Shown piece after piece: positions 1 through 64,000 of a stretch of 64,000 bases of DNA. The notes below the pieces were generated by a model, which was given only the letters and a program-made list of their open reading frames with translations, searched no databases and had not been told where the DNA came from. The stretch comes from Candidatus Margulisiibacteriota bacterium. GTDB lineage: Bacteria > Margulisbacteria > WOR-1 > O2-12-FULL-45-9 > XYB2-FULL-48-7. Numbering within the stretch: position 1 is the first letter of the stretch; each line of letters starts with the position of its first letter. The DNA is taken from the NCBI GenBank assembly GCA_041658645.1, contig JBAZZV010000006.1, positions 19,486 through 83,485 of the forward strand, in the 5' to 3' direction. The translations under genes and the position numbers were made by a program.

Positions 1-636
1 GCCCTCTTTCAGGCTTTTGACCGGCCGGTCGGGCCGCACCCGGGCGAAGAAGCAGACTTCGTCACTATAGATGTTGCCCAGGCCGACGATATTTTGCGGG
101 TCCATCAAAAAGACCTTGATCTTATTGTTGGGCTTTTTCTTCAATCTCTCTTTGAAGACGTTGAGCGTAAAACCGGCATCTAAAGGTTCGGGGCCCAGTT
201 TCATGGCCTCGAGCTTTTCTTTTAACTCCCCGCTCCGGTAAAGGCGCACCCAGCCGAACTTGCGGACATCGTTAAAATAAAGATGCGAGCCGTCGGTGAA
301 AGTGAAAGTCGCGTGGGTAAAGCGGTTGGGATCTTTTTCAAAGCCCTCTTTGATCGGGTGGCCGCCGACCACTTTTTTCTTTTGGCCGCTGTAGACCAGC
401 TGGCCGGTCAGCTTGAGATGGAACCAGAGCCGCCAGTCGTCCGTGAGGTCGATGATCAGCATTTTGGCCCGGCGCTCGATCGCTTTGATCCGCAGGCCAG
501 CAACTATTTTTTTATATGCCGGCAGCGGCCGGTTGATCATCTTTCTCCAGTCGGAATCAAAGCCGGCGATCTTTTTGCCGATGATGGTTTTGGCCAGGCC
601 CCTTTTGATCGTTTCTACTTCCGGGAGTTCAGGCAT
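1..636 (-). CDS. mutM: Formamidopyrimidine-DNA glycosylase (Fpg/MutM), N-terminal 212 codons; C-terminus lies beyond window start
   Basis: Minus-strand translation from ATG (revcomp 634-636) gives MPELPEVETIKRGL..., the canonical Fpg N-terminus with catalytic Pro2/Glu3; followed by H2TH-like region. Confidence 0.85.
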   Translation of the reverse strand, partial: MPELPEVETIKRGLAKTIIGKKIAGFDSDWRKMINRPLPAYKKIVAGLRIKAIERRAKMLIIDLTDDWRLWFHLKLTGQLVYSGQKKKVVGGHPIKEGFEKDPNRFTHATFTFTDGSHLYFNDVRKFGWVRLYRSGELKEKLEAMKLGPEPLDAGFTLNVFKERLKKKPNNKIKVFLMDPQNIVGLGNIYSDEVCFFARVRPDRPVKSLKEG

Positions 637-647
637 GATGAAAGACC

Positions 648-765
648 CAATGACTAATGTCTAATGAACTAATGACTAATTGTGGTTCGCTTCGCATTAT
701 GCATTTAATAAACATTATGTTTGGCGTTCCTTCATTCGGCATTCGTCATTAGTCATTCGTCATTA
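648..765. repeat. MITE-like element with imperfect inverted arms built from AATGAC(T/G)AATG / CATT(A/C)GTCATT units (repeat family 1)
   Basis: Left arm 648-682 caatgactaatgtctaatgaactaatgactaattg, right arm 732-765 tcattcggcattcgtcattagtcattcgtcatta; related single arms at 26873-26905 and 46744-46783. Confidence 0.6.
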
Positions 766-766
766 T

Positions 767-1807
767 CTAAAGGCTTTCTTTGTAGATCTCGATGACCAGG
801 TCGAAAATGGTCAGGATGAGCGGGCCGATCAGGATGCCGGCGATGCCGAACAACTGGATGCCGCCAAGGATCCCGAAGAGGATGATCAGCGGGTGGATCT
901 TGGCGTTGTCGCCGACGATCTTCGGCTTCAGGAAGTTATCGATCAAGCTGATGACAAAAGTACCGTATAATAAAAGTGTAACGGCCCGCCAGTATTCCCC
1001 GGTCGTCGTCCCGACGATCGCCAAATAGGCAACGATCGGCACCCAGACGATCGCCGCCCCCAGCAAGGGAATGATCGAGATGATGGCGGTCAGGAAACCC
1101 CAGAGGACAGGATTGGGGACCCCCAGGAGGAAAAAACCTAGCCAGGCCAGGATCCCCTGGATGATGCCAACGACGATCTGCCCCATGATCATGCCGCGGC
1201 TCAAGTCATCGAACCGGTTCAGGATCTGGCGGTAACGCCCCTCGGCCAGGGGGACGATCTCGCCAAAGAACTTATAGAGGTCCTTGCCGTGAGCGAGGAA
1301 ATAGTAGATCGAGAAGATCGTGATGAAAATGTTCAGGACAACGCTCGGGACGCCGCGCAGCAAGCTCTGCAATATACCGATCAGCTGGCCGGCCAGGTCG
1401 GTCGCCACCTCCTTGAACTGCGGCAGGTAACCCGACCATTGGGTAATGAACGGCGGCAGGTGCGACACGTTCATTTGCGGGTTTTGCAAAAAATTCTGCA
1501 GGAAAATATAACCGTCCCGCACCTCCTGGGTCAGGATCAGGCTGACGATCACGGTTGGGATCAAGACGATCAGGATGATCAGGCCGCAAGTTAAGAGCGA
1601 GGCGATCTTCTTGGCCGGCAGGCGGGCGGGAACCAGCGGCAATAATTTAATGTAGACCGGATAAAAGACGTAAGAGAGCGCGGCCGCCGAAAGGATGGCA
1701 ATGATAAATGGCCGGATGATCAGATAAGAGAGGAGCAACAGGATAACCACAAAAACTATTCCGGCCGTGCGGCGGTAGCTCTCCAAGCGTTCTTGTTCTT
1801 TTGTCAT
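767..1807 (-). CDS. AI-2E family transporter (PerM/UPF0118 permease)
   Basis: 346 aa, multiple TM helices, typical AI-2E layout with C-terminal GxxG-rich TM block. Confidence 0.75.
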   Translation of the reverse strand: MTKEQERLESYRRTAGIVFVVILLLLSYLIIRPFIIAILSAAALSYVFYPVYIKLLPLVPARLPAKKIASLLTCGLIILIVLIPTVIVSLILTQEVRDGYIFLQNFLQNPQMNVSHLPPFITQWSGYLPQFKEVATDLAGQLIGILQSLLRGVPSVVLNIFITIFSIYYFLAHGKDLYKFFGEIVPLAEGRYRQILNRFDDLSRGMIMGQIVVGIIQGILAWLGFFLLGVPNPVLWGFLTAIISIIPLLGAAIVWVPIVAYLAIVGTTTGEYWRAVTLLLYGTFVISLIDNFLKPKIVGDNAKIHPLIILFGILGGIQLFGIAGILIGPLILTIFDLVIEIYKESL

Positions 1808-1824
1808 ACGGGAATTATAGCAGA

Positions 1825-3831
1825 TTAAAGCTTTGGTGTAAGCTCGACCGGCAGGACGTAAAGGCTGACCCCCATCTTATATAACTGGCGCTGGACAGCG
1901 AACAAAGTATGGTTGTGCAGAAAGCGCGAGAGGAGCGAGCGGCGCGGGAAGTTGATCTGCCCGCCGAAGAAGGTCGCGTTCGGATAGCGCTCCAGGATCT
2001 GCGGCACCAGTTTTTCGATCTGTTCGCCGGTATCGATGCCAAAGATCGCCTCCCCTTCGGCATGGTAGCCGTGGCGCCGCATTAAATTAACGTAACGGCC
2101 CAGCTCGTACTTCACTTTTTTCTCGACCCGGTCGAGCTCTTCGGTCCCTTTGAACGCCCCGGCATCGATCAGACCAACCTGGACAAAGACAAAGTTATGG
2201 AAATCATCCAGGAAAGACGGAAAAATGTGAAAGAGCGTTTTCAATCCGACCGCCGTGTAATCCTTGACAAAGACGACCGCTGTTTTATTCCGCGCGTTGA
2301 ACGGCTCGTCTTTGCGGTTACGCACTGGGATCTCGCGCACCGGCTGGGTCGCCTCGACCTCTTCGACCAGTTTTTCCATTTTCTTGATCTGCCGGTCTGT
2401 CCCCTCGTAACTTCTTTTAATAATGAACATCAGCCCGACCAGCGTCCCGGTGATCAACAGGGTGATCCAGCCTCCCTCGAAGAATTTGACCACCACGACT
2501 GAAACCAGGATAAAACCGGTCAAAAGGAGACCGATCCCGTTGATCGCCAGTTTAGACCGCCATTTCATGACCGTCTTCCGCTCCGACCACCAGTGCTTGA
2601 CCATCCCCGACTGGGAAAGACAAAAAGTAATGAAAACATTAATACTATAAAGAACGACCAGGTAGCCGACCGACCCGTTGGTCACGACCATCAGGACCAG
2701 GGCCCCTATCCCCATGATCAAAATACCGTTGAGGGAGACCAGCCGGTCGGAAAGGAGCGCGAACCGTTTTGGCACCCAGCGGTCGGCCGCCATATTGGCC
2801 AGGACCCTCGGACCGTCAATAAATCCGGCCTGGGCGGCGACAAAAAGGATCGCCGCCTCCGAGACCAGGGTAACCATAATAAAAACGACCCCAAATATCC
2901 CCCAATTGCCGGCGACCCGCTCAAAGAGGACCGCGTTGATCGTTTTACCGGCCACCGGCTCGATCTGATAAAGAGCATAAGCGAACATCAAGCCCAGGAC
3001 GACCGACGCCAGTGAGATCACCATGTACTTCATCGTCTTCTTGGCCGTTTGCACCTTAGGTTCTTTCAGGATCGGTAAACCGTTACTGACCGCTTCAATG
3101 CCGGTATAGGTCCCCGCTCCCATACTGTAGGCGCGCAGCAACAGAAAGATCATCCCTAGGAAACCGAGCTCGGAGCTGGAACTGCGCACGTCGACCGCCG
3201 TCGCCCGGGCGACTTCCGGCAGATTAAGTAGGTGGGTGACCAGGGCATAGATAATGACGAAAGCGTGGGTCAAAACAAAGAGCATGAAGATCGGCATCAG
3301 CACCATGACCGACTCCTTGACCCCGCGCAGGTTAAGGATGATCAAGACGACCAGCGCGGCCAGGGCAACCGGGACCTTCCAGACCAGCCAATCAGGCGGG
3401 AGGAGACTGAAGAGCGCGTCGGCGCCGCTGGCGATCGAGAGGGTGATCGTCAGGATATAATCGATCAGCAGGGCGCAGCCGGAGATCATGCCGATCGCCG
3501 GGGAGAGAAGTTTGCTGGCGACGATATACCCGCCCCCGCCAGTCGGAAAAAGCTCGACGATCTGGGAATAGCTTTCCGCGATGATAAAGATGGTCAGGGC
3601 GGTCGCCAGGGCGACCAGTAGTCCAAGAAAGTGGTGTTTGCCGAGCGTGATAAAAGCTTCCGACGGGCCGTAGCAGGAAGATGAAAGACCATCCGCGCCC
3701 AGCCCAACCCAGGCAAAAAAGGCGATCAGGGAGAGGTGCTGAAAAACGGAACGGTCCAGCGGGTTACGCGCTTCGCCGATAAATATATTCTTCAATCTTC
3801 CCGGCAGGGAAGGCTGCTTAGCGGGTATCAT
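1825..3831 (-). CDS. APC-superfamily amino-acid permease with long C-terminal cytoplasmic domain
   Basis: 668 aa; N-terminal ~450 aa with 12 predicted TM and APC-type motifs; soluble ~200 aa C-terminal extension. Confidence 0.65.
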   Translation of the reverse strand: MIPAKQPSLPGRLKNIFIGEARNPLDRSVFQHLSLIAFFAWVGLGADGLSSSCYGPSEAFITLGKHHFLGLLVALATALTIFIIAESYSQIVELFPTGGGGYIVASKLLSPAIGMISGCALLIDYILTITLSIASGADALFSLLPPDWLVWKVPVALAALVVLIILNLRGVKESVMVLMPIFMLFVLTHAFVIIYALVTHLLNLPEVARATAVDVRSSSSELGFLGMIFLLLRAYSMGAGTYTGIEAVSNGLPILKEPKVQTAKKTMKYMVISLASVVLGLMFAYALYQIEPVAGKTINAVLFERVAGNWGIFGVVFIMVTLVSEAAILFVAAQAGFIDGPRVLANMAADRWVPKRFALLSDRLVSLNGILIMGIGALVLMVVTNGSVGYLVVLYSINVFITFCLSQSGMVKHWWSERKTVMKWRSKLAINGIGLLLTGFILVSVVVVKFFEGGWITLLITGTLVGLMFIIKRSYEGTDRQIKKMEKLVEEVEATQPVREIPVRNRKDEPFNARNKTAVVFVKDYTAVGLKTLFHIFPSFLDDFHNFVFVQVGLIDAGAFKGTEELDRVEKKVKYELGRYVNLMRRHGYHAEGEAIFGIDTGEQIEKLVPQILERYPNATFFGGQINFPRRSLLSRFLHNHTLFAVQRQLYKMGVSLYVLPVELTPKL

Positions 3832-3899
3832 GGCTGTTCAAGGCAAACATCATAGCACAAGTTGATTTCAGCGTAAAATAGTTATAAGATACCGCAATC

Positions 3900-5213
3900 A
3901 TGTTCAAGATCAGGCCGAGTTTGATCATCGTTATCAGCTTTTTGCTGGTCATTCTGACCGGCGCCATCCTCCTTTCTCTGCCGCTCGCTTCCTCGCAAGG
4001 GACAACGACCAATTTCCTGGACGCTTACTTCACGGCCAATTCCGCCACCTGCGTGACTGGACTGGTCACGCTCGACACCGGGACCCATTTTTCACTCTTC
4101 GGCAAGATCATTTTGATCCTCCTGATGCAGATCGGCGGCCTCGGTTACATGACCTTTTCGACCTTCATGGTCCTCGTCTTCCGCCACAAACTGTTCATCT
4201 CCCAGAAGCTCGTTATCCAGGAAGCGCTCAACGTCTATTCCAGCCGCGACGTCATCAATGTCCTGCGGCGGATCTTTGGCATCGTCTTTTTCTTTGAGGG
4301 GGTCGGCGCCCTGATCCTCGCCCTCCGCTGGTGGCCGGAGTTCGGCTTACCCAAAGCGATCTTCTGGGGAGTCTTTCACTCGGTCTCGGCCTTTAACAAT
4401 GCCGGTTTCGCCCTGCCGGCTAAATTTGCCAATCTTATCCCTTACGCCACCGATTGGGTCATCAACCTGACAGTTACCACCCTGATCATTTTCGGCGGGC
4501 TCGGCTTTATCGTCATTGCCGATATCCTCCAGCACAAACGCTTTTCCCTCCACTCCAAAGTGGTCATCTTCACCACCCTCTGCCTGCTCATCGGCGGAAC
4601 GATCTTTATCTTCGCCCTGGAACATAACAACCCCAAAACGATCGGGGGAATGAGCCTCCCCCACCAGGCGCTTGCCTCATATTTCCAGGCGGTCACCCCG
4701 CGGACCGCCGGCTTCAACACTATCGATTACGGCAAGATCGTCCCGGCCACCGCCCTCTTCTCGATGTTCCTGATGTTCATCGGGGCAAGCCCCGGCGGCA
4801 CCGGCGGCGGCGTCAAGACCACGACCTTCGCCCTCATCATCATGACGATCGGCGCCACCCTGCGCGGGGCCAAAAACACCATCATGTTCGACCGGCGCGT
4901 GCCGGCCGAAACGGTCCGCCGCGCCTTTGCCATCACCTCCCTCGCCCTGGCCCTCGTCGCGATCGCCGTCTTCGCCCTGAACCAATCGGAAACATTTGGC
5001 CTGACCGAGGTCGCCTTTGAGACTTTTTCCGCTTTCGGCACCGTCGGGCTCTCCATGGGGATCACCCCCTTCTTGAGTTCTCTCGGAAAAATCATCATAA
5101 TAACCGTCATGTTCATCGGGCGGGTCGGCCCGCTGACCCTGATGCTCGCCCTGGCCATGGAACAAAAAGAACCAAAGATCGAAGTTCCGAAGGAGGGAAT
5201 ATCAATCGGATGA
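3900..5213 (+). CDS. ktrB: Ktr/Trk system potassium uptake membrane subunit (KtrB/TrkH family)
   Basis: 437 aa; four MPM repeats with selectivity-filter-like glycine motifs (e.g. GLGY, ATGGGVKTTT). Confidence 0.85.
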   Translation: MFKIRPSLIIVISFLLVILTGAILLSLPLASSQGTTTNFLDAYFTANSATCVTGLVTLDTGTHFSLFGKIILILLMQIGGLGYMTFSTFMVLVFRHKLFISQKLVIQEALNVYSSRDVINVLRRIFGIVFFFEGVGALILALRWWPEFGLPKAIFWGVFHSVSAFNNAGFALPAKFANLIPYATDWVINLTVTTLIIFGGLGFIVIADILQHKRFSLHSKVVIFTTLCLLIGGTIFIFALEHNNPKTIGGMSLPHQALASYFQAVTPRTAGFNTIDYGKIVPATALFSMFLMFIGASPGGTGGGVKTTTFALIIMTIGATLRGAKNTIMFDRRVPAETVRRAFAITSLALALVAIAVFALNQSETFGLTEVAFETFSAFGTVGLSMGITPFLSSLGKIIIITVMFIGRVGPLTLMLALAMEQKEPKIEVPKEGISIG

Positions 5214-5875
5214 AAAAACAATTTGCGGTGCTAGGGATCGGTCGTTTCGGCAGTAAGATCGCCCGGGAGTTATTTTACAAAGGGCAGGAAGTCGTGGCTA
5301 TAGATAAAGACGAGAAGGTGATCGACGACATCAAGGACGAGGTGACCCACGCCTATGTCGGCGACATTACCGATTCGGACGCGCTGAAAGAGGCCGGCGT
5401 AGCCGACTGCGACACGGTCATCATCGCCGAATCCTCGAACATGGAGAGCAATATCATCGCCGCCCAGATCTGCAAGGAGCTGGGGGTCGCCCAGGTGATC
5501 TGCAAAGCGCAGAACACCCTGCACGGCAAGATCCTAGGAAAACTAAGCGTCGACCAGATCGTCTACCCGGAACAGGACACCGCCATCAAGCTGGTCAATA
5601 AGCTGACCAGCCAGGGGGTGCTGGACTATTTTGATATCGGGGAGAATCTAACTATAGTCGGGGCCAAAGCACAGACCGAATGGGTCGGCCGGAAACTCTC
5701 CGACCTTGACCTGCGCAACAAGTTCAACATCACGGTCCTGGCGCTCCGGCGCGGCGGGGAGAATATCGTTATCCCGGCTTGGAGCACGGTCATAGAAAAA
5801 GAGGATACGATCGTCTTCTTCGGCCGCGAGGATTCGCTCAAGAAGATGAACCTCGACATCACCCACCGGACCTAG
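5210..5875 (+). CDS. ktrA: Ktr/Trk system NAD-binding regulatory subunit (KtrA/TrkA)
   Basis: 221 aa; GxGxxG Rossmann motif (GIGRFG), RCK_N and RCK_C domains; 4-nt overlap with ktrB. Confidence 0.85.
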   Translation: MKKQFAVLGIGRFGSKIARELFYKGQEVVAIDKDEKVIDDIKDEVTHAYVGDITDSDALKEAGVADCDTVIIAESSNMESNIIAAQICKELGVAQVICKAQNTLHGKILGKLSVDQIVYPEQDTAIKLVNKLTSQGVLDYFDIGENLTIVGAKAQTEWVGRKLSDLDLRNKFNITVLALRRGGENIVIPAWSTVIEKEDTIVFFGREDSLKKMNLDITHRT

Positions 5876-6537
5876 GCCAGGCGGTCACCGCATTCGCCGC
5901 AGAACCGGGTCCCGGCCGGACTTTCCGCGCCGCATTTGGCGCACTTGACCAGGCCGAGCGGCGAGCCGCAATTGGCGCAAAACTTCCCCTCACCCGCCGG
6001 CTTGCCGCATTTGGGGCAGAGAGTCTGCTTGCTCTTGATCTCTCCCTTGAAAACGGTCGTCGCGTCGGCGGCCGCTTCGATATCCTTGACCATCTTCTTC
6101 GCCTTGGCCGCGGCAACCTCGATCGCCTGGCGCGGGGCATCGTCTACGCAGAGCCCTTCCTGCTCGTTCCAGTCAGTCGGACAGACCCATTTCTTGCACT
6201 TGGGGCAGCGGTGGAAATGCTCTTTGGCCTCGTTTTGCGCCCGCTCGAAAGCTTCGTCGTGCTCCTTCTGCCATTCCGGCGACATCCCGTTGAACCGCTG
6301 GGTCAACAAGTCCGCGCCGCGCTCGATGTTGGAACCGATATTGTATTTCCCCATCATCGACGCCGCCATCGAAACCCCAGCCGCCAGCCCTTTGAAGAAA
6401 CCAGCTTTCTTGGCAGTCTTTGATTCCACAAATTTAGTCTTATACCCTTCCCGGCAAAGATCGCAGTAAAAGGTGAACTGGAAGCCGGCCTCGGTCGAAT
6501 TGTCCTGCATGTTATCGGTAAAAGATTGGAGCGCCAT
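5872..6537 (-). CDS. Zinc-ribbon protein with multiple CxxC pairs, C-terminal double zinc ribbon
   Basis: 221 aa; CDLC, CPKC...C, CPKCG...CANCG...CAKCG...CGECG motifs. Confidence 0.6.
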   Translation of the reverse strand: MALQSFTDNMQDNSTEAGFQFTFYCDLCREGYKTKFVESKTAKKAGFFKGLAAGVSMAASMMGKYNIGSNIERGADLLTQRFNGMSPEWQKEHDEAFERAQNEAKEHFHRCPKCKKWVCPTDWNEQEGLCVDDAPRQAIEVAAAKAKKMVKDIEAAADATTVFKGEIKSKQTLCPKCGKPAGEGKFCANCGSPLGLVKCAKCGAESPAGTRFCGECGDRLA

Positions 6538-6539
6538 CG

Positions 6540-6872
6540 TTATTTACCTCCCTGGAGCGGTTGCCCGCATTTCACGCAATTGTCGCCGAGCGGCGGTTGT
6601 TCCGTCCGGCATTTCGCGCAGACCACGGTCAACCGGGCGCCGCATTTATCACAGTAGTCACCAAAGAAAGTCGGCTGGGCGCATTTCGGGCAGGCCGTTT
6701 CCAGCTTCAGTCCGCATCCTTCGCAGTTTTTCCAGTTTGGCTTGACCGGGTTGAGGCATTTCGGGCAGCGGGGAGAACCGGCCGGATTGACCTTGCCGCA
6801 GAGCGGGCAGACCTTGGCGTCGGACGAGACCAATTCGTGGCAGTAGCGACAGGGGACTTTATAACCAACCAT
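6540..6872 (-). CDS. Double-zinc-ribbon protein
   Basis: 110 aa with ~8 CxxC pairs (CRYC, CPLCG, CPKC, CEGCG, CPKC, CDKCG, CAKC, CVKCG); translationally coupled to neighbours. Confidence 0.6.
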   Translation of the reverse strand: MVGYKVPCRYCHELVSSDAKVCPLCGKVNPAGSPRCPKCLNPVKPNWKNCEGCGLKLETACPKCAQPTFFGDYCDKCGARLTVVCAKCRTEQPPLGDNCVKCGQPLQGGK

Positions 6873-8041
6873 CAGGAACCCTCCTTCTTGGTTTCGATCT
6901 GGAGCAATTCTACCACACTATTTTTCCATTGTTCCGCGTCGGAGTGGATGGCGCGGCCGAGAAAGCGCTCGCGCAACAATTTTAAGCCCGGCAAACGGGC
7001 GACCGAGAACTTATAGCGCTGGTACTGCGGCTCCTCCAGCTTTTCGGCCGGCAGATAGACCGGTTCGCGGCGGAAATTTATTTCGCAAAGCGCCCGGTTA
7101 AACTGCGGCAGGTCATCCGTTCCGGTCAGGCGAAAAAAGTAGGTCGCCCGCCCCTCGGCTTCCCCCTCTTCAGGGGCCAAAGAGACCGCTTCCAAAGCAA
7201 CCGCCCTTTGCTTAGGCAAAGGGATCAGCGCCCAGAGGTAGTCGGCCTCGCCGCCGCCACCCAGTCCGCGCTTGAGGCCGAAGAGGACCTTTTCCCGGTC
7301 CGCCAGGGAGAAGAGATACTTGATATCCCCTTTATCCACGGCGGCGGTCAAACGCTGTTCTAAAACGGACCAGAGTCCGGGTGCTAATTTTTCCACGTCG
7401 CTCTTCGCGGCCGCCCGACCCTCGCGGAAATATTCCGCCAGCTTTAAGGTCGTTTCGGTACTCAAGCCGGGTGACAACGCTTTGAGGAGGGCCTGCGCCC
7501 GCAGGCTAAGTTCAGCCAGGGCGGTTTGCAGTTCGCGGGAGAAAGGTTCGAGCCAGCTTCCCATCAGTGCAAAAACATACTGTTGGCTAGCCGTCTTGAC
7601 GGTCAAACGGTAGTCGGCCTGGCTATTGGCAATAATATCCGCCAGCGGAACGCGGATCAGCTCCGCTTTATCGGGCATGATGACCAGGGCGGTCTCGTAG
7701 AGCCGGAGCTCGCACGGCACGCCGGCCAGGTCCGCCTTGACGTCGCCCAGCCTGATCTTTTCCTTGATCAACAGATCCTGGATGATGAGCTCGTTCCGCT
7801 GTTTTGCCAAGGAACGGAGGAAGTCTTCGTAGTCATGGCCGAGCTGGTCCAAAGCGAGCTTTTCGCCGGAAAACATGACGAGGGAAACACGATAGCCGGC
7901 GCCGGAGAGTTCGATAATATCGCGCAGGCCGAAATAAAGAGCGCTCCCCTTCGCCGGCAGGAGCGACAATCCCTGCTCATCCAGAGTGAGCCGGCATTCG
8001 CCGCGCTCCCCTTTAAATTCGTAACTCCCCTTAAAGCCCAC
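6872..8041 (-). CDS. Hypothetical protein, first gene of the three-gene Zn-ribbon operon
   Basis: 389-aa ORF, no recognisable domain; stop/start abutment with downstream Zn-ribbon gene. Confidence 0.5.
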   Translation of the reverse strand: MGFKGSYEFKGERGECRLTLDEQGLSLLPAKGSALYFGLRDIIELSGAGYRVSLVMFSGEKLALDQLGHDYEDFLRSLAKQRNELIIQDLLIKEKIRLGDVKADLAGVPCELRLYETALVIMPDKAELIRVPLADIIANSQADYRLTVKTASQQYVFALMGSWLEPFSRELQTALAELSLRAQALLKALSPGLSTETTLKLAEYFREGRAAAKSDVEKLAPGLWSVLEQRLTAAVDKGDIKYLFSLADREKVLFGLKRGLGGGGEADYLWALIPLPKQRAVALEAVSLAPEEGEAEGRATYFFRLTGTDDLPQFNRALCEINFRREPVYLPAEKLEEPQYQRYKFSVARLPGLKLLRERFLGRAIHSDAEQWKNSVVELLQIETKKEGS

Positions 8042-8049
8042 TCGGCAGT

Positions 8050-8556
8050 TTAGAAGCTAAGGCTCTGGCTGACCGAGCCGGTCGCGTAAGCGTTATAGGA
8101 TGAAGTCGTTATATTCGTATGGTTCAGATCGGGCATCATGACCCGATATTCCACGCCGGCCGAGAAACCGTTCAATTCAAACTTGATACCGGCTTCACCC
8201 TGGCCGCCGGAAGTTTGGGTCGAAGCGCCGCCAACCGTGGTCGTATTGTAGCTGACCCCGGCCCCAACATAAGGGCGGATCAGCCCGGCGATCGTCTGGC
8301 TATATATCAAGTCGACGGAGACCGGCATATAGGTAACATCGATCCCGCTCGCCTTGTAGGTAGTCGTCTCCACCATCCCCCGGAGCGCCAGGTTTGGAGT
8401 AATGGCATAATCAGCCGACGCGCCCAGCATGACCGAAGCGCTGTCGGCGCCGGAACCGTTATACATACCGGCCCGGCCTGATAAATTTATTGTACCGGCC
8501 AGAACAGGGGCCACCGTTAAACAAACCAGGGACAAAACAAGCGCAAACTTTTTCAT
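8050..8556 (-). CDS. Outer-membrane β-barrel protein (OmpW/OmpA-like) with signal peptide
   Basis: Start MKKFALVLSLVCLTVAPVLAG, preceded by GGAGGTG RBS; alternating amphipathic strands; C-terminal ...SLSF. Confidence 0.7.
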   Translation of the reverse strand: MKKFALVLSLVCLTVAPVLAGTINLSGRAGMYNGSGADSASVMLGASADYAITPNLALRGMVETTTYKASGIDVTYMPVSVDLIYSQTIAGLIRPYVGAGVSYNTTTVGGASTQTSGGQGEAGIKFELNGFSAGVEYRVMMPDLNHTNITTSSYNAYATGSVSQSLSF

Positions 8557-8602
8557 AGGAGCACCTCCGGATAAATAATACCATATGATATACTTGATTG
8601 CG

Positions 8603-9253
8603 ATGAAAAAAATCCCCATCGACCTGATATTTTTCGATCTCGACGGGACACTGACCGACTCGATCCCGCCGGCGATCACCGCTATTCAGAAGATGATGCG
8701 CGAGCTCGGTTATCCGGCCAAATCCGCCGCCGAGATCCACCGTTTCGTCGGTTTCGGCGAGTTCCCGCTGATCACCGGTTCGATCGGCACTGAAGAGCCG
8801 GAGAAAGTTTCTGCCGCTATGCGCCTTTACGAAAAATATTACCAGGAAGAGGGACTGCTCCAAGTCCCGCTCTACCCTCACGTCAAGGAGATGCTCGAAC
8901 ACTTTAAAAGCAAAACGAAAGTGATCATTTCTAACAAAAAAAGCTCTTTCATCCACATCCTCCTCCGGAACCTCCGGATCGATCATTATTTCAAAGAGGT
9001 CCTCGGCGGCGACAATTCCCCCTGTCTCAAGCCCGACCCGTGTGCCATCCTGGAGCTGTTGAAAAAATACGGCGTTCCCAAAGAACGAGCGGTCCTCATC
9101 GGCGACATGACGGTCGATATCGAGACCGGCCGGAACGCCGGCATCCAGACTTGCGGCGTCACTTATGGTTTTGACGGGCCAGAAAAGCTGGCCGCGACCA
9201 AACCGGACCTCCTGCTCGACGATCTAATGAAGCTGACGGGGTCGATCGAATAA
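8603..9253 (+). CDS. HAD-superfamily hydrolase (phosphoglycolate phosphatase-like)
   Basis: FFDLDGTLTDS motif I, ...SNK motif, GDxxxD motif IV; alternative upstream ATG at 8585. Confidence 0.75.
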   Translation: MKKIPIDLIFFDLDGTLTDSIPPAITAIQKMMRELGYPAKSAAEIHRFVGFGEFPLITGSIGTEEPEKVSAAMRLYEKYYQEEGLLQVPLYPHVKEMLEHFKSKTKVIISNKKSSFIHILLRNLRIDHYFKEVLGGDNSPCLKPDPCAILELLKKYGVPKERAVLIGDMTVDIETGRNAGIQTCGVTYGFDGPEKLAATKPDLLLDDLMKLTGSIE

Positions 9254-9840
9254 TGAAGATCACTACGCTCAAAGTCGGCTCGATCCGGACCAACTGTTAT
9301 ATCGTAGAAGATGAAGCGACGAAAAAAGCTCTGGTCATCGATGCCGGGGCGGAGCCGGAGCGGATCCTTGGCTTGCTCCAGAAAAACGGGTTAAAGCTCG
9401 AGTTGATCATCGCCACTCACGGCCACTTTGACCACCTGGAGGGGGTTCGCCGGCTCAAGGAAAAAACCGGCGCCCGTTTCCTGATGCACCAGGCCGATCT
9501 GTTCGGCTTGAAAACGACCGACGCCCCCCAACCGGACGGCTTCCTGGCTGATTCAAATACTTTTGAAGTTGGAGGTTTGAGGTTTGAAGTTCTTCACACG
9601 CCTGGCCACAGCCCCGGAGGGATCAGCCTGTATAATGAAAAAGAGCAAGTCCTGTTCAGCGGCGATACTTTATTCCAGGGGACCTACGGCCGGGTCGACC
9701 TCCCCTTTTCGGATGAAGGAAAAATGATCAATTCGCTCCAACGTCTGCTTAAATTACCTCCGGAAACGGTCGTCTACCCCGGCCACGGGAACGCCACGAC
9801 GATCGGGGCCGAACGGAACGTAATTAAGACCGCCTGGTAA
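9253..9840 (+). CDS. MBL-fold metallo-hydrolase (glyoxalase-II/YcbL-like)
   Basis: HGHFDH motif, FEVLHTPGHSPG, downstream D and H ligands. Confidence 0.8.
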   Translation: MKITTLKVGSIRTNCYIVEDEATKKALVIDAGAEPERILGLLQKNGLKLELIIATHGHFDHLEGVRRLKEKTGARFLMHQADLFGLKTTDAPQPDGFLADSNTFEVGGLRFEVLHTPGHSPGGISLYNEKEQVLFSGDTLFQGTYGRVDLPFSDEGKMINSLQRLLKLPPETVVYPGHGNATTIGAERNVIKTAW

Positions 9841-9857
9841 TGTGATATAATTTCCTC

Positions 9858-10778
9858 ATGAACCTATTTTCCGCCTTTTTAGTGATCGCCGGCCTTTGTT
9901 TATTTGAGATCATCTCGAGCATTGATAACGCCATTATCAACGCCGAGGTCCTGACGACGATGGGCCAAAAGGCGCGGCGCTGGTTCCTCTTCTGGGGGAT
10001 CCTGTTCGCGGTTTTCGTGGTCCGCGGTTTTCTTCCCTGGCTGATCGTCTGGGCAGTCAATCCCGCGCTCGGCCCGCTCGGCGCGCTGACCGCCACTTTT
10101 TCCAACGACCCGTCGATCGTGGCAGCGGTGGAAAGCTCGGCCCCGATCCTGTTGGCCGGCGGCGGGATATTCCTGGTCTTTCTTTTCCTCCACTGGCTTT
10201 TTCTGGAGGACAAGAACTTTGGCCTCCCCAGGACGGAGAAGTTCTTCCTTCGCCAGGGGGTCTGGTTCTACGCGGTCGTCTCCGTCCTGCTGACGCTGGT
10301 CGCCTGGTTCGCGCTGCAGCGCGACGCGATGATGGCCTTCGGGGCGATCGTCGGCTCGTCGGCCTTTTTCATCACCCACGGCTTCAAGCAAAACGCCGAG
10401 GAGAACGAAAAGAAGCTGCTGGGCAGCGGTTTTTCGGACATCAGCAAGATCTTCTATCTGGAGATCATTGACGCCACTTTTTCGATCGACGGGGTGCTGG
10501 GGGCGTTCGCCTTCACGATGTCGATCCCGCTGATCCTGATCGGGAACGGCTTGGGCGCCATAGTCGTCCGCCAGTTAACGATCGGCGGCATCGGCCAGAT
10601 CAAGAAATATCTTTATCTGAAAAACGGGGCAATGTACTCGGTCCTGGCGCTCGGAGTGATCATGCTGTCGCGCGCTTTCGGCGTCCACCTGCCGGAATGG
10701 CTCTCCCCGGCCATCACTTTCGGCGTGGTCGGCTTCTTCTTCTACAAATCACAGCTAAATTTGGCCAAAGAAGTATAG
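9858..10778 (+). CDS. DUF475/TerC-like integral membrane protein
   Basis: 306 aa, polytopic, duplicated SIDNAI / SIDGVLGAFA motifs. Confidence 0.55.
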   Translation: MNLFSAFLVIAGLCLFEIISSIDNAIINAEVLTTMGQKARRWFLFWGILFAVFVVRGFLPWLIVWAVNPALGPLGALTATFSNDPSIVAAVESSAPILLAGGGIFLVFLFLHWLFLEDKNFGLPRTEKFFLRQGVWFYAVVSVLLTLVAWFALQRDAMMAFGAIVGSSAFFITHGFKQNAEENEKKLLGSGFSDISKIFYLEIIDATFSIDGVLGAFAFTMSIPLILIGNGLGAIVVRQLTIGGIGQIKKYLYLKNGAMYSVLALGVIMLSRAFGVHLPEWLSPAITFGVVGFFFYKSQLNLAKEV

Positions 10779-10840
10779 TATAATAATTCCGGTCATGACT
10801 TCAGTCCCGAGCTCACTCGGGACACCCAGACCTCACTATT

Positions 10841-11938
10841 ATGTTAGTCCAGATAGATTTTGAGAAAAAGCCGCTGCTCTTCACCTCTCCGCTGGAGGTC
10901 ATCACCTGCCGGGAGCCGGCCAAACTGGCCACAACTTTCACCGCCATGGAGAAAGCCTTGGCCGCGGGTTATTACCTGGCCGGCTTTATCTCCTACGAAG
11001 CCGGCTATGCCTTCGAAACGAAATTAAAAGATAAAGATCATTACGATTTCCCTCTGGTCCAGATGGGCGTTTATCACGCTCCGTCAACAAAGTCGTCAGT
11101 CGCTTGCCGCCTGCCCCGAGCGAAGTCGAGGGGTCTGTCGTCTGTCGTCTCGAATCCTACCCTCAACCTGACCCGGGAAGAATATTACGCCAACATCGGC
11201 CGGATCAAGCATTATCTCGAGATCGGCGATACTTATGAGATCACCTATTGCGTCAAGTTCCGTTTTGAGACGAACGACCAACCGTACGCGCTTTACTCCG
11301 AACTCCTCCGGAAGCAACCGGTCCCCTATCCAGCCTATATTGAGACCGACCGCTATAAGCTCCTTTCGCTCTCACCGGAACTATTTATGAAAAAAGAGGG
11401 GTCCTTCATCACCACCAAACCGATGAAAGGGACTTGGCCGAGGAGCCGCGATCCGTTCGGCGGGCTCCGCCTCCATTTCGACGGGAAGAACCGGGCGGAG
11501 AACGTGATGATCGCCGACCTTCTGCGCAACGACCTGGGGCGGATCGGCTCCAATGTCCGCGCCCCCAAACTTTTCGAGGTCAAACGCTACACGACACTTT
11601 ACCAGATGACCTCAACGGTCACCGCCACTATCCCCACTGATATCCCGCTTTATCAACTCTTCAAGGCGCTCCACCCCTCCGGCTCGGTGACCGGCGCGCC
11701 GAAGATCCGCTCAATGGAGATCATCCGGGAGCTGGAGAACGAAGAGAGAAAAATATATACCGGCGCGATCGGCTATATTACGCCCAATAAAGACCTCTTT
11801 TTCAACGTCCCGATCCGGACGATCTTATTGGAAGGGGAACGCGGAGAAATGGGGGTAGGCGGAGGCATTGTCTGGGACTCGACTCCGGAAGGCGAGTTCG
11901 AGGAGTGCCGGATCAAGTCAAGATTCTTGATGGATTAA
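10841..11938 (+). CDS. Chorismate-binding enzyme, aminodeoxychorismate synthase component I-like (short PabB/TrpE family)
   Basis: 365 aa; C-terminal chorismate-binding signature LSPELF..., TTKPMKGT, GAPK, GAIGY, GGGIV; internal region 11090-11170 shares a motif with 26946-26976. Confidence 0.75.
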   Translation: MLVQIDFEKKPLLFTSPLEVITCREPAKLATTFTAMEKALAAGYYLAGFISYEAGYAFETKLKDKDHYDFPLVQMGVYHAPSTKSSVACRLPRAKSRGLSSVVSNPTLNLTREEYYANIGRIKHYLEIGDTYEITYCVKFRFETNDQPYALYSELLRKQPVPYPAYIETDRYKLLSLSPELFMKKEGSFITTKPMKGTWPRSRDPFGGLRLHFDGKNRAENVMIADLLRNDLGRIGSNVRAPKLFEVKRYTTLYQMTSTVTATIPTDIPLYQLFKALHPSGSVTGAPKIRSMEIIRELENEERKIYTGAIGYITPNKDLFFNVPIRTILLEGERGEMGVGGGIVWDSTPEGEFEECRIKSRFLMD

Positions 11939-13965
11939 AATATTTGAGGCAAAAAATGCGCCGCCCCGATGTGGCCGGCTTCTTCCGCGCTTTCGGCAAT
12001 GTATAAAAGATTTACGCTTATTCCCCGCTTTTTTAATTCCGCTTCCGCCGTCCTGATGATCATTTCCGCCGCCTCTCCCTCAATAATCGAACCCATCAAG
12101 GCTGCATTTTCTATATCGTAATAATTTAAAAGCTCAACGATCGAGGCCGCGGCATATCCGCCGATTTCCTGGTATATCTTTCGGGCATCTTCTCTCCCCT
12201 CGCTACTTGCGCCCGCCAACATTTCTTTTATTTTTACTGGCGCGCTATTTTCATCAAGCTGGTATTTTTGGAGCAAGCCATGCTTGCCGGCCAAATGCAC
12301 GATCCCCCGAAATGACAAGTAATTTCCCATCCGTCCGCGATAATACGGATCCGCTTGCGCCTCATCGGTCATGTTGACCCTGACTTTATTGTAACCGTTA
12401 AAACCCGAGGGAACGGCTCCCGCCTGGTCCACATAACCGGCGCACAGGGTAGTTCCAAAACGCAGCGCTAAAAGGTTATTCTTTCTCAACTTTTTATGTA
12501 AATGCAAAGCCAGCAGGTTCCCATCATTATCGACCAGGCAGGGAATTCCATTGAATTCGGAAGAGATCAATTCCGGCAGCCTGCTCCAGGTATTCATGCT
12601 GTTGGGAGTAAAATCCCTGATCACTCCCAGCGGGATCTTTAGCGGCCTGCCGTCTTTAACCGAAGACGCGACAGAAACTCCAATCGCCTCAATCGAAACT
12701 TGACTAAGACCGACTACCCGCCTGGCATTTTCCAATATCCTGGCGATTAAACCGTCCGCATCGCTCCTCTCGCCGCTCTTTCCCCAAGTCCTCATTTCAA
12801 AGAATTTTCCTACCGGCTCGATTTCACCGGTTGAGCCAATTTTCATGATCGAGATCCTGGTCTTGGTCTGACCGATATTGATGCCCAAAACCGTCCCGGG
12901 CATTCTTATAACTGATTTTTCCCGGTCAGTGACAATGCTTCCCGCCGGATGAGTTTCGATAAAAGAAGAAACATCAAACAGCCCCATCATCTCCTTGATC
13001 GAATAACGCCCTAAACTATTACCGCCGTACTCGTTATATTCTTCGTCAAACCTCGCGGCAACCATTGGCGGCAGATCCCTAAAATCAGATTCTATTTTGA
13101 TCCCGGCGGCGCCGAAACAGACGGCATAATTATTTATTACCGCGGCCAAATAACGCGAAACTATTCTTATGATTTCAGGAGGAGCGACTCTTGGGATTTG
13201 GATCATGAATTTCTTTTCGCTGCCGCCGCCGTTAAAGCTCACCTCTATTGAGCCAAATTGGTCCGGACGGGCCGCGGCAAAATCGGCGATTGCCACAAAT
13301 GCGTCATGCCAATCGGCAATTATCGGCTTTTCGTTTAATTCCAGCATTTTCTGATTTGCCCGGCCAACTGCGGCTGGTCCGGCAGCATCAATTGTTCGCG
13401 GGCTTTCTGCCATCACCGGTACGCCTTCATCCAGCAAACGGGCAATGCTCTCTGCCTTTTCGCCGCCGAAGAATGCCAGTATTTGCCCGACTTTCATCCC
13501 GCCATCGTGGCTCAATTTGACGATCGTTTTTAGAATCTTTACGATTTCGAGTTCTTCGCAGTTATTAAACAATGTGCGCATGATGTAAAGTCCGGTCTGC
13601 TCGAAATGAGCTCTTTCAAGCATTCTGGAGGTATCTTCGGGATATCTTTCCGCGGCCGCCAAAACTATTGGCGCAACGTCTGACGGATAATGAAATGAAG
13701 CAAAAGATACTATGTCGTCAGCAACGAAAACGAATTCCCGTCCACGCCATCTTTTTTCGTGGAAATTTCCCAGGGAATGAAGAACCTCCGCCGCATACTC
13801 CGGCTGCCAACTGGTCAGCCGATGCGCCGCCCTAGAAACATAACTTAATCTTAAATAAGCGGCATCGTCTTTTATTTGCTTATTTAACGCGGCAACCTTA
13901 AGACAGCTCCTCAGATCAGCGGCTGGTCTTGTATTTTTCTCGCCCCAAAGAATATTTGCTCTCAT
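11935..13965 (-). CDS. Large hypothetical protein with C-terminal ROK/BadF-type sugar-kinase-like ATPase domain; lower GC than surroundings
   Basis: 676 aa; C-terminal half with GINIGQTKTRI, GVSVAS, DNDGN motifs of ROK/ASKHA fold; N-terminal ~330 aa unassigned. Confidence 0.5.
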   Translation of the reverse strand: MRANILWGEKNTRPAADLRSCLKVAALNKQIKDDAAYLRLSYVSRAAHRLTSWQPEYAAEVLHSLGNFHEKRWRGREFVFVADDIVSFASFHYPSDVAPIVLAAAERYPEDTSRMLERAHFEQTGLYIMRTLFNNCEELEIVKILKTIVKLSHDGGMKVGQILAFFGGEKAESIARLLDEGVPVMAESPRTIDAAGPAAVGRANQKMLELNEKPIIADWHDAFVAIADFAAARPDQFGSIEVSFNGGGSEKKFMIQIPRVAPPEIIRIVSRYLAAVINNYAVCFGAAGIKIESDFRDLPPMVAARFDEEYNEYGGNSLGRYSIKEMMGLFDVSSFIETHPAGSIVTDREKSVIRMPGTVLGINIGQTKTRISIMKIGSTGEIEPVGKFFEMRTWGKSGERSDADGLIARILENARRVVGLSQVSIEAIGVSVASSVKDGRPLKIPLGVIRDFTPNSMNTWSRLPELISSEFNGIPCLVDNDGNLLALHLHKKLRKNNLLALRFGTTLCAGYVDQAGAVPSGFNGYNKVRVNMTDEAQADPYYRGRMGNYLSFRGIVHLAGKHGLLQKYQLDENSAPVKIKEMLAGASSEGREDARKIYQEIGGYAAASIVELLNYYDIENAALMGSIIEGEAAEMIIRTAEAELKKRGISVNLLYIAESAEEAGHIGAAHFLPQIF

Positions 13966-14123
13966 AAATTAATCACTATGATATATCCCTAATTAACAGG
14001 GAAAATTTCATAGTTATTTTATTTAAGAAAACTGAAAAGCCATTGAGCTTGAAATATCTTGATTTTTTTACAATTGGCCCCCAGTCCCCTGAAATCCCCG
14101 CAATAATTCACGGATAATAGATC

Positions 14124-14741
14124 ATGAAACCCAGCTCAATATCAGAGCCGGCCCCGGCAACGGGGAAACATTATAGATCGAGGATCACTCTGGCCGAACG
14201 AGCGCAGATTGCGGCGCAGGAGCGGACGATCGGTCTGGAGCAAGCGCGGGCGCACTGCAACTTAGCTCGGTTCGAGCTGGGCGGCAACCAATTTCAATTA
14301 TTTCGCAGCGGAGGATTCAACGATCCGGAGCTTGTAGCGCTGGTCGTTTCACATCTAGGTTCTGTATTTAAAGGTTTTTCGATCGGACTTTTTTTTACGG
14401 ACAACGATGGGACCACTTTTGTTCATGCCATGGTCGCGGCGGCCGGAGCTATCCATTCGTCAAGTCTTTATCAACCCGCCAAAACAGCACTCGAACTCTT
14501 CAAGCTCTGTTTCAATATTAAGGAGGGCCGCATGGAAATGAGCCATATAGAATCCAAGATACTGGGCAAAGGCGGCCAGGCTCTGATCGCGCTCTATAAT
14601 ATTGCCCGTGAGTATGGAGCCAAGATCATCAAATATGACGTCCGCGCAGCCAACCGGCCCGCCCAGTGTTTATATGCGAATCTGGGTTTCGGTACCCCCA
14701 ATAGTTGGCGTAACCAATGGATCGTTAAGATCATCCCCTAG
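14124..14741 (+). CDS. Hypothetical protein with C-terminal GNAT acetyltransferase-like region
   Basis: 205 aa; C-terminal ...GAKIIKYDVRAANRPAQCLYANLGF resembles GNAT core; the gene sits exactly between a 33-mer and lipoprotein upstream sequence that are contiguous in the second copy (16277-16320). Confidence 0.45.
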   Translation: MKPSSISEPAPATGKHYRSRITLAERAQIAAQERTIGLEQARAHCNLARFELGGNQFQLFRSGGFNDPELVALVVSHLGSVFKGFSIGLFFTDNDGTTFVHAMVAAAGAIHSSSLYQPAKTALELFKLCFNIKEGRMEMSHIESKILGKGGQALIALYNIAREYGAKIIKYDVRAANRPAQCLYANLGFGTPNSWRNQWIVKIIP

Positions 14742-14803
14742 TCCCCAATCAAAATTACGAATGATGAATGCGGACTGCGGAATAATTCTGTTATAATACG
14801 TCC

Positions 14804-14989
14804 GTGAAAAAGCTCTCGATCTTTTTTAGCCTGATAACGCTACTTTTGATCACTCTCTACGGTTGTGGCCAAAATAGCCAACCCTCAACCGGTCCGATTT
14901 TCACCGACCCCGCGACTAAGATCGCCGAGCTTTCGACCCAGGACTTTACTATTAAGATCTTTTACGAGGCGGTGGCGCTGGAGCCGTAA
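14804..14989 (+). pseudogene. Truncated N-terminal duplicate (61 codons) of the lipoprotein gene at 16376-17113
   Basis: 14742-14990 is ~90 % identical to 16311-16560, including upstream region, GTG start and lipobox LITLYGCGQ; stop after ...ALEP. Confidence 0.7.
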
Positions 14990-15052
14990 AGTGGTATAAT
15001 TACACACGAGCGGTTTTATAGGATCAGGAATTCGCATTACGGGGAGGAAAAA

Positions 15053-15613
15053 ATGAAGATATTGAAATGGTTTCTGATCGTTGTCCTTATCGTCATCGCC
15101 GCCGTGCTCTCTTTTCTCTGGTACCTGGGAGTTTTCAGCACTTTAAAAGTCAGCGAGAGGGAAATGGGCCCCTTCACCATCGCTTATAAGCATTACGTCG
15201 GGGAATATAAGGACACCGGCAAGGTCTTCATGGAAGTCTCTAATGCGATGAAAGATCTCGGCCTGGAGGTTTCTAATAAATCGGACAGCCTCGGCATCTA
15301 TTATGACAACCCGGCCACGGTGGCAAAAGACAAATTGAGAAGCGACTGCGGCATCGTCATTGCGGGCAAAGACCTGGCCAAAGCCCCGGCCCTGCTGAAA
15401 AAGGGCCTCAAAGTGATGACCATTGGGAAAAAGCCCTGCGTGGTGGCCGAATTCCCCATTCGAAACGTGATGTCATTCATGGTCGGCCCGGCCAAAGGCT
15501 ATCCCGCGCTGGCTAAATACGCCGCGCAAAAAAATCATAAAGCAGGCCGGATGTACGAATTCTATGACATGAAGAATAATTTGATCCTCTTCACGCTGGA
15601 GATCGCCAGGTAA
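15053..15613 (+). CDS. Membrane-anchored GyrI-like (effector/small-molecule-binding) domain protein
   Basis: N-terminal TM helix, then GyrI-like pattern incl. GIYYDNPATV...RSDCGIVI. Confidence 0.55.
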   Translation: MKILKWFLIVVLIVIAAVLSFLWYLGVFSTLKVSEREMGPFTIAYKHYVGEYKDTGKVFMEVSNAMKDLGLEVSNKSDSLGIYYDNPATVAKDKLRSDCGIVIAGKDLAKAPALLKKGLKVMTIGKKPCVVAEFPIRNVMSFMVGPAKGYPALAKYAAQKNHKAGRMYEFYDMKNNLILFTLEIAR

Positions 15614-15665
15614 AAAAGGACGGGCCGGTAAAAAAATGCATGCCCGGCCGGAAAACGGCGGCAGA

Positions 15666-16220
15666 TTAAGCTTTAATATTTTCAGCCAGGCGAAAAAAAC
15701 GGCCGAGTGTTCTTTTATCCGCAAAATCGTAACCGTGACTATGATACACAAAGTCGCAGGAAGTCACAACATTCTGCTTTTTGCCGATCAAAGTTGACGT
15801 TAGTTCATACCCGCTCACTGATAATTGAGCACCCAAAATCTTATAGGTGTCATCCAATTCGGTCATGTTCAGCAGCCGAAATTCGCGGCCGGGCTCTCTA
15901 TTCCGCCACCCGATATAAGCCATGGCATCCTCATAATTGATGCAATCCACGGAAGCACCGGCTTTGCCTCTTTTTACAAGAGAAATAAGTGGCCGCGCGT
16001 TGTCCCCCGTGATCTGATAGTCGGACTCTTTGACGAATTTACGGAATTGGCCGACCGTGACTTCGCCTCTCATGACCCTGTATTTTTTCCCCGGGATCTC
16101 GATCATTTCTTCGCAACGAGGGCCCCTGCTACCCCTAACCGGCCCAAGCCCGGCCAGCCGCTGCGCCGGCAATCTTACTCCTGATCTTTTTATTTCCATA
16201 TATATCTTTCTCCTGTTCAT
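15666..16220 (-). CDS. FGE-sulfatase/SUMF1-family-like domain protein (short)
   Basis: YRVMRGEVTVGQFRKF...SVDCINYEDAMAYIGWRN resembles the FGE-sulfatase family fold; only 184 aa, possibly truncated. Confidence 0.4.
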   Translation of the reverse strand: MNRRKIYMEIKRSGVRLPAQRLAGLGPVRGSRGPRCEEMIEIPGKKYRVMRGEVTVGQFRKFVKESDYQITGDNARPLISLVKRGKAGASVDCINYEDAMAYIGWRNREPGREFRLLNMTELDDTYKILGAQLSVSGYELTSTLIGKKQNVVTSCDFVYHSHGYDFADKRTLGRFFRLAENIKA

Positions 16221-16375
16221 ATGTATATTGGAAAATAAATCGGGAGATTTCAGGCAATCTTAGCCAACCGAAAAGTCAGTCCCCTGAAATCCCCGCGATA
16301 ATTCACGGATTAGTCCCCAGTCAAAATTACGAATGATGAATGCGGACGGCGGAATAATTCTGTTATAATACGTCC

Positions 16376-17113
16376 GTGAAAAAGCTTTCGATCTTTTTTA
16401 GTCTGATAACGCTACTTTTGATCACCCTCTACGGCTGTGGCCAACAGAATCAAAGCTCCACCGGCCCGATTTTCACCGACCCCGCGACCAAGCTCGCCGA
16501 ACTGGCCAGCCAGGACTTTACTGTTAAGCTTTTTTACGAGGCGGTGGCGCTGGAGCCGAAGCTGAACCAGGCCGGGGTCCGGGCCAGCATCGGTTTCTGG
16601 TCGCGCTCGCCCAACCGGGACAATCTGGTCGTCCTCCTGAACACGATCAACGCTTACGTCTCAACCGAAACCTATCGGGCGATCTGGGATGAAGGGACGA
16701 CAACCGCTACCGCCCAGCAGTATCCCTCTTACATCACCATGAACAAGGAATACTGGTATGAGCGCGCTTATCCGTTAAGCGACGGGACAGTTTCGATCGA
16801 AGGGGCCCACTACGCCGACCCGCATCCGGTCACGACGCTCGAGGCGGACCTGATCTGGGGAGCTTATTCCCAGCGCTACACCGACACAGCCAAACTGATC
16901 CGGCAGGCGACCGGCATTACGGTCGAATCGTGGTGTTTTGTTCAGGGTGCGCGGGCGCCAAGAATATTCTACGCTTTCGAATTGCCCGAATTAGTCTCGC
17001 TGGAAGCAACCGGGGATGTCTACGTCCATTTCGCTACGACTTATGAAGCCAGTTGGTTAAACGCGAGCCAGTGGATAACAGGGACAACGAATGCCCCGAC
17101 GCCGGAGCCGTAG
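16376..17113 (+). CDS. Lipoprotein of unknown function (full-length copy); GTG start 6 nt after TATAAT
   Basis: MKKLSIFFSLITLLLITLYGCGQ lipobox; TATAAT 16364-16369. Confidence 0.7.
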   Translation: MKKLSIFFSLITLLLITLYGCGQQNQSSTGPIFTDPATKLAELASQDFTVKLFYEAVALEPKLNQAGVRASIGFWSRSPNRDNLVVLLNTINAYVSTETYRAIWDEGTTTATAQQYPSYITMNKEYWYERAYPLSDGTVSIEGAHYADPHPVTTLEADLIWGAYSQRYTDTAKLIRQATGITVESWCFVQGARAPRIFYAFELPELVSLEATGDVYVHFATTYEASWLNASQWITGTTNAPTPEP

Positions 17114-17136
17114 AATAGATGCTTACACTACTTAAA

Positions 17137-17826
17137 TTACTTTCCTGTCGTTTGTAGTGTAAGAATTATTTCTTGCGCCTCTTTCTCACGCATAACCAAA
17201 TGCGCCTTTGACCATTCCAGGGCCGCAATAATGGCCTTCTTCCAGGGTTTAGGCAATTCTTCATAGTAATCAATGATTAGTCGTTTGTCACTCGCCGTTA
17301 GCGCGAGTATCGCATGTTCAAGGTCTTTGCGTTTCTTATCTGTATTCTTTCTTCTGGCCGCGATTAACAGCTTGTGTAGTCCAAAACAAACCATATTCGG
17401 GACCAAAACATCAATGCTCTGTTCTTTTACCCATACCGGATTTTTAAAAAGGATATCAACAAATCGTAAAGGGATCGCCTTAATGCTTAGGTTCCTGACC
17501 TCTTTCGCCCCAACCTCTCCCCGACCCCTTTCCGGAGTCAAGAACTCTACTTTTAGATCTGTCCCCCACATATAGATCGAACCATCTGAATTAAACCCGG
17601 TTTTGAAACCCAATGGGGCCAACAACGCAGCAATATCAATTTTATTTTTGGCTTTATATGGGCTGGGGATAAGAAAATCAATATCTACAGTCCTAAAAGG
17701 ATACGCTTTCACGCCAAAATGTTTCTGATAAAGAAGAAAACACCAGCTACCGATCAACTCGACACCCTCATCCCATAAGCCGTTTTCCTGAAATACTCGC
17801 AATATTTTATGAACAATGCCGATCAT
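17137..17826 (-). CDS. Nucleotidyltransferase-fold protein (AbiEii/GSU2403-like putative toxin)
   Basis: 229 aa; ...FRTVDIDFLIP... NTase-like segment; ATGA overlap with upstream small gene. Confidence 0.5.
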   Translation of the reverse strand: MIGIVHKILRVFQENGLWDEGVELIGSWCFLLYQKHFGVKAYPFRTVDIDFLIPSPYKAKNKIDIAALLAPLGFKTGFNSDGSIYMWGTDLKVEFLTPERGRGEVGAKEVRNLSIKAIPLRFVDILFKNPVWVKEQSIDVLVPNMVCFGLHKLLIAARRKNTDKKRKDLEHAILALTASDKRLIIDYYEELPKPWKKAIIAALEWSKAHLVMREKEAQEIILTLQTTGK

Positions 17827-18128
17827 TTTTGCTTTTTTCTGCCTTTTGTTCTATTTAATATCTTGATCATTTCCTTTGTTTTTTTTAATTCCTTTATCAA
17901 TTTCATCCTTTCGTTTATTTTCTCCTTTATTTCCTCCGGCTCATCCTTTCCCAGGTATTTGTGAACCACTTTCGGCCCTCTCCTGACTTGAAGATAATAA
18001 TAATTCTTTCCGCCGATTTTCCTCTTCTTGACGCTCCCTTTAGGCAGGCGCCCTAAACGGGCGATGATCTTTTTCTCAGTCTGGAGATAATAATCCATGC
18101 TTTCCTTTAAGATATCTTTTAAAACCAT
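17823..18128 (-). CDS. Small basic partner protein of the NTase gene (putative antitoxin/regulator)
   Basis: Start MVLKDIL preceded by AGGAGG; KIGGKNYYYLQVRRG motif; 5' part of the six-frame ORF up to 18248 is probably untranslated. Confidence 0.45.
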   Translation of the reverse strand: MVLKDILKESMDYYLQTEKKIIARLGRLPKGSVKKRKIGGKNYYYLQVRRGPKVVHKYLGKDEPEEIKEKINERMKLIKELKKTKEMIKILNRTKGRKKQK

Positions 18129-18140
18129 CACACGCCTCCT

Positions 18141-18180
18141 TACACTACATTTGTAGATTATATCGGCTTTGTAGTGTAAT
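18141..18180 (-). promoter_or_regulatory. Palindromic operator TTACACTACA...TGTAGTGTAA flanking a TATAAT -10 box upstream of the NTase-partner operon; a second copy of the same inverted repeat lies at 17123-17165 just past the operon stop
   Basis: Minus-strand reading ttacactacaaagccgaTATAATctacaaatgtagtgtaAGGAGGcgtgtgATG. Confidence 0.5.
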
Positions 18181-18263
18181 AGCAAGCGGCTATTCAATCG
18201 GCTGCTTATTGCCCAACAAATATCAAAATATGGTATTTTGTTGGGCAACTAGCGTTAAGCGGT

Positions 18264-18461
18264 TTGCGTTTCGAATCGTGGTGTTTTGTCCAGGGTGCGC
18301 GGGCGCCAAGAATATTCTACGCTTTCGAATTGCCCGAATTAGTCTCGCTGGAAGCAACCGGGGATGTCTACGTCCATTTCGCTACGACTTATGAAGCCAG
18401 TTGGTTAAACGCGAGCCAGTGGATAACAGGGACAACGAATGTTCCGGCTCCGGAACCCTAG
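18264..18461 (+). pseudogene. C-terminal duplicate (65 codons) of lipoprotein gene 16376-17113
   Basis: 18262-18461 ~97 % identical to 16921-17113. Confidence 0.75.
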
Positions 18462-18970
18462 TTTCCGGCCCCCTGTCCCTGACCTCCTTCATTATAAATC
18501 ACTTTTCGATTCCGATTATCCATGAACGAAACCGTAAACGGCGCGTTGAACTTGGTGCGATTGCCGGCTTTATCGGTCATGATAATGTGAAAATTAAACT
18601 TGCCGTCGGACAGGGTCGCGATCGTCCAAGCGACGTTGAGCTTCTTCCCTTTTTTGAGATTGGCGGCAGCTAAGACATCTCCGGTTAGACGCTGCCGGCC
18701 GTTCCCCATCCACGCCTCGACTTCGACGCTGACATCCTCGTCGGCGGAAAACGTCATGACCGGCAAATTAGTGGGGGTCATGACATTTTGAGGGGAAACG
18801 GTGGGCCGGAAGAGAAACCCGGGCGGTTTTTTATCAATAATTTTTTTCTTTAACTTCGTGTTTTTAACCGGTTGTTTGGCGATCTTTTTGACGGCGCCGG
18901 CTACCGGACCGGCTCCTGGCAGGAGCGAGAAGGAAAAAAGAACGATCACCAGGTAGATAATTGATCTCAT
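18458..18970 (-). CDS. Secreted hypothetical protein
   Basis: Start MRSIIYLVIVLFSFSLLPGAGPVAGA (signal peptide); no known domain. Confidence 0.5.
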   Translation of the reverse strand: MRSIIYLVIVLFSFSLLPGAGPVAGAVKKIAKQPVKNTKLKKKIIDKKPPGFLFRPTVSPQNVMTPTNLPVMTFSADEDVSVEVEAWMGNGRQRLTGDVLAAANLKKGKKLNVAWTIATLSDGKFNFHIIMTDKAGNRTKFNAPFTVSFMDNRNRKVIYNEGGQGQGAGN

Positions 18971-19246
18971 GGGCCTAATTGTAGCCCTTTCTGTTGAGGG
19001 AGACAAGTCAAACCCCCAATCCTCGCCCCCAACCGGCTCAAAGCTCCTGACCCACGCCTCCAGCAATCCCGAAACCCTGGCGACCGGATACCCTTTAACG
19101 GTCCTAGCCGGCACAGCCTGGGCCTATCTCCTCCCAATCGTGATAATCGGCATTTTGTTGATGGTCACGTTTAAAGAGCACGGGAAATAGAAGGGAAAGT
19201 AGCCCTAGTATCCGCCTGGACATCAATAGTGAGGTAAAATTCGGGG

Positions 19247-19630
19247 CTAGTTTTCCGTCGCGCCTAAATAAGCGAACGATTGTGGCGGGCATATGCCATA
19301 CTTGGATTTAATATCATACGACTCTTCATACTTAATATAATTTTTTATTTTAATCGCATATCCGGTTTCCTTCCCGCAAAAATAGTCATGAAAATAATCC
19401 ATTGATATTCCCGCGAACATTTTAGTGTTTTCCCACAAAGAATGTAAATCATCTGATATTATTGATTCTATTTCGAATTCCCCGATCACCCTCCCCACTG
19501 GTGCTGACGCGTAAACGACGACTCGATTTACGCCCTTCCTTTTAAATATCGCTCGCCTAAATTCATACTTTTTTTCCCCGCAAAATATCTTGTCAGCATA
19601 TTCCGGCTTAATGGATAATAATACTTTCAT
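19247..19630 (-). CDS. ASCH (PUA-like) domain protein
   Basis: MKVLLSIKPEYADKIFCGEKKYEFRR... matches ASCH N-terminal consensus; low-GC; 23-nt overlap with upstream PIN gene. Confidence 0.65.
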   Translation of the reverse strand: MKVLLSIKPEYADKIFCGEKKYEFRRAIFKRKGVNRVVVYASAPVGRVIGEFEIESIISDDLHSLWENTKMFAGISMDYFHDYFCGKETGYAIKIKNYIKYEESYDIKSKYGICPPQSFAYLGATEN

Positions 19631-21134
19631 TTGTTTTCGTCTCCTTTAGGATTAGATTAAGTTGATCTTTGCTAATTCGTGCAAACCCCCTTGGCGCCGA
19701 ATCAATATCTTTTATAATTTTTAAGTCTATTAGCTCCTTCAGGTTTAATCGCCTAGGGAATGAGTATGCACAAAGGAAATATACTACAAATGGGCGCCTC
19801 CCAGGGTTATAGTTCCACCATCCTGACAGCTCCTCTCGCGTAAATACACTTCGCTTCCCACACAATTCAATAAATCTTTCTTCATTTTCGATGTTGTCCT
19901 TCACCCCTTCGATTATACCGATTGTAGTAATTACAGACTTGAAATATCCCCCGGTTCTATAGAATACGATTAAGTCCCCTCTTCTTATGTTCCTTTCGAT
20001 TGATCTGCTTATGTAAACCTTACTAATCGCGTTACGAAATGGCTTGTCACCTTCGTAGTCCTCGGGCAATTCTGTTCGAAGGATCGAATCAGGCAAGAGA
20101 GTGGTATGATATTCTGGATATATTGGAGTGATAAATATATTATTGTCTGCCGAAATATAAGGGAAAGTAATTTTGGGCGCAGTGGGATTAAACTTTGGCG
20201 TAAAATCACGCACACACACCTCCTCCACGTCCCTGCAACTTGATGATTTTTTGTAACCATAATGATTGAAACCGAATTTCCTTAATAATTCTTTCAATCT
20301 CAACCTTTCAATACGCTCGTCGCAAATAGTCACATATATTTCTTCGGCCTTAAATAGTAGCGCGTGGTCAAAGACAATTTTCAAGAACCGTTCTCCCAAA
20401 TTAAACCCATTTGCGGCCACCTTAAATGTGCCGATTTTTAATCTTTTTTTACTGGCAAAAGCCGGTTCGATATCCGGGTATTTTTCCCCCTTATTCTCTA
20501 TTTTGATGTATAAAAAAGCTAATATTTTCTCATCCTGCATACAAACATACGCATCATCTTCTGATTTTCTATTAAACCAATCATCGAATCCGGGATAATC
20601 TTGTCTTAATGAATCAAAAAATTCATCTCTAATGTTTAAGTTGCCGAAATGCTCTTTTCTTACAGATAAAACCTTATAATTTATCAATGATGGATTCTCA
20701 GCTCTGACTCTTGCCAAAAACCCATCGATTGTAAAAACCGATGATGCTAGGCCAAGCCGGATCGCCTTATCATGAACACCACCATCTTCACTAATTAACA
20801 GGTCGACCCTTTTATTCATCAACTCATTCAACAACAAAGAATCATTAGTATCATTCTCGTTTTTGTCTAGCGGGAAACAGAGAGATTCAATCAATGGGTG
20901 GATAGGCGCTTTAGTTCGTAATACCGTATAACTTCCCAGCTTAATAAGAAAAGCTTTTACTGTTTTTGGGTCACGATGTTTTTCAATTTCCTCAACCGAA
21001 AGTGGGTGCGCACATTTAACAAAGTGCAAATCATCAAGCCATTTGAATAAAATGCCGATATCTGGGTCGACTGGGGTCGTTGCCTCTCGATGAATGATAA
21101 TATTCGTATCGAGTAAGACTTTTTTCCCTGTCAT
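19608..21134 (-). CDS. Multidomain protein: N-terminal PIN nuclease, central GNAT-like acetyltransferase, C-terminal PUA-like (ASCH/EVE-like) region
   Basis: VLLDTNIIIHRE + downstream acidic residues (PIN); ...ILAFLYIKIEN...RLKIGTFKVAANGFNLGERFLKIVFDHA...LLRKFGF (GNAT-like); RGDLIVFYRTGGYFKSVITTIGIIEGV (PUA-like); ~38 % GC. Confidence 0.55.
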   Translation of the reverse strand: MTGKKVLLDTNIIIHREATTPVDPDIGILFKWLDDLHFVKCAHPLSVEEIEKHRDPKTVKAFLIKLGSYTVLRTKAPIHPLIESLCFPLDKNENDTNDSLLLNELMNKRVDLLISEDGGVHDKAIRLGLASSVFTIDGFLARVRAENPSLINYKVLSVRKEHFGNLNIRDEFFDSLRQDYPGFDDWFNRKSEDDAYVCMQDEKILAFLYIKIENKGEKYPDIEPAFASKKRLKIGTFKVAANGFNLGERFLKIVFDHALLFKAEEIYVTICDERIERLRLKELLRKFGFNHYGYKKSSSCRDVEEVCVRDFTPKFNPTAPKITFPYISADNNIFITPIYPEYHTTLLPDSILRTELPEDYEGDKPFRNAISKVYISRSIERNIRRGDLIVFYRTGGYFKSVITTIGIIEGVKDNIENEERFIELCGKRSVFTREELSGWWNYNPGRRPFVVYFLCAYSFPRRLNLKELIDLKIIKDIDSAPRGFARISKDQLNLILKETKTNESIIIH

Positions 21135-21209
21135 TTATAGCCGAATTCTACGCTCTTTACAGGAAATAGCAAGCTCGGCCCTGAGTTCTATTGACAAGCA
21201 AATATAGCG

Positions 21210-21989
21210 GTGGGAGAATCTCCCCTGAACCTATTTTTGGGTAATAACATGACAAAGAACAAAAGAGCGTTTAAATTTCTTAGCGATTACATTAGACATT
21301 TAGAAAATGTAATTGATGAGAATGGACTAACCTTATTTCGGGGATTGGGCAAGGACTACCCTCTAGTACCTCGAATTGCAAGGATATTACTTAAAAACCC
21401 TCTTACAGCGACAGAAAATAGAATGATGAGGGATTTTCAATTAAAAAGCAGACCCTTCTTATCTATTGTTCCAAATTCTAGCTGGGATTGGTTAGCCTTG
21501 GCCCAACATCATGGATTACCAACCAGGTTAATGGACTGGACTAACAATCCGCTTGCCGCGTTATGGTTTGCCGTAAAGGATCCTCCTATAAATAATAATG
21601 ATGGCATTGTTTGGATGTTCAACGTCAATAAAGCTGATGTCCTTTCAGAAGACGAGAAAAAAACACTTAGCCCCAATCGTAACGGTCAAACAAGAATTTT
21701 TCAGCCAAACCATATCGCCGACCGCATTGCGAACCAAGGCGCATGGTTCACGGTCCATAAGTATAATTTTAGTAGAACGACACATAACGGATTTGTCCCA
21801 TTAGAGAACATGAAACGATATAAGCACTGTTTGACGCGATACCGAATTCCAGCAAAATATTTTTATGACATTCGATTTCATCTCGACTTGTGTGGTTTTA
21901 ACCATGCGTCATTATTCCCTGGGTTAGACGGCCTATGTAAACATTTATCTTGGTATCATTCTCTGCTAGAAGATGAAATAGACAAGTAA
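21210..21989 (+). CDS. FRG-domain protein
   Basis: LFRGLGKDYPLVPRIAR and AQHHGLPTRLMDWTNNPLAALWFA match FRG hallmarks (YRGQ...L.PS..R; QHYGLPTRLLDWT); low-GC; divergent from PIN gene. Confidence 0.7.
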   Translation: MGESPLNLFLGNNMTKNKRAFKFLSDYIRHLENVIDENGLTLFRGLGKDYPLVPRIARILLKNPLTATENRMMRDFQLKSRPFLSIVPNSSWDWLALAQHHGLPTRLMDWTNNPLAALWFAVKDPPINNNDGIVWMFNVNKADVLSEDEKKTLSPNRNGQTRIFQPNHIADRIANQGAWFTVHKYNFSRTTHNGFVPLENMKRYKHCLTRYRIPAKYFYDIRFHLDLCGFNHASLFPGLDGLCKHLSWYHSLLEDEIDK

Positions 21990-22038
21990 ACACTTCATCG
22001 TTTTTATTGCCCACACCATTCCAACCGTCACAACGGCA

Positions 22039-22431
22039 CTACTTCTTCCCCAGCGTCAAATTCATCGGACAATCGATCATCTTCAGCTCTTTATCGATAA
22101 CCACGATATGATCGGCGTCTTTTTGGAGGAAATTGTAGATATCCTGCGGCTTGTCGTAGTTTAGCTGGATAACCGCCCTGCCCTGGGAAGCATGTTTTTG
22201 CCATTTGCCGATAGAAGTGAAAGTTTTATCCCCATCCCGGGTGGCCAGGTAGGTTTCCTTGAGAAAATAAGTGCCGTTCGGGTATAAGGTCAATTCGGTC
22301 TTGAGGCCGGCGCAATCGGCGCCGGGGAGGACCCCTTCATATGTCGTCCCCGAACCTTGGCCGTTGAAGATGAAGAAGCCAACTCCCAAGATCAGGACAA
22401 GCGCTGCGATCCCCCAGCTCCATTTTGGCAT
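22039..22431 (-). CDS. NlpE N-terminal-domain-like lipoprotein (copper-resistance/CutF-like)
   Basis: YEGVLPGADCAGLKTELTLYPNGTYFLKETY matches NlpE N-domain motif YxGxLPCADCxGIxTxLxL. Confidence 0.6.
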   Translation of the reverse strand: MPKWSWGIAALVLILGVGFFIFNGQGSGTTYEGVLPGADCAGLKTELTLYPNGTYFLKETYLATRDGDKTFTSIGKWQKHASQGRAVIQLNYDKPQDIYNFLQKDADHIVVIDKELKMIDCPMNLTLGKK

Positions 22432-22436
22432 GGCGG

Positions 22437-22919
22437 TCAGAAATAAATGTGCACGCCGAGATTGCTGTTCAGGAAATAAAGCCAGGTCGTCCGGCTCCCG
22501 GCCGACATCTGGCTAAGGTAAGTGGCGAAAAATACCTTGCCGTCCAGCGCGACATGATCGTTAATAAAGACCTCGCCGCCGACAAAAGGATTGAACGCCA
22601 CCCGGTCAAAAGAGACGCCGGCACTAGAGCCCTGATTGTCCTGGACCGTCGTGCCGATCTCGAGCAGGGTGTTCGGATAGACCTCGCGAACATAAAAAAG
22701 CCCCAGCGCGAGGTTGTCAATATTGCTGTCAGCCTGGCCGCTCTGCGTGCTGTTAGAGTAAAAGACGCTAAGATCTAACCCAAAATTGTTGTTCACGAAG
22801 CCCCGAACACTTAAAGAGGTAGCCCGCAGGCCGACCCCGGTCTTGCCGCCCAGCTCCAGCGCCAGCGACGTGCCGGCCAGTAACGTGACCAGGAGCAGAA
22901 GCAAACACGCTTTTTTCAT
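22437..22919 (-). CDS. Small outer-membrane β-barrel protein (paralog 1)
   Basis: Signal peptide MKKACLLLLLVTLLAGTSLA; C-terminal ...HIYF. Confidence 0.6.
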   Translation of the reverse strand: MKKACLLLLLVTLLAGTSLALELGGKTGVGLRATSLSVRGFVNNNFGLDLSVFYSNSTQSGQADSNIDNLALGLFYVREVYPNTLLEIGTTVQDNQGSSAGVSFDRVAFNPFVGGEVFINDHVALDGKVFFATYLSQMSAGSRTTWLYFLNSNLGVHIYF

Positions 22920-22929
22920 GAATTTCTCC

Positions 22930-23415
22930 CTATAAATAAATGTGCGCGCCGAGCTCGCCGGTCAGGACGTTAAGCGCAGTCGACCTGGACCCGGCTTCCA
23001 TCTGGCTGCTGTAAGCGCCAAAGAAGACCTTGCCGTCCAGTCCAACGTGGTCATTGATAAAGCACTCCGCTCCGATGAACGGATCGAGCTCGAGGCCGCT
23101 GTAAAAGGTGCCGGCATCGTACCCCTGCCACCCCAGCACATTCACGCCGATCTCAAGCAGTGTATTGGGGTAGATCTCCCACGCCCTAAAACAGCCGAGC
23201 GAATAATCGTATTCGGTGCTGTCCTGCTGGCCGCTCCGGGTCCTGTTAAAATAACTGGCCGTTACATCGAAGCCCAGATTATTGTTCACGAAGCGCCGGA
23301 CCGAAAAGCCGCTAACCTGCAGGCCGAGCCCGGTTTTACCGCCAAGCTCCATCGCCATCGACATGCCGGCCAGCAACGTAACCAGGAGCAGAAGCAAACC
23401 TGCCTTTTTCATCAA
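22930..23415 (-). CDS. Small outer-membrane β-barrel protein (paralog 2, tandem duplicate)
   Basis: ~50 % identical to the neighbour; signal peptide; C-terminal ...HIYL. Confidence 0.6.
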   Translation of the reverse strand: MMKKAGLLLLLVTLLAGMSMAMELGGKTGLGLQVSGFSVRRFVNNNLGFDVTASYFNRTRSGQQDSTEYDYSLGCFRAWEIYPNTLLEIGVNVLGWQGYDAGTFYSGLELDPFIGAECFINDHVGLDGKVFFGAYSSQMEAGSRSTALNVLTGELGAHIYL

Positions 23416-23541
23416 CGATCCCTCCTTATGGGATTCAAACTGCGCTAATACTAGCGCCGCAGTCAGCCGAATGCAAGAGGAACTCTTCGCCGCCCCAAAA
23501 AAAGTGAGGGCGAGTTATCGATTAAAGCAGAAAACAGTGGA

Positions 23542-24660
23542 TCACCGGCGATGGGCGATCAGCCAATCCAAGCTCCTTTCCCAAACCTCACCTTCCGCGT
23601 TATTACCAATGACCAGATCGTTGTGCCCGCTCCCTTTGATGACCACAAAATTCGTCTCAGCTTGAGGCGTCAAGGCTTTTTGGGCCAGGCGGACGCTTTC
23701 CGGCGGAGCCAATTTATCCTTTTCGCCGGCAATAAATAAACAGTTCGGCCGCTCCCCTCGCCTGCTTCTCAAACCGGCATAGTAATCAAAATCCCCGCCT
23801 AATGAAACAAACCCCTCGCGAATGAATTGACTATATGAGTTTTCCAGGCCGGAAGGGATCGGCTCAACGATTCTGGCAAAAAAAGCGCGCAAAGTCTTAT
23901 GTTTTACATTATCTGGTTCATATAAAAAATCAAACTGCCTGCTTTTTAAGGCTCGATCCGGCAATAAAGCGGCCAGACTGGCAAAGAGATGGAGTTTGGC
24001 CGAAAGAGTCCCGCCGATCGTTTGTTCTTCCGCTCCTAAAATCTTTGAGAACCGGTTTATATTAGCGATCAAACGAGCCAAAGAAAGAGTAATGCGAATT
24101 GGGCTGCCGATCGCCACCAAATTGCCGATCCGATCGTCACCGTATTTTGCCAGATAGGCATAAGCCAGCATCCCGCCCATGCTAAAACCGACCCAGGAAA
24201 GGCGCTCGGTCCCCGCGTCTTTAGCTACCAGGTCGAGGACCAGCGGCAAATCAAGATTGACCATTTGGTCAAAATTCAAAGCGGGCGACACATTATAACG
24301 TTTACCGTAATAAACGCTCTCGGGGCAATGGCGGGAGACAAAACGGTTATAAACCAGCTCCGAACTTGGGTAATGCCAAAGATAAACCGCGAACCCCTGA
24401 CTGGCCAACAAATTAGCAAAAGACCTGGCATGATCAAAAGTCAGGATCTGGCCGTTATCCGTTCTTAAACGGAAAAGATTGCCGTTACAGGCGATCCCTG
24501 GGGCCATAATGACCGGTCCCAGCCGCGGCTTCCAGGCGGCGGTGGTGGTGATCTTTTTTACGAAGACTTCCCGTCCACCCTGGTTCGCGAACAGGCTTTT
24601 GCCCGTTAAATAATACGGACTGGTCAACCGTGAATGATCTTTAGGAGCAATGATTGTCAT
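23542..24660 (-). CDS. α/β-hydrolase-fold protein (lipase/esterase-like)
   Basis: GFSMGG nucleophile elbow; 372 aa. Confidence 0.65.
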   Translation of the reverse strand: MTIIAPKDHSRLTSPYYLTGKSLFANQGGREVFVKKITTTAAWKPRLGPVIMAPGIACNGNLFRLRTDNGQILTFDHARSFANLLASQGFAVYLWHYPSSELVYNRFVSRHCPESVYYGKRYNVSPALNFDQMVNLDLPLVLDLVAKDAGTERLSWVGFSMGGMLAYAYLAKYGDDRIGNLVAIGSPIRITLSLARLIANINRFSKILGAEEQTIGGTLSAKLHLFASLAALLPDRALKSRQFDFLYEPDNVKHKTLRAFFARIVEPIPSGLENSYSQFIREGFVSLGGDFDYYAGLRSRRGERPNCLFIAGEKDKLAPPESVRLAQKALTPQAETNFVVIKGSGHNDLVIGNNAEGEVWERSLDWLIAHRR

Positions 24661-24744
24661 ATCACTATGACTTCGCTGAAAATAACCGGGGATTTCAAGG
24701 GGATTGCCAAGCCGCTGTTCGCCATGTCATTGCAGTTAAATAAA

Positions 24745-24880
24745 TGTCCTAGCCATCGAAACATCATGCGACGAGACCTCCGCTTCTGTAGTAAAAGACG
24801 GGAGCGAAGTTTTGTCGAACGTCATCTCTTCCCAGGTCGAATTCCACAAAAAATACGGCGGGATCGTGCCGGTGGTTTGC
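24745..24880 (+). pseudogene. Degenerate duplicate of the tsaD 5' end (first ~45 codons)
   Basis: ~75 % nt identity to 25912-26046, ending in the identical 22-mer aaatacggcgggatcgtgccgg. Confidence 0.7.
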
Positions 24881-24907
24881 TTCCCCCAAGCGATTAATTG
24901 ACTTCTC

Positions 24908-24923
24908 CGGTGTAATATATTAC
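24908..24923. promoter_or_regulatory. Perfect 16-bp palindrome GTGTAATATATTACAC plus extra GGTGTAA half-site, 25 nt upstream of the MNT gene (putative TA operator)
   Basis: Direct reading of sequence. Confidence 0.5.
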
Positions 24924-24948
24924 ACTTATCGGTGTAAGGCCAAACAAT

Positions 24949-25503
24949 ATGATCTCCCTGAAATCAGAAATAACACAGCAAGTATTGAACTATTTTTTCC
25001 TGAACCCGCAGGAAAGCCTTTATATCAATGAGCTGGCCAGGCAGCTTTCCCTTGACAAAAGGAACCTGGTAAAAAAGATCAAAGAGCTGGAAAATGATGG
25101 TCTTTTGATCAGCTGGTCGCGCGGCAATCTGAAGCTTTACGCCATTAACCGAAAGTTCCCCTTATACAAGGAGTACAAAAACATTGTGCTCAAAACAGTC
25201 GGCTTTGAAAAAGAACTTAAAGACGTTCTTAAAGGAACGGCCGGCGCCGAGAAAGCCTATATTTACGGCTCATATGCGAGGGATAAAATGGACGCTCACA
25301 GCGACATTGATCTTCTGGTTATCGGCAACCACGGGGTTGTTCTGCTGCAAAGAAAGATTTCACGCCTCCAGAAAAAAATTGGCCGTGAAATAAATGCCGT
25401 GAATATGAGCGCCGGGGAGTTCAGGAAACGCAGGGCAAACCAAGACCCTTTCCTTCAAAACATTTTAAAAAACAAATATATTGAGATCAAAAATGAAATT
25501 TGA
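24949..25503 (+). CDS. Minimal nucleotidyltransferase (MNT-type) with N-terminal wHTH
   Basis: GSYARD...SDIDLLVIG NTase motif; AT-rich. Confidence 0.7.
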   Translation: MISLKSEITQQVLNYFFLNPQESLYINELARQLSLDKRNLVKKIKELENDGLLISWSRGNLKLYAINRKFPLYKEYKNIVLKTVGFEKELKDVLKGTAGAEKAYIYGSYARDKMDAHSDIDLLVIGNHGVVLLQRKISRLQKKIGREINAVNMSAGEFRKRRANQDPFLQNILKNKYIEIKNEI

Positions 25504-25897
25504 TAACAAATATTTCAGCCAGCATGATTTCCCCAAGGCGCAGATCGAGAAAAACCTTGGCAATGCCATTAAAGACTTGAATATCGCTAAAAAAGACAAT
25601 ATTTTAGATGTAAAATTTAATTACGCTTACTCCGCCCTATTAAAAACCGGCCTCACTTTATTGAGCCAACAACAGATCAAAATAAAAAGCGCGCCCGGAC
25701 ATCACATCAAGATCATTGAAGCAATGGCTGAATTATTAAAAGATGATTCGATCGCTGACGTTGGGAACGCCATGCGTTCAAAGCGAAACATTGATATGTA
25801 TTCCGGCGGCATTGAAGTCACCAAAAAGGAATGCGAGGAATATATTGATTTTGTTGATAAGATTGTTGTTCAAGTAAAAGCTTTTCTCGCTTTTTAA
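25493..25897 (+). CDS. HEPN-domain protein, partner of the MNT
   Basis: Overlaps the MNT gene by 11 nt; α-helical ~135 aa with MRSKRNIDMY segment. Confidence 0.55.
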   Translation: MKFDNKYFSQHDFPKAQIEKNLGNAIKDLNIAKKDNILDVKFNYAYSALLKTGLTLLSQQQIKIKSAPGHHIKIIEAMAELLKDDSIADVGNAMRSKRNIDMYSGGIEVTKKECEEYIDFVDKIVVQVKAFLAF

Positions 25898-25899
25898 AT

Positions 25900-26949
25900 A
25901 TGCTTATCCTCGCCATCGAAACCTCCTGCGACGAAACCGCGGCGGCCGTGGTCCGTGACGGCCAGGCCGTCCTCTCGAGCGTCATCTCCTCCCAGATCGA
26001 TTTCCACCGGAAATACGGCGGGATCGTGCCGGAGGTCGCCGCCCGGAAACATATCGAGGTCATAACGCCGGTCATCCAGGAGGCGATTTCAATCGCCGGT
26101 GTCGGCTTTAAGGAGATCGACGCCGTCGCCGTCACTTACGGCCCCGGCCTGATCGGTTCGCTGATCGTCGGCCTCTCCGCCGCCAAAGCGATCGCCTGGT
26201 CACTTGGCAAACCACTGATCGGAGTGAACCACCTTGAGGGTCACATCTACGCTAACTTCTTAACTTCCAACTTCAAACCTCAAACTTCAAAACAAATTAT
26301 AAATCCAAAATCAGAAATTCCAAACTTTCCATTCATTTGTCTTCTGGTCTCCGGCGGCCACACCATGATAATAAAAGTGAATGGTCACGGGCAGTACGAA
26401 ACCATTGGGCGGACTCGCGATGACGCCGCGGGGGAAGCTTTCGACAAGGTCGCCCGTTTTCTCAAACTCGGTTACCCCGGCGGCCCAATCATCGATAAAT
26501 TAGCTAAAGAAGGAAACCCCAAGGCAATTAACTTTACCCGCCCTATGCTAAATGATGGGTACGACTTCTCGTTTAGCGGGATCAAGACTGCTGTAGTCAA
26601 CTTTGGTACCAGGTACCAGGTACCAGGTACCAGGGTCGAAGATGTCGCAGCGTCGTTCCAGCAAGCCGTCGTCGACGTCCTAGTCGAGAAGACAGTCCGG
26701 GCCGCGCTTGACCACGGTTGCCGGACGGTTACAATCGCCGGCGGGGTCTCGGCTAACTCCCAGCTCCGCCAGGAGCTAATGACCAAAGGCAAAGCAGCCG
26801 GACTCAACGTCATCATCCTACCGTTCGAGTACTGCACCGACAACGCCGCCATGATCGCCTGCGCCGGTTATTACAAATTCATTAATTCGTCATTAGACAT
26901 TAGTCATTCGTCATTTTCCCTAGCCCCCGTTGCCAGTCTCAAGTTGTAG
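25900..26949 (+). CDS. tsaD: tRNA N6-adenosine threonylcarbamoyltransferase TsaD, carrying three in-frame repeat insertions
   Basis: [31 protein letters not shown]-terminal CTDNAAMIA; inserts at 26258-26335, 26609-26636, 26873-26905. Confidence 0.85.
   Translation: MLILAIETSCDETAAAVVRDGQAVLSSVISSQIDFHRKYGGIVPEVAARKHIEVITPVIQEAISIAGVGFKEIDAVAVTYGPGLIGSLIVGLSAAKAIAWSLGKPLIGVNHLEGHIYANFLTSNFKPQTSKQIINPKSEIPNFPFICLLVSGGHTMIIKVNGHGQYETIGRTRDDAAGEAFDKVARFLKLGYPGGPIIDKLAKEGNPKAINFTRPMLNDGYDFSFSGIKTAVVNFGTRYQVPGTRVEDVAASFQQAVVDVLVEKTVRAALDHGCRTVTIAGGVSANSQLRQELMTKGKAAGLNVIILPFEYCTDNAAMIACAGYYKFINSSLDISHSSFSLAPVASLKL
26258..26335. repeat. Family-2 dispersed repeat (single arm) inserted in-frame in tsaD
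   Basis: cttccaacttcaaacctcaaacttcaaaacaaattataaatccaaaatc...; relatives at 34646-34720 and 58655-58790. Confidence 0.6.
26873..26905. repeat. Family-1 repeat arm (cgtcattagacattagtcattcgtcatt) forming the 3' end of tsaD
   Basis: Similar to 648-765 and 46744-46783. Confidence 0.55.
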
Positions 26950-26987
26950 CGCTTGCCCCGAGAATATCGAGGGGTTATAATGGCTCC

Positions 26988-27266
26988 ATGAAGATCGATG
27001 TGGAGCATGTCGCCCGGCTCGCCCGGCTCGGTTTAACCGAAGAAGAAAAAGCGCTCTTTTCCCAACAGCTCTCCGCCATCCTCGACTTTGCCGCCAGCTT
27101 GCAAAAGCTTGAGACTGGCGACCTGCCGCCGACCGCCCACGCCATCCCGATGAAGAACATCTTCCGCGAAGATGAAGCTATCCCTTGCGAAAATGTCGAT
27201 GATATTCTGGCAAATGCGCCTGAGGAAGAGGAACATATGTTCAAGGTACCTAAAATACTGGAATAA
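26988..27266 (+). CDS. gatC: Asp/Glu-tRNA amidotransferase subunit C
   Basis: MKIDVEHVARLARLGLTEEEKALF... canonical GatC. Confidence 0.85.
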   Translation: MKIDVEHVARLARLGLTEEEKALFSQQLSAILDFAASLQKLETGDLPPTAHAIPMKNIFREDEAIPCENVDDILANAPEEEEHMFKVPKILE

Positions 27267-27267
27267 A

Positions 27268-27335
27268 TGTAGGGACAACCCTTGTGGTTGTCCGAAATAA
27301 ACGGACAGGGACAAGCCCTGTCCCTACATTTTCCA
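27268..27335 (+). other. Composite nested palindrome/stem-loop between gatC and gatA
   Basis: atgtagggacaacccttgtggttgtcc...ggacagggacaagccctgtccctacat: two inner hairpins enclosed by outer stem atgtaggga/tccctacat. Confidence 0.5.
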
Positions 27336-27344
27336 ACATAAGCC

Positions 27345-28796
27345 ATGTACACAAAAACAGCCCACGAACTTTGTAATGTCCTCTCCGAACGGAAGATAAG
27401 CTCCGTTGAATTGACCGGCCTGGTCCTGGCCAGGATCGAACAGGTCGAACCGCGGATCAAGGCGTTCGTCAGCTGGGACCAAGAGGCCGCGCTGGCCCAG
27501 GCTTACGCCGCCGATGAAAGGTTGAAGAGCGGCCAGGGGGTTACCCCGCTAACCGGTATCCCGATCGCCGTCAAAGACAACATGTGCACTCGCGGGGTCA
27601 CCACGACCTGCGGCTCCAAGATACTTAGTAACTACCTCCCGCCGTATGACGGCACAGTCGTAGCCAAACTGAAGGCGGCCGGCGCGGTCATCGTCGGCAA
27701 AACGAACATGGACGAGTTCGCCATGGGCTCCTCGACCGAGAACTCCGCTTTCCATCCCACTCATAATCCGTGGGATACCGGCACCGTCCCCGGCGGCTCG
27801 TCCGGCGGTTCGGCCGCGGCGGTCGCCGCGCATGAAGCGATCCTGGCGACCGGTTCGGACACCGGCGGCTCGATCCGGCAACCGGCCGCTTTCTGCGGCG
27901 TGGTCGGGCTAAAACCGACCTACGGCCTGGTCTCCCGCTATGGGCTGGTCGCTTTCGCCTCATCGCTCGACCAGATCGGCCCGCTGACTAAAGATGTCGC
28001 CGACTCGGCTTTGCTGCTGAACGCGATCGCCGGCCATGATCCGAAAGACTCGACCTCGGTCAACCAACCGGTCCCCGATTACCTCGGGGCACTTCAGACC
28101 GATATCAAGCGCCGCCGGGTCGGCCTGATCAAGGAATTAATGGGGGCTGGGATCGCCCCCGAAGTCAAAGCGGCGGTCAAAGCGGCCGCCGACAAATTGT
28201 CCAACCTTGGGGCGGAGATCAGCGAGGTCTCGCTCCCCTCTTTCGAACACGCGGTCGCCACCTATTATCTGATCGCCCCGGCTGAAGCGAGCTCGAACCT
28301 CGCCCGCTATGACGGGGTTAAATATGGCCAGAGGTCCAAAGAGGCCAAAGACCTGATCTCAATGTATTACAACACCCGCCGGGAAGGTTTTGGCCCCGAA
28401 GTGAAGCGCCGGATCATGCTCGGCACTTACGCCCTCTCCGCCGGCTACTACGACGCTTACTATTTGAAAGCACTTAAGGTCCGGACGCTGATCAAGCAGG
28501 ATTTCGATCGGGCGTTCAGCGGCTGCGACGCGCTTATTTCCCCGACCGCCCCGACCGTCGCCTTCAAGCTCGGCGAAAAGACAGCCGACCCGCTCGCCAT
28601 GTACCTCTCCGACATCGCCACCATCCCGGTCAACCTGGCCGGCCTCCCGGCCATTTCTCTCCCCTGCGGCTTCAGCGGCAACCTGCCGATCGGCTTGCAG
28701 ATCATCGGCCCGGCTTTCGCCGAAGAGACGCTCCTCCGCCTCGCGTTCGCCTACGAACAAGGAACTGAATGGCACATAAAAAAAGCACCGCTCTGA
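27345..28796 (+). CDS. gatA: Glutamyl-tRNA(Gln) amidotransferase subunit A
   Basis: Amidase signature [13 protein letters not shown], 483 aa. Confidence 0.9.
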
Positions 28797-30241
28797 TCCT
28801 CGGGCTGGCCCTGACCGGACTGGCGGCCTGCGCCGCCCTGGCCGCCAGCCAGGCTGACATCAAGAAATTCCCGCCGGTCTCCGGCGAGATCTACGGCCAG
28901 GCCTCACCCAGCGTCCGCTCGATCACGGTCAACGGCAAACCGGTCTCCTTCGACTCCGGCCAGAACTTCAAGGCGGCCGTCAATCTCCGGCCGGGAGAAA
29001 AATATCTTGTCCTCAAGATCAATTACGAGGGATTGCGCATCATTAAAAAATACCTGATCTTAAGGAAGACCGCGATCAAGAAGTTCAAGGTCTTCGTCCC
29101 TAAAGAGAAGATCGAGAAGGATGTCCAGGCGTCAAAACGGGCCCGGGCGGCCGAGCTGAAAACGCAAAGGGGAGAACAGGCCAGACAGCGGGCCCTGCAA
29201 GCCCTGGCCAAGCAAGAACGGGCCAGGGTCCTCCAGGCCGAGCGGGAAAATAACTGGCTGAAGAAGGTCCCCTCACCCAAATTCTATGCCAAGGAATTCC
29301 GGGGGAGCAACGAAGTGCTCGCCCTTAACCAGGCGGTGGTGGGCGATAATTACGGACTCCCCTTCAAGACGCCGATCGATTCGGTCACCCGGCTCAATGA
29401 ATTGCTGAAAGTGACCAATTTTTACGAACTGGGCAGAAAGAAACATCCGAACGCCCCGCTCTCGCCGCAAGCCAGGGCCCTGGTCGAGGAAACCGCCGCT
29501 TACCGGGGGCGACCCTTTGAGCAGCTCTCCCCTTACCAGCAAAAGAAGGTCCTCCTCCTGAACCGCCTGTTGCTGGAAGCGTTCTATCCCTCTGTCCCCC
29601 AGCGGGATACCTGGTGGGTGGCGACGCCGAAAACAAAAGAAGAAGCTAAATGGCTGAAAGCGGTCCCTTCGCCGAAATATTACGCCAGCGAGTTCACCGG
29701 GGGAACGGCCGAGGTCGCCGCCCTCAACGAATTGATCGCCCGGGACAACTACGGTCTGCCGTTCCGCGCCCCGCTCGACTCGGTTGACCGGCTGAACGAA
29801 CTGTTACAGACGCCGAACTTCTATGAGTTGACCCAAAAGAAGAACAAGGTCTTTGTCCCCTCGCCGCTCCTGGCCGCCCTGATCAAGGAGACGGCCGACT
29901 ACCGTAACCTCCCCTTCTGGAAGCTTGATCCGGTCCGGCAGAAAAAGATCCGGCTGTTGAACCGCCTCCTCCTTTCAACCCTCTATCCGGAAGCGCCGCA
30001 GCGGGCCGCCTGGGGGATCACCGCGGCGGAAATGCCGCTCCCCAAGGTCAAGGAATATCTCTATGTCTGGGAATTCAGTGAAGGGAAGCTCCTCATCGCC
30101 AAGGAGACCAAAGGGAAATACTCGGCCGAGGTCTATCTCCCGGTCTCCCAGGAATGGCTTGACCTGCGCGGCATCAGCGAAGCGGAGCTCCGCCAGCTGA
30201 TCGAGAAACCGGTCAAAACCTTTAAACCTAAGAAAAAATAG
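28769..30241 (+). CDS. Secreted/lipoprotein hypothetical with two ~120-aa internal repeats
   Basis: Signal [23 protein letters not shown]; repeats [15 protein letters not shown]...NYGLPF...RLNELL...FYEL...LLNRLLL...YP..PQR; start overlaps gatA 3' end. Confidence 0.55.
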
Positions 30242-30243
30242 AT

Positions 30244-31173
30244 CTATTTTCTTCCCAAGCTTCTTAATTTCCCAATTGCCCCAGCCGCCACCACATCGTC
30301 ATCGTCCTTCAGCAAACCTGTTAAAATTTTGAAATAAGTAACAGAGTGGGGATCAAGTTTGTCGGTGACTTTTTCTCTGGCTGCCCAATAGCCGCGGTTC
30401 GCCGCCCCATACCTTAATAAGTCGAACTCCGAATTAAAAGACCCCCTGCCGTTTAAGACGTCATATGCATTCCTGGCAATACTTCTTTCGGCATCCAATA
30501 AAGCAAAAAGACAACCAGTTGATGTGTCCGGAGATCTTGCGGCCTCGTCTTTTAATTCTTGATGGCAGCTTTTCGCTGCCGCGTCCATAATTTTATTTTT
30601 AGCGACATTCCCTCTTTTAATTAAATTCTCAAATGCTCCTATTGCCACCTCTCTGCTGGCATCGACTCTTACGCGTTTCAGAAGAACGTCAACTGGCGTA
30701 ACTGACGATCCTGCCGCTGCCCCCCTGATGCTCGAATTAGGGCTGTTACTCGCCATCTCCATAAGCATGTCTTCATCAACGATCTCCCTTCCCCTCAAAG
30801 TCTCTAACGCAGCCAAAGCCACGTCACTGTCAACCATACTATCTCCGATTAATTCAAAAAGGGTTCGGTTCGGCAGTCCGGAAATCGCGTTCTTTAATTC
30901 ATCCAGGATTGACGTTGTCTCTTCTGCCGGTTTTTCTGTGATAAGCAATTTGGCTTGAGCCGCTCTAATGACCTCCTCGGAGCATTCTGATGCCGGCCTT
31001 CTACTTTCAAAACCGATAACCCCCTTGAGAGTTTCGCGGTCCAAGTGCCCGGATTCCACGGCGGCCAGTCTTAATTCTCGCTGTGGGCTCATTGCCCTTT
31101 TCTTGGCCGCCGCCAATTCTACTTGAACAATAATTCCAATTTTTCCCGTCCCCTTTACTCCGCTCATGTTCAT
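30244..31173 (-). CDS. HEAT/PBS-lyase-like repeat protein; lower GC
   Basis: Start MNMSG with AAGGAGAAT RBS; repeated ...A..ALG..G motifs (SIRGAAAGS, ARNAYDVLNGRG, AANRGYWAAREKV, VAAGAIGKLRSLG); upstream six-frame extension would overlap gatB. Confidence 0.5.
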   Translation of the reverse strand: MNMSGVKGTGKIGIIVQVELAAAKKRAMSPQRELRLAAVESGHLDRETLKGVIGFESRRPASECSEEVIRAAQAKLLITEKPAEETTSILDELKNAISGLPNRTLFELIGDSMVDSDVALAALETLRGREIVDEDMLMEMASNSPNSSIRGAAAGSSVTPVDVLLKRVRVDASREVAIGAFENLIKRGNVAKNKIMDAAAKSCHQELKDEAARSPDTSTGCLFALLDAERSIARNAYDVLNGRGSFNSEFDLLRYGAANRGYWAAREKVTDKLDPHSVTYFKILTGLLKDDDDVVAAGAIGKLRSLGRK

Positions 31174-31272
31174 ATTCTCCTTTATTTTTTCCTTAACCTG
31201 TCGCCCATATTTATCAATAGTTCGGGCCGGTAATTTCACTATATTTCTGATAAAAATGTTATAATCAGGGTC

Positions 31273-32715
31273 ATGAAATTCGAAACCGTGATTGGCCTCG
31301 AGACCCACGCCCAGCTTTTGACCAAAAGCAAGATGTTCTGCTCCTGCCCTAATCTCTTCGGCGACCAGCCGAACACCAATATCTGCCCGGTCTGCACCGG
31401 CCAGCCGGGGGTACTGCCAGTCATTAACAAACGAGCGGTCGAACTGGCGATCAAGACCGCCCTCGCCCTGAACTGTAAGATCGAGCCGCGGAATGTCTTC
31501 GCCCGCAAGCACTATTTCTATCCCGACCTGCCGAAGAACCTGCAAATATCCCAGTACGAACTCCCCCTGGCGACCGGCGGCTATTTAGAGATCGAAGTTG
31601 ACGGGGTCAAAAGAAAGATCGGCATCACCCGCATCCATCTCGAAGAAGATGCCGGCAAGCTCGTCCACCTGGGAGCCGCCCGGATCATGGGGGCCGAAGC
31701 TTCGCTGGTCGATTACAACCGGACCGGCACCCCGCTGATGGAGATCGTCTCCGAGCCGGACCTCCGCTCCCCCCGGGAAGCGGCCGTCTATACCCAAACG
31801 CTGGCCAACATCCTCCGCTATCTTGAGGTCTGCGACGCCAAAATGGAGGAAGGGTCGCTCCGCTGCGATGCCAACCTCTCGCTCCGCCCGGTCGGCGAGA
31901 AAAAACTCGGCACCAAGAGCGAGATCAAGAACATGAATTCCTATAAGGCGATCGAAAAGGCGCTCCTCGCCGAGGAAAAGAGGCACGCCGAGATCCTCGA
32001 GGAAGGCGGCAAGATCGTCCAGGAGACCAGGTTCTTTGACGACGTGACCGAAACGACCACCGGGATGAGGAACAAAGAATTCGCCCACGATTACCGCTAC
32101 TTCCCTGAACCGGACCTGGTCCCGATCGAACCGGCAGCCGAATGGGTCGAGGCGATCCGGCAAACTATCGGCGAACTCCCCTGGCAGCGGCAGTTCCGCT
32201 TCACCTCGGAGTTCAAGCTACCAGCTGAAATAGCGGCGATCCTCCTGGCCGACAAACCGATGGCTGATTTCCTCGACGCGACGGCCAAGCTCTACGATAA
32301 ACCGGCGATCATTGCCAACTGGTTGGTCGGTGACCTGAACGGTTATCTTAATGAGAACAAATTAAAGATCTCCGCCCTGAAGTTTGTCCCGGCGCAACTA
32401 GCCGAATTGCTCCAATTGATCGAGGCCGGCACGCTAAGTAACAAGATAGCCAAAACTGTGTTGAGCGAAGTCTTAAAGACCGGCCAGCAGGTCAAAGACG
32501 TGATCGCCAAATCGGGCTTGACGCAGATCAGCAATGAGGATGAACTCAAAAAGATCGTTCAGGAAGTGATCGACAACAATCCAAAGCAAGTTGAACAGTT
32601 TAAGTCGGGCAAAGAAACAGTGATGATGTTCCTGGTCGGTCAAGTGATGAAGTTATCAAAAGGCCGGGCCAACCCGGCCTTAGCCAATCAGCTGCTCAAG
32701 GAAGCGCTCAAATAG
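31273..32715 (+). CDS. gatB: Asp/Glu-tRNA amidotransferase subunit B
   Basis: MKFETVIGLETHAQL... canonical GatB, 480 aa. Confidence 0.9.
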   Translation: MKFETVIGLETHAQLLTKSKMFCSCPNLFGDQPNTNICPVCTGQPGVLPVINKRAVELAIKTALALNCKIEPRNVFARKHYFYPDLPKNLQISQYELPLATGGYLEIEVDGVKRKIGITRIHLEEDAGKLVHLGAARIMGAEASLVDYNRTGTPLMEIVSEPDLRSPREAAVYTQTLANILRYLEVCDAKMEEGSLRCDANLSLRPVGEKKLGTKSEIKNMNSYKAIEKALLAEEKRHAEILEEGGKIVQETRFFDDVTETTTGMRNKEFAHDYRYFPEPDLVPIEPAAEWVEAIRQTIGELPWQRQFRFTSEFKLPAEIAAILLADKPMADFLDATAKLYDKPAIIANWLVGDLNGYLNENKLKISALKFVPAQLAELLQLIEAGTLSNKIAKTVLSEVLKTGQQVKDVIAKSGLTQISNEDELKKIVQEVIDNNPKQVEQFKSGKETVMMFLVGQVMKLSKGRANPALANQLLKEALK

Positions 32716-32716
32716 T

Positions 32717-34336
32717 TTAGAGTTGGTCTAATTTGTCCAACAGTTTTTTATACCGATGAATATATCTCTGCCAGGCGGGGACGTTAGTAACAGGCTCGTT
32801 CCGGGTTTCGAAAAAGAAGCCTAGCTGTAAGATATAGGAAGCCCCTTTCCTTAATTTCGCCACTTTCTCTTCGCGGGTCAGCGTCGGATCGTATAATTTG
32901 GGCAACGCTTTTTGCAGTCCGTCGACCCGGCCCTTACACCTTATCAGCCACGGATCACGCATCTCATCCCGCAGAAATGTCTTAAGAAAATCGTCAAGCC
33001 GGCTTTCGATCCAACCAAGCCAGCGCGAGCTGGTCAATGATCTTGGATCGGCTAAGTTTTCAACGATCGAAACGGCAAAAGCCATTAAATGATCGATTAT
33101 CTTTTTTTCCGCTTCCCGCTTAAGCTCCCCGATCCGTTTGGCCTGCACCGCTAAGACCTCCTGGCGCAAATTGAGCGAATCCTCCGCGACCCCCAGCAGG
33201 CTTTGCGCCAACCGGACCGCCTGATCGGAGCCGACCAGCGTAACGTGCAGCGCCGCTTCCAGCTCAACGCAGGCTTTATCTTTATGCCAGGCAAAGAACG
33301 AAGTGAAGCGCTCATGCAACTCCAGCAATTCCGGCCATTGACCGAGCGGATCGGCCGCGATCGCTTTGATCTGTTCCAGATAAACTTTATTGTCATCTAA
33401 TTCCTGGGTGATCTTCTTCTGTTCCTTGCCGATCATGCTCAATAATTTAGCGGTCGAGACCCGGTGCGGGATCGATTCCCGGCGTAAAAGACCGCTCGGA
33501 GTCAGCCGATAGCCAACCTGGTTGACGATCCAATCTCCTTTGTGTTCACCAGTTTCGATCAGCGAGATCTTCCAGTTTTGGGCCGGGCGGGTGTAGCGCA
33601 AGCGCCTGACCATTAGTTCATCGAGTCGCTTGACCAAACGGCCGGTTAAATACTGCAGGCCGGTGTCGGCCGCAACATTGTTCCCTTTGCCCTGCAAACA
33701 ATCGACCGCTTTTTGCAGGCTTTCCTTGTCCCGCTCGACGCTGAAAGGGAAATTACCTAGAAAAGATGAGAGGACTGTACAGACCTCCTGAAAAGGGTCG
33801 GCCGCGAGCGGCAGGCCCTGTTTCTTTCTGGCGGAGCGCTCTTCTCCAGCCTTATACAGTTCTACTCTGACCCGCAGGATCGTTTTATAAAGGAACAAAG
33901 CGGCGTATTCCGGGTCGCGGGCAAACGCTTTTTTCTCTTTATCAAAGGATGTTATTAATTCCGCCATTGGCTGAGGTTCGTAAGGGGTCGCTTTTGCGGC
34001 GCCATTTTTGGCGCGGGCCGCGCCGTTCCCTAAACGAGCCACCCCCTTCTCGTTAACCGAAAAAGCCAAAGCGGTCCCGGCTAACCCAGACGGTACGATG
34101 ATCTTTTCTATCCGCCCGCCACGCTGGTGTAAAACTTCGATCGCCTTTTCGGTCGCCTGGGGATGCAAACTAGCCAGGGTTTCAAGATTGGCGCGTGAGC
34201 TATCGGTAATCGGAGCGGCGGTCCGCCGGATAAGATTCCCGACCGCGGTCCAATATTTTGGTTCAGCAGTAACTCTTTTTTCAATTCGCTGAAGCTGAAA
34301 ATATCTCGATCTTAAGGTCTCCAATAGTGTTTTCAT
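32717..34336 (-). CDS. Large hypothetical protein (539 aa), predominantly α-helical, no recognised domain
   Basis: Long ORF with coding-like composition. Confidence 0.45.
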   Translation of the reverse strand: MKTLLETLRSRYFQLQRIEKRVTAEPKYWTAVGNLIRRTAAPITDSSRANLETLASLHPQATEKAIEVLHQRGGRIEKIIVPSGLAGTALAFSVNEKGVARLGNGAARAKNGAAKATPYEPQPMAELITSFDKEKKAFARDPEYAALFLYKTILRVRVELYKAGEERSARKKQGLPLAADPFQEVCTVLSSFLGNFPFSVERDKESLQKAVDCLQGKGNNVAADTGLQYLTGRLVKRLDELMVRRLRYTRPAQNWKISLIETGEHKGDWIVNQVGYRLTPSGLLRRESIPHRVSTAKLLSMIGKEQKKITQELDDNKVYLEQIKAIAADPLGQWPELLELHERFTSFFAWHKDKACVELEAALHVTLVGSDQAVRLAQSLLGVAEDSLNLRQEVLAVQAKRIGELKREAEKKIIDHLMAFAVSIVENLADPRSLTSSRWLGWIESRLDDFLKTFLRDEMRDPWLIRCKGRVDGLQKALPKLYDPTLTREEKVAKLRKGASYILQLGFFFETRNEPVTNVPAWQRYIHRYKKLLDKLDQL

Positions 34337-34389
34337 GATTATCTTTCGCCAGCTAGGCCGGAAAATTTCAGCTATGTTATAATTAAAAC

Positions 34390-35058
34390 ATGAGCGATAT
34401 CGCCTACCAAATAGGGGATTCCCTGTATTTAAATATTACCAACCGCTGCACGAACGAATGCCCGTTCTGTATCCGGAATAAAGGCCGGCAATTCAACCAG
34501 CAATATGACCTCTGGTTGAATAAAGAACCAACTGTTGATGAGATCATGGCCGCGATCGGCGATCCGGCTAAATACGAACAAATAGTCTTTTGTGGATATG
34601 GTGAACCGACAATTCGGCTGGACATCATTAAGACGGTTACCGCCGAATTTAAATCCAAACTTCAAACCTCAAACATCCAAACAAAAGACAAATCCCAATT
34701 ATCCAACCTCAAAAACGCCGCATCACCTATTATCAGGCTGGATACGAATGGAACCGCCAACCTCTTCTGGGGGCGGAACATTTTGCCGGAATTGAAAGGA
34801 TTGATCGATTTCATTTCCATCAGCCTGAACGCGGAAAACGCTGAAAAATACAATAAACTTTGCCGGCCGATGTTCGGCGAGCAAACCTATGCCGCCGTCC
34901 TCGATTTTATCCGAACGGCCAAGAGTTTCATTCCCGTGGTCGAAGCGACAATCGTCGACCTCCCCGGAGTGGATAAGGAAGCGTGTCGCAAGGTCGCTAA
35001 AGAGCTGGGGGCGAGTTTCCGGGTCCGCCCCTATTATGAGGAGAGCTATGTCAAATAA
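34390..35058 (+). CDS. Small radical-SAM protein with in-frame family-2 repeat insertion
   Basis: CTNECPFC (Cx3Cx2C) near N-terminus; ~222 aa; insertion ...FKSKLQTSNIQTKDKSQLSNLKNAAS... Confidence 0.6.
   Translation: MSDIAYQIGDSLYLNITNRCTNECPFCIRNKGRQFNQQYDLWLNKEPTVDEIMAAIGDPAKYEQIVFCGYGEPTIRLDIIKTVTAEFKSKLQTSNIQTKDKSQLSNLKNAASPIIRLDTNGTANLFWGRNILPELKGLIDFISISLNAENAEKYNKLCRPMFGEQTYAAVLDFIRTAKSFIPVVEATIVDLPGVDKEACRKVAKELGASFRVRPYYEESYVK
34646..34720. repeat. Family-2 dispersed repeat (single arm) in-frame within the radical-SAM gene
   Basis: aaatccaaacttcaaacctcaaacatccaaacaaaagacaaatcccaattatccaacctcaaaaac. Confidence 0.6.
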
Positions 35059-36379
35059 GTATGATGTCGTTGTCTTAGGCGGCGGGCCGGGTGGTTACGC
35101 CGCGGCGATCCGGGCCGCGCAGCTGGGAGCGAAAGTCGCCCTGATCGAGAAGGACAAGCTCGGTGGCGTCTGCCTCAACCGCGGTTGCATTCCCACCAAA
35201 GCCATCATCGCCTGCACCTCGCTTTTCGAAAAGTTCCAGAAAGCGGAAAGTTTTGGCATCTCGGCCGGCAAGCCGACCATCGATCTCGCCAAAGTGATCG
35301 AGCGAAAGAATACGCTCGTAGCCAAGATCGTCAAAAACCTGCAGGGCTTGATCGAAAAGAACAAGATCGAGATCATAAACGGCAACGGGAAAGTCATAGC
35401 TCCGGGAAACATTGAAGTCACATTAAATAACGGTAGTAAATTGTCAGTTGTTAGTAGTAAGTTAATTATTGCTACCGGGTCTGTCCCCAGCTGTCTGCCC
35501 GGGTTGAGCTTTGATAAAGACCGCTACCTCTGCAGCGACGATGCGCTTGAGCTGAAAGAAGCACCGGCTAAGATTACGATCGTCGGCGGCGGAGTGATCG
35601 GCATTCACTTCGCGGCAATCTACAGTACACTGGGTTCCGAGGTCACTATTTATGAAGCCCTGCCGGAAATATTGACCGGTATCGATGAAGAAGTCGTCGC
35701 TTTGGTCAAAAGGATCTTAAACCGAAAGAAAGTCAAGGTTTTGACCGGCACCCGCTTCGACCCGGCCCAAGCCAAAGGCAAGACACTGATCTGCGTCGGC
35801 CGCACACCAAATATTATGGGGCTCGAAACTTTGGGCCTGAAAATGAGCAAGCGAAGCGTTTGGGTCAGCGAAAAGATGGAAACAAGTGTCAAAGGCGTCT
35901 ACGCGGTCGGCGACGTTTGCAGCCAAACCATGCTGGCGCATGTCGCGTATGAACAGGGCGTCGTGGCGGCGGAAAACGCGCTGGGCGGGAATAGAACGTT
36001 CAATTACGATTGTATTCCGATCGGCATTTATACCAATCCGGAGATCGGTGCCGTCGGGCTGACCGAAAAAGCGGCGCGCGAGAAAGGCATTAATGTCAGT
36101 ATCGGCAAGTTCCCCTTTGGCGCGCTGGGAATCTCGCAAGCCATGGGTGAGATCGAAGGATTCGTCAAATTTGTTTGTGATGAAAAAGGCAAGATTTTAG
36201 GCGTTCATATCATCGGACCGGAGGCCACGTCACTCATCGGCACGGCTGCCCTGGCGATAAAGAACAATTTATCGATTGAACAGATCGCAGAAACTTTCCA
36301 GTCCCACCCCTCCTACCCCGAAGGTCTGCAGGAAGCGGCCGAAGCGGTCCTAAAGCGGGCGCTGCATATTTTTAATTGA
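35047..36379 (+). CDS. FAD-dependent pyridine-nucleotide-disulfide oxidoreductase, dihydrolipoyl dehydrogenase family
   Basis: GGGPGGY FAD motif, GGVCLNRGCIPTK redox-disulfide motif, NAD-binding GGGVIG, C-terminal dimerisation domain. Confidence 0.8.
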
Positions 36380-36394
36380 ATCTCTTAAGTCAGT

Positions 36395-37852
36395 TTAGCC
36401 CGCGAATACCTTATCAATAATACTTCTAAAAAAAGGAAGAAAGCTTTGGTTTTCCCATGATTTCCCATAACTTCCTGAAAGACTGCTCATTAATTCATGT
36501 GAAAGGCCAATTTCTTCTTTCCAAGGATCGCCCGGAGCTAATCCATATGAAGAAAACGAATAATCTTCAGGCTCGATCCATTTTACTAATTCTCTTCGCA
36601 CTCTCGTTCCCGGGTACGGCATAAGAGGAAATATTCTCACTGAAACCTTTACCCCTTCTTCCGATAATCCCAAAAAAGTTTCCATGTCATCAGCGATGGC
36701 TCGAGCTGACTCCCTGTCTTCAAAAGGAGTTATTATATAAGATAAAAATAGTTTATGCGGCGGAATGTCCGGAGCCCGGGTATGCACTGTTTTTAAAGCC
36801 CGAATAAACTTCGCCAGAGCCTCTTTCTCGTCATCAAGTTGTTTCTGGCTTTTAACCTTCCCTCGCAAGTTACTGCCGGCGACCCGAGCGCTTTGTTCCG
36901 TCACCACATCGCGCCCGATGAAAAATTTAAAAAAGGCGTGCCGCAACAAAAAGGGCCCCAATTTGTTCCGATAATCATCCGAAACTATCAAGGATGGGTC
37001 AAGAAACGTTATTTTAAAAACTGGTCGTTCTCTGTCATATAAGCCTTCAAATACCTCACGATAATAATCAAATCTTCTTGTTTCAAATGGGTTGGAATCA
37101 TATAGTGACAATTGACCTGGAGCAAGATTAGCAAAAACCGGCCGGAGGCTGTCAATCACTGTTCCGGCTGCAAATAACGGGGAACGGCTTAAAGGAATCG
37201 CGCAAAAACCGCATCTGTTTTCACATGAGTCATCAAAGATCGTTCCAATCAGTCTCGATCCTTCGGTATATGTATAGGGGACTGTTCGTAATTGTGGGAA
37301 TTTACCGTAACCATGCCCCTTAACCTCTTCGCCGGCAGAGCCTAAATAATAAAGCCCGGGACTGGCTATCAGATCCTTTTGACCATGTTGATTAATAACT
37401 AAATCAATAAACGGCTGAGCGTGACCAACCACTACCGAATCCGCCAATTTTGAGACCAAAGCGGTTTCAACCGAATCGCGGTAACCCTCAAGTTTCTCTC
37501 TTTTAAAATGCGGCCCTCCCGCTACTATTCTTGCTTGCGGAAATTCTTGCCGTATCAATTCAGCTAAAGCTGTAAATTTAAAATACTCTTCCGAAGTGGT
37601 CGACAGGCCGAAAACCGCGTCGTTTTCACCCGCCACCGTTCTTTTCAGCTCTTCGATGATTACTGCCCTATCGCGCCAGAGATCCAGACCAACGGCAGGG
37701 TCCCCAGGAAAATGAAGCACATTATTGAATCCTGCCTGTCTTAACGAATCCTCAATCGTTTTTAATCCTAGACGCTTTTCTGGGTTAAAATGATGATTGA
37801 GCCAATGTGCCCCGATGCGGTAGTAACCAGCGCTTGTTAAAATGACTTTCAT
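36395..37852 (-). CDS. B12-binding-domain radical-SAM protein; lower GC
   Basis: CENRCGFCAIP Cx3Cx2C; N-terminal Rossmann-like B12-binding-like region; start MKVIL (alternative 37885). Confidence 0.6.
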   Translation of the reverse strand: MKVILTSAGYYRIGAHWLNHHFNPEKRLGLKTIEDSLRQAGFNNVLHFPGDPAVGLDLWRDRAVIIEELKRTVAGENDAVFGLSTTSEEYFKFTALAELIRQEFPQARIVAGGPHFKREKLEGYRDSVETALVSKLADSVVVGHAQPFIDLVINQHGQKDLIASPGLYYLGSAGEEVKGHGYGKFPQLRTVPYTYTEGSRLIGTIFDDSCENRCGFCAIPLSRSPLFAAGTVIDSLRPVFANLAPGQLSLYDSNPFETRRFDYYREVFEGLYDRERPVFKITFLDPSLIVSDDYRNKLGPFLLRHAFFKFFIGRDVVTEQSARVAGSNLRGKVKSQKQLDDEKEALAKFIRALKTVHTRAPDIPPHKLFLSYIITPFEDRESARAIADDMETFLGLSEEGVKVSVRIFPLMPYPGTRVRRELVKWIEPEDYSFSSYGLAPGDPWKEEIGLSHELMSSLSGSYGKSWENQSFLPFFRSIIDKVFAG

Positions 37853-37940
37853 AATAGTTTTATCCTGTTTTTCATTGCCTGACATATATCGATATCATTA
37901 AAAATATATTTCATTCATTTATAAATCTTTATATAAAGAT

Positions 37941-37999
37941 AAGGCGGAGATCCTACCCCAAAGGCCTGCAGGTAGCGGTCGAAGCGGGCGTAAAGCGGG
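37941..37999 (+). pseudogene. Degenerate duplicate of the lpd 3' end
   Basis: ~85 % identical to 36311-36369. Confidence 0.6.
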
Positions 38000-38010
38000 C
38001 GCTGTCTATC

Positions 38011-38634
38011 TTATAAACACTGTTTTCTTTCGGGTAATTCCAGGATTGGTGATTGAAACACCGCTTCCAGCATTCTAAAACCTCCACTTGATCTATATTG
38101 TTCAAAAAATCTTATGATCGAGGGGCTTTCTAAATAATTTCTAATCATGAGACTTTGCGGATGAAGCGCCGTAATGAATATTAATTTGCGTTGGGCCTCT
38201 GACAATCTTGAAACGGCCTCCCAAAAATCCATTAACACCTCACCATCGCTCCGATCGTCGCCGTATCCCGCTAATAAGTTCTGATCAAGCAAGCCAATCA
38301 GCCCCGGCAAAAAAGAATGGATCTCATCAAGCACATAAATATCAGCGACTGGCGCCCGGCTTAAGTCCGCATCAATCATACATCCGTGATGTGAATTATG
38401 ATGGTAACAACACAATTCGTTTTTTTTCAAATAGCTCTGCCATGCCGGGTTTTTAAACAGGCTTGTTTTGCCGATCTGTGTATTAGCGTTAAAATTGCTT
38501 TGATTTGTCCCGGTAACAACAAGCCGCGGAGAACAACCAACTAAGCGGATCAATGTTTCAATTCTATTGCCATCGGTTTTGGTCGGATAATATTTAGTTA
38601 TTATTAGTGGACCAACCGGAGCTACTCTTGTCAT
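38011..38634 (-). CDS. Hypothetical protein (207 aa) downstream of the radical-SAM insert
   Basis: ORF only; Cys/His-rich segment CCYHHNSHHGC. Confidence 0.4.
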   Translation of the reverse strand: MTRVAPVGPLIITKYYPTKTDGNRIETLIRLVGCSPRLVVTGTNQSNFNANTQIGKTSLFKNPAWQSYLKKNELCCYHHNSHHGCMIDADLSRAPVADIYVLDEIHSFLPGLIGLLDQNLLAGYGDDRSDGEVLMDFWEAVSRLSEAQRKLIFITALHPQSLMIRNYLESPSIIRFFEQYRSSGGFRMLEAVFQSPILELPERKQCL

Positions 38635-38671
38635 GCAAGATTGTCATTTAAAACCAGACAAAATTTCAGGG

Positions 38672-40297
38672 TTATTTAAGCAGGCTTTTCGCCGTCATCG
38701 CTTTGGGGATCGGCAGGCCCATCAAATCGAGCACGGTCACACCGACATCAGGGATGATGCCGGACTCATTCAATTTAACCTCTTTGCCGAGGACCCAGAA
38801 CGGGACCGGATTGAGAGAATGCTGGGTGCTGGCGACTTCCTGGCCCTTATTTTCCAGCTTCATCTCGTCGGCATTCCCATGGTCGGCGGTGATGATAAAG
38901 ACCCCGCCCTTGGCCGTCCAGGCGGGGACTAATTTTTCTAAACAGGCGGAGATGTCGCCGATCGCTTCGGTCGCGGCCGCCAGGTTGCCGGTATGGCCGA
39001 CCATATCGCCATTCTGGAAATTATGGACGACCAGCGAATACTCGCCCCGGTCGATCGCCCCCAGCGCGTAGTCGGTCTCCAGAAAGGCGGTCATCTCCGG
39101 CACCCAGTCGTAATGCTTCCCCTCTTCGGTCCGCTCCTTCAAGGTCATATCCTGGGCCAGATGGCGGTCTTCTCCCGGGAAAGGGTCCGCCCTCCGGCCG
39201 GAGAACCAGCCGGTGACATGAGCGAACTTCTCCGGACCGGCCAGACGCAATTGTTTTAAGCCGGCTTCGGATACGATCTGGCCAACCGTATCCGGGACCT
39301 CCTTCTCGGGGAAGGCGGTCAGGGCGTTCAAGCCGTGATAATACTCGGTCATCGCCACGAACAGGAGCCCGGCAACCTTGGCCCGCAACCCCTGAATCTC
39401 GTTGTAGCTATTGTCGTCGATCGGCTTCGTCCCTTTTTTGTAATTAAAATATTTCTTGTCCGTTTCGCAGAAGGCGGCCGTCAGCTGGATCGTCCGGTCC
39501 TGCCGGTAGTTCCAGTAAATGACCGAATCGTTCGGCCTCATCCCCTGATAATCACCGATAACCGTCGGCCTGATAAATTCATCAGTTTGCCCGCGAGCAT
39601 AAGAATTATCGATCGCTTCACGGGCAGTGGCGGCTTTAAATTCCCCCGTCCCTAGTACCAAGCACCTCATGCCTATTAGCGTCTTATCCCAGGACGTATC
39701 CCGATCCATCGCGATCTCCCGCCCCATCACTGTTGCGACCCTGGTCCCTGGTCCCTGGTCCCTGATCGCTTCTTCCAGCATCGGCAAATATATTTCTCCC
39801 GCCGCCTTCGGATTAGTGTCACGGCCGTCAGTAAAGAGATGAATAGCGATGTCGGTCAAACCGTTCTTTTTAGCCAACTCGAGCAAGGCGAAAAGATGGC
39901 GAATGCTGGCGTGGACAGTTCCGCCATGTCCTTGCAGGAGCCCCATGAGATGGAGGGTTGAATTATTCTGTTGACAACGGGTGACCGCCGCCGTCAGGGC
40001 ATCGTTGCGGAAGAAACTCCCGTCATCGATCGCCACATTGATCCGTTCGATCGACTGGTAGACGATCCGCCCCGCTCCCATGTTCAGGTGGTTGACCTCG
40101 GAGTTCCCCATCGTCCCGGCCGGCAAGCCGACCGCCAGGCCGGAACATTCCAGTTTGGCGTAAGGGTGATTTTTGAACAAGTCGGCAATGAACGGCGCCT
40201 TTCCCTGGTCGATCGCGTCGTAAATGGCGTTCTTCGGCCCCTGCTCTCCGACCGCGAAGCCATCCAGAATGCAAAGATAAACCGGTGTTGTTTTCAC
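38672..40297 (-). CDS. gpmI: 2,3-bisphosphoglycerate-independent phosphoglycerate mutase
   Basis: LCILDGF, metal-binding and ADHGNAD-type motifs; probable GTG start 6 nt after TATAAT; contains (agggacc)x3 tandem repeat at 39740-39766. Confidence 0.85.
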   Translation of the reverse strand: MKTTPVYLCILDGFAVGEQGPKNAIYDAIDQGKAPFIADLFKNHPYAKLECSGLAVGLPAGTMGNSEVNHLNMGAGRIVYQSIERINVAIDDGSFFRNDALTAAVTRCQQNNSTLHLMGLLQGHGGTVHASIRHLFALLELAKKNGLTDIAIHLFTDGRDTNPKAAGEIYLPMLEEAIRDQGPGTRVATVMGREIAMDRDTSWDKTLIGMRCLVLGTGEFKAATAREAIDNSYARGQTDEFIRPTVIGDYQGMRPNDSVIYWNYRQDRTIQLTAAFCETDKKYFNYKKGTKPIDDNSYNEIQGLRAKVAGLLFVAMTEYYHGLNALTAFPEKEVPDTVGQIVSEAGLKQLRLAGPEKFAHVTGWFSGRRADPFPGEDRHLAQDMTLKERTEEGKHYDWVPEMTAFLETDYALGAIDRGEYSLVVHNFQNGDMVGHTGNLAAATEAIGDISACLEKLVPAWTAKGGVFIITADHGNADEMKLENKGQEVASTQHSLNPVPFWVLGKEVKLNESGIIPDVGVTVLDLMGLPIPKAMTAKSLLK

Positions 40298-40310
40298 TGG
40301 TCTATTATAC

Positions 40311-40343
40311 AAAAAAAAGCCCGGCAGTTAAAGCCGGGCTTTT
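40311..40343 (-). terminator. Rho-independent terminator for the com-like gene
   Basis: On minus strand: aagcccggc-tttaact-gccgggc followed by tttttttt. Confidence 0.7.
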
Positions 40344-40361
40344 CAGTTTATCGGAAACTAC

Positions 40362-40568
40362 TTAATTCTGCAGGAAATCGTACTTAATGACGCCGCGTTC
40401 CAAGATCTTTTTGGTGACGTTGTTCTCGGGCACTTCATAGACAATGACCGTCTCGTCATCATAGAGGTTCATCGTCTTGCACTTGGGACACTTGATCTCG
40501 ACTTTCGACCCCTCCTCCACCTTGGCCAGCAGCCGGTGGCAGAATTTACAGCGGAATTCTTTCATCAT
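40362..40568 (-). CDS. Com-family zinc-ribbon protein (Mu Com-like)
   Basis: MMKEFRCKFCHRLLAKVEEGSKVEIKCPKCKTMN matches Com pattern ...RC..C.KLL.K....EI.CP.CK. Confidence 0.6.
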   Translation of the reverse strand: MMKEFRCKFCHRLLAKVEEGSKVEIKCPKCKTMNLYDDETVIVYEVPENNVTKKILERGVIKYDFLQN

Positions 40569-40727
40569 AATATTGTCGTCCTCCTTTATCGTCTTCCTGT
40601 TACCATTTGTTTATCGGGCCGACATATGAATAATTTCACTGTTTTTTTAAATTTTCCGCCAAAGGCGGATCCGCCTTCGGCGGACACCTAATTTATGCCG
40701 CGCCCGCCGCGTGCTATAATCCCTGGG

Positions 40728-42722
40728 ATGAGACAAGCGCTGATCTGTGCCACCGTGGTCCTGACCGTAGCCTTGCTCAGCGGATGCTCCAACATGAGCC
40801 AGAAAAAAGATAACCTGACCGACCTCGATACTACCGTCCGCCCGGGGGACGATTTCTACCGCTATGCCGTTGGCCATTGGCAGAAAAACAATCCAATCCC
40901 GGCGGAATACAGCAGTTGGGGGAGTTTCGTCATCCTCGGCGAGGAAAACCTCAAGGTCCTGCGGGAAATAATGGAGCGGGCGGCTAAACGGCCGCGTGAT
41001 AGCCGCGAAAAAATGGTCGGCGACTTCTATGCCGGCGGGATGGATGAACAGAAGATCGAAGCGGCCGGGCTGCAACCGCTTCAACCCGAACTGGCCAGGA
41101 TCGAAGCGATCAGAGATCTGACCGGGTTAGCTTTGGAACTCGCCCATATGCAGCAAACAACTTCCGACCCCCTCTTCTCTTTCGGCGTCGCCCCCGATCT
41201 CGCTCGGAGCGATCGGCAGATCGTTCACCTAGACCAGGGGGGCTTGAACCTGCCGGACCGTGATTATTACCTGAAAAACGACCTTTACTCCAGGGAGATC
41301 CGGACCAAATACCAACTTTTTGTCGCCAGGATATTCAAGCTGATGGGGGAAGACGAGCGAACCTCCGCCGCGTCAGCCCGGACGGTCCTCAAGATCGAGA
41401 CAGCCCTCGCTAAAATATCGAGGACCAAGGTCGCCTTGCGCGATCCCCGGCAGAACTATCATCCGCAATCCCTGGCCGCGCTGGCCAAACTTGCCCCCAA
41501 CTTCGCCTGGCCGCTCTATTTCCGGGCGATCGGGCTGACCAAACCGGGGAAAATCAACGTCGGCCAGCCGGAGTTCTTGGCCGGGCTAAATAAACTGCTG
41601 GTCAAGATCCCCCTGGCGGAATGGAAAGTTTATCTGGCCTTCACCTTGGTCAATGATAATGCCGAGTATTTAAGCTCGGCTTTTGTCAATGAAGAATTCG
41701 CTTTTTACGCCAAGACGATGAACGGCAACCAGGTCCTCCGCCCCCGCTGGAAACGGGTCGTCGGTACGGTCAACGCTTATCTTGACCATCCGGTCGGCCG
41801 TCTCTTCGTCCAAAAGCGCTTCTCTCCCCACTCCAAAAAACGCGCCAGCCAGATGATCGAGAGCATCCGCCGAACGTTTGCCCGGCGGATCAAGGGGCTT
41901 GATTGGATGAGCCCGCGGACAAAACAGGCCGCCCAGCAGAAGCTGGCAGCGATGACCTTTAAGATCGGCTATCCGGACAAATGGCGCGACTATTCGAAGT
42001 TGAAGATAGAACGCAACTCGTATCTGGCCAATATCTTTCGCGGCAATTATTTTGACTTCCACTATGAACTGAATAAGGTTGGTAAACCGGTCGACCGGCA
42101 GGAGTGGCAGATGCCGGCCCAGATCGTCAACGCCGGCTATATGCCGCAACGCAACGAAATGATCTTCCCGGCCGGGATCCTCCAACCCCCGTTCTTCGAT
42201 GCGGCGGCCGATGACGCCATCAATTATGGTTCGATCGGCACCATCATGGCCCACGAGATGACCCATGGTTTCGACGACCAGGGAAGGAAATTTGACGCCA
42301 AAGGAAACCTCAAGGATTGGTGGAGTAAAAAAGATGAAGCCAACTTTAAAGCCAAAACCAAAGGAGTGGTCGCCCAGTTTGGCGCCTACACCCCCTTTCC
42401 CGGCCTGCCGCTTAACGGCAAACTGACCCTCGGGGAAAATCTTGCCGACCTTGGCGGCTTAAGCCTCGCCTATGAAGCACTCGGCTCTCTCCCGGCCGGG
42501 AAAAAGCCTCAACCCCGTTTCTTTCTTTCTTACGCCAGGGTCTGGCGGAACAACACCCGCCCGGAACGGGCCAAGCTCCTGATCAAGGTTGACCCCCACT
42601 CCCCCGCTCAATATCGGGTCAACGGCCCGCTTAGCAACCTGCCGGAGTTTTATCAGGCGTTCAACCTCATCTCTGGTGAGGCCATGTATAAACCAGCCGC
42701 CCAGCGTGTTAAGGTCTGGTAA
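40728..42722 (+). CDS. M13-family metalloendopeptidase (PepO/neprilysin-like) lipoprotein
   Basis: HEMTHGFDDQG zinc motif, GENLADLGG, lipobox LLSGC; TATAAT 7 nt upstream of ATG. Confidence 0.85.
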   Translation: MRQALICATVVLTVALLSGCSNMSQKKDNLTDLDTTVRPGDDFYRYAVGHWQKNNPIPAEYSSWGSFVILGEENLKVLREIMERAAKRPRDSREKMVGDFYAGGMDEQKIEAAGLQPLQPELARIEAIRDLTGLALELAHMQQTTSDPLFSFGVAPDLARSDRQIVHLDQGGLNLPDRDYYLKNDLYSREIRTKYQLFVARIFKLMGEDERTSAASARTVLKIETALAKISRTKVALRDPRQNYHPQSLAALAKLAPNFAWPLYFRAIGLTKPGKINVGQPEFLAGLNKLLVKIPLAEWKVYLAFTLVNDNAEYLSSAFVNEEFAFYAKTMNGNQVLRPRWKRVVGTVNAYLDHPVGRLFVQKRFSPHSKKRASQMIESIRRTFARRIKGLDWMSPRTKQAAQQKLAAMTFKIGYPDKWRDYSKLKIERNSYLANIFRGNYFDFHYELNKVGKPVDRQEWQMPAQIVNAGYMPQRNEMIFPAGILQPPFFDAAADDAINYGSIGTIMAHEMTHGFDDQGRKFDAKGNLKDWWSKKDEANFKAKTKGVVAQFGAYTPFPGLPLNGKLTLGENLADLGGLSLAYEALGSLPAGKKPQPRFFLSYARVWRNNTRPERAKLLIKVDPHSPAQYRVNGPLSNLPEFYQAFNLISGEAMYKPAAQRVKVW

Positions 42723-42726
42723 ATTT

Positions 42727-42755
42727 TGAATTTTTCTCCCCCCTATGTTAAAATA
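42727..42755 (+). promoter_or_regulatory. σ70-like promoter for tRNA-Gly (TTGAAT-17 nt-TAAAAT)
   Basis: -10 ends 8 nt before tRNA 5' end. Confidence 0.5.
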
Positions 42756-42763
42756 ATTACTAT

Positions 42764-44195
<1,432 letters not shown>

Positions 44196-44226
44196 AGCTC
44201 CCCTCACCCTAGCTTCGTTCAAGCTT

Positions 44227-44262
44227 AGACCCCTCTCCCTCAGGGAGAGGGGTCTTTGTTTT
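44227..44262 (+). terminator. Rho-independent terminator after eno; a second hairpin follows at 44285-44308
   Basis: agacccctctccct-cag-ggagaggggtct + ttgtttt. Confidence 0.7.
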
Positions 44263-44359
44263 GGTAAAGCTGAGGTGAGGAAAACCCTTCTCCCACAGGG
44301 AGAAGGTCACAAGCCTCAACTAAGTTAGATGAGGGGAACGCCATTAGGTGAGGGCTGCC

Positions 44360-45079
44360 TCAAACCTTCAAGGTCGAAGCTAAAAGTTTCTGCGTGTAAG
44401 GGTCTTGTGGACTGCCTAGTACCTGGTCCCTGGTACCCAGTTCCACCAGTTTTCCTTCTTTCATGACCGCTATCCTGTCGCTCATGTAGCCGATAACATT
44501 AAGGTCGTGAGCGATAAAGAGATAAGTCAGGTTCAGCCGAGTTTTAACCTCTTTTAAAAGCTTCAGAATATCAACCTGGATCGAGACATCCAGCGCCGAG
44601 ACCGGCTCATCGAGGACCAGGAATTTCGGGGCGGAAGCAAGCGCCCGGGCGATCCCCACCCTCTGCCTCTCCCCGCCGGAAAGTTCATGCGGCCAGCGCC
44701 TGGCATAGGCGGCCGGCAACCTCACTAATTCGAGCAGTTCAGCCACTCGCCCGTTAATCTTGGCCTTGGGGAGAAGCTGATGGATCAAGATCGGCTCACC
44801 GATCGCTTCCCCTATCCTGATCCGGGGATTGAGCGAGGTCTGCGGGTCCTGGAAGACGATCTGGCAATCGCGGCGGACATTCTCAATTCCGTAGTAATTG
44901 ACCTCGCCGGAACTCGGTTCGATCAGACGGAGCAGTAAACGAGCCAGGGTTGATTTCCCCGATCCGGATTCTCCGACCAAGCCCAAAGTTTCGCTGTACT
45001 CGATAGTAAAAGTAACGCCGCCAACCGCCCGGACCGAACCGAAGGCCCTGGTTAGATTGTTCGCTTTGATCAACGCCAT
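44360..45079 (-). CDS. ABC transporter ATP-binding protein (oligo/dipeptide DppF/OppF type)
   Basis: GESGSGKST Walker A, LSGGERQR signature; contains gggtaccagggaccaggtac repeat at 44405-44435. Confidence 0.85.
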   Translation of the reverse strand: MALIKANNLTRAFGSVRAVGGVTFTIEYSETLGLVGESGSGKSTLARLLLRLIEPSSGEVNYYGIENVRRDCQIVFQDPQTSLNPRIRIGEAIGEPILIHQLLPKAKINGRVAELLELVRLPAAYARRWPHELSGGERQRVGIARALASAPKFLVLDEPVSALDVSIQVDILKLLKEVKTRLNLTYLFIAHDLNVIGYMSDRIAVMKEGKLVELGTRDQVLGSPQDPYTQKLLASTLKV

Positions 45080-45083
45080 CAGC

Positions 45084-45185
45084 TTAGATCCGGAAAATGA
45101 TGATGACCAGCAAGATCGTGATCGCCGCTAAAAGAACTAGAGCAAGGCCATTGATCCAGTTCGGCAAACGTTCCGTTAATTTCAT
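45084..45185 (-). CDS. Possible 33-aa single-TM small protein between the two ABC ATPase genes
   Basis: MKLTERLPNWINGLALVLLAAITILLVIIIFRI; preceded by AAGGGGTG RBS. Confidence 0.35.
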   Translation of the reverse strand: MKLTERLPNWINGLALVLLAAITILLVIIIFRI

Positions 45186-45187
45186 TA

Positions 45188-45979
45188 TTATTCACCCCTT
45201 CCGTTCAAGACTTTCAAGGCGCCTAACAGCCTGGCAGTATAAGCGGACCGGGGCGCCGCCAGAAGATCGGCCACGCTCCCCGCCTCCACCACCTCCCCCT
45301 GATAAACCACTAACGCTTTCTGACAAACCGCTTTAATGATCCCAAAATTATGAGTTATGTAAATTATGGATAGGTTCAAGCTTTTTTGCAACTCTTTTAA
45401 CAGCTTCAGTATCTCCGCCTGGATGGTAACGTCGAGCGCGGTAGTTGGTTCATCCGCGATCAGCAGTTCCGGCTGGCAAGCCAGCGCCAGCGCGATCATT
45501 ACGCGCTGCTTCATCCCGCCCGAAAACTGATGGGGATAGTCCCTCGCCCTGGCCGCCGGATCGTTGATCTTCACCAGATCAAGTAAGGCAATCGTCTTGG
45601 CCCAGGCTTCTTTCCTTTTTAACCCTTGATGCAATTCGATGGTTTCCGCGATCTGATCACCGACCGTGAAGAGCGGATTAAGCGAAGTGAAGGGATCCTG
45701 GAAGATCATCGATATCCCGGCCCCGCGGATCTTGATCATCTCTTTTTCCGGCAGGGTCAAGAGCGCCTGGCCGGCAAAGGTGATCTCCCCGGCGTCGATC
45801 CTGGCCGCCGGCGGCAGGAGGCGCATGATCGCCAGCGCGATCGTTGACTTCCCGGAGCCTGATTCGCCGACGATCCCCAGCGCTTCACCCTTGGTGACGG
45901 TAAAGCTCATCTCTTTGACCGCTCGAACCGGCTGGTCATTGACCAGATAGCTGACCGACAGCCCTTTAACCTCTAACAT
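45188..45979 (-). CDS. ABC transporter ATP-binding protein (DppD/OppD type)
   Basis: [17 protein letters not shown]. Confidence 0.85.
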
Positions 45980-46781
45980 TTAACTTCTCCCGCAACCCTT
46001 CGCCAACAAAATAAAGTGCTAGGACTGATATTAAAATTAAGACCCCCGGAATGATCGCCATCCACGGAGCATCGCGCATGTACGCCTGCGAATCCATCAA
46101 CATATTTCCCCAGGAAGACATCGGCGGTTGGACGCCGAGGCCAAGAAAAGAGAGGGCCGATTCGGTCAGGACAGCGCCGGCCATCCCCAGCGTTGCGGCG
46201 ACGATGATCGGGCTGGAGGCGTTCGGCAAGATATGGCGGAAGATGATCCGGAAGTCAGAACAGCCGATAGCGCGAGCGGCTTCCACATACTGCAACTCCC
46301 TGATCCGGAGGAATTCACCCCGCACCAGCCGCGCCACCCCCATCCAGGAAGTCAGCCCGATAACGATCATCACATTATAGATATTGGGAGTCAACATCGC
46401 CTGGATCGCCAGGATAAGAAAGATCGAGGGGAACGCCAGCATCACATCCACCCCGCGCATAATGACACTATCCAGCCAACTGCCGTAATAGCCGGAGAGT
46501 GCCCCAAGCAAAGTCCCGATCAACACGGAAATTATGACGGCAACCGCGCCAACGGTCAGCGAGATCCGCGCGCCGTAGAGCGCCCGGCTTAACAGATCAC
46601 GCCCCAGATCATCAGTCCCGAACAGATGCCGGAGTGACGGCCCCTGGATCTCCGATTCAGTGATCTCGGACGGATCAAACGGAGCCAGTGCCGGAGCAAA
46701 TATCGCGGCAGTTATCATGATTAAGATAATAATAATACCAACATTCGTCATTCGAAATTGGTTATTCGTCATTTTATTCAT
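45966..46781 (-). CDS. ABC transporter permease (DppC/OppC type); N-terminus encoded by a family-1 repeat
   Basis: Permease EAA-like region ALSFLGLGVQPP; N-terminal MNKMTNNQFRMTNV from repeat. Confidence 0.8.
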   Translation of the reverse strand: MNKMTNNQFRMTNVGIIIILIMITAAIFAPALAPFDPSEITESEIQGPSLRHLFGTDDLGRDLLSRALYGARISLTVGAVAVIISVLIGTLLGALSGYYGSWLDSVIMRGVDVMLAFPSIFLILAIQAMLTPNIYNVMIVIGLTSWMGVARLVRGEFLRIRELQYVEAARAIGCSDFRIIFRHILPNASSPIIVAATLGMAGAVLTESALSFLGLGVQPPMSSWGNMLMDSQAYMRDAPWMAIIPGVLILISVLALYFVGEGLREKLNVRG

Positions 46782-46783
46782 AA
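46744..46783. repeat. Family-1 repeat arm (cattcgtcattcgaaattggttattcgtcatt)
   Basis: Similarity to 648-765 and 26873-26905. Confidence 0.5.
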
Positions 46784-47679
46784 CGAATCCTCGGGTCGAC
46801 CAACGCGTAACATATATCCGCCAACAGATTTCCCAAAACGATCAGCACGGCGGAGAACATGACGATCCCCATAATGACCGGATAATTGCGCTGGAAGATG
46901 CACTGGACCCCCAACCGACCCATCCCCGGCCAGGCGAAGATCGTCTCTATAATGAAAGCTCCGCCAAAGAGGTCGGGGAGTGATAAACCAAATATAGTCA
47001 CGATCGGCAGAAGAGCGTTACGCAAAGCGTGTTTATAGATGACGATCCATTCCGGCAAACCTTTAGCCCGCGCCGTCCGGATAAAATCCTGGTTGAGGAC
47101 CTCGAGCATCGCCGACCGCTGGTAGCGGGTCAAGCCGGCCAGGCTCCCGATCGTCATCGTGATGAGCGGCAAGACGATATTGCCGACCGCCGGCAGCCAG
47201 TGGAGCTGGACCGAGAAGAGGAGCATCAGCATCAGGCCGAGCCAGAAGGTCGGTATCGCCATCCCGGTAAAAGAGAGGAAGGTGACCGTATTATCGAACC
47301 AGGAGTTTTTCCTGACCGCCGACATTACCCCGAGCGGGATGCAGATCAGGAAGGTCAGGATATATGAGGGGATCATCAGCATCAGGGTCAGCGGCAGCCG
47401 CTCGGCGATCTCGCTGATGACCGGCTGGCCGGTCGTATAGCTCCGGCCAAAGTCGAGGAGAACGGCATTCTTCAGCCAGAGAAAATATTGGATATAGACT
47501 GGCTGGTCCAGCCCCCAGTTGGCGCGCACACGCATTAGTTCTTCGGGTTTGACGTTGGGATCGATAAAAAGAGCGGTCGGGTCACCGGGAGCCAGGTGCA
47601 TGACGAAAAAGGAAATCAGGGAGATGCCGATCAGGAGCGGGATCAGCTGCAGCAGTCTTTTTACAATGTATGCGCGCAT
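46774..47679 (-). CDS. ABC transporter permease (DppB/OppB type)
   Basis: 301 aa, 6 TM, binding-protein-dependent transport inner-membrane component. Confidence 0.8.
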   Translation of the reverse strand: MRAYIVKRLLQLIPLLIGISLISFFVMHLAPGDPTALFIDPNVKPEELMRVRANWGLDQPVYIQYFLWLKNAVLLDFGRSYTTGQPVISEIAERLPLTLMLMIPSYILTFLICIPLGVMSAVRKNSWFDNTVTFLSFTGMAIPTFWLGLMLMLLFSVQLHWLPAVGNIVLPLITMTIGSLAGLTRYQRSAMLEVLNQDFIRTARAKGLPEWIVIYKHALRNALLPIVTIFGLSLPDLFGGAFIIETIFAWPGMGRLGVQCIFQRNYPVIMGIVMFSAVLIVLGNLLADICYALVDPRIRYE

Positions 47680-47732
47680 CTAGCGTTATTTTAAACTAAC
47701 GCCGACAAATGCGCAAATATCAGGGCGGCTTA

Positions 47733-48299
47733 CTATTTCAAATAATCGGGCAATTGGTCGGCCAGGATCAGCAGAAAGCTTGCTCCGCCGAAACGATAGA
47801 CATCTTTGGCTGGAACGGTATAAACAAAAAACCTTTCTGTGGTTTCTGCCCCTCTTGCCGCAGTCAACATGCCGTTCAATTTATCTTCAGCCATTTTTGC
47901 GCCCCGGGGAAAATCGAGCGCGGCCAGATCAGGGTTTGAAAACAACCTGGCCAGTTCGGGCTCGCTAAACCGGGCGGCCAGCGCTTCATTAACCGCTACC
48001 CTTTGCCCCGTTAAATGATCGATATTCTTGACGCCGGCATCCCCGCCGCTGATTACAATCTGCGAGCTGGCTACTCCGAGTTTTTTAGGATCGATCTCGA
48101 TCGTTTGCAAATAATGCGTTTGCAAATAATGATATTTTATCGCCTGCCGGTCCTCGACACCTTCGCGTTTGGCCTTTTGTGATAAAGAAAAGAAAAACCG
48201 CCGGCGAGCGATCTGAACTGCATTATTTGAAATTGGTTTACCATCCATGGTCAATACCTCCTGAAAAGATTGGGGCCAATTCTTTATCCGCCTGGCCAA
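47733..48299 (-). CDS. Hypothetical protein; contains 13-bp tandem duplication (tttgcaaataatg x2, HYLQTHYLQT)
   Basis: ORF only. Confidence 0.4.
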   Translation of the reverse strand: MARRIKNWPQSFQEVLTMDGKPISNNAVQIARRRFFFSLSQKAKREGVEDRQAIKYHYLQTHYLQTIEIDPKKLGVASSQIVISGGDAGVKNIDHLTGQRVAVNEALAARFSEPELARLFSNPDLAALDFPRGAKMAEDKLNGMLTAARGAETTERFFVYTVPAKDVYRFGGASFLLILADQLPDYLK

Positions 48300-48406
48300 G
48301 CCAAAATTTCATTGTTTTTTAAAAGGGTTAAAATCCTGGTTATTTCTGTTTGATAAAAATCTTTTCGCGGTGGCGCAGCAGTCAAAATACATTAATGAAA
48401 AAGTTT

Positions 48407-50503
48407 CTACAACCCTTTACTTTTTCTTAGCGCCGCCGCTGGGTCAGCTGGATTATTAACCGCAAAGCGCCAGGCATCAGACGGGGTAACTCCCTGATCT
48501 TGGTATTTAGCTGCCAGGTCTGCCGCCACTTTGAGTGCTTTCTTCAGCGCCGCTTCGGTATCTTTATACCCACCCGCAAAGTGCCAGGCATCGGACGGGG
48601 TAACTCCCTGATCTTGGTATTTATTCGCCAGGTCTGCCGCAACCTTTAGCGCTTTCTTTAGCGCGGCTTCGGCATCTTTATACTCAACCGCAAAGTACCA
48701 GGCATCGGACAGGGTAACTCCCTGATCTTGGAATTTATTCGCCAGGTCCGCCGCAACCTTTAGCGCTTTGGTTAGTGCTGTCTCTGGCTTGTCTGGATTA
48801 TAAACCGCAAAGTACCAGACATCAGACTTGGTAACTCCCTCAGATTCGTACTTTTTCGCTAGTTCAGTCGCTACCTTGAGCGCTTTCTTTAGCCCTCTTT
48901 CTGGATCGGTTGGATTTCTAACCGCAAAGCGCCAGGCATCGAACGGGGTAACTCCCTCAGATTCGTACTTTTTCGCTAGTTCAGTCGCTACCTTGAGTGC
49001 TTTCTTCAGCGCCGCTTCGGCATCTTTATACCCAACCGCAAAGTGCCAGGCATCGGACGGGGTAACTCCCTGATCTTGGTATTTATTCGCCAGGTCTGCC
49101 GCAACCTTTAGCGCTTTGGTTAATGCTATCTCTGGCTTGTCTGAATTTCCAACTGCAAAGCGCCAGACATCAGCCTGGGTAACTCCCTGATCTTGGTATT
49201 TATTCGCCAGGTCTGCCGCAACCTTTAGCGCCTTGGTTAGTGCTGTCTCTGGCTTGTCTGGATTATAAACCGCAAAGTACCTGGCATCGGATGGGGTAAC
49301 TCCCTGATCTTGGTATTTATTCGCCAGGTCTGCCGCAACCTTTAGCGCTTTGGTTAGTGCTGTCTCTGGCTTGTTTGGATTATAAACCGCAAAGTACCTG
49401 GCATCGGATGGGGTAACTCCCTGATCTTGGTATTTATTCGCTAGTTCAGTCGCTACCTTGAGCGCTTTCTTCAGTGCCGCTTCTGGATCGGCTGGATTAC
49501 TAACCGCAAAGCGCCAGGCATCAGACCGGGGAACCCCCTCAGCCTGATATTTATTCACCAAGTCAGTCGCTGCTTTGAGCGCTTTCTTCAGTGCCGCTTC
49601 TGGATCGGCTGGATTACTAACCGCAAAGCGCCAGGCATCAGACCGGGGAACCCCTTGAGCTTGATATTTATTGAAGAGATAATCAATATAACCAGCTGGC
49701 ATTAGTCTTTTTACCATTGTTGGAATTTGTTTAGGGGAAAATTTAGCAGTTAGATATTCTTCCACGGTTTTCATCAGCATAAGGGTTAGCCTTTCCGCGC
49801 CAACTTCCCTGGAACGGATTAAGAGCTGGTCGGCATCACTGGGTAAAAGCATCCCCCAGGCAACCAGGCGGCTTAATTTGGCCTCGTTACTCCTGACCAA
49901 TGCTTCAGCCGCCAAGGGAATAGTAGTTCCTGATTCGATATCAGGCAGAGAAAAACCGCTGAAATGCCAATGCCTCGTTATCTCCCCGGATAAATATTCA
50001 AAATAATTTATTTCTATTTGAGACAATGAACCGCATCTGCCTCGAGGAAGTTCCGTTGGCTGAAAAGAATAATCAGGAGTAGTAAAAGGATATTCTGTCG
50101 GCTGAAGCGGCCCCTCTTTTTGAATGATCGGTTGCGAGTATGCCGGCGCCACCTTAGTAATAGGAGAAGCGTCAACGATCTCCAATCCTTTCACTTGAGC
50201 AACTACATTTTGCTGGCCGTTGAATTCGCTTATGATCATCTCCCTGATCGGTTTGTGTGGCGAATTCGCGGCAATAAGAAACTCAAGGTTTCTTCCCCCA
50301 ACCTGGCCGATAGCCAAGACAACAACTGTCGGAGTTTTTTTCAAGCAGTCAATCGCCATTGCGGTTATTGTTCCATTGGTGTTCAAGCCGTTGAAATGAT
50401 GGCCTGGAAAAGTGAATTGACGGTAAGCCTGGAGCAAGCTCACGGTTTTCGCAGAAACCTTCCCGGCGCATGGGAATACACCTATTTTATTGATCGCAAC
50501 CAT
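48407..50503 (-). CDS. Repeat protein: ~330-aa N-terminal domain plus ~11 tandem 38-aa helical repeats
   Basis: Repeat unit ...GVTPSDAWRFAV.NPDKPEAALTKALKVAADLANKYQDQ... Confidence 0.55.
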   Translation of the reverse strand: MVAINKIGVFPCAGKVSAKTVSLLQAYRQFTFPGHHFNGLNTNGTITAMAIDCLKKTPTVVVLAIGQVGGRNLEFLIAANSPHKPIREMIISEFNGQQNVVAQVKGLEIVDASPITKVAPAYSQPIIQKEGPLQPTEYPFTTPDYSFQPTELPRGRCGSLSQIEINYFEYLSGEITRHWHFSGFSLPDIESGTTIPLAAEALVRSNEAKLSRLVAWGMLLPSDADQLLIRSREVGAERLTLMLMKTVEEYLTAKFSPKQIPTMVKRLMPAGYIDYLFNKYQAQGVPRSDAWRFAVSNPADPEAALKKALKAATDLVNKYQAEGVPRSDAWRFAVSNPADPEAALKKALKVATELANKYQDQGVTPSDARYFAVYNPNKPETALTKALKVAADLANKYQDQGVTPSDARYFAVYNPDKPETALTKALKVAADLANKYQDQGVTQADVWRFAVGNSDKPEIALTKALKVAADLANKYQDQGVTPSDAWHFAVGYKDAEAALKKALKVATELAKKYESEGVTPFDAWRFAVRNPTDPERGLKKALKVATELAKKYESEGVTKSDVWYFAVYNPDKPETALTKALKVAADLANKFQDQGVTLSDAWYFAVEYKDAEAALKKALKVAADLANKYQDQGVTPSDAWHFAGGYKDTEAALKKALKVAADLAAKYQDQGVTPSDAWRFAVNNPADPAAALRKSKGL
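48446..49680. repeat. Tandem array of ~11 near-identical 114-bp units (in-frame, coding)
   Basis: Period 114 nt, unit begins ccgcaaagtRccaggcatcRgac... Confidence 0.8.
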
Positions 50504-50654
50504 TACTAATATATATCGCCTAAAAAAGAGAGAAATTTCAAAATTTGTGGAAATAGAGCCGATGAAAAAATCGTTTTCTGAAGCCTGAAAATGACATTCT
50601 CGGTTCCTCGCCGTTTGGAAACCGCGACGTTTAGTCGCCGGTTTCCAAAATATA

Positions 50655-52193
50655 TCATTTTTTTATAAACACTTTTTCAAGATGGAGGAACATCCCGGCC
50701 GGACCGGGCTTGGACAACCCGCCGACCCGGGTGTTAACGCCGGAAACCGACTTCGGATACCAGAGAAAAATATACGGCTGGTCGTCAGCGATCAGTTTCC
50801 AGATCCGGGCATAGATCCGCTTCCGCCCACCCCGGTCGATCGTCGTCCTCCCCTCCTCCAAAAGCCGGTCAACCTCGGGGTTCTTATATTTGACGAAGTT
50901 AAACCCTTTGGGATACTGGCTCGAATGCCAAATCGAATAAGCGTCGGGATCAAGGCCGAGCGACCACCCCATGATCAGTGCCTCAAAATCTTTCGGGTCT
51001 TTCGGCGCGTTAACTATTTTGAGAATAGAGGACCATTCCATCACCCGAACCTTAACTTTGACCCCCACCTTCTTATACTGCTGCTGGAGGATGACGGCCG
51101 CCTTTTCCCGCTCTTTGTTCCCCTGGTTGACCAGGATGGTGAATTCGAGGTTCTCCGCTCCCGCCTCTTTCAATAATTGCCGCGCTTTATCTTGGTTGTA
51201 CGGATATTTAGCTACCTCGCCGGAGTAAGCCCAGGAGATCGGCGCGGAAGGGGCATAAGCTGGTGTCGCTAGACCCCGAAAGATCAGGCCGACGAGTTGT
51301 TTCCGGTCTGTAGCGTAAGCCAGCGCCTGCCCGACCCTCCGGTCGGTAAATTTAGGATTGGCCAGGTTCAACCCGAGATAGACATAGAGCAAAACATCGG
51401 ACTCGTAAACGCCTATCCCTTTGACGCTCTTCATTCTGGTGTAATCTTTTGGCGGGATCCCCGCCTCATCGATCTCCCCCGCCTCCAGGGCGACCAGGGC
51501 GGTGTTATCATCCGGGATAATCTTATAAACGATCTGTTTAAGCAAAGGTTTCCCCAGGTAATAATCGGGATTGCGGCGGACGGTAATGTGGTCGCCGGTC
51601 TGCCACTCCTGGAAGATAAAGGGTCCGGTCCCGACCGGCCGGCGGTTGAACTTGGCCGTGTTGATATCCTCACCTTGCAGCAGATGTTTAGGGATAACGC
51701 TCATCGCCGCGTGGGTCAGGAAAGGGGCGAACGGCTTAGGCAGAACAGCCTGCACGGTATACTTGTTAACCGCCCGGAAAACGATCGGCCGACCGTCAAT
51801 AATATAATCGCTCCGGCGGACCGAATTCACTTTGGGGTTGAGGATCGAGTTGAAAGTAAAGACCACGTCATCGGCCGTGAACGGGACGCCATCGTGCCAG
51901 AGAACATCGCGGCGTAATTTGAAAGTCCAGGTCCGGCCATCGCGGGAAACCTGCCAGCTGGCCGCCAGGTCGGGAACGGGTTCAAGATTCTCGTTGAAGC
52001 TGATCAGCCCGGAAAAAATAGCGCTTTCCACCGCGGAGGAGACATTGTCGGTCGAAAGAATCGGATTTAAAAGAGAAACTTCGCCACCTAAACTGAATTT
52101 AAGTCCCCCGTCGGGGTCAACCTGCCCGGCCAGGGCGGCCGTCACCAACAGACAACTACATATTAGACAGTTCTTGAAGTTGCGCCATTCCAT
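50655..52193 (-). CDS. ABC transporter substrate-binding protein, family 5 (DppA/OppA-like)
   Basis: 512 aa, signal peptide, SBP_bac_5 architecture. Confidence 0.8.
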   Translation of the reverse strand: MEWRNFKNCLICSCLLVTAALAGQVDPDGGLKFSLGGEVSLLNPILSTDNVSSAVESAIFSGLISFNENLEPVPDLAASWQVSRDGRTWTFKLRRDVLWHDGVPFTADDVVFTFNSILNPKVNSVRRSDYIIDGRPIVFRAVNKYTVQAVLPKPFAPFLTHAAMSVIPKHLLQGEDINTAKFNRRPVGTGPFIFQEWQTGDHITVRRNPDYYLGKPLLKQIVYKIIPDDNTALVALEAGEIDEAGIPPKDYTRMKSVKGIGVYESDVLLYVYLGLNLANPKFTDRRVGQALAYATDRKQLVGLIFRGLATPAYAPSAPISWAYSGEVAKYPYNQDKARQLLKEAGAENLEFTILVNQGNKEREKAAVILQQQYKKVGVKVKVRVMEWSSILKIVNAPKDPKDFEALIMGWSLGLDPDAYSIWHSSQYPKGFNFVKYKNPEVDRLLEEGRTTIDRGGRKRIYARIWKLIADDQPYIFLWYPKSVSGVNTRVGGLSKPGPAGMFLHLEKVFIKK

Positions 52194-52572
52194 TCCGTTT
52201 GTATCCTGTCAGCGTATATTTGCCGCTCGGATCATCGTAACTGTAAACGATCCGGCCGGCCGTGTCTGAATCGGAGTACTCCTTACCGGTGAACGGGTTT
52301 TTCGGAATACCGGCAACATATCCGCCGGCCATCAGATAGTCGCGGCAGAGCGAAGCCAGGGTAATGTTCTTGGCCATGGGATAAACATCATTCTCCATCT
52401 GGTAAGCTTCTACCGCCAGCTGGACGGTATGCATGACCCCCCGGACGGCCGCTTCCTTACCCCGGTCGCGCGCTCCCAACAAATTAGGGACCAGGAAAAC
52501 CGAGAGCAAACCGATTATCCCGATAACGACCAGGACCTCAATTAACGTAAAACCTTTTTTCATACTAACCAT
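52156..52572 (-). CDS. Type II secretion/type IV pilus pseudopilin (GspG/PulG-like prepilin)
   Basis: KKGFTLIEVLVVIGIIGLL prepilin N-terminal motif. Confidence 0.75.
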   Translation of the reverse strand: MVSMKKGFTLIEVLVVIGIIGLLSVFLVPNLLGARDRGKEAAVRGVMHTVQLAVEAYQMENDVYPMAKNITLASLCRDYLMAGGYVAGIPKNPFTGKEYSDSDTAGRIVYSYDDPSGKYTLTGYKRNGMAQLQELSNM

Positions 52573-52605
52573 CTCCTTATATTATAGGGTTTAGACAATA
52601 AAACT

Positions 52606-53625
52606 TCAATTCAAAGCTGAAATCATGTTCATCAGCGGGAGAAAAATCCCCATGACAACCAAGCCGACAAAGAGGCCGACCGAGAGGGTCATGACCGGCT
52701 CGATCAGAGCGGTCAATCTTTTAAGGCTCATCTCCCTCTCCCGCGCCTGGTAATGAGAAACGCTCAAGAACATTTCGGCCAGCCGGCCGGAATTTTCGCC
52801 GACCTTAAGCATGTCGGTCATCTCGGGCGGGAAGAATTGGCCGGCCGCCAGAACTGACGATAATTTTTCCCCGTTGATCACCTTATCGCGCGCCGCCAGA
52901 ATGGTCGAACGGAAAGCTCTCCCGCGGGAGGTCTCGGCCGCCACCTGCAACGCTTTATCGATCGGTGTCCCGGTGTTGAGCAAAGCGCCGATCGTCCCTA
53001 ACCCCTGGATGATCTCCTCTTGTTTCATAATACTTCCGACGAACGGCAAACGGCTGGCGACATCAGCTTTTCTGCGCCAAACAACCAAGCTCGCCAGCAA
53101 ACCGCCGATGATCAGGATCGGGAACAATTGCGCGAACAGATCAGCTGAACCAAGAATTATCCGGGTGATCAGAGGCAATTCACCGCCGATATCGGCAAAC
53201 ACGCCGCTCAACCCGGGAAGAACAAAGACGGCCAGGCCGATGAGACAAACGAGGCTTAAACAGAATATAAAAGCGGGATAAACGAGGGCGCTGATCAGTT
53301 TTTCTTCGATCTCCGCCCGCTCTTCGTAATATTTGGCGAGCTGGCCGAGGGCATCCTCAAGGCTCCCATTACTCTCTCCCACTTTTATTGAACTGGCGGC
53401 CAAAATTGGCAAATAGTTGACGAGCGCTTCACTTAACATCAGCCCGTTGTTTAACTTCTCGATTACCTCCGGCATCATGTTGTAAAACTTTTTTTTACCT
53501 GCTTTACTTGCAATTGATAAAGCTGAGAGTAAGGGAACGCCGGAGGAGAGGAGCATCTTAAGTTGCGAACAGAAGTAAGCCGTCTGACGCTTATTAAGCG
53601 TCCGCTTAGAAGACATCTTCATCAC
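52606..53625 (-). CDS. Type II secretion system F / PilC-family platform protein (short)
   Basis: GspF-like duplicated domain, 339 aa. Confidence 0.7.
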   Translation of the reverse strand: MMKMSSKRTLNKRQTAYFCSQLKMLLSSGVPLLSALSIASKAGKKKFYNMMPEVIEKLNNGLMLSEALVNYLPILAASSIKVGESNGSLEDALGQLAKYYEERAEIEEKLISALVYPAFIFCLSLVCLIGLAVFVLPGLSGVFADIGGELPLITRIILGSADLFAQLFPILIIGGLLASLVVWRRKADVASRLPFVGSIMKQEEIIQGLGTIGALLNTGTPIDKALQVAAETSRGRAFRSTILAARDKVINGEKLSSVLAAGQFFPPEMTDMLKVGENSGRLAEMFLSVSHYQAREREMSLKRLTALIEPVMTLSVGLFVGLVVMGIFLPLMNMISALN

Positions 53626-54005
53626 TTAGGCCTAAATCCCTTTAATATTCGCTTGTAAATTAGTTCTCTTCTAGAGAAATTAACCAATAAGCCTAGCTCA
53701 AGGTCAGCTTCTCTCAAATATTTTAATACTTGAATAACATTATTTCGTGAAAACCTTGGCGTGGCTTTTATTTCAAGGACAATCTTGTTGTCTACGAGAA
53801 AATCAGCATATTGATTACCAATCAATCCGTTTCTTAATATCTCTATTTTCTGTTGTTCGCGGTAATTAATAGCCTGTCTGGTAAATTCCTTGGCGATCGA
53901 TCGTTGATAATGCTTTTCAGCTAGGTTAGGCCCAAGTTCATTATGGACCTTAAAAAGAACTCCGATTATCTTATAGCTTAGTTCTGGATAAACAAGATTT
54001 GCCAC
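53622..54005 (-). CDS. GxxExxY-family protein
   Basis: GLIGNQYADFLVDNKIVLEIKA (GxxExxY-like), 127 aa. Confidence 0.6.
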   Translation of the reverse strand: MANLVYPELSYKIIGVLFKVHNELGPNLAEKHYQRSIAKEFTRQAINYREQQKIEILRNGLIGNQYADFLVDNKIVLEIKATPRFSRNNVIQVLKYLREADLELGLLVNFSRRELIYKRILKGFRPK

Positions 54006-54164
54006 TTGATCAACTCCGCTTGGCTTAGAGCAATCTTATTACCAGGTACAACACGAATGCACTAATGATGGCCCGAATGCTCTAATATTTGCTGTCTTAT
54101 TAGGATATTAGGACCCATATTCGTGTATTCGGGTTGTATATGTCTATCGACGAAATCTCGCCAC

Positions 54165-55643
54165 CTACTGTTGGATCCGGGGAAAAAGAACGTCACCCTT
54201 ATTGACCTTGGTTCCGTCGGGGTTAAGCTGAACGATGATCCTGGCAGCGGTCTCGGGCATGAAGGGGGTAATTAACCCGGCCACGGTCTTCAGGACCTCG
54301 TAAAGATTGGCCATGACGATGGCCAGCTGTTCCTTCTCCCCTTTCTTCGCCAACGACCAGGGGGCCTGTTTCTCAATATAAACGTTGGCCGCAGTGATCA
54401 AAGCCCAGACCACCCCCAGAGCGTCAGAGAAAGCCAATTCATCCATAGCCTGGGTGAAAGCCGCCGGCGTCTTCTTCAGCAGAGCAATTAAATCATCTTC
54501 TTGCCCCTGGACCCTAGGGACTATCCCATCAAAGTATTTCTCGATCATAGTCAGGGTCCGGCTTAAAAGGTTCCCCAGATCGTTGGCCAGATCGGTGTTG
54601 TAGCGATTAATGAAGAGCTTCTGGGAAAAATCGCCGTCAACCCCGAACGGCACTTCACGTAAGATGAAATAACGGACCACATCAACCCCATACTGTTTAG
54701 CTAAAGCTATCGGGTCAACGACATTCCCCTTCGACTTGCTCATCTTCTCCCCCTCGACCGTCCACCAGCCGTGCCCAAAAACCTTCTCCGGCAGGGGGAG
54801 CGAAAGAGCCATTAGGATCGCCGGCCAGATGACCGCATGGAAACGGACGATCTCCTTCCCCATCAGGTGGACCTGCGCGGGCCACCATTTGTTGAACTTG
54901 GCGTCATCCTGCAAGTAACCGATGGCGGAAATATAGTTGATCAGGGCGTCAAACCAGACATAAACGACATGCTGGGGATCGTCCGGAACACTGACCCCCC
55001 AGGGGAAAGCGGTCCGGGTCACCGAAAGGTCTTTCAACCCCTGCTTGATGAACTGGGTGATCTCGTTGCGGCGTGAGGCCGGCTGGATAAAACCGGGGTG
55101 GTCCTCAATGTATTTCAGTAAACGGTGCTGGTAGCCCGAGAGCTTAAAGAAATAGGAGTCTTCCTTGAGAAGATCGGTCGGGCGGCCGCAATCGGGGCAA
55201 AGCTTGCGCCCTTCCATATCCTCTTTCAATTCCCCTTCAGCCCAATAGGTCTCACAGGTCACGCAATACCACCCCTGGTATTGGCCCTTATAAATATCCC
55301 CTTGCTTCCGCAAACGGCTAAAGATCTTCTGGACGCACTCTTCATGCCGCGGTTCGGTGGTGCGGATAAAATCGTCGTATTTGACGTTCAACACTTGCCA
55401 GGCGGACTTGAACCGTTCGACGATCTCGTCGACGAAGGCCTGCGGCTGCTTCCCCTGCCCCTCCGCCGCTTTCCAGACCTTCTGCCCGTGCTCGTCTGTC
55501 CCGGTCAGGAAGTGGACCTCAAACCCCTTCGATCGCTTATAACGAGCCAAAACATCAGCCGCGATCGTCGTATACGCATGGCCGATGTGAGGGATATCGT
55601 TCACGTAGTATAGCGGCGTGGTCAGATAGAACTTTTGCGCCAT
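54165..55643 (-). CDS. metG: Methionyl-tRNA synthetase (short form without C-terminal tRNA-binding domain)
   Basis: Start MAQKFYLTTPLYYVNDIPHIGHAYT (HIGH), KMSKS; six-frame ORF extends to 55727 but MAQKF is the conserved N-terminus. Confidence 0.85.
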   Translation of the reverse strand: MAQKFYLTTPLYYVNDIPHIGHAYTTIAADVLARYKRSKGFEVHFLTGTDEHGQKVWKAAEGQGKQPQAFVDEIVERFKSAWQVLNVKYDDFIRTTEPRHEECVQKIFSRLRKQGDIYKGQYQGWYCVTCETYWAEGELKEDMEGRKLCPDCGRPTDLLKEDSYFFKLSGYQHRLLKYIEDHPGFIQPASRRNEITQFIKQGLKDLSVTRTAFPWGVSVPDDPQHVVYVWFDALINYISAIGYLQDDAKFNKWWPAQVHLMGKEIVRFHAVIWPAILMALSLPLPEKVFGHGWWTVEGEKMSKSKGNVVDPIALAKQYGVDVVRYFILREVPFGVDGDFSQKLFINRYNTDLANDLGNLLSRTLTMIEKYFDGIVPRVQGQEDDLIALLKKTPAAFTQAMDELAFSDALGVVWALITAANVYIEKQAPWSLAKKGEKEQLAIVMANLYEVLKTVAGLITPFMPETAARIIVQLNPDGTKVNKGDVLFPRIQQ

Positions 55644-55665
55644 ATGTGAATTATACAGATAATAA

Positions 55666-57519
55666 TTGAAATTTTCAAAAAAGGAGCCCGATAAGCAGTA
55701 TATGGCCATCGAAAAAGCCGCAACCATAATGGATAGAACACGTAATTTATTGGCGCGTCCGTTAAGTAAAGCGGTCTTAGCCCTCGGCCTTGCCTCTTCA
55801 GCCCTGATCCCCTCTCATCAAACAGTCAGGCAAGCCCCGACCGCTAGTTTTTTTGACCCCAGCATAAAATTGCCCGATGCGATCAAAAACATTAAACGGT
55901 TAACACAGGAAATTGCTGAAAGCTATCCCAACCAAAACCTGGGACACTTGAGGCCGATTTTTGACAATCTTTCGATTTATGCGGAAAAATATTCGGTTCC
56001 CTGGCTGAAACAGCTCTACGATAATAAAAGAGAAATCCTTCGGCTGCTGGATAACGCGAAAAGGATCGCCGATCATGAGCCGGCCGCGCGGCAAGAGCTG
56101 AATAAAGAAGAAACAGACGACCTGCGGGCAATTTTATCGGCCAGAACTCTATTTGACCTTTTGGACCATTTTGTCCCCCAGACAAGCAGAACGGTTACGG
56201 TTACCCCTCCGGGCAATTTACCTCCGTTCGAAATCCAGCTGACTCCCGACCGGAGCGCCAGGACCATGTATAAAATGATCACCTCATCTCCACGGTTGCA
56301 AGCCAACACTCATTCGTCCAGCGGCACCCATGAGGAATTAAACGCAGGCAGCGGAAAAATGGAGCAATGGGTTGCCGGCAAGATCTGCGACAGCTCGCCT
56401 GCCTCTTATGACAAAACTTACGCCCAATTTTATATCGATGCGCTCGGAATAAACAGGTCGCTGCCGTTGCCCGAACTGGATCGGCTGATCGCCGAACTGG
56501 AAGCAAAATTCAAGGGTCAGGTAGCCAATCCGGCCAGGATCTGGATCAGCGATTTGGAACCGGCAAAAGAAAGCAATACCTGGGCGCTCAACTCCAATTT
56601 CGCTTTTAGATATGTTGACTTAAAACTTCATGCCGACGCGTTCCGCCTGATAAAAACACATCAATTCGCCTTCAATGAGGCGGCCCGAAAATTACATGAC
56701 TCCCATCCAGACATTTCCTCTGAACTATTTAGAAGCTTTTTGATGGCCCATTCACTGATCACGCATACCTGGCTGCGCTGGGACGATGTCTGGCAAGACG
56801 CAGGAGCAGCTTCAGCCTTCGGCACGGCGGCACAAGCGTTAAACTTTGGGGGAACATATAGCGCTTATAAAAAACAAGGTTACGCTTTTGGTATCACATT
56901 TAAACAAGGGGACACGATGTATGATTGCCCGTGGGGATTGGCTTCTCTAATGAAACTCCCCGTCCCCTTCCAAAGCCTGGGACATAACACCGTCATGGCG
57001 GGCGATCTATTGATCGCCGGAGAACGCGACGGCGGCCAGCTCTGGCATAAATATTTTCCCGAGTTCGAAATGACCGAAGAGAACGCAATCAGGATCGCCC
57101 TCGATCCGGTCAACTCACTTTACGCCGTGGCTCTTGTCTGCGATGCAAAATTAGATGATTTAAACAAAACCGTTTTCAGCAACCCGAACGTCGGCCTGCC
57201 GAGCGACGTTTATCCGTATATAAAAAATCCTGAGGACGCCAGGCGCTATCTGATGATCGAGCTGATGGGCCATTTGCGGGCTTTCCCCGAAGTGGGGATA
57301 AACTTTCCGAACGCTTTCCCTTTCAATATAGACTCCTGGAATCTCGGGCTGGGCGCTTCTTATAATTTATTGATCAGCCGAATACTGGGCGAAAACAGCG
57401 CCCTGCCCTATTTAAAAGGGAGCTTTGTGGTAGATTCAGGCGAGAAGTTAGACGCTTTTCACCACAGAAAACCAGAAAAATTCCCGGCGATAATGTGGAC
57501 GTTGACGCGCAATGATTGA
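55666..57519 (+). CDS. Large hypothetical protein, possibly secreted
   Basis: 617-aa ORF; hydrophobic segment AVLALGLASSALIP near N-terminus; no known domain. Confidence 0.4.
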   Translation: MKFSKKEPDKQYMAIEKAATIMDRTRNLLARPLSKAVLALGLASSALIPSHQTVRQAPTASFFDPSIKLPDAIKNIKRLTQEIAESYPNQNLGHLRPIFDNLSIYAEKYSVPWLKQLYDNKREILRLLDNAKRIADHEPAARQELNKEETDDLRAILSARTLFDLLDHFVPQTSRTVTVTPPGNLPPFEIQLTPDRSARTMYKMITSSPRLQANTHSSSGTHEELNAGSGKMEQWVAGKICDSSPASYDKTYAQFYIDALGINRSLPLPELDRLIAELEAKFKGQVANPARIWISDLEPAKESNTWALNSNFAFRYVDLKLHADAFRLIKTHQFAFNEAARKLHDSHPDISSELFRSFLMAHSLITHTWLRWDDVWQDAGAASAFGTAAQALNFGGTYSAYKKQGYAFGITFKQGDTMYDCPWGLASLMKLPVPFQSLGHNTVMAGDLLIAGERDGGQLWHKYFPEFEMTEENAIRIALDPVNSLYAVALVCDAKLDDLNKTVFSNPNVGLPSDVYPYIKNPEDARRYLMIELMGHLRAFPEVGINFPNAFPFNIDSWNLGLGASYNLLISRILGENSALPYLKGSFVVDSGEKLDAFHHRKPEKFPAIMWTLTRND

Positions 57520-57550
57520 TCGCGGATTCGGGAAACAGTCAACAGCGAAA

Positions 57551-58786
57551 CTAATCTTTGATCGGGAACAAGATCCTTATCGCCGTGACGTTTGACAGCG
57601 CTGTATTCGCCCAGGCGGGAACATCTCCGGTCAGGTCATAGTCGTCAAATTCCTCCGCCGGCATCGGCTGCCAATTATCTTTCCCTTTCAATTTAACCTC
57701 GACCAGGAAACGGCCTAACAATTTATTTTCCCAGTCGTCAGCCAGCAGATCGTTCTCACCGTAGACCGGGCGGAGGAAATATTTAAATAATGGGGCTGTT
57801 CCTTCGAGCGACGCCCCGCCGACCTCCGCCGGGCCGACGACCAGCCACTGGGTCAGCTCCCGGACCGACTTCATCGTCTGCCCGTGGAGAGAGGGAACGA
57901 TCTGAAAGCCGCCGATCTTCCCCAGGCGCGAAGTACAAACATCGATCACCCCGGGATGGTTGGCCCGGAGCCGGCCGACCGAGGCGTACTTGGTCCCGTC
58001 AAAGCGCCCGACCCCAATGACCGGGCGAAGGACCTCGCCGATCACTTTTTCCCCGCCGGCAAAATAATTCACGGTCACTTTACCGCCGAACTTGTTCTCA
58101 AAAATGATCTCTTTGGGTTGATCGGCCGCCCGCTCGACCATAATATAGAGCTTGTCGTTCAGTTGAGGGACATAGCCTACCGGCAGCGGCACGATGGCAT
58201 AACCGGGACGCGACAACATAACCCGGTTCCCCACGAACGGCGAGTATTCCCCGCCAAAGATCGACTCCCCGGCCGGGATATCGGTATAGAGCGAGGAATC
58301 GGAGCTTAAGTAAGAGCGATATCGGGACTGGGTCTTGAGGAATTCCCTGGGGAGGAGGCTGAAGATGACACCAGAACCGGTCGCCGCGCCAAGCGCGGTC
58401 TTGATGTGGATAGCATTGACCGCGGTGGCCGCTATCCGCCCATCGCCAACCCAGCGTGAAGCGGCATACCCTTCGGGATTAGTTTTAATTGTCGGATAAA
58501 CCACTTTACCCAGTTGAACGTAACTTTTCCCGCCGTCGGCGCTGACCTCGACCGTCCCCCCCGCCTGGTTCCAGATCTTAATCCGGTACTGCTCCTTGAA
58601 AATAGGGGTATTCTCGTGGTCCAACGGAGAGAGCGCGAAAGCCGGAGCAGTAACATCCAACATCAAACATCCAACCTCAAAACAAATGGCAACGATCAAA
58701 CAACAAATACCAAAATATTTGGTTATTGGAAATTGATATTTGATATTTGTTTTGAAGTTGGAAGTTGGAAGTTTGAAGTTCTTCAA
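57551..58786 (-). CDS. Hypothetical protein (start uncertain; 5' region coincides with a family-2 repeat)
   Basis: 411-aa ORF; possible starts at TTG 58786, or ATG of MLDV... Confidence 0.4.
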   Translation of the reverse strand: MKNFKLPTSNFKTNIKYQFPITKYFGICCLIVAICFEVGCLMLDVTAPAFALSPLDHENTPIFKEQYRIKIWNQAGGTVEVSADGGKSYVQLGKVVYPTIKTNPEGYAASRWVGDGRIAATAVNAIHIKTALGAATGSGVIFSLLPREFLKTQSRYRSYLSSDSSLYTDIPAGESIFGGEYSPFVGNRVMLSRPGYAIVPLPVGYVPQLNDKLYIMVERAADQPKEIIFENKFGGKVTVNYFAGGEKVIGEVLRPVIGVGRFDGTKYASVGRLRANHPGVIDVCTSRLGKIGGFQIVPSLHGQTMKSVRELTQWLVVGPAEVGGASLEGTAPLFKYFLRPVYGENDLLADDWENKLLGRFLVEVKLKGKDNWQPMPAEEFDDYDLTGDVPAWANTALSNVTAIRILFPIKD

Positions 58787-58790
58787 GACC
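58655..58790. repeat. Family-2 repeat, full palindromic copy (two inverted arms around ccaaaatattttgg)
   Basis: Left arm catccaacatcaaacatccaacctcaaaacaaat; right arm atttgttttgaagttggaagttggaagtttgaag. Confidence 0.6.
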
Positions 58791-60270
58791 TTAACAATTC
58801 TATGAAGGTCCGCACCGGCACACCGGTCGCCCCTTCCGGTAAGTACCCGCGCCCCTTGTTGAGGAAAGCGGTCCCGGCGATATCGAGATGGGCCCAGGCG
58901 GTCTCACCGACAAATTTAGCCAGGAAAGCGGCGCCGCTGGAAGGGGACGCCTTACCGGTCCCGGAAGTGTTCTTCAAGTCGGCGATTTTGCTTTTCAAAG
59001 CTTCTTTGTATTCGTCATAGAGCGGCAGCTGCCACATCTTCTGGCCGCAGTTGTTGCCCGCCGCGATCACCCGGTCGATCAGCGCCTGGTCATTGCCGAT
59101 CACCGCCGTGGCCGCATCCCCCAGGGCGACAATACAGCCGCCGGTCAGGGTCGCCACATCTATTAGTTTGGTCGCGCCCCTTTTTTTGGCGTAAGTGATC
59201 GCGTCGGCCAGGATCATCCGCCCTTCGGCGTCGGTGTTGGTCACTTCGATCGTATAGCCCGCCAGGGAGGAGACGACATCGCCCGGCTTGGTCGCGTGGC
59301 CGGAAGGCATATTCTCGGTCAGCGGGATAACACCCAGGACGTTCTTCTTCGGCTTCAGGTCGGAGAGCAGGCTCATCACGCCGAGCACGGCGGCCGCCCC
59401 GGCCATGTCGGACTTCATCTCGTCCATATTCTTGGATGGCTTAAGCGAAATGCCGCCGGAATCAAAAGTGATCCCCTTGCCGATCAGGGCGATCTTGGCC
59501 TTGGAGCGCGGATCGCCGCGGTATTCCAGGGCAACGAGGCGCGGCGGCTGGTTCGAACCCTTGGCCACTGCCCAGAGCGCCTCCATCCCCGCTTTTTTCG
59601 GGTCAAGGACGGTGAACTTTAAACCGTTGATCCGGGCGATCTTTCTGGCCAGTTCGGCAAAACGGACCGGGGTCATCCGGTTGGACGGCTCATTGACCAG
59701 GTCACGCGCGTGGTTCTCCGCTTCGGCAATGATCAGGCCGAGCTTGGCCCCCCGGCTGATGGCGCCAAGCTTTGTCCGGTCGTGATCGACCAGCACCAGC
59801 TCTTTGACCGCGAACTGCGGCTCGTCGTTATCTTTGGCATAGCCGGCGAACTTATACAAGCCAAGGATCGCCCCTTCAACCAGCGCCTTGGCCGCCTCTT
59901 CCGGATCAAGGTCGCCGCAGCCGCAACCGTGGACGATCGTCACGACCCGTCCGGCTTTGATCTCTTGGGCTTTTTTGATCAGCGCGGCCGCCGCCCGGCG
60001 TCCCGCTTCCAGGTCAAATTTATCCTGCTTACCCAGGCCGAGGACGGCCACCTTGCGTACTTTCAATTTACCCGGGCAATGGATGACGGTGATCTTATCC
60101 GCCTTACCGTCGATCTCGCCATCTTTGATCAGGCGGCTGATCATCCCGCCGAGGGCCTGGTCCGCCACCGCGGTCGCGCCAGTCGGCTTCTTGACCCCCG
60201 CGAATAAACCGACGACCAACAGGTCGCCGCTGATCCCAGTCAGCGAGCCGCTCTCTACCCTGATCTTCAC
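58783..60270 (-). CDS. pepA: Leucyl aminopeptidase (M17 family)
   Basis: NTDAEGRM signature, 495 aa. Confidence 0.85.
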   Translation of the reverse strand: MKIRVESGSLTGISGDLLVVGLFAGVKKPTGATAVADQALGGMISRLIKDGEIDGKADKITVIHCPGKLKVRKVAVLGLGKQDKFDLEAGRRAAAALIKKAQEIKAGRVVTIVHGCGCGDLDPEEAAKALVEGAILGLYKFAGYAKDNDEPQFAVKELVLVDHDRTKLGAISRGAKLGLIIAEAENHARDLVNEPSNRMTPVRFAELARKIARINGLKFTVLDPKKAGMEALWAVAKGSNQPPRLVALEYRGDPRSKAKIALIGKGITFDSGGISLKPSKNMDEMKSDMAGAAAVLGVMSLLSDLKPKKNVLGVIPLTENMPSGHATKPGDVVSSLAGYTIEVTNTDAEGRMILADAITYAKKRGATKLIDVATLTGGCIVALGDAATAVIGNDQALIDRVIAAGNNCGQKMWQLPLYDEYKEALKSKIADLKNTSGTGKASPSSGAAFLAKFVGETAWAHLDIAGTAFLNKGRGYLPEGATGVPVRTFIELLRS

Positions 60271-60827
60271 TAGAACTTCACCTTGGGGGCTTCTTTAGCC
60301 TCCTTGGCCGCTTCAAAGAAAGCTTTCTCCCGCTCAAAACCGAACATGCTCACAAAGAAAGCGGTCGGCAAGGTCTTGGCAGTAACATTGTATTCCTGGA
60401 CGGCGTCGTTATAGCGCATCCGGGCGACCGAGATCCGGTTCTCCGTGCCGGCCAACTCGTCCTGCAGGGCCCGGAAATTCTCGGCAGCCTTTAATTGCGG
60501 ATAGTTCTCGGCGACCGCCATCAACCGGCCGAGAAAACCTTCCATCTGGTTCGCCGCGGCAACCTTCTCGTTGGTGTTGCTGGCGCCGGCCCAAGCGGTC
60601 CGCGCCTTGGCCACGTTCTCAAAAAGTTCTTTTTCATGCGTCGCGTAACCCTTGACCGTTTCGACGAGGTTCGGGACCAGATCGTAGCGCCGCTGGAGCT
60701 GCGTTTCGACCTGCGCCCAATTAGTTTTGACGTTCTGGTCCTTACCGACCAAACCGTTATAAAGACCGACCAGCCACATCCCACCCACCAGAACAACGAC
60801 CAGTATCCCAATTAACCATTTCCACAT
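60270..60827 (-). CDS. lemA: LemA-family protein
   Basis: Start MWKWLIG after AAGGAGG; N-terminal TM, LemA core. Confidence 0.75.
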   Translation of the reverse strand: MWKWLIGILVVVLVGGMWLVGLYNGLVGKDQNVKTNWAQVETQLQRRYDLVPNLVETVKGYATHEKELFENVAKARTAWAGASNTNEKVAAANQMEGFLGRLMAVAENYPQLKAAENFRALQDELAGTENRISVARMRYNDAVQEYNVTAKTLPTAFFVSMFGFEREKAFFEAAKEAKEAPKVKF

Positions 60828-60926
60828 ACTATTTCCTCCTTCGTGATTGGAATCCTGCGACTGAACGTCGCGGCTTCCAATCATATTCAGGAAACCGCGA
60901 AGTTTATTCGCCGGTTTCCTGAATGT

Positions 60927-61736
60927 TTACCAACTTCTCCCCGCACCACCACCACCACTGCCCCCGCCGCCAAACCTCCCCGAACCGCTCGACCAACCAC
61001 CGCCACCAAAACCGGAAATTCTGGTATATGATAACACAAAACCGAGGCAGGCTCCAACCAACGCCCCAACGCCGCCAAAGAGCATAAAGCCGAAAACCGC
61101 CCCCACCCCGGCGCCAAACAGCCCGGCCACGATCCCCGAAGCAAAAGTGGAAAGGATAACTATGATGACAAAAGCAATATTGATCGTGAACTCCGGATCG
61201 AACTTACCTGTCCAGGACAAATGGGTAGCCCCTGCGCCGGCTAAGACCTCGCCTTCTTCGCTCGCCCGGCCGGAGATCCGGTCGGCTAAAGCGGTGACCG
61301 TGTTCAGCAATCCGGCAGAGTAGTTCCCTTGTTTGAAGTACGGTATGGCATATTCATCGAGGATCCGGCCGGCCCGGGCGTCGGTGATGATCCCTTCCAG
61401 GCCATAACCGACTTCTACTTCGACCCGCCGCTCGTCCCGGGCAAAGAGGACCAGCAAGCCGTTATCTTTATTCTTCTTGCCGATCCCCCATTTCTCAAAT
61501 AACTTGACCGCGTACTCTTTGGAATCGAGCGGCGCGACGGTCGCGACAATGGCCAGGGCGATCTCGGCCGAGGTCTGTTTTTCCAGCTGACGGCAAACCT
61601 CTGCTATCTTTTGGCTAGACGACGCGTCCAGCAAGCCGATATAATCGTTGACAAAACCTCGGGAGAGCGGTAGATCGGGCGCCGCGGCCAAGGCGGCGGA
61701 GCAAAGCAGGCACCAGCAGAGCAAAACTCGTTTCAA
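60927..61736 (-). CDS. TPM-domain protein (YgcG-like) with C-terminal TM and Gly-rich tail
   Basis: Signal peptide, TPM domain, TM helix, GGGGSGGGG tail. Confidence 0.7.
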   Translation of the reverse strand: MKRVLLCWCLLCSAALAAAPDLPLSRGFVNDYIGLLDASSSQKIAEVCRQLEKQTSAEIALAIVATVAPLDSKEYAVKLFEKWGIGKKNKDNGLLVLFARDERRVEVEVGYGLEGIITDARAGRILDEYAIPYFKQGNYSAGLLNTVTALADRISGRASEEGEVLAGAGATHLSWTGKFDPEFTINIAFVIIVILSTFASGIVAGLFGAGVGAVFGFMLFGGVGALVGACLGFVLSYTRISGFGGGGWSSGSGRFGGGGSGGGGAGRSW

Positions 61737-62455
61737 TTTGTCCTCTTGCTAAAATTCAGGAAAAAACCAAGGGCCGCCGCCAGGGCCATCCCCGGCACTC
61801 CCAGAAACATGTAACCAAATAGCCCGCCGACCGCGATACTGAAGCCCATCAGAAATCCGCCGCCGGTCACCAGGGTCAGAGCGATCGCGACCAACACCAG
61901 AAGAAAAAGAGGGAAAGAGGCTTTTTCCCAATTCAGCCCGCCAAACCAAGCCCCCTTGGTCGGCCAGTGAGCCAGGATCTGCTGAATGATAAGCCCGGAG
62001 CCGACCTCAACCCCCTGGGAAAACTTACCTTCGGCGAGTTCCGCCATCACGCTCCACTCCATCTGCTCTTTTTCTTCCTGGGTAAAAAGCTTGTCGACCT
62101 GCCGGCCCAGAATGATCTTGACCTGGCGGTCGACGATCGAGACCAGCAGCAGGACGCCATGCTCCAGGCCGTCTTTGGCCTGGCCAACATCCCAGCGGTC
62201 ATACAATTGCTGGCCGTAAGCCTGGGCATCGATCACTTCCATCATCTCCACCGAACGAATGACGACCACCCGGTATTTGACCGAAGTGATCCGCTTCAGT
62301 TCGCCGGCCAACTTCTCAACTTTATCCCTGGTATAAGCGTCAACGACCTCGGCGTAATCCGACACGACCCCCTGCTCCTTGATCAGTTCGACTTTCTGGG
62401 CGGAAGATATGGAGAGGAGGAGAAGGCAGGTCAAACCGGCCAAGAACAGCCTCAT
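61733..62455 (-). CDS. TPM-domain protein (second copy in the LemA-TPM-TPM operon)
   Basis: Signal peptide + TPM domain + C-terminal TMs. Confidence 0.65.
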   Translation of the reverse strand: MRLFLAGLTCLLLLSISSAQKVELIKEQGVVSDYAEVVDAYTRDKVEKLAGELKRITSVKYRVVVIRSVEMMEVIDAQAYGQQLYDRWDVGQAKDGLEHGVLLLVSIVDRQVKIILGRQVDKLFTQEEKEQMEWSVMAELAEGKFSQGVEVGSGLIIQQILAHWPTKGAWFGGLNWEKASFPLFLLVLVAIALTLVTGGGFLMGFSIAVGGLFGYMFLGVPGMALAAALGFFLNFSKRTN

Positions 62456-62874
62456 TAGAAGAAGATCGCCAGTTCCCGGGCCGCCGACTCCGGGCTGTCA
62501 GAGCCGTGGACCAGATTTTTGATAATGCCCTGCTCATTGATCACTTCGGCTTCACGCAGGTCGCCGCGGATCGTGCCGCGGGCCGCCGCCAGCGGGTCGG
62601 TCTCGCCCATCAATTCGCGCAGGCGGGCGATCGCCCCTTCGCCCGCTACCGTGCAGGCAACGACCGGGCCGGAAGTGATGAACTTGACCAGTCCGGGATA
62701 GAATTTTTTTCCCAGATGCGGCCGGTAAAGGTCAGCCGCTTCCGCCGGGGTTAATTGGAGAATACGGCTCGTCTCGATCTTCAGGCCGGCCTGGTCAACC
62801 CGGGCAAAGATCTCTTTTTCGAGGCCGCGGGCAACACCGTCAGGCTTGATCATGAAGTAGCTCTTTTCGAGCAC
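62455..62874 (-). CDS. ndk: Nucleoside-diphosphate kinase
   Basis: YFMIKPDGV, NLVHGSDS (active-site His). Confidence 0.85.
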   Translation of the reverse strand: MLEKSYFMIKPDGVARGLEKEIFARVDQAGLKIETSRILQLTPAEAADLYRPHLGKKFYPGLVKFITSGPVVACTVAGEGAIARLRELMGETDPLAAARGTIRGDLREAEVINEQGIIKNLVHGSDSPESAARELAIFF

Positions 62875-64000
62875 GCTTGATCGCCTCCTTGACCCGGTGC
62901 GGAGCTGTCCCGCCGGTGATATCGCGATTGGCCAGGCTGCTTTCGACCGACAACACGCGGGTCGCGTCGTAGCCGAAAGCGTCCGAAAATTCCTTCAGCT
63001 GTTTCAGCGAAAGGTATTCCAGCTCCATGTTCGATTCTTCACAGAAAGCGACGATCTTACCAACGATCGCATGAGCGTCGCGGAATGGCACGTCATGGCC
63101 GACCAGATAATAAGCCAGGTCGGTCGCGGTCAGGAAACCTTTTTTCGCCGCCGCTTTCATTACGTCGGCATTGACCTTCATCGTGGCCAGCATCTCGACA
63201 TAGATCGAGAGGACCGCCTTGACGGTATCGACCGAATCAAAGAGCGCTTCCTTGTCTTCCTGCATATCACGGTTATAAGCGAGCGGCAGCCCTTTCAAGG
63301 TTGTCAGCAGGCCAAGCAGGTTGCCAAAAACGCGGCCGGTCTTCCCCCGGCTTAATTCGGCGATGTCCGGGTTTTTTTTCTGGGGCATGATCGACGAGCC
63401 AGTAGTGTATTTGTCAGAGAGCTCGATAAAATCAAATTCGTAGCTCGACCAGATGATCAGTTCTTCGGAGAGGCGGGAGAGATGCATCATCAAAACTGCC
63501 GCGGCAGAGTTGAAGTCAATGGCAAAGTCACGATCGGAGACCGCGTCCAGGCTGTTGCGCGAGACCTTGGCAAAACCGAGGTCGCGAGCCAGCGCCTCCC
63601 GGTCGAGCCCGAAGGCCGCCCCGGCCAGCGCCCCGGAACCGAGGGGCATGACGTCGGCTTCCAAAGCGACCGCCAAAAAACGCTCCTTGTCCCTCTTCAG
63701 CATTTCGTAATAGGCGAGAAAATGGTGCGAGAGGAGGACCGGTTGGGCCCGCTGCAGGTGGGTATAGCCAGGCATGACGACCTTAAGATTATTGTCCGCC
63801 AGGTCAAGCAAACACCCCTGGAATTTATTCAGGCCGTCGACAATACTGGCTACTTCCGCTTTAACGTACATCCGGAGGTCGGTCGCCACCTGGTCGTTGC
63901 GGCTCCGGCCGGAATGGAGCTTCTTGCCGATCTCGCCCACCTTGTTGATCAGGAAGGTTTCGATGTTCATGTGGATATCTTCCAGTTCCGGGGAGAGGGC
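62840..64000 (-). CDS. argH: Argininosuccinate lyase (N-terminus beyond window end)
   Basis: HSGRSRNDQVATD, GSSIMPQKKNPD fumarate-lyase signature. Confidence 0.85.
   Translation of the reverse strand, partial: ALSPELEDIHMNIETFLINKVGEIGKKLHSGRSRNDQVATDLRMYVKAEVASIVDGLNKFQGCLLDLADNNLKVVMPGYTHLQRAQPVLLSHHFLAYYEMLKRDKERFLAVALEADVMPLGSGALAGAAFGLDREALARDLGFAKVSRNSLDAVSDRDFAIDFNSAAAVLMMHLSRLSEELIIWSSYEFDFIELSDKYTTGSSIMPQKKNPDIAELSRGKTGRVFGNLLGLLTTLKGLPLAYNRDMQEDKEALFDSVDTVKAVLSIYVEMLATMKVNADVMKAAAKKGFLTATDLAYYLVGHDVPFRDAHAIVGKIVAFCEESNMELEYLSLKQLKEFSDAFGYDATRVLSVESSLANRDITGGTAPHRVKEAIKRARKELLHDQA

Follow-up and report, generated by a model that had tools for sequence, protein, structure and literature searches.

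Scar-bounded gene cassettes stacked in front of tsaD form a lineage-wide pattern, of which the tsaD locus of the analyzed Candidatus Margulisiibacteriota contig provides one example. In the window, i.e., the whole analyzed stretch of 64,000 nt, a two-gene cassette of the MNT/HEPN type lies between a remnant of the tsaD 5′ end and the intact gene, and this arrangement is probably the scar left by recombination at a hot spot for cassettes, with the 5′ end of tsaD as its anchor. The locus comprises the following features (window positions).

23542-24660, minus strand: left flank, alpha/beta-hydrolase gene (PF00561, 9.4e-12), divergent from the tsaD side
24740-24876, plus strand: remnant of the tsaD 5′ end, long type; ATA at 24740 as equivalent of codon 1, clear homology from 24747 to 24876 with about codons 1-45 of tsaD
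24851-24872, plus strand: 22-mer AAATACGGCGGGATCGTGCCGG, identical to tsaD 26011-26032, encoding KYGGIVP; last homology block
24877-24897, plus strand: filler from the end of tsaD homology to the cassette promoter, about 39% in-register identity to tsaD
24898-24926, plus strand: promoter-like site TTGACT-17-TACACT, kept as TTGAC(A/T) ... TACACT in six homologous cassettes
24908-24937, plus strand: putative operator with the 16-bp palindrome GTGTAATATATTACAC (24910-24925) and the direct repeat CGGTGTAA (24908-24915 and 24930-24937)
24949-25503, plus strand: MNT-type gene, N-terminal winged-HTH-like region and minimal nucleotidyltransferase with GS-x10-DxD (YGSYARDKMDAHSDID)
25493-25897, plus strand: HEPN-fold partner gene (134 aa), overlapping the MNT gene by 11 nt, with invariant MRSKRNxxxY(A/S)GG and GHH
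25900-26949, plus strand: intact tsaD (PF00814, 4.9e-97), ATG 2 nt past the HEPN stop

The tsaD-frame repeat begins at 24740 with an ATA that corresponds to the tsaD ATG (25900); over 130 nt within it, the two copies align without gaps as direct repeats at 76% identity (24747-24876 versus 25907-26036), with a spacing of 1160 nt. A self-BLAST of the window returned the same two segments (76.15% over 130 nt, E-value 9.9e-20), and the copies were also compared in register and by MAFFT alignment. The similarity to the tsaD start upstream of the cassette, pointed out in an earlier note on this DNA, is thus confirmed on formal alignment. Translation of the remnant gives 44 tsaD-like residues followed by the non-tsaD sequence VVCFPQAIN*, while its start codon is lost and an in-frame TAA is located immediately upstream. 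The 22-mer, to which the earlier note had drawn attention as a shared end, is indeed exact and present in both copies but is not diagnostic, as 20-22 of its 22 positions are kept across all close tsaD orthologues. Being a generally conserved coding stretch, it alone provides no evidence for an attachment core; a role as crossover site is plausible. The filler beyond it might be either a decayed remnant tail or unrelated DNA. Homologous long remnants at locus L084 extend to about nt 157 of tsaD and adjoin the same promoter. At the other end of the cassette, neither an own tsaD promoter nor a terminator-like site was found between the HEPN gene and tsaD; the junction HEPN-TAA-AT-ATG recurs in L108, and L002 and L090 each retain it stranded as a scar. 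The GC content varies between 0.30 and 0.46 in the cassette and between 0.62 and 0.65 at the tsaD 5′ end, compared with 0.52 for the whole window. The same structure was recovered at 99.85-100% identity from independent assemblies (ENA ERZ27249422 k141_324037 and Logan SRR8449812_23978).

The earlier note had described the upstream copy as a diverged duplicate of the tsaD start, a view not borne out by dN/dS, codon-position bias and peptide. Differences to the resident tsaD are synonymous-biased (7/6/19 at the three codon positions), and the NG86 dN/dS of the remnant amounts to 0.19 versus the resident gene and to only 0.03-0.09 versus tsaD of L084, L085, and L088, with functional-functional tsaD pairs giving 0.08-0.17 (dS in these comparisons 0.9-1.5). 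Across 45 codons, the remnant shows neither frameshift nor stop, the ATG to ATA change being its sole clear defect, and its peptide is near the clade consensus, only two residues away from the orthologues P0015/P0022. At the nucleotide level, where GC was also compared, identity to the nearest orthologues is 78-81% for the remnant and 76-82% for the intact 5′ end. The remnant is closer to tsaD of other genera (80-81%) than to the neighboring tsaD (75-76%), and the long remnants are only 71-75% identical among themselves, i.e., as distant as unrelated alleles. A dN/dS in the range of working orthologues together with the consensus-like peptide argues that the remnant preserves part of a different, functional tsaD allele and is not a decayed local duplicate.

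The MNT protein matches PF18765 (8.9e-10) and PF01909 (2.4e-9) over residues 88-158, and the active-site motif GS-x(9-10)-DxD is present in its translation; matches of the N-terminus to HTH models are weak, and the score against NCBIfam MntA_antitoxin (7.8e-7) is under the curated cutoff. Homologues with 60-86% identity (n = 639) occur in several candidate phyla, and a search of phage records returned none. Distant homologues of the MNT/HEPN architecture are located on conjugative plasmids. The 134-aa partner gave no Pfam or NCBIfam match, and searching its HEPN-like family against PDB sequences only resulted in chance-level XPF matches (E 0.24), hence fold and profile comparison was needed. 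In hhalign against a PF05168-positive partner, a probability of 93.8% (E 1.7e-7) was obtained, and the AF2 model (pLDDT 86.8) has HEPN proteins as best Foldseek matches, led by 2hsb (TM 0.68-0.72) and followed by 7bxo, 1ufb, and 3o10, with TM values of 0.63-0.72 but weak E-values (0.02-0.1) for the HEPN matches overall. In 32 members of the partner family, R98-N-x3-Y103 is invariant, without His where Rx4-6H needs it and with GHH elsewhere. As the invariant Tyr replaces the catalytic His of this motif, toxin chemistry is uncertain and RNase activity doubtful. Both gene types claimed in the earlier note are consequently present between the two tsaD starts, while its designation of a HEPN toxin calls for caution, RNxxxY standing in place of Rx4-6H. 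The palindrome GTGTAATATATTACAC is found once in the window, had no match in 100 shuffles and overlaps the promoter –10; it is near-invariant among cassettes whose proteins are only about 70% identical. Its previously suggested function as operator is credible, since six homologous cassettes from different contexts retain both palindrome and promoter. By analogy with MntA-HepT, MNT and its partner would represent a self-contained two-gene toxin-antitoxin-like module with its own promoter, in which MNT would bind the operator via the HTH region and neutralize the HEPN partner, possibly by nucleotidylylation of the invariant Tyr103 loop.

Beyond the window, a census with a sequence model run over 1.04 Mb revealed up to four tsaD-start remnants upstream of tsaD, all in tsaD orientation, in contigs of Saganbacteria/WOR-1/Margulisiibacteriota, a clade-wide array of tsaD-remnant-bounded cassettes which the earlier note had missed. 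Remnant-bearing loci are L002, L084 (two long and two short), L085-87, L090-94 (3), L101, L103 (2), L005, and L006. The remnants bound unrelated cargo (MNT/HEPN, HIT, membrane ORF, GH8, SLT/FG-GAP, lipoprotein, methyltransferases), and the inserts of 0.8-3 kb carry one to five cargo genes, with cassettes on both strands having their own promoters. Scar lengths differ (21, 27, 33, 135, and about 157 nt), and the short remnants consist of a constant 33-nt tsaD start plus about 16 conserved nt, whatever the cargo; the latter may derive from tsaD nt ~141-160. As a control, 77 tsaD loci of other phyla (813 kb) were analyzed, in which no extra copy of the own tsaD start was detected and all model matches fell on the true tsaD start. 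Empty sites are represented by L104-L107, where the native promoter TGyTATAAT is followed by tsaD and no remnant is found within 8 kb. The expectation of an empty tsaD site in relatives holds for these clean loci, which only belong to more distant relatives, but not for the nearest ones: L101 and L102 possess hydrolase orthologues (82-83% aa identity) with other neighbors on the tsaD-facing side, and with other genes in between a hydrolase-tsaD empty site is absent. In L084, the DNA preceding long remnant A corresponds to the native upstream region of L106, indicating that remnant A is the old start left behind. In the L084_B scar, the start codon has changed from ATG to ATT. MNT cassettes linked to tsaD do not form a monophyletic group, as the L084_B MNT is 85% identical to L098/L100 from a non-tsaD context and only 70% to that of the window. 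In non-tsaD contexts (L095, L098, and L084 gatA-gatB), no flanking gene-end repeats were found around the MNT/HEPN module, and such repeats were accordingly rejected as an intrinsic signature of it. Also rejected was a gatB-start remnant beside the L084 gatA-gatB MNT/HEPN pair, the window ORF 28769-30241 not being gatB but a secreted protein conserved at that position, with gatB at 31273-32715. Likewise, L085 versus L087 does not represent a cassette swap, the sole difference being a 72-nt indel within the lipoprotein gene.

A before/after situation is provided by strains from the same sample. While the window, L001 and L003 show HEPN-tsaD, the co-occurring strain L002 has one cassette more: its left side is 99.85% identical to the window, whose start ATGCTTATCCTCGCCATCGAA is stranded as a new scar, and this scar is followed by a 0.8-kb cassette that carries a TGCTATAAT promoter and, joined to the same tsaD body, a new AT-rich start. 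The interval of the exchange from window to L002 comprises only GAA (tsaD nt 19-21) with mismatches on either side, a stretch of identity too short for RecA in the case of a reciprocal exchange. However, the right side of L002 is divergent mosaic DNA compatible with a long donor fragment and may be wholly donor-derived. The strong mosaicism among co-occurring alleles indicates frequent recombination at the locus. An insert combined with a gene-end repeat (62-248 nt) also occurs at three further loci of the window, a pattern that the earlier note had already recognized for the lipoprotein and lpd loci; for lpd, an empty site is seen in L103, where lpd adjoins iPGM. This recurrence favors a general homology-driven process over a tsaD-specific enzyme.

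Searches for a dedicated recombination machinery were negative. Neither the genes called in the surroundings (6-8 kb) of nine arrays nor the ORFs of at least 150 aa in the 64-kb window included an integrase or transposase, and the cargo genes of the inserts do not include a recombinase. Scoring ssDNA folds of nine short remnants and the intact window tsaD start against shuffled sequence did not reveal attC-like or HUH-type hairpins (z between –0.59 and +1.33). The exact operator pattern CTCCGGTGTAATANATTACAC had no match in JGI metagenome contigs, and two scans of viral contigs for the short-remnant patterns retrieved neither a match nor any attP-like sequence; no free element was found in these pattern scans. 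Neither a circular intermediate nor a donor genome or an excision product was observed.

The pathway of recombination and the direction of transfer that we infer may be outlined as follows. An MNT/HEPN-type module with autoregulated promoter would have become joined to a tsaD start and then entered, or been kept, through recombination in the conserved 5′-terminal ~135-160 nt of tsaD. One route would be insertion-duplication, with a circular intermediate integrating by a Campbell-like single crossover, the other an unequal homologous exchange in which the tsaD-like part of transforming DNA paired with the resident gene. In both cases, two tsaD starts would result, the copy at the gene body keeping tsaD working and the other being stranded upstream. 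The latter would be the previous resident start or a start imported with the DNA; its ATG was changed to ATA. With only 2 nt now separating it from the HEPN stop, tsaD presumably shares a transcript with the cassette. Repetition of the same process would have built the cassette arrays before tsaD across the clade. As the right junction of the long window remnant differs from that of the short remnants, more than one process may act. A bolder view, which we regard as possible but doubtful, is an integron-like cassette-accretion platform of Saganbacteria/Margulisiibacteriota that operates without a linked integrase and uses the tsaD coding start as attachment site; with each cassette, a substitute tsaD start would arrive, frequently together with a native-type TGyTATAAT promoter, and the old one would be stranded. 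Selfish modules of the MNT/HEPN kind would then be coupled physically and transcriptionally to an essential gene, and since scars have lost their start codon (ATA in the window, ATT in L084_B), repeat-mediated excision would be lethal and the cassette locked in.

Could an enzyme encoded elsewhere be responsible? A site-specific recombinase acting in trans might insert small circular cassettes into an att site located in the initial ~33 nt of tsaD in an integron-like manner, the pseudo-tsaD start of the cassette (attP) becoming the new start and the old one the attL scar. This is unlikely in our opinion, although it fits the cargo-independent 33 plus ~16 nt architecture of the short remnants, where the ~16 nt would be expected of a recombinase-binding arm, as well as the strict co-orientation of scars with the newest cassettes adjoining tsaD and the seemingly reciprocal exchange from window to L002 within a 3-nt interval between mismatches; the SXT/R391 integrase at the prfC 5′ end (PMC2791158) is a precedent. 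Against it stand the lack of an integrase near the arrays (6-8 kb) and in the 64-kb window, the variable scar lengths from 21 to about 157 nt, the long-type window scar with its different junction, the same anatomy at unrelated window genes, scars without significant hairpin and viral contigs without attP-like sequence, while the divergent mosaic right side of L002 fits a long donor fragment.

Explanations confined to a single past event fare worse. If a foreign MNT/HEPN fragment had been inserted once into an ancestral tsaD by (homology-facilitated) illegitimate recombination and then been inherited vertically, unrelated to the short-remnant arrays, a neutral scar should be badly decayed over such divergence (TsaD 70-80% aa identity), yet the remnant is consensus-like; moreover, the MNT cassettes at tsaD are non-monophyletic and the long remnants are mutually only 71-75% identical. 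This renders a one-off insertion improbable, even though none of the short remnants has an equivalent of the right end of the window remnant, L090 and L108 share the HEPN-TAA-AT-ATG junction of the window, and the transition from long remnant to promoter is homologous in L084 A and B. Local tandem duplication of the tsaD start, with the cassette inserted beside a diverging spare copy, would produce the direct-repeat geometry with the cassette between both copies, but appears already contradicted by a dN/dS of 0.19 at a dS of about 0.9, by 45 codons free of frameshift and stop, and by the spare copy resembling tsaD of other genera (80-81%) more closely than its neighbor (75-76%), and is thus very improbable. 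Finally, the window is MAG-type sequence and co-occurring alleles are mosaic, as would suit an assembly chimera of the tsaD regions of two strains. Identical junctions in three independent assemblies and analogous structures in other organisms and samples make such an artifact scarcely credible, and, as the DNA past the 22-mer is not tsaD, no shared k-mer path accounts for the join.

If the pattern of recombination at a hot spot in the tsaD start holds, the 5′ end of an essential, strongly conserved gene would serve as portable landing pad for mobile cassettes in a poorly known lineage, allowing gene gain without an element-encoded integrase and explaining how defense or addiction modules become fixed beside essential genes. 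Each scar, as a frozen piece of a once-working allele, would then be datable, and transfer history and donors could be reconstructed. Annotation pipelines will overlook the tsaD scars or miscall them as small ORFs. Independently, the large and widespread family of MNT partners with HEPN fold but without catalytic His is a candidate for another toxin chemistry or control by tyrosine nucleotidylylation.

Among known systems, the cassette most closely recalls the type VII MntA-HepT pair (Shewanella, PDB 7bxo/6m6w; archaeal/Thermus HEPN 2hsb, 1ufb, and 1wol), in which likewise an MNT gene is located upstream of, and overlaps with, a gene for a four-helix HEPN-fold protein of about 130 aa; GS-x10-DxD in MNT and an autoregulation-style palindrome in the promoter are further common traits. 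In contrast, the MNT found here bears an N-terminal winged-HTH-like region, and its partner, lacking a match to Pfam or NCBIfam HEPN models, shows R-N-x3-Y instead of Rx4-6H, so that RNase activity is doubtful.

Regarding the target site, Hochhut and Waldor reportedly observed in 1999 that the 5′ end of prfC is replaced by SXT on insertion. The integrase of SXT/R391 elements targets this end (PMC2791158), and, as at prfC, the mobile insert at tsaD has entered a conserved housekeeping gene at its 5′ coding end, the gene remaining functional with a 5′ end that adjoins the element. However, SXT spans about 100 kb and has its own tyrosine integrase and a short fixed core, whereas the inserts at tsaD comprise 0.8-3 kb without integrase and leave scars of 21-157 nt. 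Integron arrays and CALINs resemble the tsaD loci in the serial gain of small unrelated, repeat-bounded cassettes at one site, but here there is neither a nearby intI nor an attC-like hairpin, cassettes lie on both strands with their own promoters, and what is repeated is part of the coding start of an essential gene.

For homology-facilitated illegitimate recombination and transformation merodiploids, one-sided or overlapping homology is described to result in an insert flanked by a duplicated target stretch (PMC3240628, PMC3784515). Insertion-duplication of this kind fits all four insert-plus-repeat loci in the window, although insertion-duplication, homology-facilitated illegitimate recombination and merodiploidy are mainly known from laboratory crosses. 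To our knowledge, natural, clade-wide and recurrent anchoring in the start of one essential gene has not been described. In minimal mobile elements of Neisseria, cassettes are exchanged between conserved flanking genes by transformation (PMC1797815), resembling the situation at tsaD in that different whole-gene cassettes occupy the same inter-gene position and homology in the flanks drives the exchange. The Neisseria elements, however, swap cleanly, whereas at tsaD the cassettes pile up, with each event leaving a truncated copy of the flank.

The start of tsaD (25900 to 26949, plus strand) is repeated upstream of the gene: positions 24747-24876 and 25907-26036 align in register (MAFFT) as an ungapped direct repeat of 130 nt with 76% identity and a spacing of 1160 nt, also recovered by self-BLAST of the window (E 9.9e-20). 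The repeat that an earlier note had described as a diverged duplicate flanking an inserted toxin-antitoxin cassette is thus real, whereas decay from a local duplicate does not account for it. An assembly artefact is ruled out by two other assemblies, ENA ERZ27249422 k141_324037 and Logan SRR8449812_23978, showing the identical contiguous arrangement at 99.85-100% identity. In the tsaD frame, the remnant reads from 24740 into a tsaD-like peptide, then departs from tsaD and reaches a stop inside the next promoter. Its codon-1 equivalent (24740-24742) is ATA where tsaD has ATG, and this loss of the start codon is its visible lesion. A 22-mer common to both copies (24851-24872 and 26011-26032; encoding KYGGIVP) represents, taken alone, ordinary coding conservation because 20-22 of its 22 positions are kept in all close tsaD orthologues. 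From the end of homology at 24876 to the promoter, approximately 21 nt resemble tsaD weakly; in the related locus L084, two equivalent long remnants extend to about nt 157 of tsaD, abutting the same promoter as that of the window cassette.

Differences between remnant and intact tsaD number 7, 6 and 19 at codon positions 1, 2 and 3, respectively. The dN/dS of the remnant (Nei-Gojobori) is 0.19 versus resident tsaD and 0.03-0.09 versus tsaD of the related loci L084, L085 and L088, with working orthologues showing 0.08-0.17 among themselves and dS in these comparisons (0.9-1.5) being near saturation. The remnant peptide differs at two residues from the TsaD orthologues P0015 and P0022, and at the DNA level the remnant is nearer to other genomes' tsaD (80-81% identity) than to the neighbouring gene (75-76%). 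A decayed local duplicate is rejected by the codon-position bias, the low dN/dS and the nearness to tsaD of other genomes. Coding-type substitutions, low dN/dS and an orthologue-like peptide show that the remnant preserves, frozen, the 5' part of a different allele, functional until recently.

Between the remnant and tsaD, a cassette shows the following features:
24949-25503, MNT gene, 184 aa, minimal nucleotidyltransferase domain (PF18765 8.9e-10, PF01909 2.4e-9)
25493-25897, gene of the predicted HEPN-fold partner, 134 aa, 11-nt overlap with the MNT gene
24898-24926, promoter-like site TTGACT-17-TACACT
24910-24925, palindrome GTGTAATATATTACAC
24908-24915 and 24930-24937, direct repeat CGGTGTAA flanking the palindrome

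Residues 6-59 of the MNT protein give weak, sub-threshold winged-HTH matches, and the NCBIfam MntA antitoxin model matches at 7.8e-7, under its cutoff. The 134-aa partner has no match in Pfam or NCBIfam; some of its 214 homologues carry the JGI label UPF0332, and the motifs MRSKRNxxxY(A/S)GG and GHH are invariant in the family. The family profile aligns over its full length with the HEPN partner (PF05168-positive) that accompanies a related MNT in L084 (probability 93.8%, E 1.7e-7), and the best PDB matches of an AlphaFold model (pLDDT 86.8) are HEPN proteins, namely AF_0298 2hsb (TM 0.68-0.72), the MntA-HepT complex 7bxo, TT1696 and sacsin HEPN. Because of this profile alignment and these structural matches, the pair is predicted to encode an MNT and a HEPN-fold protein. 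The defining Rx4-6H histidine is replaced in the partner family by an invariant tyrosine, the label RNase toxin is an analogy, and the module is a new, non-canonical MNT/HEPN member. Promoter-like site, palindrome and direct repeat are almost invariant across six homologous cassettes and, since the proteins are just about 70% identical and upstream DNA is unrelated, the palindrome region would fit a putative operator recognised by the MNT HTH. Members of the module family are widespread: Omnitrophica, Patescibacteria, NPL-UPA2 and others have them at 60-86% identity, also in non-tsaD contexts; conjugative plasmids carry distant relatives, and none were found in phage records. Directly 3' of a non-tsaD module (L098, 5008-5085) lie three head-to-tail copies of a 23-nt repeat (CCCGCAAGGAATGCGGGATAAAT) that is itself a small hairpin.

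The source organism belongs to Saganbacteria/WOR-1 (NCBI MAG name Candidatus Margulisiibacteriota). Among relatives, the order gatC, gatA, gatB, radical SAM gene and lpd is conserved 3' of tsaD, whereas the 5' side is not. Three kinds of scan (regex, 26-nt probe, sequence-only model) revealed extra tsaD starts, every one upstream of tsaD and in the same orientation.

Remnants of the tsaD start per locus
Window: 1 long
L002 (same sample as the window): 1 long and 1 short
L084: 2 long and 2 short
L085-87: 2 short
L090-94: 3 short
L101: 1 short
L103: 2 short
L005: 1 short
L006: 1 short

In a short remnant, about 33 nt from the tsaD start are followed by a tail of about 16 conserved nt, TCCAAAAGCACAGCC or TCCACAAACACATCAG, which possibly derives from tsaD nt ~141-160; a hand count gave 14 matches over 18 positions between the L101 variant of this tail and L084 tsaD. 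Cargo of the cassettes bounded by remnants is unrelated and lies on either strand. In L103 (1534-2671), two short direct remnants bracket the core gene rsgA, whose strand is the reverse in L085 and L104; capture or rearrangement by the arrays therefore extends to neighbouring core genes. Among 77 tsaD loci of other phyla (813 kb), no second copy of the own start was found, all sequence-model matches falling on the true tsaD start. At the clean sites L104-L107, tsaD stands behind a native extended -10 promoter (TGyTATAAT), and 8 kb of sequence hold no remnant. Since upstream DNA of the leftmost long remnant in L084 matches the native tsaD upstream region of L106, this remnant is the old start, retained at its original place, with cassettes having shifted the working gene rightwards. 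The MNT at L084_B, one of the two long remnants of L084, shares 85% identity with cassettes outside the tsaD context and 70% with the window MNT. As tsaD-linked MNT cassettes are not monophyletic, the association with tsaD arose more than once. The reading given in the earlier note is thus partly right; beyond it, the scar is not a decayed duplicate but allelic, and it forms part of an array of cassettes that is anchored on tsaD across the clade.

Sample ERZ27249422 contains both states together. The window and L001 have the junction HEPN-TAA-AT-ATG-tsaD, while L002 follows the window at 99.85% identity from 22564 up to tsaD nt 21 and then continues with TCCGCCTGCGAT-CCACAAACAC..., a 0.8-kb cassette holding a minus-strand membrane ORF and, beyond it, a TGCTATAAT promoter with a new tsaD start that is AT-rich, ATGTTGATTTTATCTATTGAA. 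The latter is joined to ACCTCCTGCGACGAAAC..., near-identical to the window over the following ~110 nt, and the exchange interval is GAA (nt 19-21). The former tsaD start has been turned into a new short scar. Farther right, where L002 may represent a long donor segment, identical blocks alternate with ~72%-identical ones, and L108 is a third allele, another mosaic behind an identical HEPN-tsaD junction. Because both alleles are mosaic, recombination among diverged alleles seems to be rife at the tsaD locus. The co-occurring tsaD-gatC alleles (window 25900-27081 versus L002 4154-5296 and L108) mix identical and ~70-75% blocks with at least 7 boundaries within 1.2 kb, which implies either that recombination with divergent lineages is very frequent or that the assemblers switched between strains.

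Small repeats are also present. An in-frame AT-rich insert in tsaD (26258-26335; NFLTSNFKPQTSKQIINPKSEIPNF) is made of a ACTTCAAACCTCAAAC-type motif; the radical SAM gene contains this motif in frame too, and an inverted pair of it lies near 58.7 kb (positions listed with the insert: 34655-34700, 9561-9591 and 58651-58780). In TsaD orthologues, the same two loops bear other inserts of low complexity, and L108 has a different 30-nt insert matching window 40652-40688; such inserts may be small repeat elements inserting in frame. The gatC-gatA gap holds an inverted repeat (27265-27331; 30 nt, 80% complementary, 7-nt loop), and about 10 tandem repeats of ~115 nt (48423-49672; 75-85% identical) lie within a 698-aa ORF (48407-50503) with a weak DUF6894 match. 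At 22437-23415, adjoining the hydrolase gene, two tandem paralogous 160-aa genes with signal peptides (71% DNA identity) encode outer-membrane-protein-like sequences without Pfam match.

As tsaD in the window is devoid of its own promoter, starts 2 nt past the HEPN stop and is preceded by a gap without terminator-like site, it is probably transcribed together with the cassette. In both long scars situated behind a cassette, the ATG is lost (ATA in the window, ATT in L084_B), which may reflect selection against a truncated TsaD peptide. Since most bacteria cannot live without t6A synthesis by TsaD, this ATG loss would make cassette loss via the repeats lethal.

The window has three further inserts flanked by a repeated gene end (repeats and enclosed genes):
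14739-14986, lipoprotein 5'-end repeat, 248 nt, 90%, corresponding to promoter and first 61 codons of the lipoprotein gene 16376-17113
16923-17113 and 18271-18461, lipoprotein 3'-end repeat, last 191 nt, 96%, around the NTP_transf_8 pair
17137-17826, minus strand, NTP_transf_8 gene, paired with a 141-aa ORF between the lipoprotein 3'-end repeats
36311-36372 and 37951-38012, lpd 3'-end repeat, 62 nt, 85%
36395-37885, minus strand, B12-binding/radical-SAM-like gene between the lpd 3'-end copies

GyrI-like and FGE-sulfatase-like genes lie between the lipoprotein 5'-end copies (14082-16558). A 34-nt piece (14082-14115, 97%) is contiguous in the downstream copy and split off upstream by ORF 14124-14741, which looks like an ORF-only insertion with a stop codon provided by the target. 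All differences between the lipoprotein 3'-end repeats fall in the final 21 nt, and the enclosed pair is a second toxin-antitoxin-like insert. In L103, lpd adjoins the iPGM gene, representing the empty site of the lpd case. Because MNT/HEPN modules in non-tsaD contexts have no flanking repeats, the latter are a property of DNA entry at these sites and not of the module.

For this entry, homology-anchored recombination at the tsaD start is the best-supported mechanism. It could proceed by a single crossover of a circular intermediate bearing a tsaD 5' segment or by unequal exchange of transforming DNA whose tsaD-like segment (scar plus promoter, ~30-160 nt) would pair with the resident working start; either way, the start would be duplicated, tsaD left intact and the cassette added. 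Right after the 22-mer, the window remnant switches abruptly from consensus-like coding to unrecognisable sequence, which would fit a crossover in this block. A site-specific recombinase acting in trans is a serious rival, favoured by the constant architecture of the short scars with their conserved arm and by the L002 exchange interval of just 3 nt. Genes for an integrase or transposase are absent from the 6-8 kb around every array and from window ORFs of at least 150 aa, and the scars form no significant single-strand hairpins.

Unlike integrons and integrase-driven site-specific insertions, the tsaD inserts lack an integrase and attC, and their scars are of no fixed length. Known processes are insertion-duplication or homology-facilitated illegitimate recombination (as treated in PMC3240628), transformation merodiploids (as treated in PMC3784515) and minimal mobile elements (PMC1797815), of which the tsaD insertion anatomy is a natural, recurrent variant.

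Follow-up and report, generated by a model that had tools for sequence, protein, structure and literature searches.

The 64,000-nt stretch of DNA analyzed here (the window), from a contig of a Candidatus Margulisiibacteriota bacterium, carries a family of repeats composed of 7-nt units, copies of which lie in frame inside housekeeping genes and, at one locus, at the position of a signal peptide. The copies probably represent a family of small non-coding repeats that is specific to the Candidatus Saganbacteria lineage, has been copied widely, and has had its survivors filtered by selection. It behaves like the Rickettsia palindromic elements (RPE) and is built like the heptamer repeats of cyanobacteria, and is a member of neither. 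An earlier note on this DNA had placed related repeats in tsaD, in a radical-SAM gene, at 58655-58790, and in an MBL-fold hydrolase gene, and all four are indeed found there (Table 1).

Table 1. Repeat copies in the window and their host genes
Feature	Position	Strand	Remarks
Four outer units, no inner arm, in MBL-fold hydrolase gene	9562-9591	-	T-rich strand is sense
tsaD, host gene, 349 aa	25900-26949	+	Pfam TsaD, E = 4.9e-97; NCBIfam TIGR03723, 432 bits
Single-arm (half) copy in tsaD	26260-26325	+	Pattern, repeat, and TRF analysis
TatD-associated radical-SAM host gene, 222 aa	34390-35058	+	Pfam Radical_SAM; TIGR04038, 260 bits
Single-arm copy in radical-SAM gene	34648-34716	+	Pattern and repeat analysis
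Host gene of full copy, putatively secreted protein, 411 aa, no named family	57551-58786	-	Conserved in Saganbacteria/Margulisbacteria
Full two-arm copy	58652-58780	-	A-rich arm (58780-58718) first, then T-rich arm (58714-58652)

Anatomy of the repeat family

The copies in tsaD, in the radical-SAM gene, and at 58652-58780 belong to one family. A repeat search of the window clustered 26261-26324, 34650-34713, and 58651-58714 as one direct family with 73% identity, and 14 overlapping matches to AACTTCAAACYTCAAAC (at most 3 mismatches) fell at the four loci, versus 0.25 expected from shuffles. An arm usually consists of four AACNTCM heptamers followed by AAACAA and then by about five decayed 7-nt units, the degenerate inner heptamers being NNNCAAA or AAATCNN. 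The number of outer units was exactly 4 in 74 of the 96 arms analyzed. The ordered composite (array, AAACAAA, TCCAAAA, TCACAAA) recurs across unrelated genes; for instance, the BioA-like gene of L007 and dprA of L059 share 23 identical nucleotides. A full copy is made of two inverted arms around a short AT-rich center and measures about 125 nt (observed range, 108 to 134 nt). The outer four-unit arrays were inverted and conserved in 22 of 22 aligned full copies. Across full copies the polarity recurs, and the inner arms are of two distinct types. Strict arrays in the window numbered four for period 7 and none for periods 5, 6, and 8 to 11, with none in shuffles. With TRF, period-7 arrays were detected at each of the four loci and at six sites elsewhere in the window, several unrelated heptamer arrays among them. 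The earlier note had noticed neither the construction from 7-nt units nor the predicted translation of the full copy where a signal peptide would stand.

The two inner arms of full copies showed no complementarity beyond their shared periodicity and no within-element excess of similarity. Since arm similarity was 0.587 within one full copy versus 0.604 between different copies, and no compensatory pairing was found, neither a recent inverted duplication, which we rejected as the origin of the full copy, nor a selected hairpin is supported. Inspection of all full copies revealed no direct repeat at either end that would represent a target-site duplication. The 6 nt upstream of the 96 arms showed only a weak preference for T at position -2 (46/96), with TA in 19/96, leaving a TA or TTAA target unsupported. 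No facing arms about 0.7 to 3 kb apart were noticed outside full copies on inspection of the fetched loci, nor was a transposase or autonomous partner identified. An Rfam scan of the window at gathering thresholds returned one tRNA only and no match to the repeat.

Single-arm copies in tsaD and the radical-SAM gene

The tsaD copy is composed of TTA, the outer units AACTTCC, AACTTCA, AACCTCA, and AACTTCA, the junction AAACAAA, and the inner units TTATAAA, TCCAAAA, TCAGAAA, and TTCCAAA plus C. It encodes (L)TSNFKPQTSKQIINPKSEIPN, which lies between helix 111-120 and strand 145-150, and the ORF reads through it in frame as YANFL-TSNFKPQTSKQIINPKSEIPN-FPFICLLVSGGHT; an example of the junction peptide across the insert is ANFLTSNFKPQTSK. 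The catalytic motifs of TsaD are intact, and the invariant columns of the orthologue alignment are kept. The insert is absent from the TsaD of Thermotoga maritima and from the closest orthologues (P0001, P0003, P0006, and P0007), and the exact insert was found again on an independent ENA contig (L001). The earlier note had it adding about 19 aa; the insert is there, and the extra length is +15 aa versus T. maritima and +11 to 15 aa versus the shortest Saganbacteria loops. In an AF2 model of modest quality (mean pLDDT, 65) the insert is predicted as coil with pLDDT below 50, and its RNA is unstructured (z, +0.7).

Near-identical insert DNA occupies the same site in L005, whose TsaD protein is 67% identical. 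The loop is built of heptamers in every Saganbacteria orthologue, with differing unit types, and that of L004 holds an array in the CCCCAGT register (AGTCCCC three times). In tsaD, the invariant YANF motif includes a native AACTTC that adjoins the array. To judge from these sequences, heptamer-built loops in all orthologues and the abutting AACTTC leave room for local turnover by slippage or conversion instead of transposition.

In the radical-SAM gene, the copy is made up of TTTAAATCCA, AACTTCA, AACCTCA, AACATCC, AAACAAA, AGACAAA, TCCCAAT, TATCCAA, CCTCAAA, and AAC and encodes FKSKLQTSNIQTKDKSQLSNLKN; the ORF continues in frame as AEFKSKLQTSNIQTKDKSQLSNLKNAASPI-IRLDTNG. Three orthologues (L004, L038, and L066) are shorter by 19, 15, and 21 aa, respectively, exactly at the insert, and in L038 the native GAATTAAAATCAAA resembles the element end. 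The in-frame state of both copies is thus as the earlier note had described it, and the extra residues are not shared by unrelated taxa: T. maritima TsaD and close Saganbacteria orthologues of both proteins are without them. The match to TIGR04038 is broken into two stretches around the insert. Such splitting of profile matches is accompanied by an effect on gene callers, which truncate or mis-start genes at the elements (e.g., P0124).

A four-unit array in the MBL-fold hydrolase gene

The array in the MBL gene reads TTTGAAG, TTGGAGG, TTTGAGG, TTTGAAG, TT and encodes FEVGGLRFEV. It shares an exact 17-mer with the radical-SAM copy on the opposite strand, 23 nt being 96% complementary. The resemblance claimed earlier for 9547-9590 therefore holds as a genuine four-unit array, which is a colinear replacement rather than an insertion: it encodes the native β-hairpin FEVGGLRFEV-LHTPGH and adds no net length. 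An insertion was rejected, there being no length change relative to PDB homologues or to the approximately 40 relatives inspected at this motif, of the 80 fetched from metagenomes. In two orthologues (L076 and L077; 60 to 61% identical) the hairpin is made from the same units in a reshuffled order, and in L078 and approximately 40 more distant homologues inspected it is written in ordinary codons.

A full copy at the position of a signal peptide

The palindromic two-arm copy noted earlier as overlapping the 5' end of an ORF proved to be a 63-nt inverted repeat (58652-58714/58718-58780), 75% complementary, which makes up codons 3 to 45 of ORF 57551-58786. These codons specify KNFKLPTSNFKTNIKYQFPITKYFGICCLIVAICFEVGCLMLDV, followed by TAPAFA/LSP. 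The TTG start of the ORF overlaps the stop codon of pepA (cTTGAag), and the gene order lemA-pepA-ORF is conserved in L156 and L158. Folding, proposed as a check in the earlier note, yielded for the full copy a hairpin of -28 kcal/mol in DNA (z, -6.4) and -45.5 kcal/mol in RNA (z, -6.9), while the genic single arms remained unfolded.

At this position the orthologues have an ordinary 20-aa Sec signal peptide with leaders of the MKFLSAIFLGLVLTHSVFA/ATP type, and the sole hydrophobic core in the N terminus of the window protein is supplied by the T-rich arm. An orthologue of 69% identity (L157) carries the same element with its frame open. Comparison of the empty sites (L156 and L158) with the filled ones (the window and L157) showed that each filled site has an open frame through the two arms and that the start of the ORF still overlaps the pepA stop. 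In other genes, including those for FlgH (L006) and a GH26 enzyme (L026), a Shine-Dalgarno sequence and ATG stand directly before a full copy, and one full copy ends in a lipobox-like LAAGC. Homologues of the ORF behind other N-terminal copies were sought and rejected, as tblastn matched the element-encoded N terminus only and the downstream proteins were unrelated. The sequence comparison suggests that the element at 58652-58780 stands in for the ancestral signal peptide, in which case the protein would be exported through it.

Strand bias and codon phase of genic copies

When the copies were classified by stop-to-stop ORFs rather than by a gene caller, half copies inside long ORFs had the A-rich strand as sense in 28 cases and the T strand in 1. 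Inside genes for soluble enzymes, the repeat takes the form of a lone A-rich arm of about 65 nt, which stops at the palindrome center and does not fold. Single arms outnumber full copies and most of them are intragenic, with many intergenic copies as well; of the 25 full copies, 13 are intergenic, several abutting stop or start codons, and only 4 are internal to long ORFs. Pfam was applied to the host of one of these four, which is a membrane glycosyltransferase (PMT_2). The suggestion that this is an RPE-like palindromic repeat in essential genes accordingly holds for the dispersed family, the palindromic full form, and the reading frame, but the genic copies consist of one arm.

The hosts verified with Pfam are Aminotran_3, MnmA, Fer4_20 plus Pyr_redox_2, PGM/PMM, TruB, RadA-like, MazG, TGT, DprA, Pan_kinase, MutS, AIRS, LarC, LplA-B, and PolA, and by protein name the hosts include TsaD, BioA-like, and CoaX. 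The inserts frequently lie between Pfam domains of the host, and reading frames were kept throughout the inspected genic copies. For BioA-like, PGM, RadA, MazG, DprA, LarC, and TsaD, different species have the insert at one and the same site. At least two frames are open on the A strand in 80 of 93 arms, while the T strand has no open frame in 47 of 93. The AAACAA junction would be translated as SKQ, KTN, or QNK depending on the gene. Since different genes read the repeat DNA in each of the three codon phases, the family is conserved as DNA and not as peptide. Translation of the inserts is likely from their open frames.

Taxonomic distribution

A strict 27-nt pattern matched 70 stretches in 185,579 species genomes, for which about 0.01 chance matches would be expected by our own arithmetic. 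Of these, 55 lie in ten Saganbacteria/Margulisiibacteriota metagenome-assembled genomes (MAGs), with 21 loci in Zod_Metabat.143 and 16 in DeMMO3_43, so that the copies, as the earlier note had supposed, extend beyond the window. The ten genomes were assembled by different groups, and a copy is also present in the single-cell genome SAG AM-311-D05 (L037). No rickettsial genome was matched among the named taxa. The pattern had no match in IMG/VR, and a phage vector was therefore rejected. The mobility assumed earlier fits this distribution, from which we infer copying; no copying event was seen directly.

The nearest relatives of the TsaD protein belong to candidate division WOR-1, that is, Saganbacteria, which NCBI taxonomy places inside the Cyanobacteriota/Melainabacteria group. 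The host is an uncultured, non-photosynthetic member of a sister lineage of Cyanobacteria. We found no literature on repeats in Saganbacteria.

Origin and persistence of the copies

In the reading we consider probable, the family would have been copied to many genome sites, and selection would filter which copies survive. The A/C-rich strand is almost stop-free in any frame and would give a structure-free peptide rich in K, N, Q, T, S, and P, so that a single arm could be tolerated as a loop or linker of about 20 residues in soluble housekeeping enzymes. TGA codons close most of the T/G-rich strand, which, where open, would encode a hydrophobic peptide rich in F, L, I, V, C, and G. The only places left for full copies would therefore be intergenic regions, membrane proteins, and the stretch right behind a start codon. 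In the last position, the A arm may serve as a long polar n-region and the T arm as the hydrophobic core of a signal peptide. As to the mechanism of copying, our best guess is a non-autonomous element moved in trans, whose four-unit ends would be recognized by a trans-acting factor and whose single arms might be one-ended or center-broken products.

Without any mobile element, heptamer arrays might instead form and be remodeled where they stand, at a few tolerant loops, through replication slippage and local gene conversion, the similarity between loci being convergence on one slippage-prone unit. The period of 7, which alone among short periods is over-represented in the window, speaks for this, as do the unrelated arrays reported by TRF, the heptamer family of the TsaD loop that differs per orthologue, the native AACTTC and GAATTAAAATCAAA resembling the element end, and the array-encoded MBL hairpin with its reshuffled units. 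We nevertheless hold turnover in place to be unlikely, as array length is mostly fixed at four, unlike that of slipping simple sequence repeats, the same ordered composite stands in unrelated genes (e.g., the 23 nt of L007 and L059), full copies have a recurrent polarity and two inner-arm types, and many copies are intergenic. The z score of about -6.5 in both DNA and RNA and the intergenic full copies next to stop or start codons would suit a primary role in nucleic-acid structure, full copies being selected hairpins (terminators, mRNA stabilizers, or translational regulators) and genic arms their debris. This is very unlikely, for RNAalifold on 22 full copies found invariant pairs only, with 0 compensatory changes and a consensus of -2.4 kcal/mol, and a conserved structured RNA was rejected on this lack of covariation. 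Paired units fail to match at their variable positions N and M, giving a mismatch roughly every 7 nt, the inner arms pair no further than their periodicity, the repeat has no Rfam match, and it is the commoner single arm that is the conserved form inside genes.

That the inserts were selected as a peptide module, serving the protein as a flexible linker or interaction motif that this lineage has recruited time and again, would accord with the same-site retention in several genes and with the uniformly hydrophilic peptides, but three phases of the same DNA yield different peptides, identical DNA is found in non-coding palindromes, and close orthologues function without the insert, which makes this explanation highly improbable. 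The chance of an assembly or binning artifact is negligible: although the data come from MAGs throughout and repeats confound assembly, the tsaD insert recurs exactly on the independent contig, frames are kept, and the copies come from ten genomes of different groups and a single-cell genome. Copying followed by selection remains the reading that we prefer. A bolder extension of it, which we regard as rather doubtful, is that Saganbacteria, and possibly the whole Cyanobacteria-related clade, possess a system that writes fixed-length heptamer cassettes; with one cassette strand stop-free and hydrophilic and the other hydrophobic, it would routinely create loops, linkers, and, in the two-arm form, Sec signal peptides.

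Relation to known repeat systems

RPE are palindromic repeats that lie in frame in Rickettsia genes (Ogata et al. 2000, summarized in PMC10969869). Like them, the Saganbacteria family is short, multicopy, palindromic, of about 100 to 150 bp, and confined to one lineage, and many of its copies are in frame in unrelated housekeeping genes, each adding a short peptide where a surface or a linker tolerates it, with the ORF preserved. RPE insert as whole palindromes of about 100 to 150 bp, whereas the genic copies described here are one arm of about 65 nt, follow a 28:1 strand rule, and consist of 7-nt units; full copies appear to be translated only where a hydrophobic segment is acceptable, that is, in signal peptides and membrane proteins. 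The host belongs to a different phylum, and the repeat is probably unrelated to RPE in sequence.

The short tandemly repeated repetitive (STRR) heptamers of cyanobacteria were reportedly described by Mazel and colleagues in 1990, and in heterocystous cyanobacteria they are reported inside the RNase P RNA gene. The family shares with them tandem heptanucleotide arrays dispersed in the genome, the same broad clade, and the preference for four units. It differs in being a defined composite arm and a two-arm palindrome, frequent inside ORFs, and in its unit, AACNTCM instead of the CCCCAGT, TTGGTCA, and CAACAGT of heterocystous cyanobacteria, only L004 having a CCCCAGT-register array. The heptameric repeats of Nostoc and Calothrix show a marked four-unit preference (Rehm et al. 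2015, PMC4692102), for which G-quadruplex formation was proposed, and are over-represented in non-coding and under-represented in coding regions. A G-quadruplex looks implausible for the A/C-rich Saganbacteria unit, which has no G-tracts.

Bacterial MITEs such as Correia, ERIC, and Nezha are short non-coding elements with occasional in-frame fusion to host ORFs (reviewed in PMC10969869). Common to both are a length of about 125 nt, inverted terminal repeats, the lack of own coding capacity, many copies, and in-frame fusion. Unlike MITEs, the family showed no target-site duplication, and inspection of the fetched loci yielded no parent IS sharing its ends; single-arm copies are the commonest, and the ends are arrays of 7-nt units. 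REPINs, likewise, are not known to carry target-site duplications. With REP/REPIN-RAYT systems (Bertels and Rainey 2011, PMC3116915) the family has in common that one short repeat occurs both singly and as inverted doublets, at high copy number in one lineage. REPs, however, are extragenic by definition and each forms a small palindrome, whereas the arms here are mostly intragenic and not self-complementary. The small dispersed repeats (SDR) of Nostoc punctiforme are said, by Elhai and colleagues in 2008, to have units of 21 to 27 nt nested in other repeats. By that description they are likewise very small repeats of the cyanobacterial lineage, tied to tandem heptamers and hairpins and apparently mobile, and they differ from the 65-nt arms that are probably translated inside genes in Saganbacteria.

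Implications

To our knowledge, Rickettsia has been essentially the sole textbook case of in-frame selfish repeats in essential genes. With a candidate phylum of free-living bacteria as a second and independent example, the phenomenon would not be peculiar to intracellular genomes undergoing reduction. The strand rule, which follows from the A strand being stop-free and hydrophilic and the T strand hydrophobic, amounts to a clean natural experiment that tells what peptide insertions a protein tolerates and at which places. For the annotation of Saganbacteria MAGs, the mis-started genes and split profiles caused by the elements are of practical importance. A full element that does act as a signal peptide would be an export signal derived from a repeat, for which our limited literature search found no bacterial precedent. 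The heptamer build and the four-unit preference link the elements to the long-unexplained STRR/heptamer repeats of cyanobacteria; this suggests a shared mechanism older than oxygenic photosynthesis. Should a cassette-writing system exist, selfish or semi-selfish DNA would directly supply export signals and diversify the loops of essential enzymes.

Architecture of the repeat in the window

The related stretches that an earlier note had described in tsaD, in a radical-SAM (rSAM) gene, at 58655-58790, and in an MBL-fold gene are all present. A 17-nt pattern drawn from these four stretches, with up to three mismatches allowed, gave 14 overlapping matches in the window, every one of them at the four loci; shuffles that preserve dinucleotides led to an expectation of 0.25. 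A repeat search placed 26261-26324, 34650-34713, and 58651-58714 together as a family of direct repeats (73% identity to the reference) and found 58652-58714 and 58718-58780 to form an inverted repeat of 63 nt, 75% complementary, with a 3-nt spacer. By Tandem Repeats Finder, every window copy opens with a 7-nt unit repeated about four times, and the arm reads (AACNTCM)x4, then AAACAA(A/T), then about five more degenerate 7-nt units, NNNCAAA or AAATCNN. Period 7 stands out in the window: at a strict self-similarity threshold it gave four arrays, while periods 5, 6, and 8 to 11, as well as shuffled sequence, gave none. Below, the A strand or arm is the A/C-rich reading of the repeat and the T strand or arm its T/G-rich complement; L and P numbers denote fetched loci and relative proteins, respectively.

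Repeat copies, host genes, and other features of the window
Feature	Positions	Remarks
Single arm in tsaD	26260-26325	
Single arm in rSAM gene	34648-34716	
Full two-arm copy	58652-58780	
Four outer units only, in MBL-fold gene	9562-9591	opposite strand
tsaD	25900-26949	Pfam TsaD, E 4.9e-97; NCBIfam TIGR03723
TatD-associated rSAM protein	34390-35058	TIGR04038
MBL-fold hydrolase	9253-9840	
Leucyl aminopeptidase, pepA	58783-60270	Pfam Peptidase_M17
ORF with the full copy	57551-58786	no named family in Pfam or NCBIfam
Second heptamer-built palindrome family	649-680 and 732-767; also 26878-26918, 46736-46776	
Perfect GGTACCA array in tsaD	26605-26634	4.3 units
Perfect CCCTGGT array	39739-39764	3.7 units
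Copy of tsaD 5' coding end	24747-24876	~80% identical to 25907-26036
Nucleotidyltransferase/HEPN-like gene pair	24949-25897	directly before tsaD
ORF for 698-aa protein	48407-50503	minus strand
117-nt (39-residue) tandem repeat	48448-49672	~10.5 copies, 81% identity
Palindrome between gatC and gatA	27265-27331	30-nt arms, 80% complementary
Palindrome	44191-44291	50-nt arms, 70% complementary
Low-GC stretch	17000-22000	GC 0.38-0.43; rest of window ~0.54

Some further features were recorded in passing. The arms of the second palindrome family consist of AATGACT units and of CATTCGT/CATTAGT units, about 50 nt apart. The 117-nt repeat makes up the C-terminal two thirds of its protein (unit ...ALKKALKVAADLANKYQDQGVTPSDAWRFAV..), the palindromes at 27265 and 44191 are unrelated to the heptamer families, and the low-GC stretch is possibly acquired DNA.

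Distribution across genomes

The named TsaD relatives come from candidate division WOR-1, i.e., Candidatus Saganbacteria, which the NCBI taxonomy places within the Cyanobacteriota/Melainabacteria group. A degenerate 27-mer, AACHTCMAACHTCMAACHTCMAAACAA, which matches all four window arms, was scanned against 185,579 species, one genome each, and found 70 stretches, against about 0.01 expected by chance in 596 Gb by our own arithmetic. Fifty-five of them come from ten genomes (MAGs or single-cell assemblies) under the labels Saganbacteria, Margulisiibacteriota, or WOR-1, with Zod_Metabat.143 contributing 21 loci and DeMMO3_43 contributing 16; a repeat limited to this window is thereby excluded. 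Five more are in unclassified "bacterium" MAGs, one of them with Saganbacteria-like tsaD and rSAM genes, and ten in other named taxa, several being plain AACNTCA simple-sequence arrays. The 27-mer had no match in IMG/VR. The repeat is a lineage-restricted, multicopy family of fixed architecture.

Among the ten stretches in other named taxa, family-like arms were seen in L032 (a MAG labelled Desulfotomaculaceae), L034 (deltaproteobacterium), and L049 (Auribacterota), L032 also having a complete two-arm copy resembling the Saganbacteria family. Mis-binning of contigs, horizontal spread, and a distribution wider than Saganbacteria could each account for them.

Single arms within genes

All arms were extracted from the 27-mer loci, 96 entering the unit counts and 93 the frame counts. 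Exactly four outer units were present in 74 of the 96, a fixed length unlike that of a slipping microsatellite. Two forms of copy occur: arms that stand alone, about 65 nt long and ending at the would-be palindrome center, and full copies of 108 to 134 nt. Single arms not at the edge of a locus, about 44 in number, were classified, "inside an ORF" meaning at least 30 codons on each side: 28 lay inside long ORFs with the A-rich strand as sense and one with the T-rich strand, two at ORF N termini, two at C termini, and 11 in no ORF. This 28:1 strand rule arises because A strands are mostly stop-free (at least two open frames in 80 of 93, all three in 28), while T strands often lack an open frame (none in 47 of 93).

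By Pfam, the hosts of single arms are ordinary housekeeping genes: class-III aminotransferase (BioA-like), MnmA, GltD-like oxidoreductase, phosphogluco/mannomutase (PGM), TruB, RadA, MazG, Tgt, DprA, type III pantothenate kinase, MutS, ThiL-like AIRS protein, LarC, LplA/B, and DNA polymerase I. A number of inserts lie precisely between two Pfam domains (Fer4_20/Pyr_redox_2, PGM domains I/II, RadA zinc ribbon/ATPase, DprA catalytic domain/winged helix), and in BioA-like, PGM, RadA, MazG, DprA, LarC, and TsaD the same site is occupied in two or three species.

In the window, the tsaD arm translates to TSNFKPQTSKQIINPKSEIPN between the invariant YANFL and FPFxCLLVSGGHT. Among 24 aligned relatives (66 to 85% identity), the closest (P0001, P0003, P0006, P0007, P0013) carry only 6 to 10 residues at this point, and Thermotoga maritima TsaD (PDB 6nak) has 15 fewer; the in-frame insertion thus stands, its size being 15 residues relative to T. 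maritima rather than the roughly 19 first proposed, and sharing of the extra residues by unrelated taxa is excluded. In an AlphaFold2 model of the window TsaD, of only moderate quality (mean pLDDT 65), residues 121-144 come out as coil (pLDDT below 50), flanked by helix 111-120 and strand 145-150. The rSAM orthologues of L004 (a locus syntenic with the window), L038, and L066 are 19, 15, and 21 residues shorter exactly at the insert, around which the TIGR04038 match is broken in two. The genic copies are read in frame and are absent from orthologues; the genic arm is not predicted to form secondary structure (z +0.7).

Across genes the AAACAA junction is read in all three codon phases (...SKQ..., ...KTN..., ...QNK...). 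The BioA-like gene of L007 and dprA of L059 share an inner segment of 23 identical nucleotides, which each gene reads in a different phase, and the tsaD insert is almost identical as DNA in the window and L005, whose TsaD proteins share only 67% identity. From these comparisons, the family is conserved at the DNA level and not as a peptide.

Other observations concern tsaD itself. A single T arm of the second palindrome family forms its 3' end and encodes FINSSLDISHSSFS, a peptide also found in TsaD P0003 and P0014, and the GGTACCA array, encoding GTRYQVPGTR, lies at a second length-variable site of the TsaD alignment. The partial copy of the tsaD 5' end lies upstream of the nucleotidyltransferase/HEPN-like pair and looks like a remnant from insertion of this cassette, which also precedes tsaD in L004 and L002.

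An array in place of a native hairpin in the MBL-fold gene

The array in the MBL-fold gene, TTTGAAG TTGGAGG TTTGAGG TTTGAAG TT, includes a 17-mer that fits the pattern exactly; over 23 nt it has 96% complementarity to the rSAM copy. Such a match is too good for chance. The resemblance noted earlier is thus real, but an insertion is ruled out, since PDB homologues align without a gap across the array, and the peptide FEVGGLRFEV-LHTPGH conforms to the hairpin motif seen across the family, x[LIV]x[VI]Gxxx[FL]xV[ILV]H.PGH. The two closest metagenome relatives have the same units in another order (L076, 61% identical: TTGGATG TTGGAAG TTTGAGG TTTGAGG, LDVGSLRFEV; L077, 60% identical: TTTGAGG TTGGAGG TTTGAAG TTTGAAG, FEVGGLKFEV), whereas L078 and about 40 more distant homologues inspected encode the hairpin in unrelated codons. 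The array therefore took over a native hairpin of equal length in one clade, as a T-strand array. The T-arm peptide FEVGGLRLEV recurs in element-encoded leaders (L060) and at the C terminus of TsaD P0001.

Full copies and predicted signal peptides

The full copy folds into an extended, imperfect hairpin (DNA, -28 kcal/mol, z -6.4; RNA, -45.5 kcal/mol, z -6.9). The hairpin is nevertheless doubtful as the point of the full copy: 22 aligned full copies showed no compensatory change, keeping only the invariant outer pairs (consensus, -2.4 kcal/mol), and over the inner 30 nt the two arms are no more alike within elements than between them (0.587 versus 0.604). A third reason is that two inner-arm types, AAGGCAAAAGCCAA... 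and ATATCAAATATCAA..., recur on opposite sides, which gives the full element a polarity.

The gene order lemA-pepA-ORF is conserved in L156 and L158. In orthologues without the element, the ATG of the ORF overlaps the pepA stop codon and a textbook leader is encoded (MRPFLPVLFLLAVVGTAAA|LSPLDHENNP in L156, MRKAFLISIFCCLLSALCWA|TSPIDREND in L158). The window retains the overlap as cTTGAag, with the element directly after the start codon and the frame open across both arms; the leader runs from KNFKLPTSNFKTNIKYQFPITKYF (A arm) through GICCLIVAICFEVGCLMLDV (T arm) to TAPAFA|LSPLDHENTP, and the sole hydrophobic stretch able to be a signal-peptide core is encoded by the T arm. The L157 orthologue (protein 69% identical) carries this element too (identity about 90%, judged by eye), likewise with an open frame. 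The gene caller, however, began its protein, P0124 (L157:900-2009), at an ATG inside the T arm (MLDVTTPALA...), so that a secreted protein is annotated with no leader, an example of repeats causing misannotation in MAGs.

Seven of 25 full copies occupy the 5' ends of unrelated genes in the same manner, and the A arm often follows directly on a Shine-Dalgarno sequence and ATG; examples are L060 (aaggagggcaaaaATGAACATCAAAC), L065, L026 (GH26 enzyme), L006 (FlgH, the flagellar L-ring protein and an exported lipoprotein), and L041, whose element-encoded leader terminates in LAAGC, which we take to resemble a lipobox. Four others lie inside long ORFs, one is C-terminal, and 13 are intergenic; the single ORF-internal host checked with Pfam is a PMT_2 membrane glycosyltransferase. 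We infer that full copies at gene starts may act as signal peptides and that, within coding sequence, full copies would persist only at places that tolerate a polar-plus-hydrophobic segment.

Three orthologues of the window ORF, P0172, P0183, and P0185, have long N-terminal extensions that differ, all before the hydrophobic core. That of P0185, NPNDELPNDEINPN...GIGNWEFGI, looks like the AATGACG-type palindrome family, and the extension of P0172 likewise has ...QTSNF at its end. Several repeat families thus appear to share a hotspot at the 5' end of the ORF.

Origin of the copies

The copies were probably made by copying from other copies, with selection then sparing only those that do no harm. 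The chief alternative is slippage plus gene conversion acting locally at heptamer-prone loops. The TsaD loop is indeed heptamer-built in every Saganbacteria orthologue, with differing unit families: the "uninserted" loop of L004 (5524-6564) is itself the array AGTCCCC AGTCCCC AGTCCC, in the register of the cyanobacterial STRR1 unit CCCCAGT, that of L002 (3001-4011) has CAGTTCC-like units, and the loop peptides NSKSEILNTKQ (P0008) and ETGNWKLETGK (P0039) suggest other unit types. Native sequence also resembles the element's end at both genic sites, tsaD and rSAM. However, three features favor copying over growth in situ: the four-unit length is fixed, distinct inner units recur in the same order among unrelated genes, and full copies have a polarity.

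No target-site duplication was found at the copies, and no autonomous partner was seen at the loci examined. At position -2 relative to the first unit, T was weakly preferred (46 of 96 arms; TA in 19, TG in 13). As a tentative working guess, the family could be a non-autonomous element whose conserved AAC-TC- units are putative binding sites of a trans-acting factor; single arms would then be one-ended or center-broken products of the full element.

Relation to known repeats

In construction the family is similar to the heptamer repeats of heterocystous cyanobacteria, the STRR heptamers reportedly described by Mazel et al. in 1990. It shares a four-unit preference with the GGGNATC arrays of Nostoc, but those are underrepresented in coding regions (PMC4692102), whereas Saganbacteria copies are frequent in genes. 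Size and inverted ends are as in MITEs, though target-site duplication is lacking, and the singlet/doublet organization is that of REP/REPINs, which are extragenic (PMC3116915). Closest in behavior are the Rickettsia palindromic elements (RPE), palindromic repeats found in frame in many unrelated genes (PMC10969869). The family is not an RPE member, differing in taxon and sequence, and its genic form is one arm rather than the whole palindrome. A literature search found no description of repeats in Saganbacteria.

The earlier observation is thus confirmed and its RPE-like interpretation supported, with the changes that the genic copies are single arms, not palindromes, that the MBL array replaces native sequence colinearly, and that mobility is inferred. 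New are the heptamer architecture with its fixed four-unit block, the restriction to Saganbacteria, the 28:1 strand rule with its stop-codon cause, the use of all three codon phases, and a full copy at the position of a signal peptide. The finding would gain sharply in value from proof of an export function or of a dedicated copying enzyme.

Follow-up and report, generated by a model that had tools for sequence, protein, structure and literature searches.

A duplicated lpd 3' end flanks a low-GC radical-SAM gene inserted between lpd and iPGM in a Margulisiibacteriota bacterium

Background

Integrative elements typically target the 3' ends of genes, supply a replacement end and leave direct repeats. 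The locus described here resembles such elements, among them the islands that target tRNA or protein genes, in that the target gene has stayed intact and the insert is bordered by a direct repeat of part of that gene's 3' end. It differs from them in that the insert is a single gene without an integrase, and in that the repeats are diverged, variable in length and devoid of a shared end motif.

Kirchberger et al. 2017 (PMC5361080) modelled the displacement of gene ends for T6SS effector-immunity, Rhs and CDI loci via homology-facilitated illegitimate recombination, citing de Vries & Wackernagel 2002 and Prudhomme et al. 2002. In those loci, as proposed here, incoming DNA finds its anchor in a conserved part of a resident gene and supplies a new 3' end, the old end persists downstream as an orphan, and no integrase takes part. 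In contrast to those loci, the genes re-capped here (lpd, iPGM and tsaD) are housekeeping genes rather than polymorphic toxins, the new end codes for an unchanged protein sequence and not for a new toxin tip, the cargo consists of unrelated accessory genes, and the mechanism is read from footprints only. End displacement by recombination is a known kind of event, and the present locus is a trace of horizontal gene gain that is informative without being unprecedented.

An insertion between lpd and iPGM

The window analysed here is a 64-kb stretch of a Candidatus Margulisiibacteriota genome. Its part of interest is delimited by two convergent genes:

35048 to 36379, plus strand: lpd (dihydrolipoyl dehydrogenase), intact, 443 aa; TIGR01350 472.4 bits against a cut-off of 408.8; Pfam Pyr_redox_2/Pyr_redox_dim
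36380 to 38671: inserted low-GC block of about 2.29 kb, missing between lpd and iPGM in relatives
38672 to 40312, minus strand: iPGM (2,3-bisphosphoglycerate-independent phosphoglycerate mutase), TIGR01307 479 bits; ancestral convergent neighbour of lpd

In the closest genomes (Margulisiibacteriota L008 and Saganbacteria L009, L010 and L017), lpd converges directly on iPGM, the two stop codons being 2 nt apart in L008. As judged from gene order in these genomes, direct convergence is shown to be the ancestral arrangement. Since the relatives have lpd directly against iPGM, the whole block at 36380-38671, including a radical-SAM gene and a gene for a 207-aa protein, is an insertion. The sequence-only reading had the radical-SAM gene inserted at the lpd 3' end, and indeed the site is without this gene in every relative recovered. 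Its suggestion that the 207-aa gene might be native is not borne out, this gene being missing from the relatives as well and even lower in GC. The GC content is 0.441 for the radical-SAM gene and 0.415 for the 207-aa gene, against 0.53-0.56 for the flanking genes; genomes that harbor homologues exhibit matching values (0.455-0.459 and 0.415, respectively). The lpd allele of the window is of the native type, with 86% amino acid identity to L008 in the identity matrix.

A direct repeat of the lpd 3' end

A second, short piece of lpd sequence sits in the middle of the inserted block. The relevant segments are:

36311 to 36372, plus strand: repeat copy 1; final 21 codons of lpd, functional (SYPEGLQEAAEAVLKRALHIF..), with the conserved HPSYPE motif
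37853 to 37950: AT-rich stretch upstream of the radical-SAM gene, the distal end of which (…GGCGGAGA joined to TCCTACCCC) is the non-homologous junction with the relic
37951 to 38016, plus strand: repeat copy 2, a displaced, decaying lpd 3' end (SYPKGLQVAVEAGVKRALSIL, then stop)

The ungapped alignment of 36311-36372 with 37951-38012 exhibits 53 identities over 62 nt (85%), at a spacing of 1640 nt. Shuffled versions of 35000-39500 (n = 30) yielded at best 37/62 matching positions (mean 34), and the repeat is not a low-complexity sequence; low complexity, raised earlier as an alternative explanation, thus fails. The earlier report of an lpd end of about 20 codons repeated at about 85% identity is confirmed by this alignment, and the lower-GC radical-SAM gene does lie between the copies (GC 0.441; lpd 0.527, whole window 0.522). 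The coordinates given for copy 1 were also right, but copy 2 had been placed 10 nt too low (37941-37999). The extent of copy 1 can be given as the last 21-23 codons of the intact lpd. The longest exact run common to both copies is 14 nt. Homology between them begins abruptly at TCCTACCCC, the sequences upstream of this point being unrelated, and a comparison of the junction sequences reveals no visible microhomology at the non-homologous junction with the relic.

Copy 2 has kept its reading frame and ends with its own TAA stop codon. It is identical to the lpd of its own clade at 48 of 54 positions, and to that of Saganbacteria at about 30 of 54. Eight of its nine private changes alter the amino acid, including a Glu to Lys replacement in the HPSYPE motif; functional lpd copies differ from each other at third codon positions only. 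Judged by these substitutions, copy 2 is a decaying pseudogene fragment of lpd. The intergenic relic exhibits no Rfam match and a fold z-score of +0.86, giving no sign of a structured RNA or riboswitch. A promoter and terminator scan of the region returned weak consensus matches only.

Haplotypes and independent assemblies

The same arrangement is found in independent assemblies (ENA L006 and L007, Logan L001 and L002) and is therefore not an assembly artefact. An erroneous joining of strain variants during metagenome assembly might be suspected from the co-occurrence of two lpd haplotypes and from the break of two Logan contigs, L001 and L002, which both end at 36351. Such an artefact is, however, extremely improbable: the structure was assembled independently in at least four samples with different assemblers, the relic lies within unique sequence and is spanned on both sides, and with 9 differences over 62 positions the two copies cannot be one identical repeat that was collapsed or duplicated.

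One of the co-occurring haplotypes differs in the following tract:

34884 to 36350: tract swapped for a foreign lpd allele in haplotype L007 (66% amino acid identity)

The right-hand crossover of this exchange lies at 36293-36350, inside repeat copy 1, that is, in the same 3' stretch of lpd. L007 thereby shows homologous recombination with very divergent DNA. No empty-site or intermediate haplotype of the same species (lpd followed by the 207-aa gene, without the radical-SAM gene) is on record, a look-up with the exact lpd sequence being blank.

The radical-SAM gene

36395 to 37852, minus strand: orphan enzyme of the radical-SAM type, 485 aa, with a Rossmann/B12-binding-like domain at the N-terminus; C210-x3-C214-x2-C217

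The [4Fe-4S] cluster motif of the encoded protein is CENRCGFC (CxxxCxxC), and its three cysteines are invariant in 8/8 homologues. The family is very small, with only seven other homologue clusters among 5.8 billion sequences. The protein reached no curated HMM family at threshold. PF04055 gave no match to it at E-value ≤ 0.001; precomputed PF04055 matches exist in two distant homologues. The AF2 model (pLDDT 83, pTM 0.86) exhibits a partial TIM-barrel radical-SAM core fold, and of its 38 Foldseek matches in the PDB at E-value ≤ 0.001 nearly all are radical-SAM enzymes.

AprD4 (6fd2), OxsB (5ul3/5ul4), TokK (7kdx/7kdy) and CysS (9n1b) have the same two-domain architecture, in which a CxxxCxxC radical-SAM barrel follows a Rossmann-like N-terminal domain, and match the model with E-values of 1.6e-12 to 1e-9 and TM-scores of 0.55-0.62. 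The fold finds its best match in AprD4, with OxsB, TokK and CysS also matching. AprD4 does not bind cobalamin (PMC12931638). Our protein differs from this group in its low identity (12-16%) and in that no biosynthetic cluster surrounds the gene. The B12-binding family PF02310 falls short of its cut-off (26.9 against 32.1 bits), and no cobalamin riboswitch or other Rfam element was found near the gene. Of the "B12-binding radical-SAM" label given to this gene earlier, the cysteine motif and a B12-binding-like N-terminal domain stand; B12 binding itself is a domain resemblance only, given the sub-threshold PF02310 score and AprD4 as the best structural match. On the basis of the predicted structure, the protein is a stand-alone putative member of the B12-binding-domain radical-SAM group.

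A role as a RiPP-maturation radical SAM C-methyltransferase was considered and rejected. TIGR03975, the sole RiPP-related match, scores 16 bits against a cut-off of 281.85. A search near the gene for short precursor-peptide ORFs, as had been proposed, found no credible or conserved one.

The 207-aa P-loop gene and the end of iPGM

38011 to 38634, minus strand: orphan 207-aa P-loop NTPase-like protein with Walker A-like N..IGK[TS], Walker B hhhhDE and a TALHP motif
38635 to 38712, minus strand: 37-nt spacer and the last ~40 nt of iPGM, ~96% identical to L014, unlike the L008 iPGM end

The 207-aa protein has no Pfam or NCBIfam match and belongs to a family of about 20 representatives. Residues K56, D103 and E104 are invariant in the family alignment (21 sequences), and I54 and G55 are nearly so. 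Weak profile and fold matches were obtained to RecA, BCS1, DnaC, IstB, Avs4 and p97, with TM-scores of 0.38 or lower. With the minimal ASCE P-loop NTPases (DnaC/IstB-like, AAA+ and STAND cores) the protein has in common Gly-Lys-Thr/Ser in Walker A and Asp-Glu in Walker B. In contrast to these, it is only about 200 aa long and has no partner domain, the first Walker A glycine is not conserved in its family, and an invariant Asn precedes the loop. By its motifs it is a stand-alone divergent predicted P-loop NTPase.

A 901-nt sequence from another metagenome, L014, encodes a homologue with 65% identity, located between duplicated iPGM ends: an intact one on one side, and on the other a degenerate second iPGM fragment exhibiting ITTDQGN for ITADHGN. 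The comparison of the two genes indicates purifying selection (dN/dS 0.36). Despite the ~96% identity of the spacer and iPGM end to L014, dS reaches 0.6 for the adjacent 207-aa gene. The iPGM end at 38635-38712 probably came in together with this gene. A self-tblastx search detected no iPGM relic in the window.

Comparable insertions and a proposed mechanism

Duplicated ends of host genes, 130-248 nt in length, border three more low-GC inserts elsewhere in the window. They stem from the 5' end of tsaD and from a lipoprotein gene, of which both the 5' and the 3' end are duplicated. For all four inserts together, the repeats measure 62, 130, 191 and 248 nt, and a comparison of the insert ends turned up no common motif. 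Around the radical-SAM or 207-aa homologues in other genomes no flanking repeats were found.

Direct repeats flanking an insert are what would be left if the lpd copies were attL and attR of a degenerate site-specific integrative element that rebuilt the lpd 3' end, its integrase being lost or acting in trans. We regard this as quite unlikely. The insert (1.58 kb) holds a single gene, the Pfam/HMM search detected no integrase or other recombinase domain in the two ORFs of the block, and PHROGs and PADLOC are blank. The repeats are only 85% identical, their longest identical core measuring 14 nt, and those of the four inserts vary in length without a common end motif.

It could also be argued that the lpd end was first duplicated locally in tandem, through slippage or unequal crossing-over, and that an unrelated insertion landed between the copies later. 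The tandem paralogues at 22437-23415 and 44375-45929 of the window indicate that local duplication does occur. This scenario is nevertheless very improbable, as it invokes two independent events at the same 60 nt and, within 64 kb, would have to have happened on four occasions, each of them placing a low-GC insert precisely between the copies. It leaves unexplained why, in L014, the intact iPGM end is donor-like and the relic native-like, and no relative was found with a tandem lpd-end duplication but no insert.

Our preferred explanation, which we consider fairly probable as a whole, is that integrase-free recombination, anchored by homology, pushed the resident gene end aside and placed two stand-alone accessory genes between lpd and iPGM. 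The 207-aa gene would have arrived beside iPGM with a new iPGM 3' end, the displaced old end still being kept in the related lineage L014. We infer that this came first and that the radical-SAM gene was the later arrival. The evidence for this order is indirect, as L014 with its 901 nt is too short to show whether a radical-SAM gene comes next there, and the order needs an extra deletion, since the window is without an L014-type iPGM relic. In the second step, the incoming DNA would have carried an lpd 3' end followed by the convergent radical-SAM gene, and would have paired with the resident lpd via its strongly conserved terminal stretch. The joint at its other end would have formed without homology, at a point 62-66 nt upstream of the stop codon of the resident gene. 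The route may have been homology-facilitated illegitimate recombination, or single-crossover integration of a circle with a short lpd fragment; either would leave lpd intact and shift the resident last 21 codons downstream, where they would decay, with no need for an integrase or a specific site. The observed footprint exhibits one junction within resident-gene homology, one non-homologous junction and a displaced resident end, as homology-facilitated illegitimate recombination predicts. The donor arrangement (lpd next to this radical-SAM gene) was not found in the relatives and databases searched, nor was any donor flank homology. The same process would account for the three other inserts of the window.

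The locus may be read as a dated, multi-step record of accessory genes entering the compact genome of an uncultivated phylum without mobile-element machinery. The displaced gene ends, the foreign lpd allele of L007 and the iPGM relic of the sister lineage make this process traceable at nucleotide resolution. Four cases in the 64-kb window and one in L014 prompt a broader and doubtful proposition: this lineage might habitually gain one- or two-gene cassettes without an integrase at the 5' or 3' ends of housekeeping genes, the gene being rebuilt from the donor and a decaying stub left behind. Such a lineage-wide mode could be driven by natural transformation with circular or one-sided-homology substrates, and the direct repeats could let cassettes excise and move on. 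If the pattern holds genome-wide, homology-anchored illegitimate recombination, until now known mainly from laboratory transformation and toxin loci, would be a major natural route of gene gain. The cargo would then include truly novel proteins, namely the radical-SAM family (8 clusters in 5.8 billion sequences) and the P-loop family (~20 representatives).

The two genes as neighbours

The sequence-only reading had considered the 207-aa protein as a functional partner of the radical-SAM enzyme in a peptide- or cofactor-modifying pair. This finds no support: homologues of the two are never adjacent elsewhere in the contexts examined, and there is no credible precursor ORF. Adjacency was seen in none of five other contexts (L003, L004, L021, L022 and L023), and hhalign gave a probability of 0.1% for the neighbour proteins of other radical-SAM genes against the 207-aa profile.

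A single functional two-gene module, for instance an ATPase with a radical-SAM modifier, might have arrived jointly from a sister lineage by flanking homologous recombination with the relic already inside. The genes share a strand, lie 158 nt from each other, are low in GC and are missing from L008, and the common strand and low GC would be compatible with a joint arrival; a relic of this clade's lpd type also fits a sister-lineage origin. We hold this to be unlikely, since zero adjacency was seen in the contexts examined for the seven other radical-SAM clusters and the ~20 representatives of the 207-aa family, the 207-aa homologue in L014 leads downstream into an iPGM relic and not into a radical-SAM gene, and the relic still demands an end-displacement event. 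As a part of the preferred explanation of end displacement, and with the same fair probability, the two genes are neighbours by accident of insertion.

A defence or phage origin was also considered and rejected, PADLOC and PHROGs being blank for both proteins; IMG/VR yielded one weak, generic B12-radical-SAM match. Both cargo proteins are very rare, confidently folded orphans in their predicted models and may merit characterisation, while nothing points to a specific new biochemistry. The two genes lie on the minus strand, as does iPGM, and are probably transcribed together with it. Starting from a further ATG upstream (37885), the radical-SAM protein would have 496 aa.

The lpd/iPGM junction

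At the end of the dihydrolipoyl dehydrogenase gene (lpd) and 1640 nt further on, the window carries an ungapped 62-nt direct repeat (36311-36372 and 37951-38012) with 53/62 identity, while the best match in shuffles of the surrounding 4.5 kb is at most 37/62. The sequence-only reading had noticed this repeat, which the alignment confirms as real; its interval for the first copy was correct and that for the second lay 10 nt too low.

Genes at the lpd/iPGM junction
35048-36379: lpd, intact (TIGR01350, 472 bits versus 408.8), containing copy 1 of the repeat at its end
36395-37852, minus strand: radical-SAM (rSAM) ORF of 485 aa (496 aa from an upstream ATG), between copies 1 and 2
38011-38634, minus strand: 207-aa ORF, after copy 2
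38672-40312, minus strand: 2,3-bisphosphoglycerate-independent phosphoglycerate mutase (iPGM), next after the 207-aa ORF

Copy 2 keeps the lpd reading frame and ends with its own stop codon (SYPKGLQVAVEAGVKRALSIL*). Its match to the lpd ends of the window, of a co-occurring haplotype (L007, ENA ERZ27249422) and of the closest Margulisiibacteriota genome (L008) is 48/54, against no more than 27-31/54 for the ends of Saganbacteria and other lpd genes, which places its origin in the clade's own lpd. Functional lpd ends differ from one another at third codon positions only. Eight of the nine private changes of copy 2 alter the amino acid, one of them replacing by lysine the glutamate of the conserved HPSYPE motif, which we take to be a member of the His-Glu catalytic pair of the enzyme. 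These changes argue that copy 2 is a relic, a gene end that was displaced and now evolves free of constraint. Homology between the two copies starts abruptly at TCCTACCCC; the stretches that precede them are unrelated, and their comparison revealed no microhomology. That the pair arose by tandem duplication and was then split by an insertion is unlikely.

The source genome of the window belongs to Candidatus Margulisiibacteriota. In L008, the closest genome recovered (lpd 86% identical at the amino acid level), 2 nt separate the stop codons of lpd and the convergent iPGM, and lpd likewise converges on iPGM in three Saganbacteria loci (L009, L010, L017). This arrangement argues that the whole block 36380-38671, the 207-aa gene included, is an insertion. 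The low GC content of the rSAM (0.441) and 207-aa (0.415) genes agrees with it: lpd has 0.527, iPGM 0.564 and the window as a whole 0.522. The earlier view of a lower-GC rSAM gene inserted with a duplicated lpd end is thus upheld, while its suggestion that the 207-aa gene might be native is contradicted by the same relatives. A degenerate integrative element would be a very improbable source of the block, as neither an integrase nor an att core is present at the locus.

Probable recombination at conserved gene ends

From position 36351 onwards, across the rSAM gene, relic, 207-aa gene and iPGM, the L007 haplotype is 100% identical to the window. Its lpd allele (about 34884-36350) is only 66% identical at the amino acid level, as distant as Saganbacteria lpd, although the flanks on either side are otherwise 100% identical; the right-hand crossover falls inside repeat copy 1. 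Judging from this alignment, recombination in this population has demonstrably used the conserved lpd terminus as its anchor. Two Logan contigs (L001, L002) both stop exactly at 36351; contig ends are expected there, since the two haplotypes fork at this position in the assembly graph. It is unlikely that the arrangement is an assembly artefact.

A 901-nt Logan contig from another metagenome (L014, SRR22315506) places a homologue of the 207-aa gene between two iPGM fragments: on one side iPGM ends intact, stop codon included, and on the other a degenerate fragment (ITTDQGN versus ITADHGN) reaches the contig end. Over the stretch comparable in both, it is the relic copy that lies nearer to the window iPGM. 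Together, the final ~40 nt of iPGM and the 37-nt spacer between iPGM and the 207-aa gene are about 96% identical between L014 and the window, and this common iPGM end differs from that of L008. These relationships fit a donor-derived intact end and a recipient-derived relic in L014. The spacer taken alone is about 95% conserved although the adjacent 207-aa gene shows a dS of 0.6.

The most economical account is that the lpd/iPGM junction acquired DNA twice, one event after the other, through homology-anchored recombination. One junction would form within the conserved end of the resident gene and the other, without homology, a short way upstream of its stop codon, so that incoming sequence would restore the gene and push the resident end aside. 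The same footprint would result if a circular fragment bearing a short piece of lpd were integrated by a single crossover. The 207-aa gene would have arrived first and the rSAM gene later: the iPGM-side junction of the former is common to the window and L014, and the relic divergence (~0.13 per site) is less than half the synonymous distance between them (dS 0.6). Neither a donor locus nor, within the same species, an intermediate or empty haplotype was found. A published study proposes the same model for T6SS, Rhs and CDI loci with orphan 3' ends (PMC5361080), where likewise a gene is rebuilt and the resident end displaced. The lpd/iPGM event is a natural example of this known footprint, and its significance would rise if such footprints were a genome-wide habit of the phylum.

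Products of the inserted genes

The CxxxCxxC motif (CENRCGFC) of the rSAM protein is invariant in all homologues, and the N-terminal domain carries an AGGPHF motif. PF02310 scores below its cut-off (26.9 versus 32.1) and PF04055 gives no match. The subfamily search proposed in the sequence-only reading yielded no NCBIfam model near threshold for the protein or its seven homologues, the family comprising only 8 clusters among the 5.8 billion sequences searched. Confidence in the AF2 model is high (pLDDT 83, pTM 0.86), and the model structurally resembles AprD4, OxsB, TokK and CysS, its best PDB matches (E-values 1.6e-12 to 1e-9, TM 0.55-0.62). AprD4 possesses a Rossmann-like domain and does not bind cobalamin (PMC12931638), hence the rSAM protein may or may not depend on cobalamin. 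Within the B12-binding-domain radical-SAM group it is an unclassified protein, B12 binding being putative.

The 207-aa protein has no match in Pfam or NCBIfam. An exhaustive HMMER search gathered 20 representatives of similar length, the alignment of which exhibits Walker A-like N..IGK[TS], Walker B hhhhDE and TALHP motifs; the confident model (pLDDT 88) has weak matches, to generic P-loop ASCE ATPases only. A dN/dS of 0.36 against the 65%-identical L014 homologue indicates that the ORF is, by its substitution pattern, a real gene.

A functional partnership of the two proteins, raised earlier, finds no support. Homologues of the rSAM gene lie beside asd (L003, L004) or in other places (L022, L023), and a 207-aa homologue (L021) lies between groES and a Nuo/Mrp-like operon; the two families are not neighbours in any of these contexts, and proteins adjoining the rSAM homologues do not match the 207-aa profile. 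A search for the precursor peptides that such a pair might modify, also proposed then, found no precursor-like ORF at the locus, nor a riboswitch or structured RNA. PADLOC and PHROGs gave no match for the cargo proteins. It is improbable that the two genes form a joint module.

Other insertions and repeats in the window

Three further low-GC insertions in the window each lie between duplicated ends of host genes. In a lipoprotein-like gene (16376-17113), the final 63 codons, stop included (16923-17113), recur 1348 nt downstream at 18271-18461 (96% identity). The start of that gene, its promoter and 60 codons (16311-16558), recurs upstream at 14739-14986 (90% identity, stop-truncated). The first ~46 codons of tsaD (25900-26036) recur upstream as a decayed stub at 24740-24876 (76% nucleotide identity).

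Sequences between the duplicated ends
17114-18270 (1.16 kb, GC 0.40): NTP_transf_8 nucleotidyltransferase (17137-17826, minus strand) and a 141-aa ORF
Between 14739-14986 and 16311-16558: GyrI-like (15053-15613) and FGE-sulfatase-like (15666-16220) ORFs
24877-25899 (1.0 kb, GC 0.405): HTH+NTP_transf_2/Polbeta protein (24949-25503) and a 138-aa ORF

The first insert looks like a toxin-antitoxin-like pair and the last like an MNT/HEPN-type pair. With the lpd case, the four insertions have repeats of 62, 130, 191 and 248 nt, and no motif is common to their ends, which speaks against a site-specific recombinase. For the repeated start of the lipoprotein-like gene, another short match at a different offset (14061-14114 and 16256-16309) suggests that the 205-aa ORF at 14124-14741 is a nested insertion within the older copy.

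A TatD-associated radical-SAM gene (34390-35058; TIGR04038, 260 bits) overlaps lpd by 11 nt at its 3' end. L008 and L010 keep the two genes paired as well; this suggests that lpd has here an operon partner with which lipoamide dehydrogenase is not commonly associated. A dispersed A/C-rich element of ~64 nt (CAAAC(C/T)TCAAAC...; 26261-26324, 34650-34713, 58651-58714) adds to this gene, in frame, 13-17 residues absent from L008 and L010 and breaks its TIGR04038 match in two; inside tsaD it adds LTSNFKPQTSKQIINPKSEIPN in frame. The element is like the in-frame palindromic insertions of the Rickettsia RPE kind. Reverse-type copies occur at 9561-9596 and 58750-58785, forward and reverse copies forming a palindromic unit at 58651-58785; in the case of the 9561 copy, the match may be no more than normal coding sequence of a metallo-beta-lactamase-fold gene.

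A 41-nt dispersed repeat, TTCATTCG(G/T)CATT(C/A)G(T/A)CATTAGTCATTCGTCATT, is present in three copies (727-767, 26878-26918, 46736-46776; 76-85% identity). A long tandem array of ~114-117-nt units (48422-49673, 65-86% identity) in apparent coding sequence probably encodes a repeat protein. Tandem paralogue pairs at 22437-23415 (no Pfam match) and 44375-45929, about 55% and 46% identical at the amino acid level, represent plain tandem duplication and differ in this from the end-duplication footprints.
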